Assembly: GCA_039096225.1 (NCBI GenBank)
Contig: JBBPEB010000020.1
Span: 434,001 to 498,000, forward strand
Source: Blastocystis sp. Blastoise
Lineage: Eukaryota > Protista > Bigyra: Opalinata
DNA length: 64,000 nucleotides
Direction: 5' to 3'
Below, in pieces: positions 1 through 64,000 of the stretch. Position numbers and translations under genes: made by a program. Each line of letters opens with the position of its first letter. The stretch's first letter is position 1. Below the pieces are notes generated by a model. The model was given only the letters and a program-made list of their open reading frames with translations, ran no database searches and had not been told where the DNA came from.

Positions 1-3000
1 ATTCTGTTTATATTTGGGTATATTTATTTGGTTAGAATTTGATGTAGCTTTTTGATTAACTTCTGATTGAGAATCATTTTCCTTATCTTTTAAGAATCCA
101 AAGAGGAGAGATAGTAATGTATTGCATATATTACCAAATAAATGCATGACATCTAATGGAAAAGAAGATGATTGATCGAAATACTGTAGTTTATCAAGAG
201 AAGATTTAGTTGTTTTTATTCCTTTTTCATCTTTAGTATCAGGATATTTGGCTCTTATTTGTTCGATTATTTCTTTACTATAGTGTGAATATCTTATATT
301 TGTAAATGCTTTATAATTATTTTGGTTCTTTGATGGAATATAGTCATAACGTACGAATCTATCATTTTTAATTGGTAATAAGTCATGATGTATCCATTGA
401 AGAGTAGTTTGTGAACATGGTATATATAAACATGAAGAAGTACTATCGTTAATAATATTATGCTCAATCTGGCTGAAGGAACAACTCATTCCATGATGAA
501 ATGTATTTCGATATTTATCACATATCATGTCACAAAATCGACAAGGATATGTCGACGCTGGGCTTAAGAACTTTCCAACATGCGTAATTGCTGTTGTATC
601 ACCAAAAAAATTAATTAATAATCCTACTACTCTCTTCTTCTGAATTGAACCATTAATTGAAACATCCATTATTATACCTTCATGAAGCAATTTTAACTCT
701 TCAACTAGAATGTCTAAACATGTATCTAGTCTGTTTTCTTGAACACAAGAATACATGTAATACTTGCGAGTATCAATCTTTCTATGTCTCTTATAATTTA
801 ACAACTCAATTAGAATTGGATTGGATGAACGATTTTGTATTGTTACAGGCTTATCGAATATTGATATACCATCTGTGGTAATATTAAAAGCTAAGAAAAT
901 GTCTCCATTATTTAATGATTGTTGAAGATAGGTTCTATAATTTGTACCAAGCATATAAAGAGGTATATCGTTATTTATAGATGCATCATTTGAATTGTAT
1001 CCTGTATCAACCAATCCTGCAATTTCTTCTTTACTATAGTATTCAATTCCAGAAATTAGAATTGGTGAAGAGAGAAGTTGTATAATACGTGGTATAAGCG
1101 GAATTATGATTTGCTTTGTGCCTAGTTATATAATTATTATTATTTCGTTTTTGCATAGATAAATGGTTATAGTAATATGAAAAGAATTGTATATATATAT
1201 ATATATATCATTACTATATATATGAGAATAGGCAAAAAAATTCCCATTGGTCAGTTTTTGGAAAAACCATTTGATTGGCTAATGTATACTATAGTTTGTC
1301 GCCGCAACTCCTCTAAACTTATGGGGAGTTAATGTTTGGTTGAAACACAGTTCAATAGGATATAACATGTAGTTGTGCACCGTATATTTGGTTAAGCGAT
1401 ATTATTTATAATTAAAAAGTTATTAATAAAAGAACAGAAAACATGATTTTTGAGTCGTTTTTGATTGGCTCTTTGGGATCATCCCGATAAAAATTGTTGA
1501 CCAGACAATTGAAAAATAAACATGGGGTAAACTTGATTTTTTATCAATCCCACAATATACGTTATCCGTGTTTATTCTTTATATTTATCTACTTTTTAAT
1601 ACTTTTTCATATTGAACACGTGAGGCCTTAACGGTCAAATTTTGATTCTTATTTTGACATCATATTCTGATTCAGGAGGTCCAAAAACCTAGGTGTACCA
1701 ATTTTCAGCTCCTGAGGACGATTTTTGAGTGATCGATATTTTCTTCGATCTTCTTATAGTGGACTAATATTACAGCATAGTAATCAATAGGTCCTCAAAC
1801 CACTATAGTTAAAACAGAGTCTTAAAATAACGAGTTTAAAAGTGACAATTTTGAAAAATGTGAATTAAGTGGTCTTAGAGTGAGAGATTCAATATAATGA
1901 CTTTTATTTAATAAACTAGAGGTAATACTCTATACTATGTCAAAAGGAGATTAAAAATTATGAAGGTCAAAGTGTATGACCAAATGACAAAATGTGTCTT
2001 AAAAAGTAAAAGGGTTTCTATATGTGTTCAAAATATTGAATCACGTCTATTCTTTGAATAAGAGCTTTAAATAAATAGTTTAAGGTTGTCAAATTCAAAA
2101 GAATGTATAAAACATAGTCTTAAACTTTGAATAAAAAATTTAGAGATATTAATTAGTATACAGCTGTAGTAGCTCTACAACATATCAAAAGTTCAAAGAA
2201 AATAATTTTTAGAGAGTGGATGTGTGAGGTGTTGTGACTATTATTTAAAATTTATTTTTACTTCAGTTTGAGCAAAATCGTGAATTTCGTGCACTGTAGA
2301 AAAATTGAGTCAGAAGGTCAACTCTAAGGGTCTTAAATTTAAAAAAATGTAAAAATGACTAACTTAGAGGACGAGATTCAAAATAAGAGTGTTTAGTCAT
2401 TAAACTAGACTGTATGACCTATATTATGTTAAAAGGAGGGACAAAAATATTTTGATCAAAGTGTATGAGCAAATGGTAAAGTGTCTTTAAAAAGTCTAAA
2501 GTGTTGACTAATGTGCTTATAGAGTCATATAAAGTCTACTATGTAAATATTAGCTTTTAAAAATATGTTTAAGCCTTTCAATTAGTAAAAATATGTTCAA
2601 AGAGACTCATAAAATGAGAGTTTTAAGAAACGAGATATTGTTCAGTATACACTAAGAGACACTCTACAACATATCAAAAATATAGCAAAAACTATTTTTA
2701 GAGAGTGGATGTGTAAAGGGTTGTGAGAGTTATTGAAAAAACATTTTTACTTCAGTTTGTGCAAAATCGTGTTTTTGGAACACTGTAGAAAAATTAACGT
2801 AAAAAATCAACTCTAAGGGTCTTAATTTTAAAAAATGTGAAAATGATTGACTTAGAGGACGAGATTCAAAATTCCCCCTCACTTTCATATAACTAGACCA
2901 CACAGTCTATATTATGTCAAAAGGAGGGATGAAAATATTTTGGTCGAAGTAAATGAGTAAATGCAAAATGTTTATAAAATATCTTAAAGTGATGAGCAAT

Positions 3001-3932
3001 GTGTAGCTATGGTCTTATTGAGTAAACTATGTAAATATTAGCCTTTAAAAATGAGTTTAAGTGTCTTAACCTTTCATAATGTGTCAAGAAGGGTCTTTAA
3101 GAAAGAGATTCAAAACATTAATTTTTATTTAATTAATAGTGTGATAAACTCTATATTATATCAAAAGACTGACGGAAACTGTTTTGATACAGTGGATCTT
3201 GAATGGGTAAAGTCTATTTAAAAGTCACTTTTTCGAGTCATTTATGATTAAAATAAGTATTTGAGACAACTGAAGAAATATTAACTTTTTAAACCATGTT
3301 TTATTAGTCAAAGCTAGAATGAATGCTGACTTTGTTATGATTAAAGCTTTCTAATTCTTTTAAAAAGTATGAAAATGAGTTTAAATTATTATATTACGTT
3401 TATTTAAATGAATTTTATGAATTAAAAATACTCAAGAGTACTTCACATTGTGACTCATTTCTAAAGTTGTTGACTTTAAAAACTCAAAAAATGCTTAAAA
3501 CAGTTGTTTAATTATTTATAAATACAAAATATATTTTTAAAATAATAAATAATATATAATAATACAAATTTCGTTTTTAGTATCTAAGAAATTCTTTTAG
3601 TTTTTTACATATTATAAAAAAGAATCTAAAAGATACTTATATCAGGAATTGAACCTGATTACAATCATTTACTGATTATAACTCTCCATATAGAGTATAA
3701 GAAATGTAATAAATAATAGATAATAAATAATAATATACAGTAAATTAAAAATAATAGATAATAGATAATAAATAATAATAGATAATAGATAATAAATAAT
3801 AATATATAATAAATGATAAATAATAAATAACAATAGATAATAAATGATAAAAGATACAAAAAGCCAAACATATATGATTTTATGCAGCCGCGGTCCGGGG
3901 CCGTTAGGCACTGGACCTGCGGCGTGACCCTA

Positions 3933-4025
<93 letters not shown>

Positions 4026-4700
4026 CATATATACTGTATATATAGATAAATGGTTATAGTAATATGAAAAGGAATATATATATATATATTCATATATATA
4101 TTATATTTATATATTGTATACATATATTTCTGTCACAAGTTGGATTTTTGCACTGTATATCAGCAAGAAATGGATATAACTTCTTTGTATTATATGTACA
4201 TATTTGAAAACATTTACTACAATTATATATATTAATACTATTAAGTTTGCTTCCTGATTTCAGTGCGTATTTTCTTATAATATCTTGTCCTCTTTTTGGA
4301 ATAGAAAATAATGAAATATTTGGATTTAGTCGTTTCATGATACTATTTGCTAACATAAATAAATGCTTAATTTTGGCATCACTAATTCCAAGTTCTAACC
4401 AACATGAAAAGATTTCATTCTCAATTTCTTTATTTATAGATGTTTCTTCTTCTTTCTTTGATGTCTAAATATATATGTTTAGTTAGTAATTGATAATAGT
4501 ACAATAAGTCTATACAATTGTATAGTTTCTTTTTCCTTTTTTTACATTAATATCATGATACATAGATAGCGTTATTAGTATATATAACTTATTATTAATA
4601 CCTTCTTCTTTAAAAATGTTTCAACTATATTCTGAATAATTGGCTTATTTGTCGAATATAATCGATTATCAGTATCTTCGTCGCTTTTATCATCATTATC
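1..4700 (-). CDS. CACTA/CMC-superfamily (EnSpm/Mirage-like) DDE transposase, spliced, runs off the left edge
   Basis: Manual translation. Exon 4464-4122 (CSKC..C zinc motif) splices GT(4121)..AG(1122) in frame to exon 1121-1 (IPLIPRI..., FFGDTTA, STYPCRFC, PLDVMHLFGN). Colinear with the 39728-42705 transposase. Upstream short exons to ~4700 are approximate. Confidence 0.8.
1850..3310 (+). repeat. About three diverged ~489-bp tandem units inside the non-autonomous Helitron
   Basis: tatattatgtcaaaaggag-type motif at ~1931/2419/2908; ctctacaacatatcaaaa-type motif at ~2173/2662/3149. Confidence 0.75.
3636..3701 (-). other. Degenerate tRNA-like cloverleaf in Helitron copy 1
   Basis: Mirror of 17525-17590; T-arm TCAGG-TTCAATT-CCTGA containing a B box. 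Confidence 0.45.
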
Positions 4701-4965
4701 AATATTAATGATATTATTAATTTTATTGAAAGACAAGAGCAAACTTGCTATATATATATTGGTTTTTATTGAAATGAAAGATACGATCGATTGTAGATTC
4801 CTTGCTTTTAGAAGTGCAGTATCGAAAATTATTCATAAGATGAATAAAAGAAGTTATTATCTAAAATATCTATTATTATTTGTAATCCAGTCATTCATAA
4901 CAAATAGATTCGTTTTCTCTATTGAAACTTCCAGAAATTCTTTTCTATATTTATTTATATCTACA

Positions 4966-5750
4966 ATGAGAAAAAGGCAATTATCGAATGAAGAGATAGA
5001 GAAGATTAAGGATATTAGCAATAAAGTAATAACATATGTAGGCTATTACATTAATGATGTCATTGATCATCAATTACAAGGTATTCATTTATTACTTATA
5101 TATATATAATTTTTTAGATATAGATAATCCAAGGTTATATCTGGAAGTAGAGACTTTTTTAAGACGTATATCAATAGAAAATATGATACCTGTTAGAAAT
5201 CAGAAGAATAGTACAATTCAGATTAAAGTATTTACATATATGCACTATTGTTTATGTCTTATATATAAAGAAACTTATGAAGTCTATTCCTTTCTGTTTA
5301 CCAGAGAATGTTCGGAAAATGGCCAAGTCAATGTTTAAACTAGTTGAAAATAATGTCTTCTTGGATTCAAAAAATTCGTTGTTTATTTATATTTGTAGTT
5401 TGATACGTTATTATATAAATAGCTACGAAACGAACATAGTCACCGATGATTCTTCTTTAATGATTTGTGTAAGAGAATGTCTCACAAATCGTCGATTAAA
5501 AGGTTCCTTGGTTGAATATTTTGGTTTTTCCATTAGATGTGATTTTAAAAAATATGGTAAACATGATTTTCATAAAGTCAAGTGCCAATTAGTATATTTT
5601 TAAGATATATTTTCTCTATGTACTTATGCATGGACATGTAAATGGGAACCTTTACCTACTTTTAATTGTGTCGGTAATAATAATACTGAGAAGAATAAGC
5701 CAATAGTTTATCGTTTACAAGAATTATATAAGAAGCTTCCATATATTTAA
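4966..5750 (+). CDS. CACTA-associated accessory protein (spliced, unknown family), divergent from the transposase
   Basis: Exons with short GT-AG introns. IPFCLPENVRKMAKSMFKLVENNVFLDSKNSLFIYICSLI aligns by eye with VPFVLSVDERKNAFQMWKLLKGRYTIDMDNILFKKICSIV of 37890-38791. Last splice site unclear. Confidence 0.65.
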
Positions 5751-5990
5751 AAAGAATCTTCTATATGTGGAAACTTATCAAGCCCTAAATTTCCAGAATA
5801 ATTTGATTGGCTGAAATGTGTTTTATTCTTAGAAAATGTTGTGTTTTGTTCTGACTCCATAAATTCATTTTATAACATTGATCATATTTATTTTAATAAG
5901 TTTTTATCCTTATTTATAATAATCAGTTATTTGTTTCAAAATTGAAAACTCAAATTATTATATAATGGCTAAAAGTATGCTTATATGCAT

Positions 5991-6125
5991 CACTAGTAGG
6001 CATTTTGTTTTTTAGTAAAAAAATCTATCTATTGGGTAATCAAAACCTTATCTAAAAAATGGGACATTTTCTTATCTAACGACAAAAAATCTTCTCTAAC
6101 CAAAAGCCAGGAAGTTATCTAACAC
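5991..6125 (+). mobile_element. Orphan CACTA left terminus with subterminal TTATCTAA repeats
   Basis: CACTAGTAGGCATTTT matches CACTAGCAGGCATTTT at 37083 (15/16). No partner TIR seen in the window. Confidence 0.6.
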
Positions 6126-6689
6126 GTCTGACTAGGCTGGCATCTTTTTTTTTAAGAACGGTTTTTGGTGTTTTTTTTTCTAACACAACTCAAATAGCTG
6201 TCTATTTGTATTTTATTTGTTCTAAAGGTATATATATTTTTCTCTAATAGACATTTTAAACACATTATCATGTATTTTTAAGATAAAATTTGGGTGCTAT
6301 TTGTTGGATAAAACCTGTCTTATTTATTTATTTAATCGTTGTGTGAATGATAATTAAAATTATATTAACAAAAGACAGTAAATAATAATATAATAATTAA
6401 AACAATAAGAAAAATAAGAAAATAATAATAATTTTTTTTTGTTTTAACTAAATTGGGAACCATTTTGATGACTATATATATAAAAATAATAGAAATAATA
6501 ATAATATAGATAATAAATAAATATATACCTTGTAATAAAAATTTTAAAGCGACTCCATGAAGAAAAACCACAACTATAAAAAACTAATGAATAAAAGTAT
6601 ATATAATATAGCAATATACCTTCTCAATCCAAATAGTGTGGACCAATAGAGACCTCAGAAAACACCCATTATCTATAGAAAAAAAATAC

Positions 6690-6810
6690 TAATTCTTCGC
6701 ACAAACCCAGGCGGCCAAGATATGGCCGACATCCCTATACTGCGAAGTTCTACGAACTTCGCTAGCATAGGGATGTTGCCCATATTTGTGTGGGTTTGTG
6801 CGAAGAATTA
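6690..6810. other. 121-nt GC-rich imperfect hairpin
   Basis: Perfect 20-bp outer arms TAATTCTTCGCACAAACCCA / TGGGTTTGTGCGAAGAATTA, inner stems, 3-nt loop (TAC). Confidence 0.85.
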
Positions 6811-6897
6811 CTAATTCTTATTAAATAGAAAAATCAAGGAAATAGAGGAAAACACACTATAAAATGAGCTTTTCCCCTAAATAACTATTTTAAACAA

Positions 6898-7217
6898 TTT
6901 GATTGGTTAAATCTTAGATGACATACCCTCTGTCATTCTTTTTTGACTTTTCAAACTTTTCTATATATTACATACTTTATTACTTTATTACTTTTTCTTT
7001 GAAAAAGTAAAGAAGTAAAGAAGTAAGACCCCTTATAATAAAAGTTTGGGTGAAAAAAAAGAGCCAGTTTGGAATCATTTGATTGGTTGAACGAAATTTT
7101 TGTGCACTTTTTACAATCTTAAACTTTTCTATATATTACATACTTTATTACTTTATTACTTTTTCTTTGAAAAAGTAAAGAAGTAAAGAAGTAAGACCCC
7201 TTATAATAAAAGTTTGG
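6898..7217 (+). repeat. Tandem duplication of a ~95-bp palindrome-containing module, each copy preceded by an ATTGG (CCAAT) box
   Basis: 6953-7048 and 7121-7217 are essentially identical; TTTGATTGGTT at ~6898 and ~7078. Confidence 0.75.
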
Positions 7218-7425
7218 TGAGCAACAAAAAGCTTAAAAAAATTCAGATTTAAAATGAAAAATATAGTTATTAATTTATGTTGTTTAATATATATAAACAA
7301 TTTATTAATGAAACAAAACAAATTTATATATATAATGATATAATTAAAAAAAAACTATAGATAAATATAAAATATATAAAATATTATATAAATATATATA
7401 GAAAAAAAATATATATGAATATGAA

Positions 7426-8138
7426 TTATATATCTGTTATACGAATATATAATTCATATTCATACTTTTTCCCATTCATTATCATTGAATTCGTGGCTAC
7501 AGGTAATTCAACGACAGTGGGAGACCTATGTATTATAGGTGTTGTTCTGGTAATTGATGGAGGAAGTGAAAGAATAGGAAATTGTCTAAATGAATTAGAA
7601 GATGCAGGAGTTCTAGGAGAGTTATAAGCGAAAATAGGGGAATTAGGAGTTGAACATGGAGAATAATGAGGAGAATAGCAACGTTGAGGAGAGTACTCGC
7701 ATTCAGATTCATTACTAACTTTTCGTTTATTAGTTATTTTGTTATTTTCAACTAAAATTAAAATAAAATATATAAAAATAATTAAATATAATATATTTAT
7801 ATATATAGTAAGAAATATTTAATTTATATAAATAATAATATTATAATATAACAATATATACTCTCTTCAGAAGGTTTTGAATCTTGTTCTTTGATTTCTT
7901 TCGTTTGATCTTTCAGATCATATCCTTTTTCACTTCTGTTAGAGTAGATAGTAGCTTCACTATCCTCACTATCCTTATTGATGCTGTTTTCATCACATTT
8001 AGGGATCTCCAGGAGTTTTCTTAACTGATCTGATCCTAGATCAGTTGAAAAAATAGTAGAATAAAATTAAAAAAATATGCATATGTATATACCTTTACAA
8101 GTAGACATACGAGCAGGGCGGCCACGACCAATAGGCAT
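7426..8138 (-). CDS. Three-exon small protein with N-terminal AT-hook-like GRGRP, a DSEATIYS motif and a Ser/Pro-rich C-terminus
   Basis: Manual splicing gives an open frame: MPIGRGRPARMSTCKGSDQLRKLL...DSEDSEATIYSNRS...YSPQRCYSPHYSP...YELYIRITDI*. Confidence 0.65.
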
Positions 8139-8269
8139 CTTTCTTAATAGGTAACAAATAAATAAAATATGTAAAATTTTATTTTGGCATTACACTTTTT
8201 AAAACTTGGTTTTTAGTACTTTGAAAATATTTTATTTATATAAGTTAATTAAAAGTATTTTTTATGTTT

Positions 8270-8348
8270 CTTGTGTAACCCAGTTGGGTTAACACTATGT
8301 TTGTGGAGCAATGGTTCCGGGTTCGATTCTCGCTTGAGGTTTTTTTTT
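8270..8348 (+). ncRNA. Degenerate tRNA-like Pol III gene (possibly His-GTG derived)
   Basis: A-box-like TAACCCAGTTGG, loop TTGTGGA, B-box-like GGTTCGATTCT, immediately followed by a T9 run. Stems are imperfect. Confidence 0.5.
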
Positions 8349-8928
8349 ACAACAAAACTATTTTCTAACTTTAATATAGAGAATTACAAAAAACCGGATA
8401 CGGTTAATTATCTGGTTTAAACCGGATAATTCTTTTATCTGGTTTTTTTGTATGCTTGTTTTGAAGGTTATATACATCAATGTTTTTGTATTTTGAATAA
8501 AGGATATTACAATGGTTTGTATACATACAGATAAGTCAAAATCGAAGTGAAAAATATAATAGTTTGTAATCATGACTTTAAAAGTCTTTTTTTATCAAAT
8601 ATCGTTTATTCTATGAAAATATACAGGATATACTGACCATTAAATAGGAATTTGTTCCACAAAATTTTAAACTTTAGTTAATTTCAAAAAAAGTGTAAGT
8701 GGTTTAAACTAATTTAGCAGTGATCTGAATTCAACTATGACTATAATCAACGATTTTGATATAAACACAACCACATAAAAGAATTCATTTTTGTAATTTT
8801 AATTAATTACATGAAAAAAACATAAAGTGTAAAACGATTCATAATACACGAACTAGACAATATGTTCATGACGAATAATATAATATAATATAATTAATAA
8901 AAATATATATGTGTTTGAGACAATGCAT

Positions 8929-11900
8929 TCATATTTTTTTATAATAAGCTGTATATCCATTTATTAGCTGACTATACTCAGAAAACTCAAATTTATTCTG
9001 TACTTCCTTTAGAATTAGCAGCTGTTCAATTGTTTTTGGTTTCAGATTCGATCTTCCATATGAGATAATTCTTCTGACTTTACTGAAACTTCTTTCAATA
9101 GAAATGGAAGAAAGTTTTATAGATAATAACGAAACAGCAAAATCAGATAATCCAGGATAGTGACTGGAATTATCTGACCACCACTGAATAATTGGTTTTA
9201 TTACTAAAGGAATTCCTAAATATTGACTCAATAATGTATAATATGAAGGTGAAACACGAAAAGAGTCATAAAGGAAGCTTGATGGAGAATTATCATAAAT
9301 TTTTAAATCATATGTATCTAGTTTATAATTATTTTGTAAATACGAAATAAGTCTATATATAATATGTTATATAATAGATAAACATAATAGCTAATATATA
9401 TAATAGATAAAAAATAGAACATATAATATAGTAACTCTAAGATAGATATAATAAAGTATATACTATATAAAGTCCCTGGAAAAAACCGGTCCTCTGGAAA
9501 AAACCGGTCCATTTTTTTTTTTTTATGTTATTTTCATGTAAATACGGTTTTTTTTAACCACAAAAACAAAATAACCACGATTTTTCATTTTTTCTTTGTT
9601 TTATAAACATTTTTGTTTATATAATCATTACTATATATGTCATCCACTTCCCATATCACTTGACAGAATTGTTATGTGGTAATTATCACCAAAATCTGCG
9701 ATATAATAATATATTTTGACAGTGTAATCTTATTTATTCTCGATAAGTCAATTTAAGTCAGGTTGAAGTGACAATCAACTATTATCATGGTATGTGCTGC
9801 AAAAGTGATGGAAGGAAATATAGATGACTCGCATATTAATGATGTTGCTGATAAAACTGTGTATAAAACAAAAAAAATTAAAAATCGTGGTTATATATTT
9901 TTTTGCCGTTAAAAAATTATTATTTACATGAAAATAACATTAAAAAAAAATGGACCGGTTTTTTCCAGAGGACCGGTTTTTTCCAGGGACTTTAAGTAAT
10001 TATAGATAATAGATAATATATTTCATACAATAAATATATATACTTAATAAATTCATATTCTAAATCCAAAGGACATATTTTAGTAAATAAGCAGAGTATC
10101 TTATGTTTATCAATTGATGGATCTAAAATAATTGTCGCAAAGATAATGCTTTTCATTCTTTCCAAATACTTCTTGATAAGATTCATACTTTTAACCTTAG
10201 CCTGATTAAAATTATAGATACCATGAAAAGGAGAGTATATATCATCATTAGGATTATTTTCTTCTGTTGATTCGCAACTGGTTCTTTTCATTTCTTCATA
10301 TATCTTGTCATTGTTTTCTTCTTCTTCAATTGTACATGGTTCCGAGTCAGAATAATCATAATCATCTTCATTATTAGCATTATCGTAGTTTCTATCATTA
10401 ATCTCATCAATTATATATTCATAATCAAAATCTTTATTATTTTCTTTATCTCGTATAATATCGATATTAATAGATTTTCTATTTAAAATATCATCTAATG
10501 CATTTTTTTTTAAATTATATTTTTCGTCGAAATAACATAAGAGAGGAGAAAGATCAGTAAGTAGTTTAAAATCATCAGGATAATCTGTAGGAGATGGCCT
10601 CATTAATTCATTTAAATCATCAACTGATGAACCCATACTTTCTAAATTAAAATAAATTCGAATTAATTCTAAAACGAAATAAGCCACACCAGTAGAATCA
10701 CTTGCAAGTATATTGCTTATTTTACTACATGAATTGATAAACGGATGTAATAAATGAATAACTTGAATATCATATTCACTAATTTCGTTTCTATTAATAA
10801 TGCTACTTAGCTGAAGTTTATCCATTGAATTTAATAGTATATATGAAGATTCCAATAAATTATCTAGAGAATTAAATCTAGTTTTTACATATGTATGAAA
10901 CTTTTTATTAGAACCAGTTATAGTATGATACTTCTTTAATAGAGAGTATGAATGATTAATTCTACAATAGATAGAATTTAATTGATCAATTACGGAATAA
11001 TGTTCTCCAAAGAGAGTATTAATGAATGCTATATAAATAAAATGATATATAATATTATACATAGAATAATATGTATATATATGACTATATTGATAATAAT
11101 AAATAATATAAATATATATGAATAATATATAAAATAAATATATAGAATAATATATATATATATATATACTTTTAATTATATTATTTATTATATGTACCCC
11201 ACAGAACATGTCACAATAATCTTTGCTGTATTTAATGTTCAAATTCATTTCTTTAGCAATAGTACCTATAGTATTCGAGCATTTGACATTAGAAGCAGCA
11301 GAATCAGATACAAAACCAAATATTTTATCTTGTATTTCATATTTTTTTATTACATCAATTAATTGAACTGCAATGTCTTCACTTGAAGAGCCATTAGAAT
11401 CACTAATCATTTTCAGCATACATTGCTCATATTTCATGGCTTTTGAATTATACCAAAAGGCATATATGGAGAAAAAATGAATTGTATTTGTGGTAGTTAC
11501 GGCATCATGTACTAAAATAATTGATCTAATATGAGACTGTTTGAAATATTTCTTCAACGAATCAAATATATAACTAGATAAAACATTAAGTGCAGAAACC
11601 AATTCACGATACGTAGGAATATATATAGTATCCTTCAAAAGAATTGGCAAAGGTTCAGACTTAACAAGTTGAAAAGGTAAATCAGAGAAAGCTATTGTCT
11701 ATACTAATAAATAAATATAAATATAAATATACACAAAGCAACATAACAACACATGTCTCTTTTGATTTTGTATCAATTGTTTTTGTATATTGTGTATCAA
11801 AGGTAGAAATAGGATCATTAATTCTTATATTATGTTTATGGTCTGCATGATATCTTAGTGAAGAAGTTGATGTATCATATCCCTATATATAAGATATAGT

Positions 11901-12746
11901 TATTGTTTTTATTAAAGAATAATAAATATACAAAGCCTTGGTTTGTGTTACTACCATTTATCCATGCTGTATATAAATCATCATTTAAGCATAAAGCACA
12001 TAAGATACGTTTTACACCATGAGATTCCTTAGTTTTAAATAGAGGACATATTTTTCCATTTGAATATCTTATTTTTAGTTGCTTAATAGGAGATACTATA
12101 TATAAAAATATATATAAATATAAATATAAATATAAATATAATATATTATATTAATATTAATATTAATATAATGTAAATATAAATATAAAATAAATATAAA
12201 ATAAATATAAAATAAATATAAATATAAATATAAAATATATATAAAATATATATATATGCCATTAGATTTTTTCGTTTTTATTGGACTAAAAAGGACTCTT
12301 CTAATTGTTGAACATGAAATACTATATAAATAAACAATAATTTAATAAGCCTATATATATACGACGACACAGCACCATGTTCATGTATATTCATAGTATT
12401 AGTAGAATTATGAAAACCATTAGGAATATCTAGATCTCTAAAACCATCATTTCCAGCTGTATCTGTTTTAGCATTCTTATCTTTTGAAGTGTCTCTACCA
12501 TTTTCTGTTGTACTGTTAACTATAATGATGTTATTTGATTTAGACGTTAGTATATTATCGTCATTACAATCAATAATTAACTTGGATTCCATTTCATCTA
12601 AAATACTCTCATCCAATGTAAGACCAGAATCATTCAGCACCGCAAAGCCATCATTAATAAAGGAAGAAATGAACGTATTATCTATATTATAATAGAATGA
12701 TATGGAAAAAGATTGTCTTTATTTACATACTTCTTGTATCAGTCAT
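8929..12746 (-). CDS. hAT transposase (spliced): BED zinc finger, DDE core and C-terminal dimerization domain
   Basis: CALC...HADHKH BED finger; LVHDAVT, VSDSAASN, CGVH, TRFNS; WW...YPGLS..A..LLS...SSISIERSFS. Confidence 0.9.
9470..9992. mobile_element. MITE with TA TSD (Tc1/mariner-type) in a hAT transposase intron
   Basis: Long TIRs AAGTCCCTGGAAAAAACCGGTCCTCTGG... flanked by TA on both sides. Confidence 0.8.
9641..9826 (+). mobile_element. Decayed relative of the 36465-36645 hAT MITE nested inside the TA-MITE
   Basis: Shared tcaccaaaat, ttttgacagtgtaat, taagtcaatttaagtc and caaaagt blocks in the same order. Confidence 0.65.
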
Positions 12747-12989
12747 TATTAAGATAATTGCTATATAGAATTGCTATATAGAATGATTAATCACTAAAGA
12801 ATCATATACAAAATGAATAAATATATTTTTGACTTTTTATCCGGTTTTGAAACAGGTTAAAAATTATGACTGTAAAAATCAAAAACCAGATAAAAGAATT
12901 ATCCGGTTTAAACCAGATAATTAACCGTATCCGGTTTTTTGTAATTCTCTACTTTAATATTTTTTACTATACTTATACAAACAAATTAG

Positions 12990-15900
12990 TTATTTTTTAT
13001 TTTTTTTACCATATTTATGATATTCTGACTTATTATCGGAACCGTCTGTTGAATTTTCTTTCACTCTTTTTGCTATTTTGTTCAATTCATTATCATGGTC
13101 TATTACAAATCCATGTTGTACTCGACAATCTACTCTTGGTCTAGGTTTTTTATTTTTCTTACCATATTTGTGATATTCTGACTTATTATCGGAACCATCT
13201 GTTGAATTAACTCTTATTCGTTTTGTTGTTTTGTTTTTTTCTATTTTCTTTTCTTTTACTAAATCAGGGTCTACTTGTTTTTGTATCTTTTGAGAAGGAG
13301 CTTTGTTTGCTTTATTATATCTATGATAAACTGGTATTTCGTCAGAGTCAGAACTTTCTGTCGAAGATTTTTTATCAGATTTTATTTCATTAAGCATTTC
13401 TTTTGCATAAATGTTTGATTTAACTTGATTTTTATCTATTTTTTTACGACTTAGTTTTTTAATAAATTCACTAACCTCAGAATCAGTTGATATTATTTCA
13501 TCTGATTCAGTTTTGTTATTATCATTGTCTTTAATTGAATTTTTAACGTTTGATGGTATGATTTCATCAATTTCTTTTAAGAAATCATTCATTTCACTAA
13601 TAACATTATGTACTTCCTGAAATGTTGCTTTATCAGTATTAAGTGTATCATCATGTTTTATTGAGTTTTCATTATTATTATTATTATTATTAATATCAGT
13701 GTCACTACTATTAGAATCATTATTAATTATATTATCTATATCTATATCAATAACATCATTGTTAGGTATATTATTTTGTGAAGATTCATTATTTAAATTA
13801 TTATTTGAAACATTATTTTCAGTATTCATGTTTGAATCAATTGAATTTCTTACACTTTGTTCATTTATTATTGGTTCTTCATTATTTCCTGCATTCAATT
13901 GTGACTGTTCCCATTCGTTTAATTGTTGCATATTTGATGATAAATCATTAATTTCTTCTTGAAGTCTAACAATATTTTCTGTTAATGTGTCTGAATTTAT
14001 TGTGCTATTAAAGCCTATTGGCTGTATTACTTCTTCATTATACATATAATTGTATTGTTGTGCTAATTCATTGTAAACGTTTAGAAGCATTTCCCTTTCC
14101 ATTTGTTCAGACATTTGTCTTTCTTGTTCTCTTAAATAGATTTCGTCATTATTATTATTTTCATTTTCACTTGAATAAATAGTTGCTTCTGAATCAACAG
14201 GAACATTATTATTTTCATTTTCACTAGAATATATAGTAGCTTCTGAATCAATAGGAACATTATTATTATTTTCATTTTCACTAGAATATATAGTAGCTTC
14301 TGAATCAACAGGAACATTATTATTTTCATTTTCACTAGAATAAATAGTAGCTTCTGAATCAATAGGAACATTATTATTATTTTCATTTTCACTAGAATAT
14401 ATAGTAGCTTCTGAATCAACAGGAACATTATTATTTATTACATCAGAATAATTTGAATTATCATAGCATGATTCAAAGTCTTCAGAATTATTATTAGATT
14501 TTTTATTTAATGAAACATTAAATAAATTTGTATGTATTGAATTATTATTCGCTGATAATTTGAAATTATTACTTTGTGGAGAATAAGAACTATCTGAATA
14601 TTCACTTACAGAATAAAACATTTCCTCATCATCTAAAATAGGGATATCAACTGAATTATTTATTGGTGCTTCTACTGGATTTTCAGGTATTTCATTATAT
14701 TGTTGATTAGAAAAATCTCTATTTATAGGTTCATTGCTTATGTTACCTATTATTATATCTGGATTATTTGAATTATTATTTAATGAATTATCTTGAGGTA
14801 TGTAAGATTCACTATCAGATAATAAGTTATTACTATTATTTTTTCGTTTTCTCATATACTCTTCGTCACTATTGTTGTTAACAATTCTTTTTATGCTTTT
14901 ATTATCATATTTATTTATATTAATATTTTTTTTATTGATGCTAATAGCAGGTTTTCGTTTATTTCTATAATTCATATTTATATCATTATCATTGTTTTCC
15001 ATGTTATGAAATATATTTTTATCAATTAATTGTTGATTCGATTGTATAAAGTCGTTATTTAAATTTTCATTATTCTCATGCTCAGAATTATTATTATCAA
15101 TATCTATATCAATTTTATTATTTGAATCTATGTCACTATCAACTTCATCAAAAACTTCATTTAAATTAGAATAATTCTGGTTTTGATTAATTGATGGTGA
15201 ACTTGAATCATTATTTTGTTTAATGTTAGATTCATTATGACTTGAGTTAACAATTGAATCTAAACTAGGAATTTTTTCAGATTGTTGGGGGATTGATGAA
15301 ATAATAGTATTACTATTATTTGAATCTAAATTATTACTATCATTATTATTTTGTTCATAAACATTATTGTCTTTGATACTAAATACTGGTATTTGTGTTT
15401 GTAGTGTTTGAGGGACTTCTTTTTTTACCGATGTAGTATTAGTAATTTCATTTATATTGGGTATTTGCTGAATATTTTGATTGACAGGATTCATTTTAAA
15501 ATCATCATCACTTGACGAAGAAGTTTCAGTATCTTCTTCATTTAACGATAAATCAACACCAGAATCTTTATTTTGATTTGAAATATTATCATTCATACTA
15601 GAATTACTAGTAACGTTAAATTGTTGCGATACATTTGTTTGAGTTGTTTGAGGAATTCTAATCCCATTGTTATCATATTGCTTTGGGTTTTCATTATCGT
15701 TGTCATCATCACTGTCATCATTGTCATCATTATCTTGTTTGTCTATGTCAATGTCATTATTATTATTGCTATTAACATAATTCTGATTATCTATATCTAA
15801 ATCTACACCATTATTATTATTCACATAATGCTGATTATATATATCTAAATCTACACCATTATTATTATTATTCACATAATTCTGATTATCTATATCGTTA

Positions 15901-16613
15901 TCTTCATCTCTATTTCCTTGATTTCCGTCATAAAAATCTTCATCAACATCCATATTATTTCTGTTTTCAATAAATCTATTATATATTTCTGCATATTCTT
16001 CAGAATCTAATGGATATGAATTTGAATAGTCATATGGATTATATGGATGAATTTTTGATTTATCATAATTTCCTAATGGAGGATAGAAAGGATTATTATT
16101 TGACTTATTTTGTTCTTCCTCAATTCCATTTTTCGATAAACCATACATATAATCAGTTGGAAGATGAAACATATTTGCATATGTATTATTACTAAATTTT
16201 TCATCTTCTTCACTATATTTAATAAGAAAATCTAATTCGTCGTTTGTAAATGGCTGATTATGGTCAAGTCGTCTTTGTTGTTCAATTTCAAATGCATTTA
16301 ATTTATCCTTTGCCCATGGTGGAAATAAATTAGTATTTTCATCATACCAGTGTTCAGGTGCTATATCAAAATCATCTTCATTATCATTATATTTGCGGTA
16401 TAGTAAATTTCTTTTTTTCAATAAACGATAATAAATTCGTTTATTTCGTTCATTTTCTTTATCTTCCAAATTGTCATTATAAGATTGATCATTATATTCA
16501 TAATCAGGATGAATTTGTGCTCTAGCCTCATGAACCCGATAATCATTTATATTTAAATCATCTGGTGAATCGTTTATATTAGCTTTATTTCTGATATTAA
16601 AATCACGATTCAT
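12990..16613 (-). CDS. 1207-aa intronless Asn/Asp-rich low-complexity protein, probably of viral origin
   Basis: Long uninterrupted ORF; five VP(V/I)DSEATIYSSENEN repeats; duplicated C-terminal NSTDGSDNKSEYHKYGKKNKK; TTGTTTGT 5 nt after the stop. Confidence 0.75.
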   Translation of the reverse strand: MNRDFNIRNKANINDSPDDLNINDYRVHEARAQIHPDYEYNDQSYNDNLEDKENERNKRIYYRLLKKRNLLYRKYNDNEDDFDIAPEHWYDENTNLFPPWAKDKLNAFEIEQQRRLDHNQPFTNDELDFLIKYSEEDEKFSNNTYANMFHLPTDYMYGLSKNGIEEEQNKSNNNPFYPPLGNYDKSKIHPYNPYDYSNSYPLDSEEYAEIYNRFIENRNNMDVDEDFYDGNQGNRDEDNDIDNQNYVNNNNNGVDLDIYNQHYVNNNNGVDLDIDNQNYVNSNNNNDIDIDKQDNDDNDDSDDDNDNENPKQYDNNGIRIPQTTQTNVSQQFNVTSNSSMNDNISNQNKDSGVDLSLNEEDTETSSSSDDDFKMNPVNQNIQQIPNINEITNTTSVKKEVPQTLQTQIPVFSIKDNNVYEQNNNDSNNLDSNNSNTIISSIPQQSEKIPSLDSIVNSSHNESNIKQNNDSSSPSINQNQNYSNLNEVFDEVDSDIDSNNKIDIDIDNNNSEHENNENLNNDFIQSNQQLIDKNIFHNMENNDNDINMNYRNKRKPAISINKKNININKYDNKSIKRIVNNNSDEEYMRKRKNNSNNLLSDSESYIPQDNSLNNNSNNPDIIIGNISNEPINRDFSNQQYNEIPENPVEAPINNSVDIPILDDEEMFYSVSEYSDSSYSPQSNNFKLSANNNSIHTNLFNVSLNKKSNNNSEDFESCYDNSNYSDVINNNVPVDSEATIYSSENENNNNVPIDSEATIYSSENENNNVPVDSEATIYSSENENNNNVPIDSEATIYSSENENNNVPVDSEATIYSSENENNNNDEIYLREQERQMSEQMEREMLLNVYNELAQQYNYMYNEEVIQPIGFNSTINSDTLTENIVRLQEEINDLSSNMQQLNEWEQSQLNAGNNEEPIINEQSVRNSIDSNMNTENNVSNNNLNNESSQNNIPNNDVIDIDIDNIINNDSNSSDTDINNNNNNNENSIKHDDTLNTDKATFQEVHNVISEMNDFLKEIDEIIPSNVKNSIKDNDNNKTESDEIISTDSEVSEFIKKLSRKKIDKNQVKSNIYAKEMLNEIKSDKKSSTESSDSDEIPVYHRYNKANKAPSQKIQKQVDPDLVKEKKIEKNKTTKRIRVNSTDGSDNKSEYHKYGKKNKKPRPRVDCRVQHGFVIDHDNELNKIAKRVKENSTDGSDNKSEYHKYGKKNKK
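14150..14430 (-). repeat. Five coding tandem repeats (57-60 bp) encoding VPxDSEATIYSSENENNN
   Basis: Directly visible in the sequence and the translation. Confidence 0.9.
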
Positions 16614-16629
16614 TCCATTTGAATTAAAC

Positions 16630-17299
16630 CTAATGCGGAATATTAGGATCTATATTGTATGACTTTTTGACAATACCATATTTAGATATGGCATTCTTTA
16701 GTTTATTATATTTTTGCTTTAATTTTCCTTTTACTGCTAGTCCTATTTGTGCTACTCGAAAAACATCTGTTGCGGCATCTTGTGGCATTTTTTCTGAGCC
16801 ATTTGAATTTTTTAAATATCTAAGATAATTTTGCTCTCCAGCTTTATATAAGCTTCTAAAACCACGTGGTATATTACCATTTTTTTTCCAATTCTCTAGT
16901 CTTTCCTTATATGATGGATAAACACCCCCCATAAGCTTCCATGCCCTAATATCATCCTTAATTTTTTGGCCTGTAAATTTACCCATAACGCCAATATTTT
17001 TTATTTTTTGTTTAGCATAGTCTCTCCAATCACTTTGTACATTTCCTTTTTTATTCTCATTTTGTTCTGGAACATTATCATGCATATTTTGTTCTGGATC
17101 ATAAATATATCTTTCTGGATTATATGCATATGGACAATTATGCTTTTCATTTCCATAATTTAATTTTACATTATTTTTTTCCAAGGAAGATATTTATTTA
17201 ATGTACTTAGAATTTTCCATGCACCTCCTCTTTTAATTTTTATATTACCACCTTTTATATCACTAAAATCAAAATTATCTATAATAGATTCATTATTGA
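16630..17299 (-). pseudogene. 5'-truncated, frameshifted viral core-protein-like gene
   Basis: FSDIKGGNIKIKRGGAWKILSTLNKYLP joins, through a frameshift in an A7 run (~17175-17181), to the 184-aa ORF. Resembles QSGDGILRVKRGGGFWSGLMDYAP of 56542-58188. Cut off by the Helitron 3' end at 17300. Confidence 0.55.
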
Positions 17300-20018
17300 C
17301 TAGGGTCACGCCGCAGGTCCAGTGCCTAACGGCCCCGGACCGCGGCTGCATAAAATCATATATGTTTGGCTTTTTGTATCTTTTATCATTTATTATCTAT
17401 TGTTATTTATTATTTATCATTTATTATATATTATTATTTATTATCTATTATCCATTATTATTTATTATCTATTATTTTTAATTTACTGTATATTATTATT
17501 TATTATCTATTATTTATTACATTTCTTATACTCTATATGGAGAGTTATAATCAGTAAATGATTGTAATCAGGTTCAATTCCTGATATAAGTATCTTTTAG
17601 ATTCTTTTTTATAATATGTAAAAAACTAAAAGAATTTCTTAGATACTAAAAACGAAATTTGTATTATTATATATTATTTATTATTTTAAAAATATATTTT
17701 GTATTTAGTAATAATTAAACAACTGTTTTAAGCATTTTTTGAGTTTTTAAAGTCAACAACTTTAGAAATGAGTCACAATGTGAAGTACTCTTGAGTATTT
17801 TTAATTCATAAAATTTATTTAAATAAACGTAATATAATGATTTAAACTCATTTTAATACTTTTTAAAAGAATTAGAAAGCTTTAATCATAACAAAGTCAG
17901 CATTCATTCTAACTTTGACTAATAAAACATGGTTTAAAAAGTTAATATTTCTTCAGTTGTCTCAAATACTTATTTTAATCATAAATGACTCGAAAAAGTG
18001 ACTTTTAAATAGACTTTACCCATTCAAGATCCACTGTATCAAAATAGTTTCCGTCAGTCTTTTGATATAGTATAGAGTTAATCACACTATTTATTAAATA
18101 AAAGTAAATGTTTTGAATCTCTGTCTTAAAGACCCTTTTTGACACATTATGCAAAGTTGACACACTTAAACTCATTTTTAAATGCTAATATTTACACAAT
18201 ATACTCAATATAACGTTAGCTACACATTGGTCATCACTTTAAAACATTTTATAAACCTTTTGCATTTGCTCATTTACTTCGACCAAAATATTTTCATCCC
18301 TCCTTTTGATATAATATAGACTGTGTGGTCTAGTTATATGAAAGTGAGGGGGAATTTTGAATCTCGTCCTCTAAGTCAATCATTTTCACATTTTTAAAAA
18401 TTAAGACCCTTAGAGTTGATTATTGAAGTTAATTTTTCTACAGTGTTCCAAAAACACGATTTTGCACAAACTGAAGTAAAAATATTTTTTCAATAACTCT
18501 CACAACCCTTCACACATCCACTCTCTAAAAATAGTTTTTGCTATATTTTTGATATGTTGTAGAGTGTCTCTTAGTGTATACTGAACAATATCTCGTTTCT
18601 TAAAACTCTCATTTTATGACTCTCTTTGAACATATTTTTACTAATTGAAAGGCTTAAACATATTTTTAAAAGCTAATATTTATATAGTAGACTTTATATG
18701 ACAATATGAACACATTAGTCATCACTTTAGACTTTTTAAAGACACTTTACCATTTGGTCATACACTTTGATCAACATATTTTCGTCCCTCCTTTAAACAT
18801 AATATAGATCATACACTCTAGTTTAATGAATAAACACTCTTATTTTGAATCTCGTCCTCTAAGTCAGTCATTTTTACATTTTTTTAAATTTAAGACCCTT
18901 AGAGTTAATTTTTTGACTCAATTTTTCTACAGTGCACGAAATTCACGATTTTGCTCAAACTGAAGTAAAAATAAATTTTTAATAACTCTCACAACACCTC
19001 ACACATCCACTCTTTAAAAATTATTTTCTTTGTACTTTTGATATGTTGTAGAGCTACTACAGCTGTACACTGATTAATATCTCTAAATTTTTTATTCATA
19101 GTTTAAGACTATGTTTTATACATTCTTTTGAATTTGACAACCTTAAACTATTTATTTAAAGCTCTTATTCAAAGAATAGACGTGATTCAACACTTTGAAC
19201 ACATATAGAAACCCTTTTACTTTTTAAGACACATTTTGTCATTTGGTCATACACTTTGACCTTCATAATTTTTAATCTCCTTTTGACATAGTATAGAGTA
19301 TTATCTCTAGTTTATTAAATAAAAGTCATTATATTGAATCTCTTACTCTAAGACCACTTAATTCACATTTTTCAAAATTGTCATACTCAAACTCATTATT
19401 TTAAGACTTTGTTTTAACTATAGTAGTTTGAGGACCTATTGATTACTATGATACAATATTAGTCAATTATAAGAAGATCGATGAAAATATCGATCACTCA
19501 AAAATCGTCCTCAGGAGCTCAAAATTGGTACACCTAGGTTTTTAGACCTCCTGAATCAGAATATGATGTCAAAATAAGAATCTAAATTTGACTGTTAAGG
19601 CCTCACGTGTTCAATATGAAAAAGTATTAAAAAATAGATAAATATAAAGAATAAACACGGATAACGTATATTGTGGGATTGAGAAAAAATCAAGTTTACC
19701 CCATGTTTATTATCTTATTGTCTGGTCAACAATTTTTATCGGGGTCACCCCAAAGAGCCAATCAAAAACGACTCAAAAATCATGTTTTCTGTTCTTTTAT
19801 TAATAACTTTTTAATTATAAATAATATCGCTTAACCAAATATACGGTGCACAACTACAGCTTATATCCTATTGAACTGTGTTTCAACCAAAAGTTAACTC
19901 CCCATAAGTTTAGAGGAGTTGTGGGTACAAACTATAGTATACCTTAGCCAATCAAATGGTTTTTCCAAAAACTGACCAATGGGAATTTTTTTGCCTATTT
20001 GCTTTATAATAGTAATGA
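17300..20018 (-). mobile_element. Non-autonomous Helitron, copy 2
   Basis: A|TC at 20018; hairpin plus CTAG|T at 17300; reverse complement of 1208-3933 with scattered substitutions. Confidence 0.9.
17525..17590 (+). other. Degenerate tRNA-like cloverleaf in Helitron copy 2
   Basis: CTTATA/TATAAG acceptor; CTCT-ATATGG-AGAG D-arm; long AATCA/TGATT arm; TCAGG-TTCAATT-CCTGA T-arm. Confidence 0.45.
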
Positions 20019-20043
20019 TATATATATATATATATATATATAG

Positions 20044-20137
20044 ATTCAAGATTAAAACCGTCGATTCAAGGTATATATTAGATTATATTATATTATACTT
20101 ATTATATATATAGATTCAGGATCAAAGCTATTGACTC

Positions 20138-20174
<37 letters not shown>

Positions 20175-21582
20175 CTATATTATACTTATTATATATATAG
20201 ATTCACGATCAAAGCTATTGACTCAAGGTATATATATATATAATATTATATATATGTATTATATTATATGGGTTAAATCCCGATAGTCAAGTTTTCAGAC
20301 ATTCATTTTACCAGTTGACATTTGTGCCTTAATTATTTACAAGTTGACATTTGTGTCCTAATTTTTTACGAGTTGACATTTGTGCCTTAATTATTTACGA
20401 GTTGACATTTGTGCCTTAATTTTTTACGAGTTGACATTTGTGTCTTAATTTTTTACGAGTTGACAATTATAATTTAATTTTTTACGAGTTGACATTTGTG
20501 TCTTAATTTTTTACGAGTTGACAACTATGATTTAATTATCTACGAGTTGACAATTATGAATAATTTATTTGTATTTTTATTTTTAATATTTTCATGACTA
20601 TTTTTAACAAAGAAACCTGAAAAAAAAATATTTTTCTTTAAAAAATCTGAAATAATTAAATTACTATTTTTAACTTATAAATAATTAAATCATAGTTGTC
20701 AACTCGTAAAAAATTAAATTATAATTGTCAACTCGTAAATAATTAAGGCACAAATGTCAACTCGTAAAAAAATAGGACACAAATGTCAACTTGTAAATAA
20801 TTAAGGCACAAATGTCAACTCGTAAATAATTAAGGCACAAATGTCAACTCGTAAAAAATTAGGACACAAATGTCAACTTGTAAATAATTAAGGCACAAAT
20901 GTCAACTCGTAAAAAATTAGGACACAAATGTCAACTCGTAAATAAATTTCTGAAAACTTGACTATCGGGATTTAACCCATATTATATTATATTATATATA
21001 TAGATTCAGGATCAAAGTCGTTGACTCAATGTATATATTATATTATATTATATTATATTATACTTATTGTATATATAGATTCAGGATTAAAACCATTGAT
21101 TCAATGTATATATAATATTATATTATGTTATATCATATTATAATATATATATAGATTCAGGATCAAAACCATTGACCGAAGGTATATATATATAACATTA
21201 TATATCAACACTATATATATAGATAATGAATTGAATCATATTTCAAATAATGGTATATGCATATATATTATATACTACTATATATATATATATACTATAC
21301 TATATATATAGCTGAATGTAAGCGATCAAAGCATTCCCTAATGAAAAGTATATATATATATATATTCATAGAAAGCCGCCGAACACTGTCAAAAAGTAGT
21401 TCAAAAAAGCGTTCAAGCAACAATTCATTCGAGGGTATCTTTTTAGTTTTATAATATATCTATTATTATTCTTAGACTCACAAGATGATAAAATACAATT
21501 CAAATACAAAAAAAATAAAAAACATAATGTGTCCTCTTTGTTTAATATAAATTGTTCGAGTATTCTTTTTAATTTTTTTTAA
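20044..21582 (+). CDS. 3' part of a micro-exon gene (six 27-nt repeated exons, then 30, 36 and 63 nt, then a terminal exon)
   Basis: All exons are bounded by tag|...|gta, all introns are phase 1, and the spliced frame is open: DSRLKPSIQ DSGSKLLTQ DSRSKLLTQ DSGSKSLTQ YSGLKPLIQ YSGSKPLTE DNELNHISNN AECKRSKHSLMK KSRRTLSKSSSKKRSSNNSFE DSQDDK... Confidence 0.7.
20270..20978. mobile_element. Mutator-like (MULE) foldback MITE in an intron
   Basis: TIR GGGTTAAATCCCGATAGTCAAGTTTTCAG; internal ~30-bp repeats (agttgacatttgtg) mirrored at both ends; 9-bp TSD ATATTATAT (low complexity). Confidence 0.85.
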
Positions 21583-22033
21583 ATTTTTCTTATGTTGTGA
21601 TATTTTTCATCTATTCTTATTAAATATTTTCTTCTTAAATATTTTTCTATTTTTATTCTTTTCCATTTTCATTTCTCACATTATTAAATATTTTACAATT
21701 TCTATTTTATTTTGTTTTCTTATAATTTACTTGAATATATATATTTGTTATTGAGTTTAACCTATATAAAATGCCCGACTCTGCTTTATAAAAGTTCATG
21801 ATGTCTCTTTATATAGTTTAAAGTTTATGAACTCATATAATATTTTAAATATATCATTTAAACTATAAGATACAAAATAGAATGTTGTTGTTTTATATTT
21901 TATATGTGTTTGCTTTGTTTTTGTGTTGTAAATTATTTGCTATTGCGAATTAATATTACACACTTTTGTTTTTGATATGTTTGATCTCGAAAATATTTTC
22001 ATTAACTTACAAAATATATTATCATATATATAG

Positions 22034-22536
22034 ATTGTAAAAGAGTTGAAAATACTTTTGAGTTTCATACATCTTGCTTTTGTCTTAACAACAAGGGAGA
22101 CAAAGGTATATTATTGTCTAATAAAATAATAAAAATATTTTTATTGTTTCGTCTTTAGATAATAATAACTACAAAAACACCCTTGAGAAAACATTTTTTA
22201 ATAGTAAGTTATTTACTATTAATTGTGAAGGTATGTTTTGATGTGAAAACAACCTAAAATATATATAGGAACTACAGACTCAGAAATAACAAATAAATTT
22301 ATATTTAAAGACAACATAACTCTTTTTGCAAATAAAAACAGATTTTCAACATGTCCAACAAATCAAGGTAAATATTTTTATAATTTAAATTCTATTATGA
22401 CTTGATAGTTACTTTAAATAATAATAATCAGGAAAATGAAAGTGACGAGGATCTCTCAAGTCCTCCTTATTATGATGAAAGGGTTTCACCTCCTACTTCT
22501 CCTGTTTATCCTGTTTCTTCTCCTGAATATTATTAA
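22034..22536 (+). CDS. Short multi-exon ORF with a Ser/Pro-rich acidic tail; start not found
   Basis: Four exons with phase-1 GT-AG introns splice to an open frame ending ...DEDLSSPPYYDERVSPPTSPVYPVSSPEYY*. Confidence 0.4.
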
Positions 22537-22730
22537 GGAGTTTTTTGTTTTTTGCTTATAAGCATTTTATTGTTTTGTATTGTTTTATTTCTTTTTTTCT
22601 TTGTTATATTTTATTTTGTTTTGTTAAATATATTATTTTTAAAAATTATTAAAAAATAAAATATCTAAATATATATGTTTACAAATATCTATATTGTTTA
22701 ATTAATTAAATCTTATATATAATACTATAG

Positions 22731-25700
22731 GAAACAAAAGAAAGCGATTTAATTCTCTTAAAAGAAGAGATATATTTGGAAATTTTATTAATTCACAAAA
22801 TTCAAAAATGAAAAATAATCAAGTATTAAACGAAAATCAAAATGATTTTAATCAACACAATTCGTTATTAAATAACAATAATTCTTTAAATAATGAAGAA
22901 ATAGTAACTGAACAACACCCAATACAACTAAACAATATAGAAACTATATCTTCTTCTTCTTCTATTCCAAGTGTTACTTCAACTCAAAGTAATAATAATA
23001 ATCTAATTGAAGCATCAATTAATGAAACAAATTTTATTGAATCAGATTTAAATAATAATACAAATTTAAATAATGGAATTATATATGAAACTTTAATAAA
23101 TGAAACAGATTTTATTGAAACTGACATAAATAATAATGAAAATATATCTCAATCAATAGTTGATGATAGTTTTAATTCCACTTTTGTTTTTGAAAATAAT
23201 GAAACAAATAATAATACACAACCTACTATATTAAATAATCCTATAACTCCTTTACATAATCAACACAATAATGATATACTTTCAGATAATAATAATAGTA
23301 TCAATAATAATCATATTCCATCTATACATAATACACCAAATTCTAATACAAATAATCAAATAGTATCTCCTTCTACTTCTCTCATTATAACACCTCCTAG
23401 ATTATCTCCTCTTGATTCAAGAATAATTAATTCTTCTTCTTCTTCTCATAATAGTAATAATAATTCTATTATTCCTCCTTTACCCAGATCATCAATATTA
23501 GATATATTAAATTATTATCAAATATCTCCTATTCAAAATCCTAATAATAATAATCTATTATCAACAAATATAAATAATCATAGAAGAAGAATTAGTTTTG
23601 ATTCTTCTACTTCAGATGATGATACAAGTTCAGATAGTGATTTCACACCTATTATTCCTCCTAATACTACTAATAATCCTATTTTGCAAATAGAACCAAT
23701 AAACTCTACAAATAATAACGATATAGATATAGATAATCAAAATGAAAATAATAATGAAGAAAATAATAATGAAGAAAATAATAACAATATTCCTATTGTA
23801 ATAAGATTTGAAAACTGTGAAGCATGTATTAAATTAAGTATGTTTAATATTATATCATTATATTATTATAATTCTTTATGATAATAAAACTATTATTATA
23901 TTATGTATAGGAAATGGAGAACAAATAATAGAAGAGAATGAAATAGATATTCATAGAAATAATAAATATGAATATTATAATATAGGTAAAATGAATCATG
24001 TTTGTATTCATTGTGAAGCTCTTCATTTTGAAGCTGAAAGAACAAATTATAAAATACCAAAATATAGAAAAAATAGTAATACGAATATTACATATTATAA
24101 CAATGATAATAATTATATAATTCAAAATAATTGTTTATTTACAATGTGTTGTAATAATGGGAAAGTGAAAGTAGAATCACCTATAAATCTTCCAAATGAA
24201 TTATTAAATCAATTAAAGAGTCAGACTCCAAATAATAAATTATTTAGAAATGAGATAAGAAGATATAATAATGCTTTTGCTTTTGCTTCTATGTCATGTT
24301 CTAATGTAGTAACAAGAATGAATGGTCCAGGACCATATTTTTATAGAGTTCATGGTAATGTATATCATTCTATGAGTGATTTATATCCTTCTGATAATTC
24401 TCCTCCTTCTTTTAATCAAATATATATTTATGATGAAGAAGAAGCTCTTCATATTCGAAATGGAAATAGTATGTTTTCAGAATTATCTTCTGATTTATTA
24501 TTAAGTATTGATTCTATGATAAGAAATAATAATAAAATATATGAATCTTTTAAAACATTACATGAACAAGTAACAGAATCAAGAAGAATAAATAATACTA
24601 CTTATTCACAAGTAAATTTAAAATTACAATTTAAAATAAGTAATTATGATGATAGAAGAAGATTTAATGCTCCTACTACAACAAATGAAATAGCTATGAT
24701 TATACCAAAACAAAATGATGAAGGTTTACCAAATATTAATCTTTCATGTTATCCAAGAAGAAGAAGAAGAAATGGAAATGAAAATGAAAATGAAAATGAA
24801 AATATATCAGAACAACAAAAAACAAATCTTAGTTATAATAATCCATTTTGTGATCCATTAATATATCCATTAATGTTTCCTTATGGATTACCATTATGGA
24901 GTTTAGAATCTACTTCTAATATTATACATAATTCTGAATTACATTTAAATCGTCAAAATAATAATAATAATAATAGAAATATTTCTACAAGAACAACAAC
25001 TAATAATAATAATAATGAGAATGAAATAATAGAAGAAGTAGAAAATGAATTAAATAATAGAAATAATTATAGAATAAATAATAATCATACAGAGAATAAT
25101 GATAGTAATGGAGATGATTCAAAATCGATGAGAATTATTCCAATTTTTAGAAATAGATCAGAAAGAGGATTTCCATTAGATATTTTAGGAAATGAATTTT
25201 ATACTATACCTACTATTTCATTAAGAGAATTTTATTCTTATTTATTATATACAAGACATCCTAATCATAAGAATTATTTATTATTATTTGAAAAATTATT
25301 ATTACAATTTATGGTTGATGCAGCTACAAAAATAGAATATTCAAGATTATTATTTATAGCAAATAATCAAACAAAATTAAGATCAGAGAAATATTCTGTA
25401 TTTAGAGATACAGTGAATGAGATGATACGAAATGGATTTAGTGATGAATATATAAGAAGTAGAATGGGAAAAGCAGTTATTATTCCATCAAGTTTTGTAG
25501 GTGGTCCTCGATATATGAAAAATTCCTATTTAGAAACAATGGCTATTGTAAGAGCTTATGGTAAACCAGATTTATTTATAACCATGACTTGCAATCCAAA
25601 TTGACCAGAAATCTTAGAATCATTAGAAGAAGGTCAACAACCTTGGATGAGACCTGATATAGTAGATAGAGTATTTTATATAAAATTGAAAATCTTAACT

Positions 25701-28700
25701 CATTTGATAACAAATTTTAAAGTATTTGGAGAAGTAAAATGTTTATGTTATTCTATAGAATATCAGAAGAGAGGAATGCCTCATGCACATATTTTAATTA
25801 CTTTAGAGAATGAATATAAATTAAGAACTCCTGAAGATATAGATTCATATATATGTGCAGAAATTCCTGATCCTATAAAGAATCCAAGATTATATGAAAT
25901 TATTACTTCAATGAATATGCATGGTCCTCATACAAGAACATCTCAATGTATGAAAGAAATAAATGGTCAACAATATTGTTCAAAGAAATTTCCAAAAGAT
26001 TATAGAAATGAAACTACAATAAATGAAGATGGATATCCAAATTATAGAAGAAGAGATAATGGTAGAGTATATGTAATAGGTAGACAATCAAATGTAAATA
26101 ATACTTTAGATAATAGATGGGTAGTTCCATATAATCCATATTTATCATTAAGAATAGGTTGCCATATTAATGTAGAAGTATGTTCTTCAGTAAGAAGTCC
26201 TAAATATATATTTAAATATGCTTTTAAAGGACATGATTCTATTAATGCAGAAATAGAAAGAGAAGATAATACTAATAATAATGCTAATAATAATAATTCA
26301 AATAATTCAAATATAAATGAAATAGAAATACCAAATGAAATGAAATCTTATTTAAAAGGAAGATATTTATCAGCTCCTGAAGCTATGTGGAGAATATATG
26401 GATTTCCAATAAAATATTGTAATGTGAGTGTAATTACTTTAGATATTCATGATGAGAATGATAGAACTGTATATTATGTGGAAGGAGATGAATAAAGAGC
26501 TTTAGAAAGAATAATGAATCAAGATACAATGTTAACAGCATATTTTAAAATGAATGATTTATATATAAATGAAGAATCAAGAGGAACAATGGATGAACCC
26601 TCTATTTTAACTTATATAGAATTTCCTAAATATTATACATATGATTCAAAATTAAAGAAATGGAATCATAGAAGAAGAAATAATAAAGTAATAGGAAGAC
26701 TTCCTTATATGGATCCTACAAATGATAATTTATTTTGTTTAAGAATACTTTTATTACATGTAAGTCGTCCATTAAGTTTTGATGATTTAAAATGTTATGA
26801 AGGTCAAATATATAATACATATAGAGAATCCTGTATAGCAAGAGGATTATTAGTAGATGATACAGAATATTATGATATTCTTGCAAATGAAGTAATAGAT
26901 GCTACTCCTTGGCAATTAAGACAATTATTTGGTTTACTTTGTTCTTATTATCCTATTACTGATCCATTATCTATTTGGAATACTTATAGGAATGATATGA
27001 TAGATGATTTCTTTCATCAATATATAAATGAATATATAAGTATAGATAGACAAGATATATATGTATTAGATTCAGAAGATAATGAAGTGAATAGAATAAT
27101 AGAAGAATATTGTATACCTAGAGCATTAAATCATATAAGAAGTGTCATAGATACAAATAAACATAATGGAGGATATCAAAGTACTAATTTACCACAATTT
27201 GATAATAATACTAATATGATAGATTATGAATCTGAAGGAATTAATTTTGAAGAAGATCATAGAATAGCAGAAAGAAATATAAGTTTATTGAATGAAGGAC
27301 AAAGAAGAGTATATGAATCAATAATGGAATCAGTGAATAATAATGAACCTCATAGAAATAATATGTTTTTTATAGATGGACCAGGAGGAACTGGAAAAAC
27401 ATTTCTTTATAATACAATAATTAAATCAATAAGAAATAATATAGATGATGTGATAGCAGTTGCATGGACAGGTATTGCAGCTACTTTATTATGTGGAGGA
27501 AAAACATCTCATTCACAATTTGGATTACCTTTTGAATTAAATGAATCTTCTTCTTCTTCTATTTCAAGAGGATCTCCAAGAGCAGAACAAATTAAGAAAT
27601 GTAAAATAATAATATGGGATGAAGCTCCTATGGCTTCTAAATATGCTTTAAAAGTAGTTGATCGATTATTAAGATTCTTATATAATGATGAGATAGATAT
27701 TCCATTTGCAGGTAAAACAATAGTATTAGGTGGAGATTTTAGACAATGTTTACCAGTAGTAGCTCATGGAAAAGAAGCTGATATAGTTCCTTTATGTATT
27801 AAATATTTAGATATTTGGAATGAATTTAATCAATTTCAATTGACAGAAAATATGAGAGCAAATGCAAATGAAATAGAATTTAAAGAATTCTTATTGAAGA
27901 TAGGAAATGGTGAGAGATGTAATAATGAATTAAGATTATTATCAAAAGATAAAGTACATATTCCAAGAGAATGTATTTGTGATGAGAATATAGGTGAAGA
28001 GATATTTCATGAATTTATTAATGATTCAAATACAGATATATATAGACAGAAATTAGTTTCAAATTGTATATTATGTGCAACAAATGAACAAGCATTTTTA
28101 ATTAATGAAAGAATTCAAAATATGATAAGATCAAGTTCTCATCATTATTATAGTCATGATGAATTAGCAGAAGAAGTAGAAGATATAGATGAAAGAGATG
28201 CTTATAGTACAGAATATTTAAATAGTTTAATTCCTCAAGGATGTCCACCTCATGATTTAGAATTGAAAAGAGGTTCAGTTATTATGTTATTAAGAAATTT
28301 AGATATAAAGAGAGGATTATGTAATGGAACGAGATTAGTAGTATTAGATACAAAACCAAATGTAATAAGAAGTCAATTATTAGTAAGAACTGATAATATG
28401 TTAGAAGGACAAGATATAGTATTGATTCCAAGAATTAAATTTATAGTAGATGATAGTGATTTACCATGTAAGTTAAGTAGAAAACAGTTTCCTGTCAGAT
28501 TAGCTTTTGCTATGACTATTAATAAATCACAAGGTCAAACATTTCAAAATGTAGGTATTTATTTAGAAAGACCTGTATTTAGTCATGGTCAATTATATGT
28601 TGCTTTAAGTAGAGTACGTTCTTTTCATGGTATAAAAATGTTTATAAAGAATGATAATATTAATCAAGGTCAATTAATCAGAAATAGTAATGAATGGTAT

Positions 28701-28733
28701 ACTAAAAATTGTGTATTTAATGGAGTATCATAA
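22731..28733 (+). pseudogene. Helitron A RepHel (HUH Rep + PIF1 helicase) with two in-frame stops
   Basis: Intron 23838-23910 joins the Asn-rich N-terminus. EYQKRGMPHAH, KYIFKY, GPGGTGKT, DEAPM, GDFRQ, FAMTINKSQGQT, HGQLYVALSR. TGA at 25602 and TAA at 26493 are in the same frame. Confidence 0.92.
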
Positions 28734-28934
28734 TTTATTTTTTTATTTTCGTATTTTTGTTATGTTTTTCAATTTTCTTATTTTGTCTTATTGTTTATGA
28801 ATATTCTTTTGTTATTTTTCTATTTTCAATGATTTATTTGTTTATTTATTATTTGTTAATAATTAATTCTTAAAATTTATATTGTTTAGTTTATAATTAT
28901 TTATCATTATCAAAAATAAATAAATAAATAACAA

Positions 28935-28984
28935 CTAGGGTAACGCCGCTGGCGCACCGCCTAACGGCGACGCGCCGCGGCTGC
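28935..28984 (-). terminator. Helitron 3' terminal hairpin + CTAG
   Basis: GCAGCCGCGGCGCGTCGCC-GTTA-GGCGGTGCGCCAGCGGCGTTACCCTAG; homologous to the ends at 3884-3933 and 17300-17349. Confidence 0.9.
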
Positions 28985-29213
28985 GTTGTTCAGTTGTGTT
29001 TTAGTATTATGTATTAAATAAGGGTTAACAAAACAACCTCGTTTATTATAAACATTTTTCGAACAAATAAAAAGAAAAAAAATAAAGAGTAAAAATTTAT
29101 TATGAACATTTTTAGAACAAATAGAAAGTGAAAAAGTAAAAAATTACATAGAAACAATAATTAACAAACATAAAACAATATATAACAAAAGAAGAGAAGA
29201 GAAAAGAAAACAT

Positions 29214-32200
29214 TTAATTGTTTAGAGTAGACCTGAAGACCACGTTCTTAGTAAATATTTCATTACTACTACTAATTATCTTACCTTGAGAGACACTATC
29301 AACTACCTTAATAAAAAGAGAATTGAAAGATCGAGCACGACTGAAAGCAACATAGAGTTGACCATGAGAGAAGACAGGACGATCTAAATAAACACCAACT
29401 CTTTCAAATGTTTGTCCTTGAGATTTGTTGATAGTCATTGCGAACGCTAAACGAATAGGAAATTGTCTTCTGGATATAATAATAGGAAGATCTTCAGGAT
29501 TTGAATTACAGATGATTCTTGGAATAATAACAGTACGTTCATCAATAGTAAGAGAAGGAGGAGGATTTAAAATAGTAGCAGTAATATTATTTGATCCTAA
29601 TCGAGTAACTATAAGTCTAGTACCATTACATAATCCTTTAGAAGGATTAAGATTTCTTAAAAGCATAATGATACAACCTATTTTCAAATTTAATATATGA
29701 GGAGGCATTCCAGAAGGTGTTTGAGAATTGATAAACTCGATAGGATAATTTGATTCTGGATCATCTGTTTCAGAATCAAGAATAGAATCAGAAGAGATAT
29801 AAGGAGTAGTAGTTCCAGAAAGAAGATTATCTACAATGAAATCATTTAAAGTACCAACACAATCATTAGTAGAAGCTAATATAACAGAAGAAGCTAATCG
29901 TTTGATATCAGAATCAAGAGAAGTATTGATTCTATGTCCAAATACAGTAACACATAAATCATCATTTACAATACATTGAGGAGGAATAGGAATATAATCT
30001 ATATCTAAATGATGACTAATAGTATAATTATTAGAAAGAACACCATCTCCTACTTGTAATAACCATTGTCTAAAATCATCTGCTCCTTCTAAAGCTCTCA
30101 TATTTCTCGATAAATGAATGACATTATTTTTGATAGAATTCCATAACGAATAAAACTTTATAGAAGAACTAACAATCTGAGCTTGAGTTCCTTTTCTTAT
30201 AACTGGTAAACATTGTCTGAAATCTCCTCCTAATACTACCGTTTTACCACCAAAAGGAATATCTAATTCTGTATTCATTATATCACATAATAATCTATGT
30301 ACTACCATAAAACAATCACCTTTCATCATAGGAGCTTCATCCCATATTATTAAATCAGCTATTCTTATTTCTTCTACTTTTCTTCTATCTCTAGCTAAAT
30401 CTATATTTGAAGTAGAATCAGGATCAACATTCAAAGGAATACCAAATTGTTTATGAGCTGTTTTACCACCTGGTAATAAAGTAGAAGCAATTCCTGTTGA
30501 AGCTACAGGTAATACATTCTTATTATGTCCACGTAAATAACTTAATAAACTATTATATAAGAAAGTCTTTCCACTTCCACCTGGACCATCTATAAAGAAA
30601 CATAACTTATCTTCTATTCTACTACTTTCTATTGAATGAATTACTCTATCAAATGCATTTCTTTGTTCTTCATTTAATAATTCTATTACTCTATTAGCTT
30701 CTTGTAATTCTAATGTAGGATTATAATTATAATCATTATAATGATGTTGTTCTTCTACTTGAGGTAATCCTAAATCATTATAATTCACTCCTATACTTAT
30801 CATCATCTCTTTTATATCTTGTAAAGTACGTATTTCATAATCTTGAAGAACACTATTATTATCATCTTCTATAACACTTGATGAATCTAAATCTTGAGCT
30901 AAAGGAGTATTTATATAATCTATTTCATTATTGTGCATTGAATGTTTATAATCCTCACTAAGAAATGATTTAAATCGAATCCAAAACTCTTTCACATTTG
31001 TTAATAATGATTCTGAAATATAAGTAATAAATAATTGTCTCAATTGACATGGAGTAGCAAAAACAATAGCTTCTGAAAATGAATCAAATACTTCTCTCTC
31101 ATTATTCAATAATCCTCTTGCTATAGCTGCTTCACTAAAGGTTCTATAAGGTTCATTACTATTCAATCCTTTTACTATCTTCAAAGAATCAAAGCTATCA
31201 GCTCCTTTCGTATTCAATAATAATAATCTCAAAGCATATCGTTCTTTATCTTTTGGATTCACATAATACATTCTTCCTAAAGCTTTTATATCTCTCTGAC
31301 GTCTATTCCAAGTATTTGTATTTGATTTCCATACATAATATTTTGGTATTTCATGATAAGCATAAATAGGATATTTCTCATCTAATATTTTCAATAATTC
31401 TTCTGATATATTATCATCATCTACTTCATAACTATTTATTCTATTTATCTCTTCTAAACGAACTTGAATCAATTCTCTTTCTTCTTCTACATTATTCATA
31501 TTACGAATACCATGCTTCTTCTCTATATAATAATAAGTATATATCTTTCTTTGATTCTGAACTTCTTTCTCTAAATCAAAGTATTTTGTTAATTTAGTAC
31601 CTTTCTCTAAACTATTTCTTAATGCTTCTTCTTCGTGTCCTTCTCGAAATAATATATATGGATCATCAGGTAAATGAATAGGTAATCTATTAATAGAAAC
31701 AGAATTATAAGTAATTTCAAAACAATTCAAACGATAAGAAGCTTCAGGAGGAGAAACATATCGACAATCTAAATAAGCTTGAGTTTCATCTACTATTCCA
31801 TTATCATTCACTCTTCGTAATTGAGCTATCACAGAATCATTTCCTTTTAATGCATACTTATATATATATTTAGTACTTTGAATATTACAACAGACTTCTA
31901 CATTAATATGAGCTTGATATTTCAATAATAAATAAGGATTATAAGGAACTACCCAACGATTATCAATAGTATAAGTATTATGACTACGAATAAGAGTAAT
32001 AGTTCTATCAGGAATATTTCTTCTTTGATATAAAGGATAAGAATTTAAATGACAATTAGTTTGCTCTATATATTCTTTTGGAAATCTCTTACTACATTTA
32101 CCTGTTGATCTATCAATACAAACACAATTCGTATCATAATCAGGACCACATGGACCATGAATCATATGTTTCTTAACTAATTCATAAAGAAGAGGAGTTG

Positions 32201-34948
32201 ATTCTTTATCAGGAATCTCTGCACTTATTATACTATCTACTTCATCTTCTGTTCTATATTTAGAATTCGTATCTAAAATAATTAATATATGAGAATGTGG
32301 TAAACCTCTCTTTTGGAATTCTACTGAATATAATAAAGCTTCTACCATACCAAATATATTCTTATCCTTTATATCAGAAAGCAATTGTTTCAACTTTAAA
32401 TGAAACACTCTTGAAACTAAATCTGGAAATTCATTAACAGTATAACCTTCTGGAATATTATTCTTTATTTCTAACCAATCTGGATTGCAAGTAAATGTAA
32501 TAAATAAATCAGGTTTACCATATTCTCGAACTACACTCATAGCATCCATATATTTCTGTTGTAAATTTCTTGGACTACCAACAAAAGAAGAAGGTAATAT
32601 AATAGCTTTACCTATTCTATCTATATTTCTATCATTCTCATTTATTTGATCTCCTCTCTCTTCTAACATATTATTTATATTTTGATAAGTAGATGCTCTT
32701 AATTTATTTTGATTATTTCGTATATAATTCAATCTATATTGTTCAACACGGATATAATTATCAGTAATATATTGTAAAGTTAATTTCTTATATTTTAATA
32801 AATAATTATCATAAGGTGGATCTTTCATTTGAAGCATATAATTATAATATTCTAACATCGTAATAGTTATTTGATTAGAACGATTCAATGATAATAAATC
32901 TGGATACCAACCTTGTCTTCCAGTTGGAAACATAACTGGATAAACCATACAATCTATATATGAATTTGTATTCTTCATTACTATATATTGACCTGAAGTA
33001 TAACGATTCTGTTCATTATTACTATTAGTAGCTACTATTTCCATACCACTTCTAGGAAAACAACAATAACTTCTTTCTGGCATTACTCCTCCTTCTCTAT
33101 ATTGATATATTACTGCTACTTCATCTACTTGAGGAGTATTATATCTTCTTATATCAGGTACTTCTCTTCTTTGTTTCTTAAATTCTATTAATAAATTAAT
33201 ATTACTTCTATTCATTTGACTATTCTCTTCTATTACTTCATCTACTCTTTCTCGAAGTGAATTATATATTTGAGCTAATGGATGATATTCTCTTATTGTA
33301 CTATCTAATATTTGTAAAATATTTGGTTTTAAATCACAAAAATATCGATTCATACTTCTCATATGAGTAGCTTCATCTCCATCTATCATATAATATTGAT
33401 TGAATACAGGATGTCTTGTAGGATCATTCACATCAAAATCTAAAGCACTCTTAAAAGTATGATATATATTACCTCCACATTTAAATAGTAAAGGTCCAGA
33501 AGAATTTCTTAAATCATCATCAGAAGTATTATTTCCAGCTAAAGAAGCTAAAGCAACAGAATTATTATATCGAATAATATTATTAATAAATTCTCTTGAA
33601 TCTGGATTATCTCTTTGTAATAAAGAACGAATAGTATTAGGAAGATCAGGAAGCTCAGGAAGAACTACTTTACCACTACCACAGCAAGTATAAAACTTAT
33701 CATTCATTCCTTTCTCTAATTCAAAATGTTTAGCATGACAATATTCACAATGAACATTAAAATCACCTAAATAATTAGCTTTATAAGTATTCAATGCTTC
33801 ATTTAATACGAAATCACCATGAGAATCTATATAAAATAATATAAAATAAATATTAAATATATATAAATACTTCTTTGAATAGAAGCAATACAATTATGTA
33901 ATCCAGGATATAATAATCTTTGTTGATTATCTATAGAAGTAATTTATTATTTAATTATTTATAAAGGATTATAAAATATAAATAGCATACAAATATCTAA
34001 AGCTCTTCTTCTTCCTCTATTAATAATAGGATGAATAATTATATCTTCTTCAACTATAAATTAAATTTAAAAAATATATTTAAATAATAATAAAAAACAT
34101 ACTATTATCTGTTATAGGTCTTCTAATAGTTCTTATAGCTTGTGTTTCATCATTATTTTGAGTATTACTATTGATAATAGGAAAAGGATCAATATAATCA
34201 GAATCAGAATCATTATCAGAAAAACTACTACTACTACTACTACTACTATCACTTGAACTACTACTACTACTACTATTAGGTATTGTTGTTATAATTTCTG
34301 ATTCATTATCATTATTTAAATTAATATGAGGAATATTTGTTATCAAACTTAAAGGAGGAAGAATAGGACTTAAATCAGGAATAGTTAAATAACTATTCAT
34401 GATAGAATTAATGGATCTATTATTTCTATGTATTATTGTTTCATTATTATTAGTATTAGTGTTATTTCTTGAATGATTCGTATTATCATTAATGATTGCA
34501 GAATTATTATTGTTAGATATATTTACATCAGTTGGAATAGTACTAACAACAGGTAAAGAGTGTGAAGAAGTATTAATGGAATCGTTATTATTATTAGAAA
34601 CTGAAATATTATTTTCTGTAGGTTGTATAATAGTAGTTGATATAGGAATAGATTGATTATTATTATTAATTTGACTTTGAACAATAGATATGTTATTAAT
34701 TGATTGATTAACTGGATTCATTTGATTGAATAGGTTTGAACCATTATTTAATATAGAATTATTATTATTTATTTGTGAATAACTATTATCTATATCAATA
34801 TCAATATTGTTATTTGAATTATTGTTTTGAATGTTTTGTAAAGAAATATTATTTTGTATATTAAAAGTCGAAAACAAAGCTAAAGGTTTAGTGTTAAAAC
34901 CAAATGATTTAGATAAATCATTATTATTTATTTTATCCTTATTGGAAC
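29214..34948 (-). CDS. Helitron B RepHel transposase/helicase, intact, with spliced low-complexity N-terminus
   Basis: 1559-aa ORF with CEYCHA..CC zinc motif, EFQKRGLPHSH, KYIYKY, GPGGSGKT and PIF1 motifs; upstream exons reach 34948. Confidence 0.95.
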
Positions 34949-35059
34949 CTATATATATTAATAGTTAGATATTAATTATATTATGTTTAAGTTTAGAATA
35001 AAGTTTAGTTGTGTAGTATATAAATTAACTTTCATTGTTATAGTTGTTGAAGTAATTAT

Positions 35060-35320
35060 TAATTAATATAAAGTATAACATTTATTAATATAATATAATA
35101 CATAGATATACTATGATATATTTATTAATATAAAGTATATAACTCTTATTAATATAATAATACATAAGTATAGTATGATATATATTAATTAATATAAAGT
35201 ATAACCTTTATTAATATAATATAAGTCATAAGTATAGTATGATATATTTATTAATATAAAGTATATAACTCTTATTAATATAATAATACATAGATATACT
35301 ATGATATATTAATTAATACA
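35060..35320 (+). repeat. AT-rich ~60-bp tandem repeat (about 4 units)
   Basis: Recurrent attaatataaagtata...tatgatata units. Confidence 0.7.
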
Positions 35321-35721
35321 AGCGTTTCACGACTGGCTACACCAGCCTACGCTTGAGTTTAGATAATTATTATCTCTCAATTGTTATATATTACATTGAA
35401 TTTTAAAAAATGAATATTTATTCTTATGTTTTTGTTATTCATTTCTGTTTTTATTTTTTTTTAGGATTAAAACTATTTCATATTTTATAAATTATTATTT
35501 CAATTGCTTTTAATTGTTATCTTCTAATCTTAATTTTCAATTTAGTATTTTAAATAATTTAATTCATACATATTGATAATTCTTACTTAACATTCTATAT
35601 GTTTTTGAGTATTATTTCCTTTTTTATTTAATATTCTTTTTAGCCATTTTTATTATTGATTATATATATTTATTGTTTATCAATGATAATTAATTAACTC
35701 TTGTGTTTTATTTTTGATCTT

Positions 35722-35790
35722 ATTTCTATTTCTATTTCTATTTCTATTTCTATTTCTATTTCTATTTCTATTTCTATTTCTATTTCTATT
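35722..35790 (+). repeat. (ATTTCT)n microsatellite
   Basis: About 11 consecutive units. Confidence 0.9.
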
Positions 35791-36464
35791 TAGTTTTCAA
35801 TATTAATTCACTTTTCTTTGTTATTTCATTTATAACTTTCTATGTATTTTATCAATTCATTTAGTTTTATAAATATTTAGTATTTTAAATAATATCAATA
35901 TGATTATAAAATACTTTTTCTTTTAAAACATATTATTATCACTTATACCCTACCTTTAAATATTTATGTTTTATTTGAATTAGTCTATATAATTATTATT
36001 GTGAGAAATAGCTTATTCTCTTGTCTAAAAAAAACATTATATATTCTTTTCATATATTGTTTTGTTTTATTTTTAAAATATTATAATTTTGATATCTATT
36101 TGTTTTTTTATATTTTATCCTTTCCTTTTATATATACTATTATATAAATATTTTAGAAATTTTATTATACAGCTTTTCTCAATTAATAAATGTTTAATTA
36201 TATAAATAGTAATCATATCTTGATATTATTTGATAAATATTATAATTTTTCTTTTATTATACTTATTTTAGTTTGAATTATTAACACAAAAGTACTCTTA
36301 ATAATTAAAAGATATTTATTACTTTATATAATAAACAAAAAAATTAGAGTTTAATTTTAATATTTATCATTAATAGAATTTATTCGTTATAAGTAAAAGA
36401 GAATATTTATAGAGAAATTATCTTTTCATTATTTAAAATTAATTATATCAAATTTAATTCAATT

Positions 36465-36645
36465 CAGTGTCTTCCCTGTCACTGGACGAAATTGCCACGT
36501 GGCAATTGTCACCAAAATTTGTGACAAAATATTTATTTTTGACAGTGTAATTTTATATTTTTATGACTAAGTCAATTTAAGTCTGGCTGAAAGTGACAGT
36601 CAGCTATTGTCATGGCAATTGTCACAAAAGTCAGGGAAGACATTG
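36465..36645. mobile_element. 181-bp hAT MITE
   Basis: TIR CAGTGTCTTCCCTG / CAGGGAAGACATTG; 8-bp TSD ATTCAATT. Confidence 0.9.
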
Positions 36646-37889
36646 ATTCAATTTTTATAGTGTTATCAAAATCATTCTAGAAATAAGAAATAAGAACTAA
36701 AATATAAAACAAAAATTACATTCCATTTCATAACTAAATAGATTTAAATACTTTGGAAACTTTACCTATTATACATAAAATATAGCTTATAAAACAAATA
36801 AGTTATTTTTAAAAAATTCTAAAAGATTTTAACATTTTGAAATACACACATTCACTTTTATTAAAACGAATTTTATATTAATATACATATATATTTAATT
36901 TAGTATTTTAATTTGTAAAAAATAACTTGAATCTCTTTTGTTTAAAGTCACAATTACAAAAAATGAGTTCTTTTGAAAGACAAAAAACATTCTTTAAACA
37001 ATAATAGTTTTGTATTTAGTGACAAAAAAACGTATTATACTGTTTTAGAAACAATTAAAATCATTTTACCCATTTTAACATTCACTAGCAGGCATTTTTA
37101 CGGTTTTTTCCGCCACCCAACATCGAATTCGCAATAGTGCTGCAATCGCAATTATTGCCATTTCTCAACTGGAAATAAAATTATTGCCGTTTCCGCAATT
37201 GCAATTATTGCCGTTCCTATAGTGGAAATGATAAAAATTGCAATTGCAGAAACGGCAATAAATTTATTTCCAGTTGAGAAATGGCAATAATTGCGATTGC
37301 ATAAATAGCAATTATTATCTATAGTTTTGAAATGGCGATAATTGCGATTGCAGAAATAAAAATACTTTCATTTTCAAATAATATTTTTTTTACTTTCATT
37401 TTTTGTTGCTTCTTTAATCTAATAATAAAAACAAACAATTTTTAGTTTCTTAATTACAGAAATAACAAACATATTTTATGCAATTTTTTAACAATTTTCA
37501 AGAGATTAAGTATCATGTAAACGCTTATAAACCAATTAATCACTTCATTACTCATCTAAAATATATATATATATATGTAATAAAATATTATCAAATAATA
37601 CCTTGATTTACCATAATTATGACATTTGAGAATACTTAAGCAGTTAACTATAAAAAAATACATAGACCATGGATATATAAAATAATTATTTATTATTATA
37701 AATATATATTAGATATTATATTATATTATCACTTATAGAAATTTTTATAAAATAAATAATTCTAGTGTAATCTAATACTATATATATAGATATTAATTAG
37801 AAATATAAAAATTAAATAGAAATATAAAAGTGATAAATATAATAAATATAATAAATATAATAAATACTTAAATAAAAATTATTAATATT

Positions 37890-38791
37890 TTATTCAATAT
37901 AATGTTCATAACAGAATTTTAGATCGTTTAATAGTTCATTTTTTTCTTTAGTAAGCAGTGAAACTTCATCTATTATTGAATCAGCCGAATATGACCTATT
38001 CTAAAAATATAATAATTATTTATTGATATTTAATAAAAATAATAAATATATACAAGCCATGTAGTTTCATCAATTGAATTGGAGCCATCTGAAGTTGATA
38101 CATTAATCGATCGTATTCTAAAGAATTTTAATATAGAATTTTTATACCTTTTATTTCTAATCGAAGCAGCTATAACATTCTGAACCTGGAATGGATCAAC
38201 TATCTTGTTTTGGTCCTGATTTTGAATTACGTTCCAAACAATCGAGCATATCTTCTTGAAGAGGATATTATCCATATCAATAGTATATCTTCCCTTTAAG
38301 AGCTTCCACATTTGAAAAGCATTTTTCCTTTCATCAACAGATAAAACAAATGGCACCAAATTCAAAGCAGCCTAAATATTTAGAATAAATTAAGGGGTAT
38401 ATAATTTTATTAGTATAATGAATATTATAGCATACGTATATTTGTTTTCTCGATAGAACGTGAGGCCCAGCATATCCAAAGTGTTTAATACACAATTTCC
38501 TCAGAAGAATCTCCAGATCACTGTCACAGGAATAGTGGCAATCAGTTACTATAAACATATCGATAGAGAGATAAATAATACAATACTACCATCAAAAAAA
38601 TCTACATAGCCGTTAAAGAACGATTTCACCTGCTTCAATGTTTTATGTCTAAGCCTTTTTATTTTCTTTTTAGTTTTCCTTTTGGTGTCTGAATGTTCAT
38701 CCAAAGAAACTGACAAGTTTTGCGACGACATTAGTATTGAATCATGCAAGTTTGATGAATTATTATCCGCAGATCCTGTGGTTTCACTCAT
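37890..38791 (-). CDS. CACTA-associated accessory protein (four exons, unknown family)
   Basis: Short GT-AG introns link ORF pieces 38549-38791, 38334-38558, 38030-38365 and a last exon ending at TAA 37890; homologous to 4966-5750. Confidence 0.7.
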
Positions 38792-39727
38792 CTAATTAAC
38801 TAATAAATTTTATAAGAGGCTAAAAATAAAATAAAAAATGAAGATTCAACCATTCTAATTATTTACACATCATCATCAAAAGTTAAATATTAATACAAAT
38901 ATAATCTTTATTATTTTAAATAAAATCATTGAATAATTAAATTTTCACGAATAAATACAGATTCATAGAATTTCATTAATTACTTTTTTTCACGTTAGAA
39001 TCCTGCATATAAATGCATTCGTTTATGTTCTTTCAGTCTAGAACATTCTATTTTAAACTCGAAAGGACTTAAGGCAACCATGACAAATTTGAAATAAGAA
39101 TTATCAAACATTTATCATCTTATCGTTCTTTAGTAATGAATAGCATCAAAAGTTTTCATCCACATAAAAGAGAATCAGTTATAAGTAAATTCTTTATAAT
39201 GACAACAAATTTTTAACTATTCTGTAATACAAATCATTATATTATATTTTAGAAACTATCCAACCTATAAATAATACAAATCTCAATACTTATGATGTTG
39301 ATACTTTTGACATATCAGCTGAATGTAAATATTTTCATATTCGACATCAGTTTTAATAAATATTATATATTACATAGACTTAATATGTGACTATATAATA
39401 CATTATTTGTTATAATAATAATTCTAATCATAGATTTTGTTTGTATTATTTGAAATAGATGGATACTTTATTATATATTATTTTCTCAATAATATTATAT
39501 GTATTAGCTTACAATATAAATATATAGTACATCAAACTGAAGACATCAATGACAAGATTATTAAGGAAATAAAAAGACTATCCGTATATTTGTATAATTT
39601 CTTAAATTCTTTTTTGTAATCAGCAACATTATTCTCTAGTCTCTATTTTTTATAAAGATACTACTTGATTTGCTATTAAACATATACTTTTTTACATATA
39701 TCAAATTTATAATTATTTGTGTATAGG

Positions 39728-42705
39728 ATGGAGTAGTAGTATCTAGATGCAATTCATTATCGAATGAAATAGAAAATGAAGCATATAGGTTATGGGTTAA
39801 ACTAGAAGTCTCAATTGAGAAGTTTCGTGATATCCTCTTTTCAGTTTATTCAATGTTAAAATTAACGAACGTAGCAGCTACACAACTATTAAGCCTAAGT
39901 CTTGATACGCAAACATATATTAGGAATATAAGATCTAATCAAGAGTTCTATCCAGAGTCGTTGAGACTCTATATCTGCCCTAAATGCTTTAATATAACAG
40001 CTATGACATCATCAAGAAACAATTTAAACAGCGACAGAACTTTGTGCCCAATTGACGTTGATATACCAGGAAGTAGTATATTAATGATAATATAAATTAT
40101 ATTTATTATATATGATGTTCTATATATATTTATAGAAATTTATCACACATCTATCCTGCCTTTGATTCCAAGAATTTCTAGCCTTTTGAATGATCCAGAT
40201 ATGATGAGTGACTTATGCTACTATACAAAAGAAGAAATTATATCATTGCTCTATCTTCATAATAGTGAGAACTATTATATTCCTATATCAGATGTGAATT
40301 ATTCAGCAAGTCCTATCAATTTACCAACTAACATACCTAAGTATTTTTATGGATCTTCTTTCTACAAATATACACGTCCTTTAATAGAGAAGGCTGATAT
40401 ATTTTTATATTTTTCAGTAACTTCAGATGGCATATCAGTGATTAGTAAACCACAAAAAGAAGACAATAAATCAACTTACCCTATTACTGTTAAACTTCTA
40501 AATTATTTTCAAAAAAGAAAGGTTGATAATCGCAGATTATGGGTTTATAGCTGTCCAGTTAGTAGTATGGTTAACCCTGTTATTGAAGTACTCTGTGAGG
40601 AATTAGCACATTTAGAACAAGGTATGAATATACAAATCAATAAGACCAATGAATATAAACGTGTTGTTGGTATTCTTTTAGATGTATATGGAGACTTTCC
40701 AGCCATGTCAAAAATGGCTAATACACCAAGTTCTTCTAGCACATGTCCATGTAGATTCTGTAACCTCTCTGTTTCTAGATCAAGAACAAATATCTTTCAT
40801 TCTGGAATAAAGTGTTGCTACGAAGAATCAGTATGTTTTAGAGATGAGAATCAAAACATAACAACATTTCATATACCAATCTATCGTCCCAATGAACCAT
40901 TAAATTCGAATAACATGATCATAGATTATCTCGACGAATCAATAATTAATGCAAATGTATGTGTCTCAATATCTCCTCCATTAGAGATGCCGACTTCATC
41001 AATATATAAAGATTCTTTACTATCTTCAACGCCTTCTTATCGTTCATCAGAAGTATCTACTCAATTATTAAACAATACGAATGAGGTTAATGTTGATATA
41101 CCAATTAAAGGTTTTAAGAAGTTATCTTATTTTGACACTCTAGAATCTTGCTCTTTAGATCCAATGCACTTGTTGAATAATGTTGCAACATCATTGATGG
41201 AACTCCTTTGGAACTATCCAAAAACAAAAGTATATTCTAATTTAGACTATATATTGACAAAAAATGATTCTTTAAAGTTCATCTCAAAGATATCATTATC
41301 AGAAGATAATAAGACAATAATTAAAACTAGGATGAAGAATATGAATATGTTATACAATGCTGATATGTATCAAATTAGTACAATACTAGATGATCTTAAT
41401 TTCTATTCTTGTTCATCTCATAGCCGAATTCTTTTTTTTTCAAGAGTACTCCCTCTTCTTATGTCAGATTTTGTTTATAAAGATTCCCCATTAGTATTAG
41501 TTATAGAACTATTTGGATCAATTATATGTGATTGTATGAATATCAATCCAATAATAGAGAAAAACCAATTATTATGTTTCGAACAACGTTGTATTCAATT
41601 TGTATCAATACTGGAGTCTATTCTTCCCTCTGTTCTCATAAGTGTTCAAATGCATAGTATCAAGCATCTTGCTTTATGTATAAAACATACAGGCTCTCTA
41701 TATTACACATCTACATGGGAATCAGAAAGGTCATATAGCACAATAAAAAGGATTACAAAAGGAAAATATAACTATAATGAATCTGTTTTGATAAAAGTTC
41801 AAGATCAGGAGTCAATTCAAGTACATTCAAAACTTAATTGTATGAACAAAAATATAGATAATATAAAAGATAAAAGATATACTTCCTTAGAATGTAAAGA
41901 AGTATTCATAGATGATTGTCCACTTATATATTCTTTTAAAGGTATAGAAAAACGATCCTTTTCTGAAATTTTTGATAGAGATATTCTATCTATAATTCTA
42001 TTACTTTCTTCTACATCATCATGTTCTATTCGAACAAAATTATTTTCAGAAATATTCGATGATAGTATTACTCCATATATAAGAGAAGAAAAAATTAAGA
42101 ATGAAATTGATATTCAAAAGAAGATAATGGAAAATTTCAAGTCATTAAAAAGATATTGTTATAATTCAATAACTGTTAATGGAGGAGTTTCTTTTCGAAT
42201 AAATAAATCTGATGCCGAAAAAGGAACAAAGGATAATTCTTATATAATGCAAAGTATATCAATTCAGTTAGATTCTGGAGAATATGTATGGAGACCTGTA
42301 TTATATAAAGTATTTTTATTTTTACAATTTGAAGACAGAATGATACTGAAAGTACATAGATATCCAACAGCTAATTATAGCCAATCAAGACTGTATGGAT
42401 ATTTTATAAATTATTCGAATCATTTGGATATTTCTTTGTGTTCAGACTATGAATATCTTCTAATCGAAAACATAAAACCATACAATATAATTTGTGTAGA
42501 TTTTGGAATTTCTAAAGAAATAGTAGATTCAAATAATAATAATTATGTATATTATTCTAACTAATTTATATATTATTATATTTTTACATAGTCGATACAT
42601 GATGCACAGAATGAAATTAGAGAGAATGAAACTAATACTGACGATTCTTATTTGATATCTGTATTCACTACATATAAAGCTGCTTTAGATCAAGAGGATG
42701 ATTAA
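39728..42705 (+). CDS. CACTA/CMC DDE transposase (spliced; further 5' exons likely)
   Basis: ICPKC zinc motif, VTSDG, YGDFPA, CPCRFC, DPMH, QMHSIKHL..CIKHTGSL...WESER, typical of EnSpm TnpD-like transposases. Confidence 0.88.
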
Positions 42706-43459
42706 ATAAATTATTCTTTAATTTTGTTTTATAAGAGTTTTACATTTTTATTCATATATATATCCTTTTCTATTTTGTTGAACTATTTGAGAATGAATAT
42801 GTTACTTGAAGAGATAAAAACATATACTAATTTATATATTAACCATTATAAGGTAATTCATGTATTTCATATATCACAATGATGATAATAAACTTATAAA
42901 TAGCAATATAACATCATAGATTTTGTGTTCATGTTTTTCTTAACCGTTTAAAATAACATAATAATGTTTAAACATAATACATAACACAACGATAAGCAGA
43001 AGTAGATTTCGTAGAATAAAGTGTATATCTTTTGAAAACGATAATTATCATCATATAATAAATATGTATAACTTGTGATGAAGAGTATTTCATTAATGAA
43101 AAGACAGTAAAATAAAAGTATTCAAATATATATATATAATTGGAAATATCATCATTAATTACATCAAGAATTGATTCATTTAAAACATATATAACATTAT
43201 GGTTATGTATCTTATGTTAGTAATCTTAACAGATAATATCACCTAATACCGAAAGTATAAAAACATAAAAAGAAATTTCTTATATTAAAGATAATACTAC
43301 TAGTTATTGTTACAGTTATCATATATATCGTTAATGATGGAAGAAGACTTTAGTCATAAGATTGGAATAACATGTACATGAGGGTATTGAATTGTAAAGG
43401 ACATTACAGTCAATCATAATCGAAAATAATATAGAAATGCAAGACTGAATAATTCGTAG

Positions 43460-46230
43460 TAGTATATAATCCATAGTATAATATATAATCCATAGTAATA
43501 TATAATCCATAGTATAATATATAATCCATAGTATAGTATTTAATCCATAGTATAGTATTTAATCCATAGTATAGTATTTAATCCATAGTAATATATAATC
43601 CATAGTAATATATAATCCATAGTATAGTATTTAATCCATAGTAATATATAATCCATAGTATAGTATTTAATCCATAGTATAGTATTTAATCAATAGTATA
43701 GTATTTAATCAATAGTATAGTATTTAATCCATAGTATAGTATTTAATCAATAGTATAGTATAGTATAATATATAATCCATAGTAGAGTATAATATATAAT
43801 CCATAGTAGAGTATAATATATAATCCATAGTATAGTATAATATAATATATAATCCATAGTATAGTATAGTATAATATATAATCCATAGTATAGCATAGTA
43901 TATATCCATAGTATAGCATAGTATATATCCATAGTATAGTATAGTATATATCCATAGTATAGCATAGTATATATCCATAGTATAGTATAGTATATATCCA
44001 TAGTATAGTATAATATATAATCCATAGTAGTATTTAATCCATAGTAGTATTTAATCCATAGTATATAATATAGTATATATCCATAGTATAGTATAGTATA
44101 TATCCATAGTATAGTATTGTATAATATATAATCCATAGTAGTATTTAATCCATAGTAGTATTTAATCCATAGTAGTATTTAATCCATAGTATAATATATA
44201 ATCCATAGTATAATATATAATCCATAGTATAGTATTTAATCCATAGTATAATATAGTATTTAATCCATAGTATAGTATTTAATCCATAGTATAGTATTTA
44301 ATCCATAGTATAATATAATATATAATCCATAGTATAATATAGTATTTAATCCATAGTATAATATAGTATATAATACATAGTATAATATAGTATTTAATCC
44401 ATAGTATAATATAGTATATAATACATAGTATAATATAGTATATAATCCATAATATAGTATAATATATAATCCATAGTAATATATAATCCATACTAGTATA
44501 TAATCCATAGTATAATATAGTATATAATATAGTATATAATATAGTATATAATCCATAGTAGTATATAATCCATAGTATTATATTATCCATAGTATTATAT
44601 TATCCATAGTAGTATATTATCCATAGTAGTATATTATCCATATTATAGTATAGTATAATATATAATCCATAATATAGTATATAGTATAATATATAATCCA
44701 TAGTATAGTATAATATATAATCCATAGTATAGTATAGTATTTAATCCATAGTATAGTATAGTATAATATATAATCCATAGTATAGTATAGTATAATCCAT
44801 AATATAGTATAGTATAATATATAATCCATAGTATAATATATAATCCATAGTATGGTATAGTATAATCCATAATCATAGAATATAATCATAGTATATAATC
44901 ATATAATATAGATATAATCTATAATATAGTATATAATCTATAATATAGTATAATATAATCTATAATATAGTATAATATATAATCCATAGTATAATATATA
45001 ATCCATAATAGAGTATAATCCATAATATAGTATAATCCATAATATAGTATATAATCCATAATATAGTATATAATCCATAGTATAGTATATAATGCATAGT
45101 AGTATATAATCCATTGTAGTATTTAATCCATAGTATAATATAGTATATAATCCATAGTATAGTATATAATCCATAGTATAATATATAATCCATAGTATAA
45201 TATTTAATCCATAGTACTATTTAATCCATAGTATAGTATATAATCCAGAGTATAGTATATAATCCATAGTATAGTATATAATCCATAGTAATATATAATC
45301 CATAGTAATATATAATCCATAGTAATATATAATCCATAGTAATATATAATCCATAGTATAGTTTAGCATATATCCATAGTAATATATAATCCATAGTATA
45401 ATATAGTATAATCCATAGTATAGTATATAATCCATAGTATAATATATAATCCATAGTACTATTTAATCCATAGTATAGTATATAATCCATAGTATAGTAT
45501 ACAATCCATAGTATAGTATACAATCCATAGTATAGTATATAATCCATAGTATAGTATATAATCCATAGTAATATATAATCCATAGTAATATATAATCCAT
45601 AGTAATATATAATCCATAGTAATATATAATCCATAGTATAGTTTAGCATATATCCATAGTAATATATAATCCATAGTATAATATAGTATAATCCATAGTA
45701 TAATATAGTATAATCCACAGTATAATATAGTATATAATACATAGTATAATATAGTATAATCCATAGTATAGTATAGTATAATATATAATCCATAGTAGAG
45801 TATAATATATAATCCATAGTAGTATTTAATCCATAGTATAATATATAATCCATAGTATAGTATAGTATATAATCCATAGTATAGTATAGTATATAATCCA
45901 TAGTAGTATTTAATCCATAGTAGTATTTAATCCATAGTAGTATTTAATCCATAGTATAATATATAATCCATAGTATAATATATAATCCATAGTAGTATAT
46001 AATCCATACTAATATATAATCTATAGTATAATATATAATCTATAATATAGTATAATCCATAGTATAGTATTTAATCCATAGTATAGTATTTAATCCATAG
46101 TAATATATAATCCATAATATAGTTTTATAATCCATAATATAGTATTATAATCCATAATATAGTTTTATAATCCATAGTATAGTATAGTATAATCCATAAT
46201 ATAATATATAATCCATAATATAATATATAT
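43460..46230. repeat. 2.75-kb complex satellite built on an ATCCATAGTA core with variable TAGTA/TAATA spacers
   Basis: Directly visible. Units of ~16-30 bp with a higher-order duplication around 45.23-45.70 kb. Confidence 0.95.
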
Positions 46231-47141
46231 ATTATATAATATGTTTTCTAATTAAATTAAATAGTAATTGAATGGATATATGAATCCTAATTTCATAATT
46301 GCTACTGAATTATCTATTATTACTCGAATAATAAAAAAGTAACTATATGAATATGTGCTAAAATAAACCGAATAGAAATATATAAAAAATATATATACTT
46401 GATATTGTAACATTTTGTATTTATGAGTATCATATAGGATGTCTATCATATAATAGAATTTTGTTAATATCTGTATATAAAATATACATCTGACAAACAT
46501 ACACCCACAAATAATTTATTCATGTCACAACTATACTAATATATTTATATCACTTCCAAAGATAATACTAATTCAATTAAAACAAATGAAGTATATGGGA
46601 GAATATGTTGAACCGATATCGAATCTAATTATATTAAATCTTCTGACTTCAATTAAGTAATTTTAAATGATAAAGAATACTATGATTAATTGGGATTATT
46701 ATGTTACTACATACATATATTTGTATAATAATGAACGTATATAAATAAAACATATGTATATGAAATAATATCAGTTATATACATGAATAGAATAGATATA
46801 TAAAGGTATATGCCATAGTCTGATATACTTTGAATAACTGATATAGATAAACATACTTATCACTAATTCAAAATACTAAATGGCTTCTTTAATAAATTAG
46901 TAAATTTCTTTCAATCTATAATAATTAATTATTAAGTATATAATGTTTTAATAATGCATATATAAATGTTCTATACTTTCTCCTATATAGGACTCTTATG
47001 TGTTTAACAAGAAGAAGGATTTGATGGTATTACCAGTAGCTATTTATTTAGAATCAATAATACTCTTGAAGTAATTGGCTAAACTATATTTTATCAATGT
47101 ATTCAAATTAGAGGTTTTTGCCGAAATATAAAATATTAAAC

Positions 47142-47228
47142 TATATATATGTTATATATATATATATGCTATATATATATGTTATATAAATATATGTTAT
47201 ATAAATATATGTTATATATATATATATG

Positions 47229-47287
<59 letters not shown>

Positions 47288-47417
47288 ATATATATATGTT
47301 ATATATATATATGTTATATATATATATGTTATATATATATATGTTATATAAATATATGTTATATATATATATGTTATATATATATATGTTATATATATAT
47401 ATGTTATATATATATAT
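47142..47417. repeat. (TA)n / TATATGT compound microsatellite
   Basis: Directly visible. Confidence 0.9.
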
Positions 47418-50400
47418 ACTGCTTCTAAATATTGGCTGAATATAAGAATGAAATAAAGCTAACTATTTGTCATTATTAATTCTTAATAATAAAATGTATG
47501 GGAATTTATATTCTTATTGTTATAACATAATAAATACTTGATATAATAAAATGAGTATTATTCTCATTCTATTTATTTATTCTTAATCACATACAGATCT
47601 TTGGTTTATAAGTTATCTTCTTATACATCTTCTTGGCCTATTTAAAAAATAATTCACAGCCAAAGAACTCTATAAATCACTTAATATGTATATATTTTGA
47701 AATACATATATAATTGATAGCTTACCAACTACAAATTAAAATATAAGTTAATCATATTATGCTATATAAATAAGAATACTTACATAATGACATATAAAAA
47801 ATATACTTTTTCAACACTGACGGCTTTTATTAGTATTCTAATGAAATGCATATTATATTATAATATAAAACTTTGACATAAATTTATTTAAGTTCTAAGC
47901 TATCAATTTATATAAAATAAGATTTGAAAACATTATTCACAGATATATCAATTATGAAAATTCAAAATAATCATTTATAAACTATACAATGTATATATAT
48001 ATAGACTATAAATGACTACTAGCGTAGAAAACTATGTAGAGTAATAATATATATATTTTATATAAAAGTATAAAAAAAGATTCATCATTATTTATATATA
48101 TACTTAAGTAGACGTCATTTTTACCTCAATAACACTTTCTAGTTGACTCTTCTATAATATATAATAGCATCTATATATTAACATAGAAAATAGAAGTACC
48201 AAATGATCATTTTATATATTTCTCTTTCAGTAACTAAGAATAATCTTGTCATTTACTTATATGTATTCTATAAATAAAAATGATATTTTTATTAATAAAG
48301 AGATAATATAAATAAATATAATATTTAATATTTAATTATAATATTGTATACTGTACTAGTTAAAAGGTAATATTATGTTGAATCCCATATTAACTACAAA
48401 TGATAATAGCAACTACAATTAACTATACAAAGAATTGTTAAGATAAACGTTATATATATATAAACATACAAAAACATGAAATAATACTCCAAACGAACAT
48501 ACATTGTAAAACCAAATTAAATTTTGTTGCGTATTATGTTGAATAAATATAATATAAGCATGCATGTATTATATACAATTACTGTATTCCATTATTCTAG
48601 ATACTAATAGCACGAATAGATAACAGGTAGTATGAACTTTTATTAGCTACTGTTTTATTTGTGTTAACAAATGGAATGCACTAAAAGGATAAGACATTCT
48701 AATCTATATAAACGTTATCATGAAAACATATTAAAATTTACAAATGAAAGAGAAACTAACAATGTTCTAAATTATATAATTAATAAATAAAACTTCAAAA
48801 AGACTCTAAAGAGAAAATAACAAAAACAATAAAGAGAAAGCAGACATAAATAATTAAATAAATAGCAAACAAATTAAAATTATATACGAATCAGAAACAA
48901 GAAGTCCAGGTAACCAGATGAACTGAGCTAATACCGTCATTTAAGTAATAATTCCTTCATAGTTTATAAAAAAGTAGGAAATGAATTTTTGAAATTTGTT
49001 CATGCTGATATTTTTTTTATAAAATAGCAATCTGATATATATGCATCATTACAAATATAATTTATTACTCATTGTTTTAATTTGAGAATAAAATAAAATA
49101 TGATTCAATAAGGAAAAGAAAAAAAATCAATCTTAAAATGAAGAACTATATAAACGAAGAATTATATAGACGAAGAATTATATAGACGAAGATTATATAA
49201 CGAAGAATTATAAAAACGAAGAAAAAATATTCCAAAAACTGGCTTTTTCAAATTACATCACTTCCGTTCTTTTCGATCAAAAAATAGTGAGAATTAATCA
49301 CCATTATGTTTAAAATGTGTTTATTAAGTTGCTAGCTTTATTCAATATCGTTTCCATAAAGTGAATATAACTTGAGTTTATTAGAATTGTTAATTGTAAA
49401 ATTTGTTTTAAGTCTATTCTCAGTAGTAAGTGTAACACTAAACAACGAAAATATATCATAATACAACGATAGCGAAGATTATTTGTATTTTAAATGTACT
49501 TTTAATTATTATTTATGTTTTTCGTATGTATCTATATTGAGAATATTATGGTGTAAATACAATTAGAAATTAATAGTAATGTAAATAAATCCAAAAGGAT
49601 TACTGATAAATCTTGATTCCTGGATAGGCAATATAAATATTGCATATAAACCAATATCTCATTCATTTCAAGGATTTATATATCATTAAATATATGCTTT
49701 AATTTTTTGTAATCCATGGATGTATAATCAACATCCTTTTGATGTTTATGTGTATTCTCATCTAAATAGGAAGTTATACTACAGTAAGAATTCATATTAT
49801 GAACTTTTAATCAGAGTATATTATAAAAATTAATAATAGGATAAAAGACATAAAGGGTAACTAATGAATTATATGACGTTTGAAATATTAAAAAACTTTG
49901 CAGATAGATTTCTTTACAGTTATCTAGTTTCAATAAGTATTAATATATGATGAAGCTGCAGTAATTATTTATTTTTATTTATATAGAATATATTGGCAAG
50001 ATAATATTTGAATTCCAAAGCAAATACAAAAATGAATATAGTCCACTTAAATAATGCAAAATATCTACAACATTCAACCAGTAATTTATCATCAATTTAG
50101 TTAAAATGAAAAAGATTCTAACAGAAATTATAATGACAACATATAGAAATTAAGAAAGAGAAATTAATACTATACATTTATTAACTAATAGCAATTCCAT
50201 TCTTTAAAGAAAAGGAAGAAAACATTAAACTTAGAAAAATACATAAATATGATATATTTCTATTAAAAGCATAAGGATACGAAATATTGAAACACAATAA
50301 AAAAAATTATTGCATATTAATAATTCTAATTTAGACAAAACAAATAAGCAATTATGTAGTGTTTATTTATAATAATTTAACAATTATCAGGAATGGAAAC

Positions 50401-53248
50401 ATAGAAGATGTAGAAGGAAAGAATATAGAGTAATAATAGGATAAGAGTATTATAAGAATTATATGTATAATTATACTAGTTGAATATAAAATTCATATTC
50501 ATCACTTATTATAGGAATAAGCAAAATATATAAACAAGTTACACACTCATATTTATTAGCTGGTGTAGAGAAAAAATATAATGATTGATGAAGTATTAGG
50601 TAAAGAGATATTGTATGCATAATAGTAGTAATAGTAAACATAGTAATAACAATATTATAAGGTTATCTTTTGAAACATTTCAGTAAATACGTTAATAAAA
50701 ACAGCGTAGGAGCTAGAGATTCATATGAAAAACAGCAATAAGAAGAAGTTAAGAATAATTAGAATATTTAAAGAGAAATATAATCATTATTTATGCAAAT
50801 ACATAAGTAATACTATTACTAGTTATTCTTTAGATTCAAAGTAGGAATAGGCTACAGAAAATATATATATGATCCTGTATAATAATTGTAATCACGAATT
50901 TGAAACTAGTATTAGTAGTAAGATAACATTAATAGATATCTCATCATAATTCTTAGTAGCAATAGAATTCTAACATCTGAATTGAAGAGAGAATATTCAA
51001 AGGATCTATATAAACGTATAGCTATAGAATCCTACACAATAATATATATATATATATACTTAATTATATACTTAATTATTCAGTAGTAGCTTAATGCATT
51101 GGTTCTTTAATTCTAGAATATAATTTATAAATAACGTTCACCATAATAAGAAATTTAGGATGAAGAAAAACATGTCTCATTTTATAACTTTATTTCATTT
51201 TGCCTAAATATTATAATAATATAATATTAAAATATTTATACACTACAAATAGATAAGCAAGCCTCAACTTACACCTGACGGATCATCATCATTTGATTGA
51301 AATCTAGAATAGGCTAAATAGAAACCAAATAAGGATTAATACACAATATATATAAATATATAAAATATGATTAACAACTAAACATAAAGAATTTGAACAG
51401 ATTTATACTCAATGTAATTAATTATCATTGCATATCATTATATAAAAGTAAAAATAATTGAAATCGACTATTAAAGTAAATGTAATTCGAGATAATTAAT
51501 CTAAATTACATTATATTAATATTAAGATAAGTCTAGCATACGTATATTATAAAATCTGGAAGAATTCTAATTATTCAAATAAAGTTAAACGAAAACAAAG
51601 AAAGACAAAACAACATTAATCTATAAAATCATATTCTTTAGCAAACCATTATATATATAGAGTTTAATAAGCTAGTTTCAATAGAAACAAAGAATCTGAA
51701 GACACAAATAATTAATACGAGAACAAATAAAATAGAATTATATACAAATATTAGCAATTTAATAAATCAATCTAGCTTTTATCATTTATGTAGTTGTCTC
51801 ACTTCAATAATATAAAAAAAAAATCGAAAGTAATAAACACATTAATTAACTGATTGAGTGAATTACCATATTTCTATCTCTAAGCTGGATAAGAAGTTAT
51901 AGAGCTCTCTGAATGAAGCCTTTATTGAATCTCCAAGTTAAGAACCAAAATGAATAAGATGATAATAAATACTAAAAAAATTTCTAAAAATTTTGTTTTA
52001 AATTTTTTATCAACAGTATTTCTAGATCCTTGAATACTCAATACAGCTACATATTTTCTTAACTTCCCAGTAATTATCAACAAGAAAAAGTCACTAGGAC
52101 TACTTAGAAGCTTAATTTACCATTCCATCATTTTTCTAGTCTAACAAGAATATTCGTTCATGTCATTAATCCACTGTATTTTATTATCTACTCTTCTAGA
52201 TAGCAACGAATTTACATGAAATGTTAATGCCAATTTAATGATTTCAATAAGTGCCTTTGCTATTATTATTTTTCTTCTTATTTAGTTACTTATAGGTTCT
52301 AAGATGATTTTGTAGAGTTAGAAGCAAATAAAAGAATATGCCAAATGTTGTCACTTAGATTTCTTTTGACTGTGTACTCTTTATGTTGCATAATGATTTC
52401 AATTAATTTAAAATATCTTCTAAGATGCTTCAATTATGGAATTAAACAGTAAATCGTATTCAACAACTTAATCACAACAATTATGTATTTTGTTTTTGAA
52501 CATACTATTTGTCTTCAACATACATTTACTATGTGATTATACATTATATTAATCTCTAAAACTAATAAAAAATAAATTTTCAAGATATATCTGATGTAGT
52601 TCTTAAAAAAAGAAAAATTATTCTTAAGGAAATAAAAAAATTTCGATTGTTTTTTTTTGACTTTTAAATACATATGTTTTCTTTTATTTACGTTTTTTCT
52701 TATTTATATAACTTAGACATGTCATACATAACTCATTTACATAATAATTTTCATTTTATAACATAAAAAAATATTTTCTGATTTTGACTCAAATATTGTT
52801 GTGTAAACTCAAAGAGTTGTCTTTTAGACGTGAAATGACTGTATAAATAATAATATAACTATAGAACACTTCAAAAATGAATATTCAAGAAGTTGACTGA
52901 ATTACGACTCTTGTCTTTTTATTTTGAATAATTGAAATAACGGTCACGTTACAAGTCAGAGTCTACACATAAATATATCTTTAACAGCAAACAACTCTGA
53001 CCTCACTAATTGACTGATCCTTAAGACTCGGTCAAAGTCAATCAATTTTTGTCTTTCTGTGTCTTAAACATCATATCAAGTCATTATTCATTGTCTATTG
53101 TCTAAATAGACTCAAAATGAAAATTCAAAAACTCCACTTTTATCAAAAATTTCTCTAAGTCGATGAAAAACCGTCAACCTTTTGCATTTTTTGAATTTTC
53201 TAAAACAATTTGGTTTTCCCCATGGGAAACAAACCTTTTTGACTGAAG

Positions 53249-53374
53249 TATTAATTCTTCCGTTCTTCGAACTGCAGAAGGGGGTATGCAAACCCCGCAT
53301 AGAGTCTGCGCGACGCGCGCAGCCATAAGCGGGGAAGACATCCCCCCTTTTTGTTCTCGACGGAAGAATTAATA
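53249..53374. other. 126-nt GC-rich imperfect hairpin at the left end of the viral element
   Basis: Perfect 15-bp arms TATTAATTCTTCCGT / ACGGAAGAATTAATA; inner GGGGG/CCCCC, CCCCGC/GCGGGG and CTGCGCG/CGCGCAG stems; 3-nt loop. Confidence 0.85.
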
Positions 53375-53486
53375 ACATTTCTGAAGTAAAATAACCATGG
53401 GAGTGTAGGGTAGTGTGTGTGTGTATTTATTTTTTCCCATGTTTATTTATTTTTAATTTATTTGTGTTCTGATTCCAACGTGAAAC

Positions 53487-53850
53487 GTAAAGTGATCAAG
53501 GAGAAACTCATAGTAATCATAAAAGAAATAAAATACACAGTCCAACCCTCCCCTTTACAGGGAATATTCATGGAAAATGACTCCATCGTTGGTAAAGTGA
53601 GTAAAATAATCACGGGAATACAGAAAGAAATACGAAAAGAAGCACAGAATGTGCTAAATAAACACACACCCCGACCCTCCCTTTATATAGAGAAAAGATG
53701 AAATGGATGGTTCTATCTAAAAAGAAATAATAAAAATAATCACGGGAATATATAAAAATAAAAATGTATGTATAGTGATCAATAAATAATATAAAAAGTC
53801 ATGATAATCATAAAAAATTTATATAAAAAAGAGTAAAGTGATCAAGGTAT
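53487..53850 (+). repeat. Short dispersed direct repeats (iteron-like)
   Basis: TAAAGTGATCAAGG x2; ACCCTCCCTTTA x2 and AAATAATCACGGGAATA x2 with 130-bp spacing. Confidence 0.6.
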
Positions 53851-54110
53851 GTATTTATAGTGGGTGAAAGAAAAGCTGGTGGTGGTGTGGTCTTGTAAAA
53901 AGATGTACCCACCACCACGATTATAACGAGAGACTTTTGGAAACAAGGGTGACCGTTATGGAAATAGGATGCGTCATCGTGAATTGTCCAATCAAATTGC
54001 TTAAAAATGTAAAAATGAGGGATTTTGGAACACAAAAACACAATTATATTGGGGAAACTGGGGAAACTAATTGTGTTCCAGTGGTTTTAGGTGGCGGGAT
54101 GTATATCAAT

Positions 54111-54160
54111 TTTCTAGAATATTCTAGAACATTCTCGAAACTTCTAGAACATTCTAGAAC
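54111..54160. promoter_or_regulatory. Heat-shock element array (10 alternating nGAAn pentamers) upstream of the tyrosine recombinase
   Basis: tTTCt aGAAt aTTCt aGAAc aTTCt cGAAa cTTCt aGAAc aTTCt aGAAc, ~90 nt before ATG 54248. Confidence 0.8.
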
Positions 54161-54247
54161 ATGAGAATCTTAGATATTTTATTTTGATTTTCTTATGTAT
54201 TATTCTTTTGAAAATAGAAGTTTTAGAGATTCTACTTGAGAAAATCA

Positions 54248-55183
54248 ATGAAAAATACAAATTATGACAAGTATCTTTTGGTTATACAGAATTCAAATTA
54301 TTCTGATATTTGGAAAAAACGTTTAACCAATTATTTCAATTTATATATTTTCCCATTACCATTTAAAAAGTTCTCAGAATTCTTAAAGAATCCTTATTCA
54401 TTCATGGATTATATGGTAAATGAACGTAAAATCAAAATTAGTCCAATGAAATCGTTATGTGAATTGATATTATTTATTATACGTAATGTTTCTTCATTAA
54501 ATAAAGAAGGTATTTTGAATAAATGGTGTGAATTTTATGTGATTATCAATTCAATGTATGAAAAATATCTGGATAATAAGAAACGTACTTTAATTCAAGA
54601 TCTTATTAAAGATGGTATTACGACTCCATATTTACATGAATATCACGATAAATTAGAAAATTATAATCCATTACGATTAATATTAGATTTTTACTCCTAT
54701 CTTCCTCCTGCTCGTGCTGATTATGCTCAATTATTCATTCTATCACCAGAAGATACTATTGATCCAGCTATTCATAAGAATTATATTGTTTATGATAAAG
54801 AGAAACATACTGGTTCTATTCTATTAAATGATTATAAAACTGCTGGTAAATACTCTACAATTCAATTAGATGCACCAAAAGAATTGATTGAAGATCTAGA
54901 ATTACTCTTAAAAAGAAATCCAAATCGTAAATTTATATTTGAATCTTCTGTAAGAACTGGATTTACTACTAAAGCATTTGATTGGTTTGTGAATAAGCAT
55001 TTAAAACAAATCCATCCAAAATTAACCATTAATGCATTAAGAAAATTATATGCTACAACTACAACCAATACATTCCAAGATATAGAAAATTCTGCTTCTG
55101 CTTTATGTCATAATGATTATACACATATTAATTCTTATGTATCTTTAGAAAATAATAATTTATTTAAAAAATTAATTGAATAA
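54248..55183 (+). CDS. Tyrosine recombinase/integrase (virophage/PLV/NCLDV type)
   Basis: LPPARADY (R), LNDYKTAGKY (K), TINALRKLYA (xxR), LCH (H), INSY (Y nucleophile). Confidence 0.88.
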   Translation: MKNTNYDKYLLVIQNSNYSDIWKKRLTNYFNLYIFPLPFKKFSEFLKNPYSFMDYMVNERKIKISPMKSLCELILFIIRNVSSLNKEGILNKWCEFYVIINSMYEKYLDNKKRTLIQDLIKDGITTPYLHEYHDKLENYNPLRLILDFYSYLPPARADYAQLFILSPEDTIDPAIHKNYIVYDKEKHTGSILLNDYKTAGKYSTIQLDAPKELIEDLELLLKRNPNRKFIFESSVRTGFTTKAFDWFVNKHLKQIHPKLTINALRKLYATTTTNTFQDIENSASALCHNDYTHINSYVSLENNNLFKKLIE

Positions 55184-55256
55184 TTTTATGTTTTCATGTT
55201 TGTTTTGCTTTAATTTTGAATATAACTAAACAACTAGTAATAAAAGGATATAAAAA

Positions 55257-55631
55257 TTAATTAAAAGGTAAGAAAGATAGATTATTATTATTATTTTGAT
55301 ATTGATTTTGTTGTTGATTACTTTTCATAGTTGGCATAAACATATTATTGGGTTGAATAAGATTCTTATCATCTTGATATTGATTCTCATTCTTCATATA
55401 TTGTTTATCCAATAACATTTCAAGACGTTGATGAATCACAGGATCATCTATATAAAGTAACATATTTCTACAATAACTCAATTGCAAATCACTAAGATTT
55501 TTGTTGTTATTATTATTTAAAAATTGTTCTAATAGATTCGCTATTTCATTCTTTTTAGATTTAATTCCTTCTTCTTTTAGATTCTTCATCACACGACAAA
55601 AATAAGAATAACTAAGATATTTCTTGTTCAT
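55257..55631 (-). CDS. Hypothetical viral protein (124 aa)
   Basis: Intronless ATG ORF in the viral cluster with an HSE upstream. Confidence 0.6.
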   Translation of the reverse strand: MNKKYLSYSYFCRVMKNLKEEGIKSKKNEIANLLEQFLNNNNNKNLSDLQLSYCRNMLLYIDDPVIHQRLEMLLDKQYMKNENQYQDDKNLIQPNNMFMPTMKSNQQQNQYQNNNNNLSFLPFN

Positions 55632-55725
55632 TATTTAAATTAACCAATGATTAAACAAAACAAATTAATTATATAAAACACTAATATAATAAATTAAAGA
55701 TTCTACAAATAGAGCCAGTTCAAAA

Positions 55726-55761
55726 TGAATGTTCTAGAATGTTCTAGAACGTTTCTTGAAC
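55726..55761. promoter_or_regulatory. HSE (5 in-phase pentamers plus 2 shifted)
   Basis: tGAAt gTTCt aGAAt gTTCt aGAAc, ~95 nt upstream of ATG 55631 (-). Confidence 0.7.
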
Positions 55762-55889
55762 ATATAAAAGTAAAGTAAAATATATATAATAATAAGAACA
55801 ATTTCAATAACTGACAGTATTTCATTTACATTCTCTAAAGTTTCTGCACTACGATCTAAGTAGTAATTGCCAAATCGTTTCTTTGTCAT
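55734..55889 (-). CDS. Possible small membrane protein (51 aa from the ATG)
   Basis: MTKKRFG...ILSVIEIVLIIIYILLYFYMFKKRSRTF: one hydrophobic segment followed by a basic tail; its 3' end overlaps an HSE. Confidence 0.4.
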   Translation of the reverse strand: MTKKRFGNYYLDRSAETLENVNEILSVIEIVLIIIYILLYFYMFKKRSRTF

Positions 55890-55952
55890 AATAGTATTAA
55901 ATATTAAACAAAACAAATTAATTATACAAAATATTAATATAATAAATTAAAG

Positions 55953-55972
55953 ATTCTAGAATATTCTAGAAG
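55953..55972. promoter_or_regulatory. HSE (4 pentamers)
   Basis: aTTCt aGAAt aTTCt aGAAg. Confidence 0.6.
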
Positions 55973-55975
55973 GTT

Positions 55976-56509
55976 TTAACAAGGCATAAGATTTCCATTA
56001 GAAAGTAAATAAAGTAAAGAATAATAAAAGCAACCATTTGCATTACTTGTAGTTTTTTGGTGTTGAATAGGATTATATTGAATATTATGATTTTGAATAA
56101 ATGATTTTGAAAAAGTAGGTTCATTTCCTAATGATGAATAGTGTTCTATGTTTTTATTACCATTATAAATAACAGCTTCAAAATGACCATTATAAGGATC
56201 ACTAGGACTTTCATGAAAGATCATATTAAATTTAGTTTGATCTTGATCTATATTTTGTTCAAAATCATCATAACTATTATAATAATTATAAGATTGAGAA
56301 TTCGTTTTATTTAATTGTTTCATAACATTTTCAGCACGATCACAAGCAACAGAAGAGGTAGGTTTATTTAAATAAGCATAATTATATAATTGAGATATTA
56401 AAGAATTTGGTATATTACAATATTGAGATAGAGTTTGTTTGAAATTATCAGGGGATCTAGGAGTAACATGACGAGTTTTATCAGATATAATAGGATTATC
56501 GCAATTCAT
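55976..56509 (-). CDS. Adenain-like (CE clan) viral maturation cysteine protease
   Basis: NGHFEAVIYNGNKNIEHYSSLG ... IQYNPIQHQKTTSNANGCFYYSLLYL matches the GHW...YFDSxG...QxQ...CG pattern of Polinton/virophage/adenovirus proteases. Confidence 0.75.
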   Translation of the reverse strand: MNCDNPIISDKTRHVTPRSPDNFKQTLSQYCNIPNSLISQLYNYAYLNKPTSSVACDRAENVMKQLNKTNSQSYNYYNSYDDFEQNIDQDQTKFNMIFHESPSDPYNGHFEAVIYNGNKNIEHYSSLGNEPTFSKSFIQNHNIQYNPIQHQKTTSNANGCFYYSLLYLLSNGNLMPC

Positions 56510-56541
56510 TGAATTTTGAATAAGTTTTTCATCTTTACTCT

Positions 56542-58188
56542 TTACCAGATCCCCTCCCCTGAGTTTTTTGATAACATATACTTCTTTTTTTTCCAGAACA
56601 ATTCGTCACCTGTATTTAATGTTTCATTATTATCTATTTTCTGTTTTATAATTTGTAATTGTTTTAAATCAGCCTCTTGTATTTTACGTTTTTTTCGTGC
56701 CACTCCTGCAGGTATTATAAAATCTGTATAAAATGATACTAATGGATTCAAATCACCACCTCTTTTCTTTTTAGCTTCTTTTCCTCTTCTCATTCGTTCT
56801 AAGAATTCTGCTTTACTTAATTTAACTCGACCACCATAACCTCTACGTTTAGCTCTTCTTGCAGCTATTCGTTTATCCCTTTCATCTTCTTTCCATTTTC
56901 TATCGACTTTCTCTTTATCATTTTGAGGGAAACCATAAATCTTATAAGGATAACTTTGTTCATCACGAGGCATAGGTTTATAAGGTTGAGGAGGTTGCGA
57001 ATGTTGAGGAGGTCGAGGTTGAGTAGGTCGATCAACTTGTTGTTGTGGAGGTGGTGGAGGTTGAACAACGGGTTGTGGATGTAGTCTATCATCTTCATCA
57101 AGAGCATCTTGCATTTCATCAGCTACATCATAATATCCTTCAAACATTTTATTTATTGTATTTCCTGAACCTATTTGCTTTTTCATTTCATTTAATGCTT
57201 GTTGACGTTTTAATTTTTCCATTTCAAATTCCATATCATTTAATTCACTTGATTGTTGTGCCAAATGTGTATCATAATAAGCTTTTCTACCTTTAGCAAA
57301 AGAATCCATACCTTTATCAACTACACCTAATAGAGCTGGTGCATAATCCATTAATCCACTCCAGAATCCACCACCTCTTTTTACTCTTAATATACCATCA
57401 CCACTTTGAGCTGAATCTAAATCTATATATTTTGGTATAATAGAGGGTCTTAACATTCTTCTTAATTTTGGATTCTTAATCATTTTCTTATTTTTAATTG
57501 CATTCATAATTGCTGAAGCAACTGATATAGGAATCTTTCCACCACGTTTAATTTTATGTTCATAGAATCTTTTGAATTCATCATCAAGATCATGATGACC
57601 ATCACCAACATATTGAGCTAAAATAGCTAATGCATCACGAGCTTTTCTATTAGCTTTTTTATCTACAATAGCATCTCTTATATCTAATACATTTCGTTGA
57701 TACATATCTTTTACTTTATTTTTAATTGCATCACCAATACCAGAACCTTGATTATTCTCAAATTTATTGATTTCTGATTTATTTGGAATAATTCCTCTAC
57801 CAGATTTACGTCTTGGTTTACATGGATTTAATACTTTATATTGACGATCTTCACCATCTATTTTATCTTCTTCTGGACCAGCTGCTTTCATTACACCTTT
57901 ACCTGCTGCTCTAGCACGAATTAAAGCACCATTTCCTTGTGGAACAGCATCTTTACCAAATGTTTTAGAACGATCTACATAATCATCTTCTTTACCATCA
58001 TGTATTTCTTTACTTTCTAAAGTAGACACAGGCATAGATGAATTTGGACCTATTTCATGAAATATTGGATTATATTGATCCATTTTATGTAATGGTTGTG
58101 TATTATATCGCCTATATTCTTTTCCAGTTGAAATTAAATTCATACCAAAAGTACCAGGACTTGGCATTCCTAATATACAACTTTGCAT
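56542..58188 (-). CDS. Basic viral core/membrane-penetration polyprotein with multiple GG/GxG putative cleavage sites
   Basis: KRGG x3, GSG x2, GNG, GKG, GRG, GDG, YGG, GEG; KRGG|GFWSGLMDY amphipathic segment; adjacent to the protease gene. Confidence 0.65.
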   Translation of the reverse strand: MQSCILGMPSPGTFGMNLISTGKEYRRYNTQPLHKMDQYNPIFHEIGPNSSMPVSTLESKEIHDGKEDDYVDRSKTFGKDAVPQGNGALIRARAAGKGVMKAAGPEEDKIDGEDRQYKVLNPCKPRRKSGRGIIPNKSEINKFENNQGSGIGDAIKNKVKDMYQRNVLDIRDAIVDKKANRKARDALAILAQYVGDGHHDLDDEFKRFYEHKIKRGGKIPISVASAIMNAIKNKKMIKNPKLRRMLRPSIIPKYIDLDSAQSGDGILRVKRGGGFWSGLMDYAPALLGVVDKGMDSFAKGRKAYYDTHLAQQSSELNDMEFEMEKLKRQQALNEMKKQIGSGNTINKMFEGYYDVADEMQDALDEDDRLHPQPVVQPPPPPQQQVDRPTQPRPPQHSQPPQPYKPMPRDEQSYPYKIYGFPQNDKEKVDRKWKEDERDKRIAARRAKRRGYGGRVKLSKAEFLERMRRGKEAKKKRGGDLNPLVSFYTDFIIPAGVARKKRKIQEADLKQLQIIKQKIDNNETLNTGDELFWKKKKYMLSKNSGEGIW

Positions 58189-58263
58189 TTTTTTATTTCA
58201 ATTATAAAATTATTTATAAACAAAACAAATATATTAATAAAAAATAAATTTAACATTAAAAAT

Positions 58264-58857
58264 TTATAAATTAGTTAAATCAATAATAGTATCATTACTA
58301 TTAGTATTCTTCGTAGATTTATCGATGACTTTAATAGAACGAGCATATAAACCAATATAATACTTGTTATTATAACGATGAATACCATGTATTGTAAATA
58401 ATACTTTACATAACGTATTTGGTGGAATATACTTTTCACGTATTTCTTCGTAAGTTAACTTAGGATCTTTACCGATATTAATCTTCTTATCTCTTTTATC
58501 AGTAATATCAATAGTAACATTCTTCGATGCATTAATAGGTACTTTAATTGTAATCTTATATTTACCATTATCCATACGTACAAAATTAACAATATCACCA
58601 TCAGGACATAATTCACATAATTTACGATAAAGTTCTTTATAAGCAGTTAAGAATACTTGATTATCATCTTCAATTGTTAATAAAGTCCATTTATCACGTG
58701 TAACAATATAACCAAATAAACATGGTGTAGCATCAGTAGAAATACATACACGATGATTATTATTTAAAAGAACAGCATTTTCTTTGGTGTCATCCCATTG
58801 TAAATTAAAGTTAGAAGTATCAAGAATAGTAGGTTTTTTAAATTCAGTTGTAGACAT
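58264..58857 (-). CDS. OB-fold single-stranded DNA-binding protein (NCLDV/T7 gp2.5-like)
   Basis: TDATPCLFG...LTI...FLTAYKEL...ITIKVP...IPPNTLCKVLFTIHGIH....YIGLYARSIKV pattern of viral SSBs. Confidence 0.7.
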   Translation of the reverse strand: MSTTEFKKPTILDTSNFNLQWDDTKENAVLLNNNHRVCISTDATPCLFGYIVTRDKWTLLTIEDDNQVFLTAYKELYRKLCELCPDGDIVNFVRMDNGKYKITIKVPINASKNVTIDITDKRDKKINIGKDPKLTYEEIREKYIPPNTLCKVLFTIHGIHRYNNKYYIGLYARSIKVIDKSTKNTNSNDTIIDLTNL

Positions 58858-58933
58858 TTTTAGTTAAGTATTTAGTAAAAATATAAGTATTTTAATACTA
58901 ATATTTTACGATATTCTTTTCAAATGAATCAAT

Positions 58934-58983
58934 TTTCGAGAAGGTTCTAGAAGGTTCTAGAAGGTTCGAGAAGGTTCTAGAAA
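58934..58983. promoter_or_regulatory. HSE array (10 pentamers) upstream of the SSB
   Basis: tTTCg aGAAg gTTCt aGAAg gTTCt aGAAg gTTCg aGAAg gTTCt aGAAa, ~77 nt before ATG 58857 (-). Confidence 0.8.
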
Positions 58984-59087
58984 AAAAGAACACTTGAATA
59001 ATCTAATGGAAACATTTTAACGGAATCGAACCATGATACTGTGGTTACATATTTCTTTAATAGATCCATTAGACCATTCAAGAATTC
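58981..59087 (-). ncRNA. Candidate Pol III type-2 small RNA (VA/vault-like stem-loop, ~105 nt)
   Basis: A box TGGTCTAATGG (59076-59066), B box GGTTCGATTCC (59032-59022), 18-bp terminal stem with two G-U pairs, T7 terminator (58987-58981). Confidence 0.65.
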
Positions 59088-59177
59088 TATTTGAAACTAT
59101 TCTATTCTCCATTTAAACTTTGTGTAATTAATTTTAAAATAATAAACAAAACAAAATAATTAATTAAATAAAAATAA

Positions 59178-59705
59178 TTAATGATCAAATATTTCAGACA
59201 TAGAAGGAATAGAATATTCGGATAATAATGAAACAATTTCTTTAGAATCATCATGAATCTGTTTCAAATCTTGTTTCTGACTTTCAATCTTTGTTTTTAA
59301 ATGATCAACAGTACAATAAATACCATTTAATATATTATCAGCTGTTTCAATAGTTTGAAATAAAGATTCGAATTGACTGGATATATTTGTTAACTCCTCA
59401 TTTGTAAATAATAATGCTTGCTTATCAGGATTTGTATTTACTTGATCTTGAAATTGTATTGGTTGATTGTTAACGGAATGATATCTATCTGGATTTTTAG
59501 ATACGTAAACATCATTGATTGGATGAATTTCTTGAGGTGGATCTTCAAACATGATTTCGTCACGCGAATTAAAACAGAAATCATTATCATTGGGTAAAGC
59601 CATAGGATTTGCAGAAACACTATTTTCAAATGGATTCAACAAGGGGGATATCATGGCTTGACCGAAAGGGGATAAACTGGCAGAAAGACTATCAGGAATT
59701 TCCAT
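59178..59705 (-). CDS. Hypothetical viral protein (175 aa; acidic N-terminus, coiled-coil-like C-terminus)
   Basis: Intronless ATG ORF followed by a TTGTTTTGTTT motif. Confidence 0.7.
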   Translation of the reverse strand: MEIPDSLSASLSPFGQAMISPLLNPFENSVSANPMALPNDNDFCFNSRDEIMFEDPPQEIHPINDVYVSKNPDRYHSVNNQPIQFQDQVNTNPDKQALLFTNEELTNISSQFESLFQTIETADNILNGIYCTVDHLKTKIESQKQDLKQIHDDSKEIVSLLSEYSIPSMSEIFDH

Positions 59706-59819
59706 GATTATTTAAACCTTCAAAAGTATTTTTATACAATATATTAAATATACTATTTTTAGTGTACAGTTCTTCATTTCAGTTGCTAACAAAAGCCTAT
59801 TGCTTCCAGCTGGAAAATA

Positions 59820-59993
59820 AGCCAATAAAATAACTTATTTCGTATGACACATCGTCGTCATCGTCTAATTGTGTTTTACTAATTTTTTTATCCAATCAGA
59901 TTACAGATGCCAACTATACTCGTCATTGAAACACAAATAAAAAATGCTAAGTCGACAAAATTAGCCAATCAAATGAACCTTCTAGAACATTCC
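59820..59993. promoter_or_regulatory. Divergent promoter with three CCAAT boxes and a 4-pentamer HSE
   Basis: CCAAT at ~59822, ~59892 and ~59965; tGAAc cTTCt aGAAc aTTCc at 59974-59993. Confidence 0.6.
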
Positions 59994-60103
59994 ATAGAGA
60001 TTCTACACTGTCTCCTAGAATATTTAATATTCCATTTAAATGTATTATTTATTTCATTTTGATAAATACAAATTTTCTCTCTGTAACGATATTCGCGATT
60101 ATA

Positions 60104-60727
60104 ATGCAATTTAATCTTTCTGCTGATTCCCGTAAATGTCTTCAAACTGTTCGTATGGAACTTCTTAAGAATTCTAAGAAGGCTGTTGAAGTTCATAAGA
60201 ATGTTCTTCGTGATATTGATTTACATCAGTCTCAATTGAATAGAGAAAAGAATCTATTGGGTATTGCAAAATCTAAAGAACGTCTTGCTTCTTTCGAAGT
60301 CGAAAACTATAGATCAGCTTTAAAACGTATAAACGCGGTTATTAAAGGTCTTGAAGATTATGAAGAATTCGCTGCTGATATTTATACTCAACAACTTAAT
60401 GAAGAACAAGATATTCAAGATATTATCAATACTGAAGATCTTTTAGAAAGTGATAGAACTACTATTTTATGTTCTGAAGATTCTAAAGAACATTCGAATT
60501 CTCAAGATGATGATTTTGATATTATGAAATTCCATATGGAAGATGGATTTCTTTATGATGAAAAAGGTAAAGTTTATACTTATGAAGTTGTTCATGCTAA
60601 GAGTATTAACAAGATTAAAAGAGATCCTTCAAAACAAATGTATTTCTGGGATGGTATTTTATATGATAAGAATGGATGGCCTCATTCATGTACATATATT
60701 AATAGTCAAGAACCAATTGAAATTTAA
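60104..60727 (+). CDS. Hypothetical viral coiled-coil protein (from MQFNLS)
   Basis: Intronless ORF, heptad-like N-half, duplicated DG(F/I)LYD(E/K)xG motif at the C-terminus. Confidence 0.7.
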   Translation: MQFNLSADSRKCLQTVRMELLKNSKKAVEVHKNVLRDIDLHQSQLNREKNLLGIAKSKERLASFEVENYRSALKRINAVIKGLEDYEEFAADIYTQQLNEEQDIQDIINTEDLLESDRTTILCSEDSKEHSNSQDDDFDIMKFHMEDGFLYDEKGKVYTYEVVHAKSINKIKRDPSKQMYFWDGILYDKNGWPHSCTYINSQEPIEI

Positions 60728-60836
60728 TTATTTTTCTTGTTTATTTTTCTATTTTTACTTATAAACTTGTAAAAAATCATTGAAAATTGTTTTGTTTATT
60801 GTATATACATTTAAAACACTAAAGTATAAAAAGGAT

Positions 60837-60968
60837 GTTCTAGAAGGTTCTAGAAGGTTCTAGAATGTTCTCGAAGGTTCTAGAACATTTAAAAATATAA
60901 AGTAATATTTACTATTATAGAATGTTCTAGAAGGTTCTAGAATGTTCTTGAATGTTCTAGAAGCTTCT
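60837..60968. promoter_or_regulatory. Two HSE arrays of 10 pentamers each (60837-60886 and 60919-60968) upstream of the primase-helicase
   Basis: Perfect GAA/TTC alternation at 5-bp phase; ends 85 nt before ATG 61054. Confidence 0.8.
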
Positions 60969-61053
60969 AAAACTGACTTCTAGAATCTTTAATATATTAT
61001 TTGTTTTGAATTTTATACCATATTTATTTTCATTATTTATAAGTCAAATAATC

Positions 61054-64000
61054 ATGGAAAATTCACAAATTCATTTTGTTTATACTTTTGGTTCCTTTAA
61101 TCATGATAATTCAAAAGATAATCATAGTGAAATTATTATACCAAATCCATTACCATTTTATAAAAGTCTATTTACTAATTATCAAAATCAAAAAGAATTA
61201 TTACATTATATTGATTGTACTCCTTGTAATACATCAACTAATTATAGAAGATTATGGTTTGATTTAGATTATCACCAAATATCTGATGATTTTTCTTTTC
61301 TAACAGATTCTTTTATTCATGAATTTATAGAAGAAATGTGTAATCATTGTATTCATTATTATAATCAAGAATTTATTTCGCTTGTGTATACAAAGAAAGA
61401 AGTGAATAAGAAGACAGTTCATAATGAAATACATTATTCATGGGGAATTCATATATATACAAATTGGTTTGTAAATGGTGATTATTTATTTTTCTTATAT
61501 AATAGTATGATTCTGAATACCAAATTGGTTGATTTATGTAAAATGAATAATTTAGATATAAAAGAATTCATTGATTATAATGTTATTGGTAAACCCAGAA
61601 AGAATAATGGTTGTATGTTTCTTGGTTGTAGTAAAGATAATTCTCCATCTACTTATAAATTATATGAAGAATATACCAATAAAACATGGAAGAAAATAGA
61701 TGATGAAATCGATGAACATTATTATTTCAAAACATTATTGAATTATAAGAATGAAGATGATATTATAAGTGATATTATTAATCCTATTATTTTTTATAAA
61801 TTAAAACAATATTCACGTTATAAACGTTATTATGCAAGATTAAATAATTGTTCACGTACTATATTATGTTCTATACAAGATATTAAAGATATTCCTATGT
61901 TGATTTCTACAGATACTATATTGGATACTACAGCATCTAAAGAAGCTTTATTAGAACGATATTTATTATTGATTGGTTCTATTGAAGATATGAATTATTT
62001 TGAATCTCATAATACTTGGTATAAATTATGTTGTGCAGCAAAACAGATTTGTAATACAACAAGAGGATTAGAATTATTTAAAAATTATTCATTACGTTAT
62101 GGTCATGATCGAAGTGATGATGTAATTGAATCTACATGGAATCATATACAAGTTGATCCTACTCATTTATCGAATAATTATATTTTGAAGATATTAATGG
62201 ATAATAAATTATTTAATAAAGATGATGATAATGATTTCATATTTATGTCTATTTTAGAATGTATTCAATCCTTTAATCTTGTAGATTCACAAACATTAGT
62301 TATGTTATTTCAATTATTAGAATTTAATGAAATTGTTTCTATTATATTAGATAAAGATAATTTTATCTTATATACATTTGATGAATATAATATCTTAAGA
62401 CGTTGTAAGAATAATTATGATATTAATTTCTTTGAAACCAAAATAACTACATTTATGAAATCGATTGTCGAGAAATTCAAATTATCAAGATTATATTCCA
62501 AAGAGAATGAACAACATCAAAAAATAGTTGATAAAATAATGTCTGCTTCTGTTACTAATGAATATCATTATAAAGAATGGTTGAATCGTTATTTGAAGAC
62601 TTATGGTAAATCTTATAAAGAATATTTAGATACTTATATGGTTCATAAAGAACGTGTTATCTATACACAACTTGGTTATTTATATCCAAAAGAATCTACA
62701 GAAGAAGATCCTAGACAATATTATATCCAACCATATCATAAAGAAGATATGGTGTTTGAAGATTTATTAATTGATACTGAATTTAATGTAAGTTGGAATA
62801 TTAATAATGAACAGAAAGATATTATCCAATTATTTGAACAACATATTGCAAGATATTGTGAATTCGATAAGAAATATGAAAGTATTATGTTACGTATCTT
62901 AACCACTGCTTTCTATGTCAATACTCAGAAAACAGTTTCTTATATATTATATGGTAGTACAGGTAGTAATGGTAAAACAATAACAACTGATTTAATTTCT
63001 CGTATTGTAGGTAGTAATCAATGTATTATAGTAAATCCAGATAATTTAGAAGAAACATCTATAGCTCCTAAGATTGTAGATATGTCTAATAAAACAATGT
63101 ATTATATGAATGAATTAATAGAAGAAGATGTTACTGGTAGAAAGAAAACATTTAATCCATTCTCTTCTAAAGTCTTTAAAGAAATAGCAGAAAAGAAAGA
63201 AGGTGCTAGTGCTCGTAAATTATTCAGTAATATATTTACAAAAGTTCATTTCACGGGTACTTTATTTATGACAAGTAATATCCAACCTACTGCTGTGAAT
63301 GCTGGTCCTATTGAAAGAAGAGTCTGTTTCTTACCATCATGTTGTCGTTATTTCCCTCCTGGTAATGCTAATTTATATGAAGATTATGTAGATCATAATT
63401 TACCTAAACGTAAACAGACAGTAGAAAAGAGATTGAAACCTAATCATTATGAAATGGATTATACTCTATCCGATAAATTCTATCAGAATCGTTCTATTAT
63501 CTTTAGTTATCTAGTAAGTAATTATTTCTATTCTAGTATGCAATTAGATATGCATGAATTAGATAATGAATATCATATAAGTGAATGTAAGAAACGATTC
63601 TTTGATCGTAGTACAGAAGGATATGATTTGAAATCTTTTGTTGATAACCATATTACTATAGATCCTTATTATTTGAATGTAGTTACTATTGAAGATATTT
63701 TTAATAGTTATAAGAAAGTGAATAATAATAATCAATTTACGATTAAGAAAGATTTAGATAAATTTACAAATGCTTTATTTGGTTGTTTAAGTAGTAAAGA
63801 TACATTCAATTCTATAGATATTGTGAATATTCATAGAAAACATACTTCAAATTTCTATAAGGGAGGGAATGCTATTGGTATTTGTGGTTTAATGATTGAT
63901 AATACTTATAATGAATGTGTAGATACAGATTTATTCTGTTTATCCAATTGTTTATCTAAGAAAGAAGAAATTGTTTATAGTGAAGATCAATATCATAATA
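61054..64000 (+). CDS. D5-like AEP primase - PriCT - SF3 helicase (runs off the right edge; absent from the ORF track)
   Basis: Manual translation: LWFDLD, WGIHIY, IDYNV (AEP motifs I-III); HNTWYKL...GLELF...TW (PriCT-2); YGSTGSNGKT (Walker A); YMNE (Walker B); LFMTSN (motif C); IERR. Confidence 0.9.
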   Translation, partial: MENSQIHFVYTFGSFNHDNSKDNHSEIIIPNPLPFYKSLFTNYQNQKELLHYIDCTPCNTSTNYRRLWFDLDYHQISDDFSFLTDSFIHEFIEEMCNHCIHYYNQEFISLVYTKKEVNKKTVHNEIHYSWGIHIYTNWFVNGDYLFFLYNSMILNTKLVDLCKMNNLDIKEFIDYNVIGKPRKNNGCMFLGCSKDNSPSTYKLYEEYTNKTWKKIDDEIDEHYYFKTLLNYKNEDDIISDIINPIIFYKLKQYSRYKRYYARLNNCSRTILCSIQDIKDIPMLISTDTILDTTASKEALLERYLLLIGSIEDMNYFESHNTWYKLCCAAKQICNTTRGLELFKNYSLRYGHDRSDDVIESTWNHIQVDPTHLSNNYILKILMDNKLFNKDDDNDFIFMSILECIQSFNLVDSQTLVMLFQLLEFNEIVSIILDKDNFILYTFDEYNILRRCKNNYDINFFETKITTFMKSIVEKFKLSRLYSKENEQHQKIVDKIMSASVTNEYHYKEWLNRYLKTYGKSYKEYLDTYMVHKERVIYTQLGYLYPKESTEEDPRQYYIQPYHKEDMVFEDLLIDTEFNVSWNINNEQKDIIQLFEQHIARYCEFDKKYESIMLRILTTAFYVNTQKTVSYILYGSTGSNGKTITTDLISRIVGSNQCIIVNPDNLEETSIAPKIVDMSNKTMYYMNELIEEDVTGRKKTFNPFSSKVFKEIAEKKEGASARKLFSNIFTKVHFTGTLFMTSNIQPTAVNAGPIERRVCFLPSCCRYFPPGNANLYEDYVDHNLPKRKQTVEKRLKPNHYEMDYTLSDKFYQNRSIIFSYLVSNYFYSSMQLDMHELDNEYHISECKKRFFDRSTEGYDLKSFVDNHITIDPYYLNVVTIEDIFNSYKKVNNNNQFTIKKDLDKFTNALFGCLSSKDTFNSIDIVNIHRKHTSNFYKGGNAIGICGLMIDNTYNECVDTDLFCLSNCLSKKEEIVYSEDQYHN

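Follow-up and report, generated by a model that had tools for sequence, protein, structure and literature searches.

Within 7 kb of the window (the whole stretch of Blastocystis DNA that was analysed, 64,000 nt), seven arrays of perfectly alternating GAA/TTC units were found, and four of these have 10 units each. Judged by their composition and placement, they are probably promoter sequences of the heat shock element (HSE) type, to which host heat shock factor (HSF) would bind, switching on the genes for a tyrosine recombinase, a single-stranded-DNA-binding protein (SSB) and a primase-helicase together with three small genes. By sequence, the DNA that carries the arrays is identified as the left portion of a Polinton-like element (PLV) of a low-GC Blastocystis, one that is young and present in multiple copies.

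Position and sequence of the arrays

The 10-unit arrays were present at all four places reported in the initial annotation, which had put the nearest one about 75−90 nt before each of three start codons. The measured distances agree: the array at 54111..54160 ends 87 nt upstream of the recombinase ATG, that at 58934..58983 ends 76 nt upstream of the SSB ATG, and those at 60837..60886 and 60919..60968 end 167 and 85 nt, respectively, upstream of the primase-helicase ATG. Arrays of 4−5 pentamers had also been reported ahead of three further viral ORFs, and these were found before ORF124 (5 units, 55726..55750, 94 nt), a 51-aa ORF (4 units, 55953..55972, 63 nt) and ORF207 (4 units, 59974..59993, 110 nt), the last array lying between the divergent ORF175 and ORF207. 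The nearest array therefore ends 63−110 nt ahead of six ATGs, a promoter-proximal placement as in an HSE, with all distances measured to the ATG and not to mapped transcription starts. Given intergenic placement, the probability of finding 7/7 arrays at 55−175 nt before a start codon was ~2e-4, for an interval picked after data inspection. As had been stated, no array stood upstream of the polyprotein-protease pair, the nearest being 745 nt from the polyprotein and 2424 nt from the protease. ORF175 lay 268 nt from its nearest array, with three CCAAT boxes upstream.

The other 53 kb of the window, host DNA with mobile elements and repeats, held no array of at least 4 units, just two 3-unit runs (4923 and 52878), which bears out the claim that it was free of arrays. 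These 53 kb do not provide a positive control because no chaperone gene was identified in them. In 900 Markov simulations (orders 1, 3 and 5, trained on the element), the maximum was 5 units and never more, and under the Markov null about 4e-11 10-unit arrays were expected per 64 kb. The perfection and clustering of the arrays are far above chance level.

All seven arrays comprise at least three contiguous inverted nGAAn units, which is the definition of an HSE; this definition, together with the finding that HSF1 favours long runs of contiguous units, is taken from passages of PMC12366260. The n positions had been said to vary while GAA/TTC stayed fixed. For the four arrays as bounded by Tandem Repeats Finder (TRF), 7/55 spacer positions deviated from the unit consensus compared to 0/90 core positions (Fisher p 9e-4), in keeping with that description; when the two primase arrays were included by hand, the changes numbered 14/95 and 0/150, respectively. 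An unsplit TRF array running across both primase arrays showed no core/spacer contrast because of the 32-nt spacer between the two. On this comparison, the core bases GAA/TTC of the arrays are under selection.

Genes and other features of the element

The tyrosine recombinase (311 aa, 54248..55183, + strand) was recognized by family alignment, structure and profile matches. Its residues R156, K197, R265 and H288 are invariant across the family alignment, it matched the integrase 3nkh (E 0.007) and Phage_integrase (E 0.08), and it belongs to the same family as the tyrosine recombinase (YR) of PLV L009. The 197-aa protein encoded at 58264..58857 (− strand) is a likely SSB, its closest clusters being Nucleocytoviricota DUF5871/DUF2738 (score 0.95), which we take to be SSBs. 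The AEP primase-SF3 helicase (61054..64000, + strand) is truncated by the window end and measures 1000 aa in sister copies. Matches to DNA primase (E 2e-9) and ASFV PrimPol (E 1.5e-14) mark it as ASFV-C962R-like, and a search of its sequence against PDB gave no match. On these cluster, structure and profile matches, the labels first given to the three genes can be kept, that of the SSB as likely.

Family searches with the window ORFs revealed no RNA polymerase and no recognisable DNA-binding regulator, and the orphans ORF124 (55257..55631, − strand) and ORF207 (60104..60727, + strand) gave no match. The 51-aa ORF (55734..55889, − strand) is hydrophobic with a likely membrane segment, the helix being judged by eye. 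ORF175 (59178..59705, − strand) has an acidic N-terminus and a coiled-coil-like C-terminus; its ubiquitin matches were summed-repeat artefacts with 0 passing stretches, and its identification as an HSBP1-like feedback inhibitor, suggested by the coiled coil, was dropped as no match was found.

The polyprotein (548 aa, 56542..58188, − strand) is basic and proline-rich with repeated (K)RGG motifs and is likely a core-protein-like precursor of the virion core, a role we assume from Gly-Gly cleavage motifs. The frame at 55976..56605 (− strand), open from 56605 with its first ATG at 56509, likely encodes a cysteine protease of the CE clan (adenain/Ulp1-like). Such proteases top the structure list with Z 5−6.6, weak values obtained with a low-confidence model (pLDDT 48). 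A candidate −1 slippery site, A_AAA_AAC (56563..56569, − strand), is followed by a predicted stem, and the polyprotein is predicted to be joined to the protease via a −1 frameshift. A 72-nt joint within the protease was seen in one depth-2 contig of a sequencing run.

A GC-rich, rod-shaped hairpin of 126 nt with a perfect 15-bp closing inverted repeat (53249..53374) gave folding z values of −7.7 as DNA and −8.5 as RNA. It had no match in Rfam and may mark an end of the element, serve as an origin or be a small RNA. A Blastocystis-type 3' motif was located 13−71 nt past 6/8 stops and was absent from 8.4 kb of viral coding DNA; this motif and the CCAAT boxes point to use of host Pol II. Over the stretch up to 60700, contigs of one sequencing run (X1, RNA by guess only) matched portions of most ORFs of the element, and two sister runs gave no such contigs; conclusions on expression were not drawn from the X1 contigs because they show neither strand, ends nor level.

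Classification of the element

The element is intact and occurs in about 19 near-identical copies, of whose 19 primase-helicase members just three are named in the annotation of Blastocystis proteomes. It runs beyond the right window end, leaving its right half outside the window. PLVs are recognized by a YR or rve integrase, by pPolB or a primase/polymerase-helicase and by multi-copy integration, and the element has the tyrosine recombinase, the primase-SF3 helicase and the multiple copies. Further PLV hallmarks are terminal repeats, double jelly-roll major capsid and minor capsid genes, an A32-like packaging ATPase and, in some groups, a maturation cysteine protease, for which the element has the weakly matched CE-clan candidate. 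It resembles the YR/AEP-SF3 PLVs, as portrayed in the available text of 10.64898/2026.06.19.733378 and PMC10120064, in carrying YR rather than rve, primase-SF3 helicase rather than pPolB and many copies in protist genomes, and element-related contigs of 16.2 and 23.7 kb are within their 14−40 kb range. Those PLVs differ in their capsid and ATPase genes, not seen here, and their known reactivation is by giant viruses, compared to the host HSF proposed here. No capsid gene was found within the window, which holds the left part of the element, and no A32-like packaging ATPase among the window ORFs; the latter also scored 0 in 8/8 annotated Blastocystis proteomes, whose annotation is incomplete. 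The strict Maverick/Polinton genes pPolB and rve integrase were likewise not found within the window, where YR and primase-helicase were present instead, and the viral PolB count was 0 in three low-GC isolates.

Related families are 38−45% identical to the element. Alignment searches with the recombinase or primase gave no related loci in viral contigs, metagenomes or prokaryote genomes. Blastocystis is named in neither main text cited above, as far as their available portions go, and a literature search, with bioRxiv supplements (a possible place for such a family) outside its scope, found no YR virus of Blastocystis. The element is apparently an undescribed virus family of Blastocystis with relatives in metagenome assemblies.

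Host HSF and other candidate binding factors

The initial annotation had made its reading depend on the host encoding an HSF. Domain counts in a published table (PMC12129017, supplement file 10) show that the genus does, the HSF DNA-binding domain IPR000232 being present in 8/8 Blastocystis proteomes with 2−3 each; HSBP1 scored 0 in 8/8. Nothing on a Blastocystis HSF was found in the literature. From that reading, the HSF wiring was retained on the HSE definition, promoter position, core selection and HSF in the genus, whereas the heat-induced prophage became one of several uses, because HSF can also drive basal transcription or respond to infection. HSF might accordingly act as a constitutive strong promoter factor or an infection sensor, not as a heat switch, with the element simply expressed or woken by another virus. 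Basal transcription driven by yeast Hsf1 (PMC6340206), activation of HSF1 by viral infection (sections of PMC12366260) and the HSBP1 score would fit this explanation, but we consider it rather doubtful: steady recombinase and replicase output from about 19 copies would presumably be costly to the host, and the transposable element precedents are heat-induced. HSF binding is a step common to this explanation and the preferred one.

The GAA/TTC array motif is not specific to HSF. Alternating GAA/TTC arrays with a 10-bp period were found inside phage replication-initiator genes, and some metagenome array matches were bacterial. By analogy, the arrays could bind a protein encoded by the element, as primase-helicase origin iterons, recombinase arm sites or targets of an autoregulator from the right half; three orphan ORFs are unexplained and half the element lies beyond the window. 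This is unlikely, however, as one origin would not be expected to look like seven scattered arrays, each at a fixed distance from a start codon, phage array junctions are mostly CC/GG/CG and not TA, the separate hairpin at 53249−53374 is a better candidate for an origin or end, and the orphan ORFs matched no DNA-binding family.

Single similar arrays were located 40−133 nt before a start codon in the unrelated PLV (L009) and in CRESS viruses (L021, L191, L204, L212 and L217). In giant-virus contigs (L182 and L215), such arrays lie between convergent genes. No array of at least 4 units occurred in 306 kb from 21 loci that share the recombinase family and mostly belong to giant-virus contigs, and no HSEs in CRESS viruses were found in the literature, among the matches listed.

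The head-to-head junctions were TTCTAGAA in 19/24 cases, and each TTCTAGAA contains the mavirus/CroV late motif TCTA. Promoters serving a helper giant virus, virophage-style, would be consistent with the mavirus promoter motif TCTA with AT-rich flanks from the related flagellate Cafeteria (an excerpt of PMC8547959) and with the ability of giant viruses to wake PLVs (an excerpt of 10.1101/2025.10.09.676808). Nevertheless, TA was lost at 5/24 junctions with GAA/TTC unchanged throughout, the arrays belong to early-type genes and not to the structural unit, and 3' motifs of the host type speak for transcription in the nucleus, making such promoters very improbable.

A metagenome scan yielded at least 115 array loci, at least 80 with flanks. 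The matches listed, for 56/76 ORFs adjoining long arrays, included 4 mariner transposases, 2 copia, 2 RING proteins and several bacterial-type enzymes; among them, chaperone families accounted for 0/56, within the limits set by introns and short contigs, and long perfect arrays are therefore often repeats or transposon parts. That a palindromic 10-mer spread by neutral slippage or conversion, without function, is nonetheless scarcely credible here, for although many genomes hold long perfect arrays of the unit as plain repeats and the four long arrays are mutually 86−91% alike, changes are restricted to spacer positions and every array is in promoter position, and the repeat-rich host DNA (53 kb) is free of them.

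Proposed mechanism and comparison with known systems

With HSF as the preferred binding factor, about three HSF trimers could sit on 10 units, which would make such an array a very strong switch. A stress that frees HSF (heat, proteotoxic or infection) would co-induce the excision and DNA replication genes via host Pol II; a different signal would turn on the array-free polyprotein-protease unit at a later stage, and the −1 frameshift would keep the amount of protease small. Tentatively, the element may be a temperate DNA virus of eukaryotes that host heat-shock factor brings from latency to activity. A single stress signal would then co-induce the excision and replication of roughly 19 inherited proviruses, no helper giant virus being needed, and the maturation protease would be dosed by −1 frameshifting in the manner of retroviruses. 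In SOS induction of lambdoid prophages, a host stress response leads to excision and replication by repressor cleavage. The analogy drawn to it was sound in logic but not in mechanism: in the element, a host factor would activate the genes directly, and there would be no repressor whose destruction is required.

HSF hijacking itself is already known from ONSEN, Helitrons and herpesviruses. ONSEN/COPIA78 of Arabidopsis (as described in part of PMC13602373) is a mobile element whose TTCTAGAA-type HSE, with the same core as the junctions here, hijacks host HSF; it is a retrotransposon with a single LTR promoter and five HSE-like cores, whereas the Blastocystis DNA element has seven arrays for six separate genes. 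HSE-bearing Helitrons of Caenorhabditis (part of PMC6927752) are heat-induced and similarly have tandem HSE arrays before a DNA replication (Rep-helicase) gene, but with one gene each, arrays that are large repeats and no virion-type genes. Latent EBV, KSHV, HCMV and HIV employ host HSF at key promoters (part of PMC12366260). These large animal viruses have one HSE or a few, and they differ from an element that is integrated, inherited and has all of its early genes wired. The Blastocystis hominis MELD virus (part of PMC8502044) is likewise a mid-size DNA virus in Blastocystis datasets, with PolB and an rve-type integrase compared to YR and primase-helicase here. Literature searches found neither PLVs or Polintons together with heat shock elements nor a whole recombination-replication module wired to HSF.

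Giant viruses are the known trigger for waking the many endogenous PLVs of protists, and the element suggests that a stress pathway of the host may do so instead. For an ectothermic host, body-temperature swings or gut exit may be natural cues; Blastocystis itself is culturable. If the proposal is true, HSF would, given the single arrays of CRESS viruses and of another PLV, be a trigger shared widely among small DNA viruses that replicate in protist nuclei.

HSE-type arrays in the element

The initial annotation had reported four arrays of exactly ten alternating nGAAn/nTTCn pentamers, and all four were present (54111-54160, 58934-58983, 60837-60886 and 60919-60968); the array feature in the window is real. 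The smaller arrays claimed before three other ORFs were found to comprise five, four and four units (55726-55750, 55953-55972 and 59974-59993), preceding ORF124, the 51-aa ORF and ORF207, respectively. The nearest array, placed earlier at ~75-90 nt from three start codons, ended 87 (recombinase), 76 (SSB) and 85 nt (primase-helicase) before them. With ORF124 (94 nt), the 51-aa ORF (63 nt) and ORF207 (110 nt), the range for all six genes was 63-110 nt, and the primase-helicase had an additional array 167 nt before its start codon. As also claimed, no array was located near the polyprotein or protease starts. The other 53 kb contained just two 3-unit runs.

Random occurrence was assessed with Markov sequences trained on the element itself, which never gave more than 5 units in 900 trials. 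The statement that only the n positions vary was borne out: in the arrays bounded by Tandem Repeats Finder, 7/55 spacer positions were variable compared to 0/90 core positions (p 9e-4), and 14/95 and 0/150 when two primase arrays were added by hand. Selection on GAA/TTC is therefore favoured over drift. Head-to-head junctions read TTCTAGAA in 19/24 cases, the same junction as in ONSEN (PMC13602373). These data derive from the DNA of one copy, covering about half of the element.

Identity and copies of the element

Residues R156, K197, R265 and H288 of the recombinase were kept across a 30-sequence alignment, and its profile matched an integrase structure weakly. The large ORF folds like the ASFV C962R primase-helicase (E 1.5e-14), with D5-like viral proteins also matched. 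The clusters nearest to the 197-aa ORF were giant-virus DUF5871/DUF2738, which we take to be SSBs; it is a likely SSB. The protease model was poor (pLDDT 48); its top matches were CE-clan proteases (Z 5-6.6), a lead only as to its identity.

The recombinase was 99% identical to proteins of Blastocystis sp. Blastoise in NCBI, and its cluster comprised 10 sequences at 19 contig places. The primase-helicase cluster had 19 members, with 12 full-length among the 15 listed (>=99% alike), and consecutive locus tags in the 16-member ORF175 cluster showed identical gene order. Together, the near-identical copies and shared order identify this as a multi-copy element of a low-GC Blastocystis, young and for the most part intact. 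Within the same host, a second family was 38% identical, and metagenome families were 42-45% identical, some on 16.2 and 23.7 kb contigs. The gene set matches that of PLVs (10.64898/2026.06.19.733378), and differs from the Blastocystis MELD virus, described with PolB and an integrase instead (PMC8502044). Since the window, which cuts the element, contains no capsid or packaging ATPase gene, 'virus' is an inferred label.

A very stable 126-nt rod hairpin (53249-53374, z about -8; no Rfam match) lies near the likely left end, followed by short direct repeats at 53385-53850. Elsewhere in the window, two convergent Helitron Rep-helicase genes were seen, one split over several ORFs (22808-28733, + strand) and one intact (29214-33707, - strand; Pfam Helitron_like_N, PIF1). 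Repeats of 488/489 nt, at 2173-3061 and 18152-19379, bracket a region (12990-17085, - strand) with two ORFs that had no Pfam match, one of 1207 aa and low complexity, the other of 151 aa and basic. Transposase-like remnants were judged by eye at 1-954, 9992-11437 and 40201-42564.

Likely polyprotein-protease frameshift

On the minus strand, an in-frame A_AAA_AAC (56563-56569) occurs just before the stop of the polyprotein; the -1 frame passes through a KLRGG motif and then enters the protease. The polyprotein C-terminus was identical in 15/15 database copies, despite two haplotypes diverging just upstream. Based on these features, a predicted stem (z -2.6) in the stretch downstream of the slippery site (56445-56560) and the lack of a 3' motif between the two ORFs, a programmed -1 frameshift joining them is likely. 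Similar hexon-protease fusions were predicted in adintoviruses (PMC11071296). The structural unit looks to be under separate control from the array genes.

Proposed host reading of the arrays

Absence of HSF from the host had been named as counting against the proposal; at genus level, an HSF DNA-binding domain was scored in 8/8 Blastocystis proteomes, 2-3 each, and the HSBP1 domain in 0/8, yet the latter is present in Cafeteria and Proteromonas (PMC12129017 supplement file 10). HSEs are inverted nGAAn repeats, and HSF1 prefers long contiguous arrays (PMC12366260).

The element bears further marks of host Pol II: CCAAT boxes, together with a motif, TGTTT(T)GTT, that resembles the Blastocystis downstream gene element. 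The motif was found 13-71 nt past 6/8 stops (55197, 55653, 55906, 58218, 59144 and 60788), always in sense orientation, and was absent from 8.4 kb of element coding DNA. For tortoise isolates, PMC12129017 reports no enrichment of the downstream gene element. The motif also occurs at 29163, after a Helitron ORF. A duplicated 59-nt unit (55650-55708 and 55903-55961, 93% alike) links one gene's 3' motif to the next promoter.

Similar arrays in other viruses and mobile elements

In IMG/VR, the 8-unit pattern matched 4 stretches only, and the 8-unit and 6-unit scans together gave 93 loci with 41 distinct arrays, at most two per locus. The majority lay inside ORFs, and 3/4 such long ORFs tested matched phage replication initiators; the pattern by itself is thus no proof of HSF. 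Within replication-initiator genes of L006, L020, L025 and related phage loci, the alternating GAA/TTC arrays have a 10-bp period, and arrays in such genes are likely iterons.

Of 12 loci found with the TTCTAGAA form, 6 were CRESS viruses, three of them close relatives, 4 were giant-virus contigs, two of these alike, and 2 were likely phage. Five CRESS viruses (L021, L191, L204, L212, L217) have a 5-6-unit array of this type whose end lies 97-133 nt ahead of Rep or capsid, at a distance of 100-490 nt from the nonamer of the origin; a limited literature search found no published description of these. In the sixth (L210) the array is at the stop codon of Rep; giant-virus contigs L182 and L215 have theirs between convergent genes. 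L009, a PLV with an A32 ATPase, a capsid-like ORF and a recombinase of the same family as the element's, carries a 6-unit array (8000-8029) in a divergent promoter, 40 nt before an HMG-box gene. Across 21 loci with this recombinase family (306 kb), no array of at least 4 units was detected, which counts against generality. Among the matches listed, mariner transposases and a copia gag adjoin 7-9-unit HSE-type arrays (L050, L092, L103, L141, L135).

Proposed mechanism

HSF hijacking is already known for ONSEN (PMC13602373), Caenorhabditis Helitrons (PMC6927752) and herpesviruses (PMC12366260); the HSE-wired PLV form was not found in the literature searched, nor was a paper on this Blastocystis element. 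For endogenous virophages and PLVs, the wake-up described requires a giant virus (10.1101/2025.10.09.676808; PMC8547959). A full switch here, from excision through to particles, appears doubtful. Host HSF probably binds the arrays and would jointly activate the recombinase, SSB, primase-helicase and three small genes. The input may be heat, stress caused by infection or the basal activity of HSF, and the chances that the array genes are stress-inducible seem about even.
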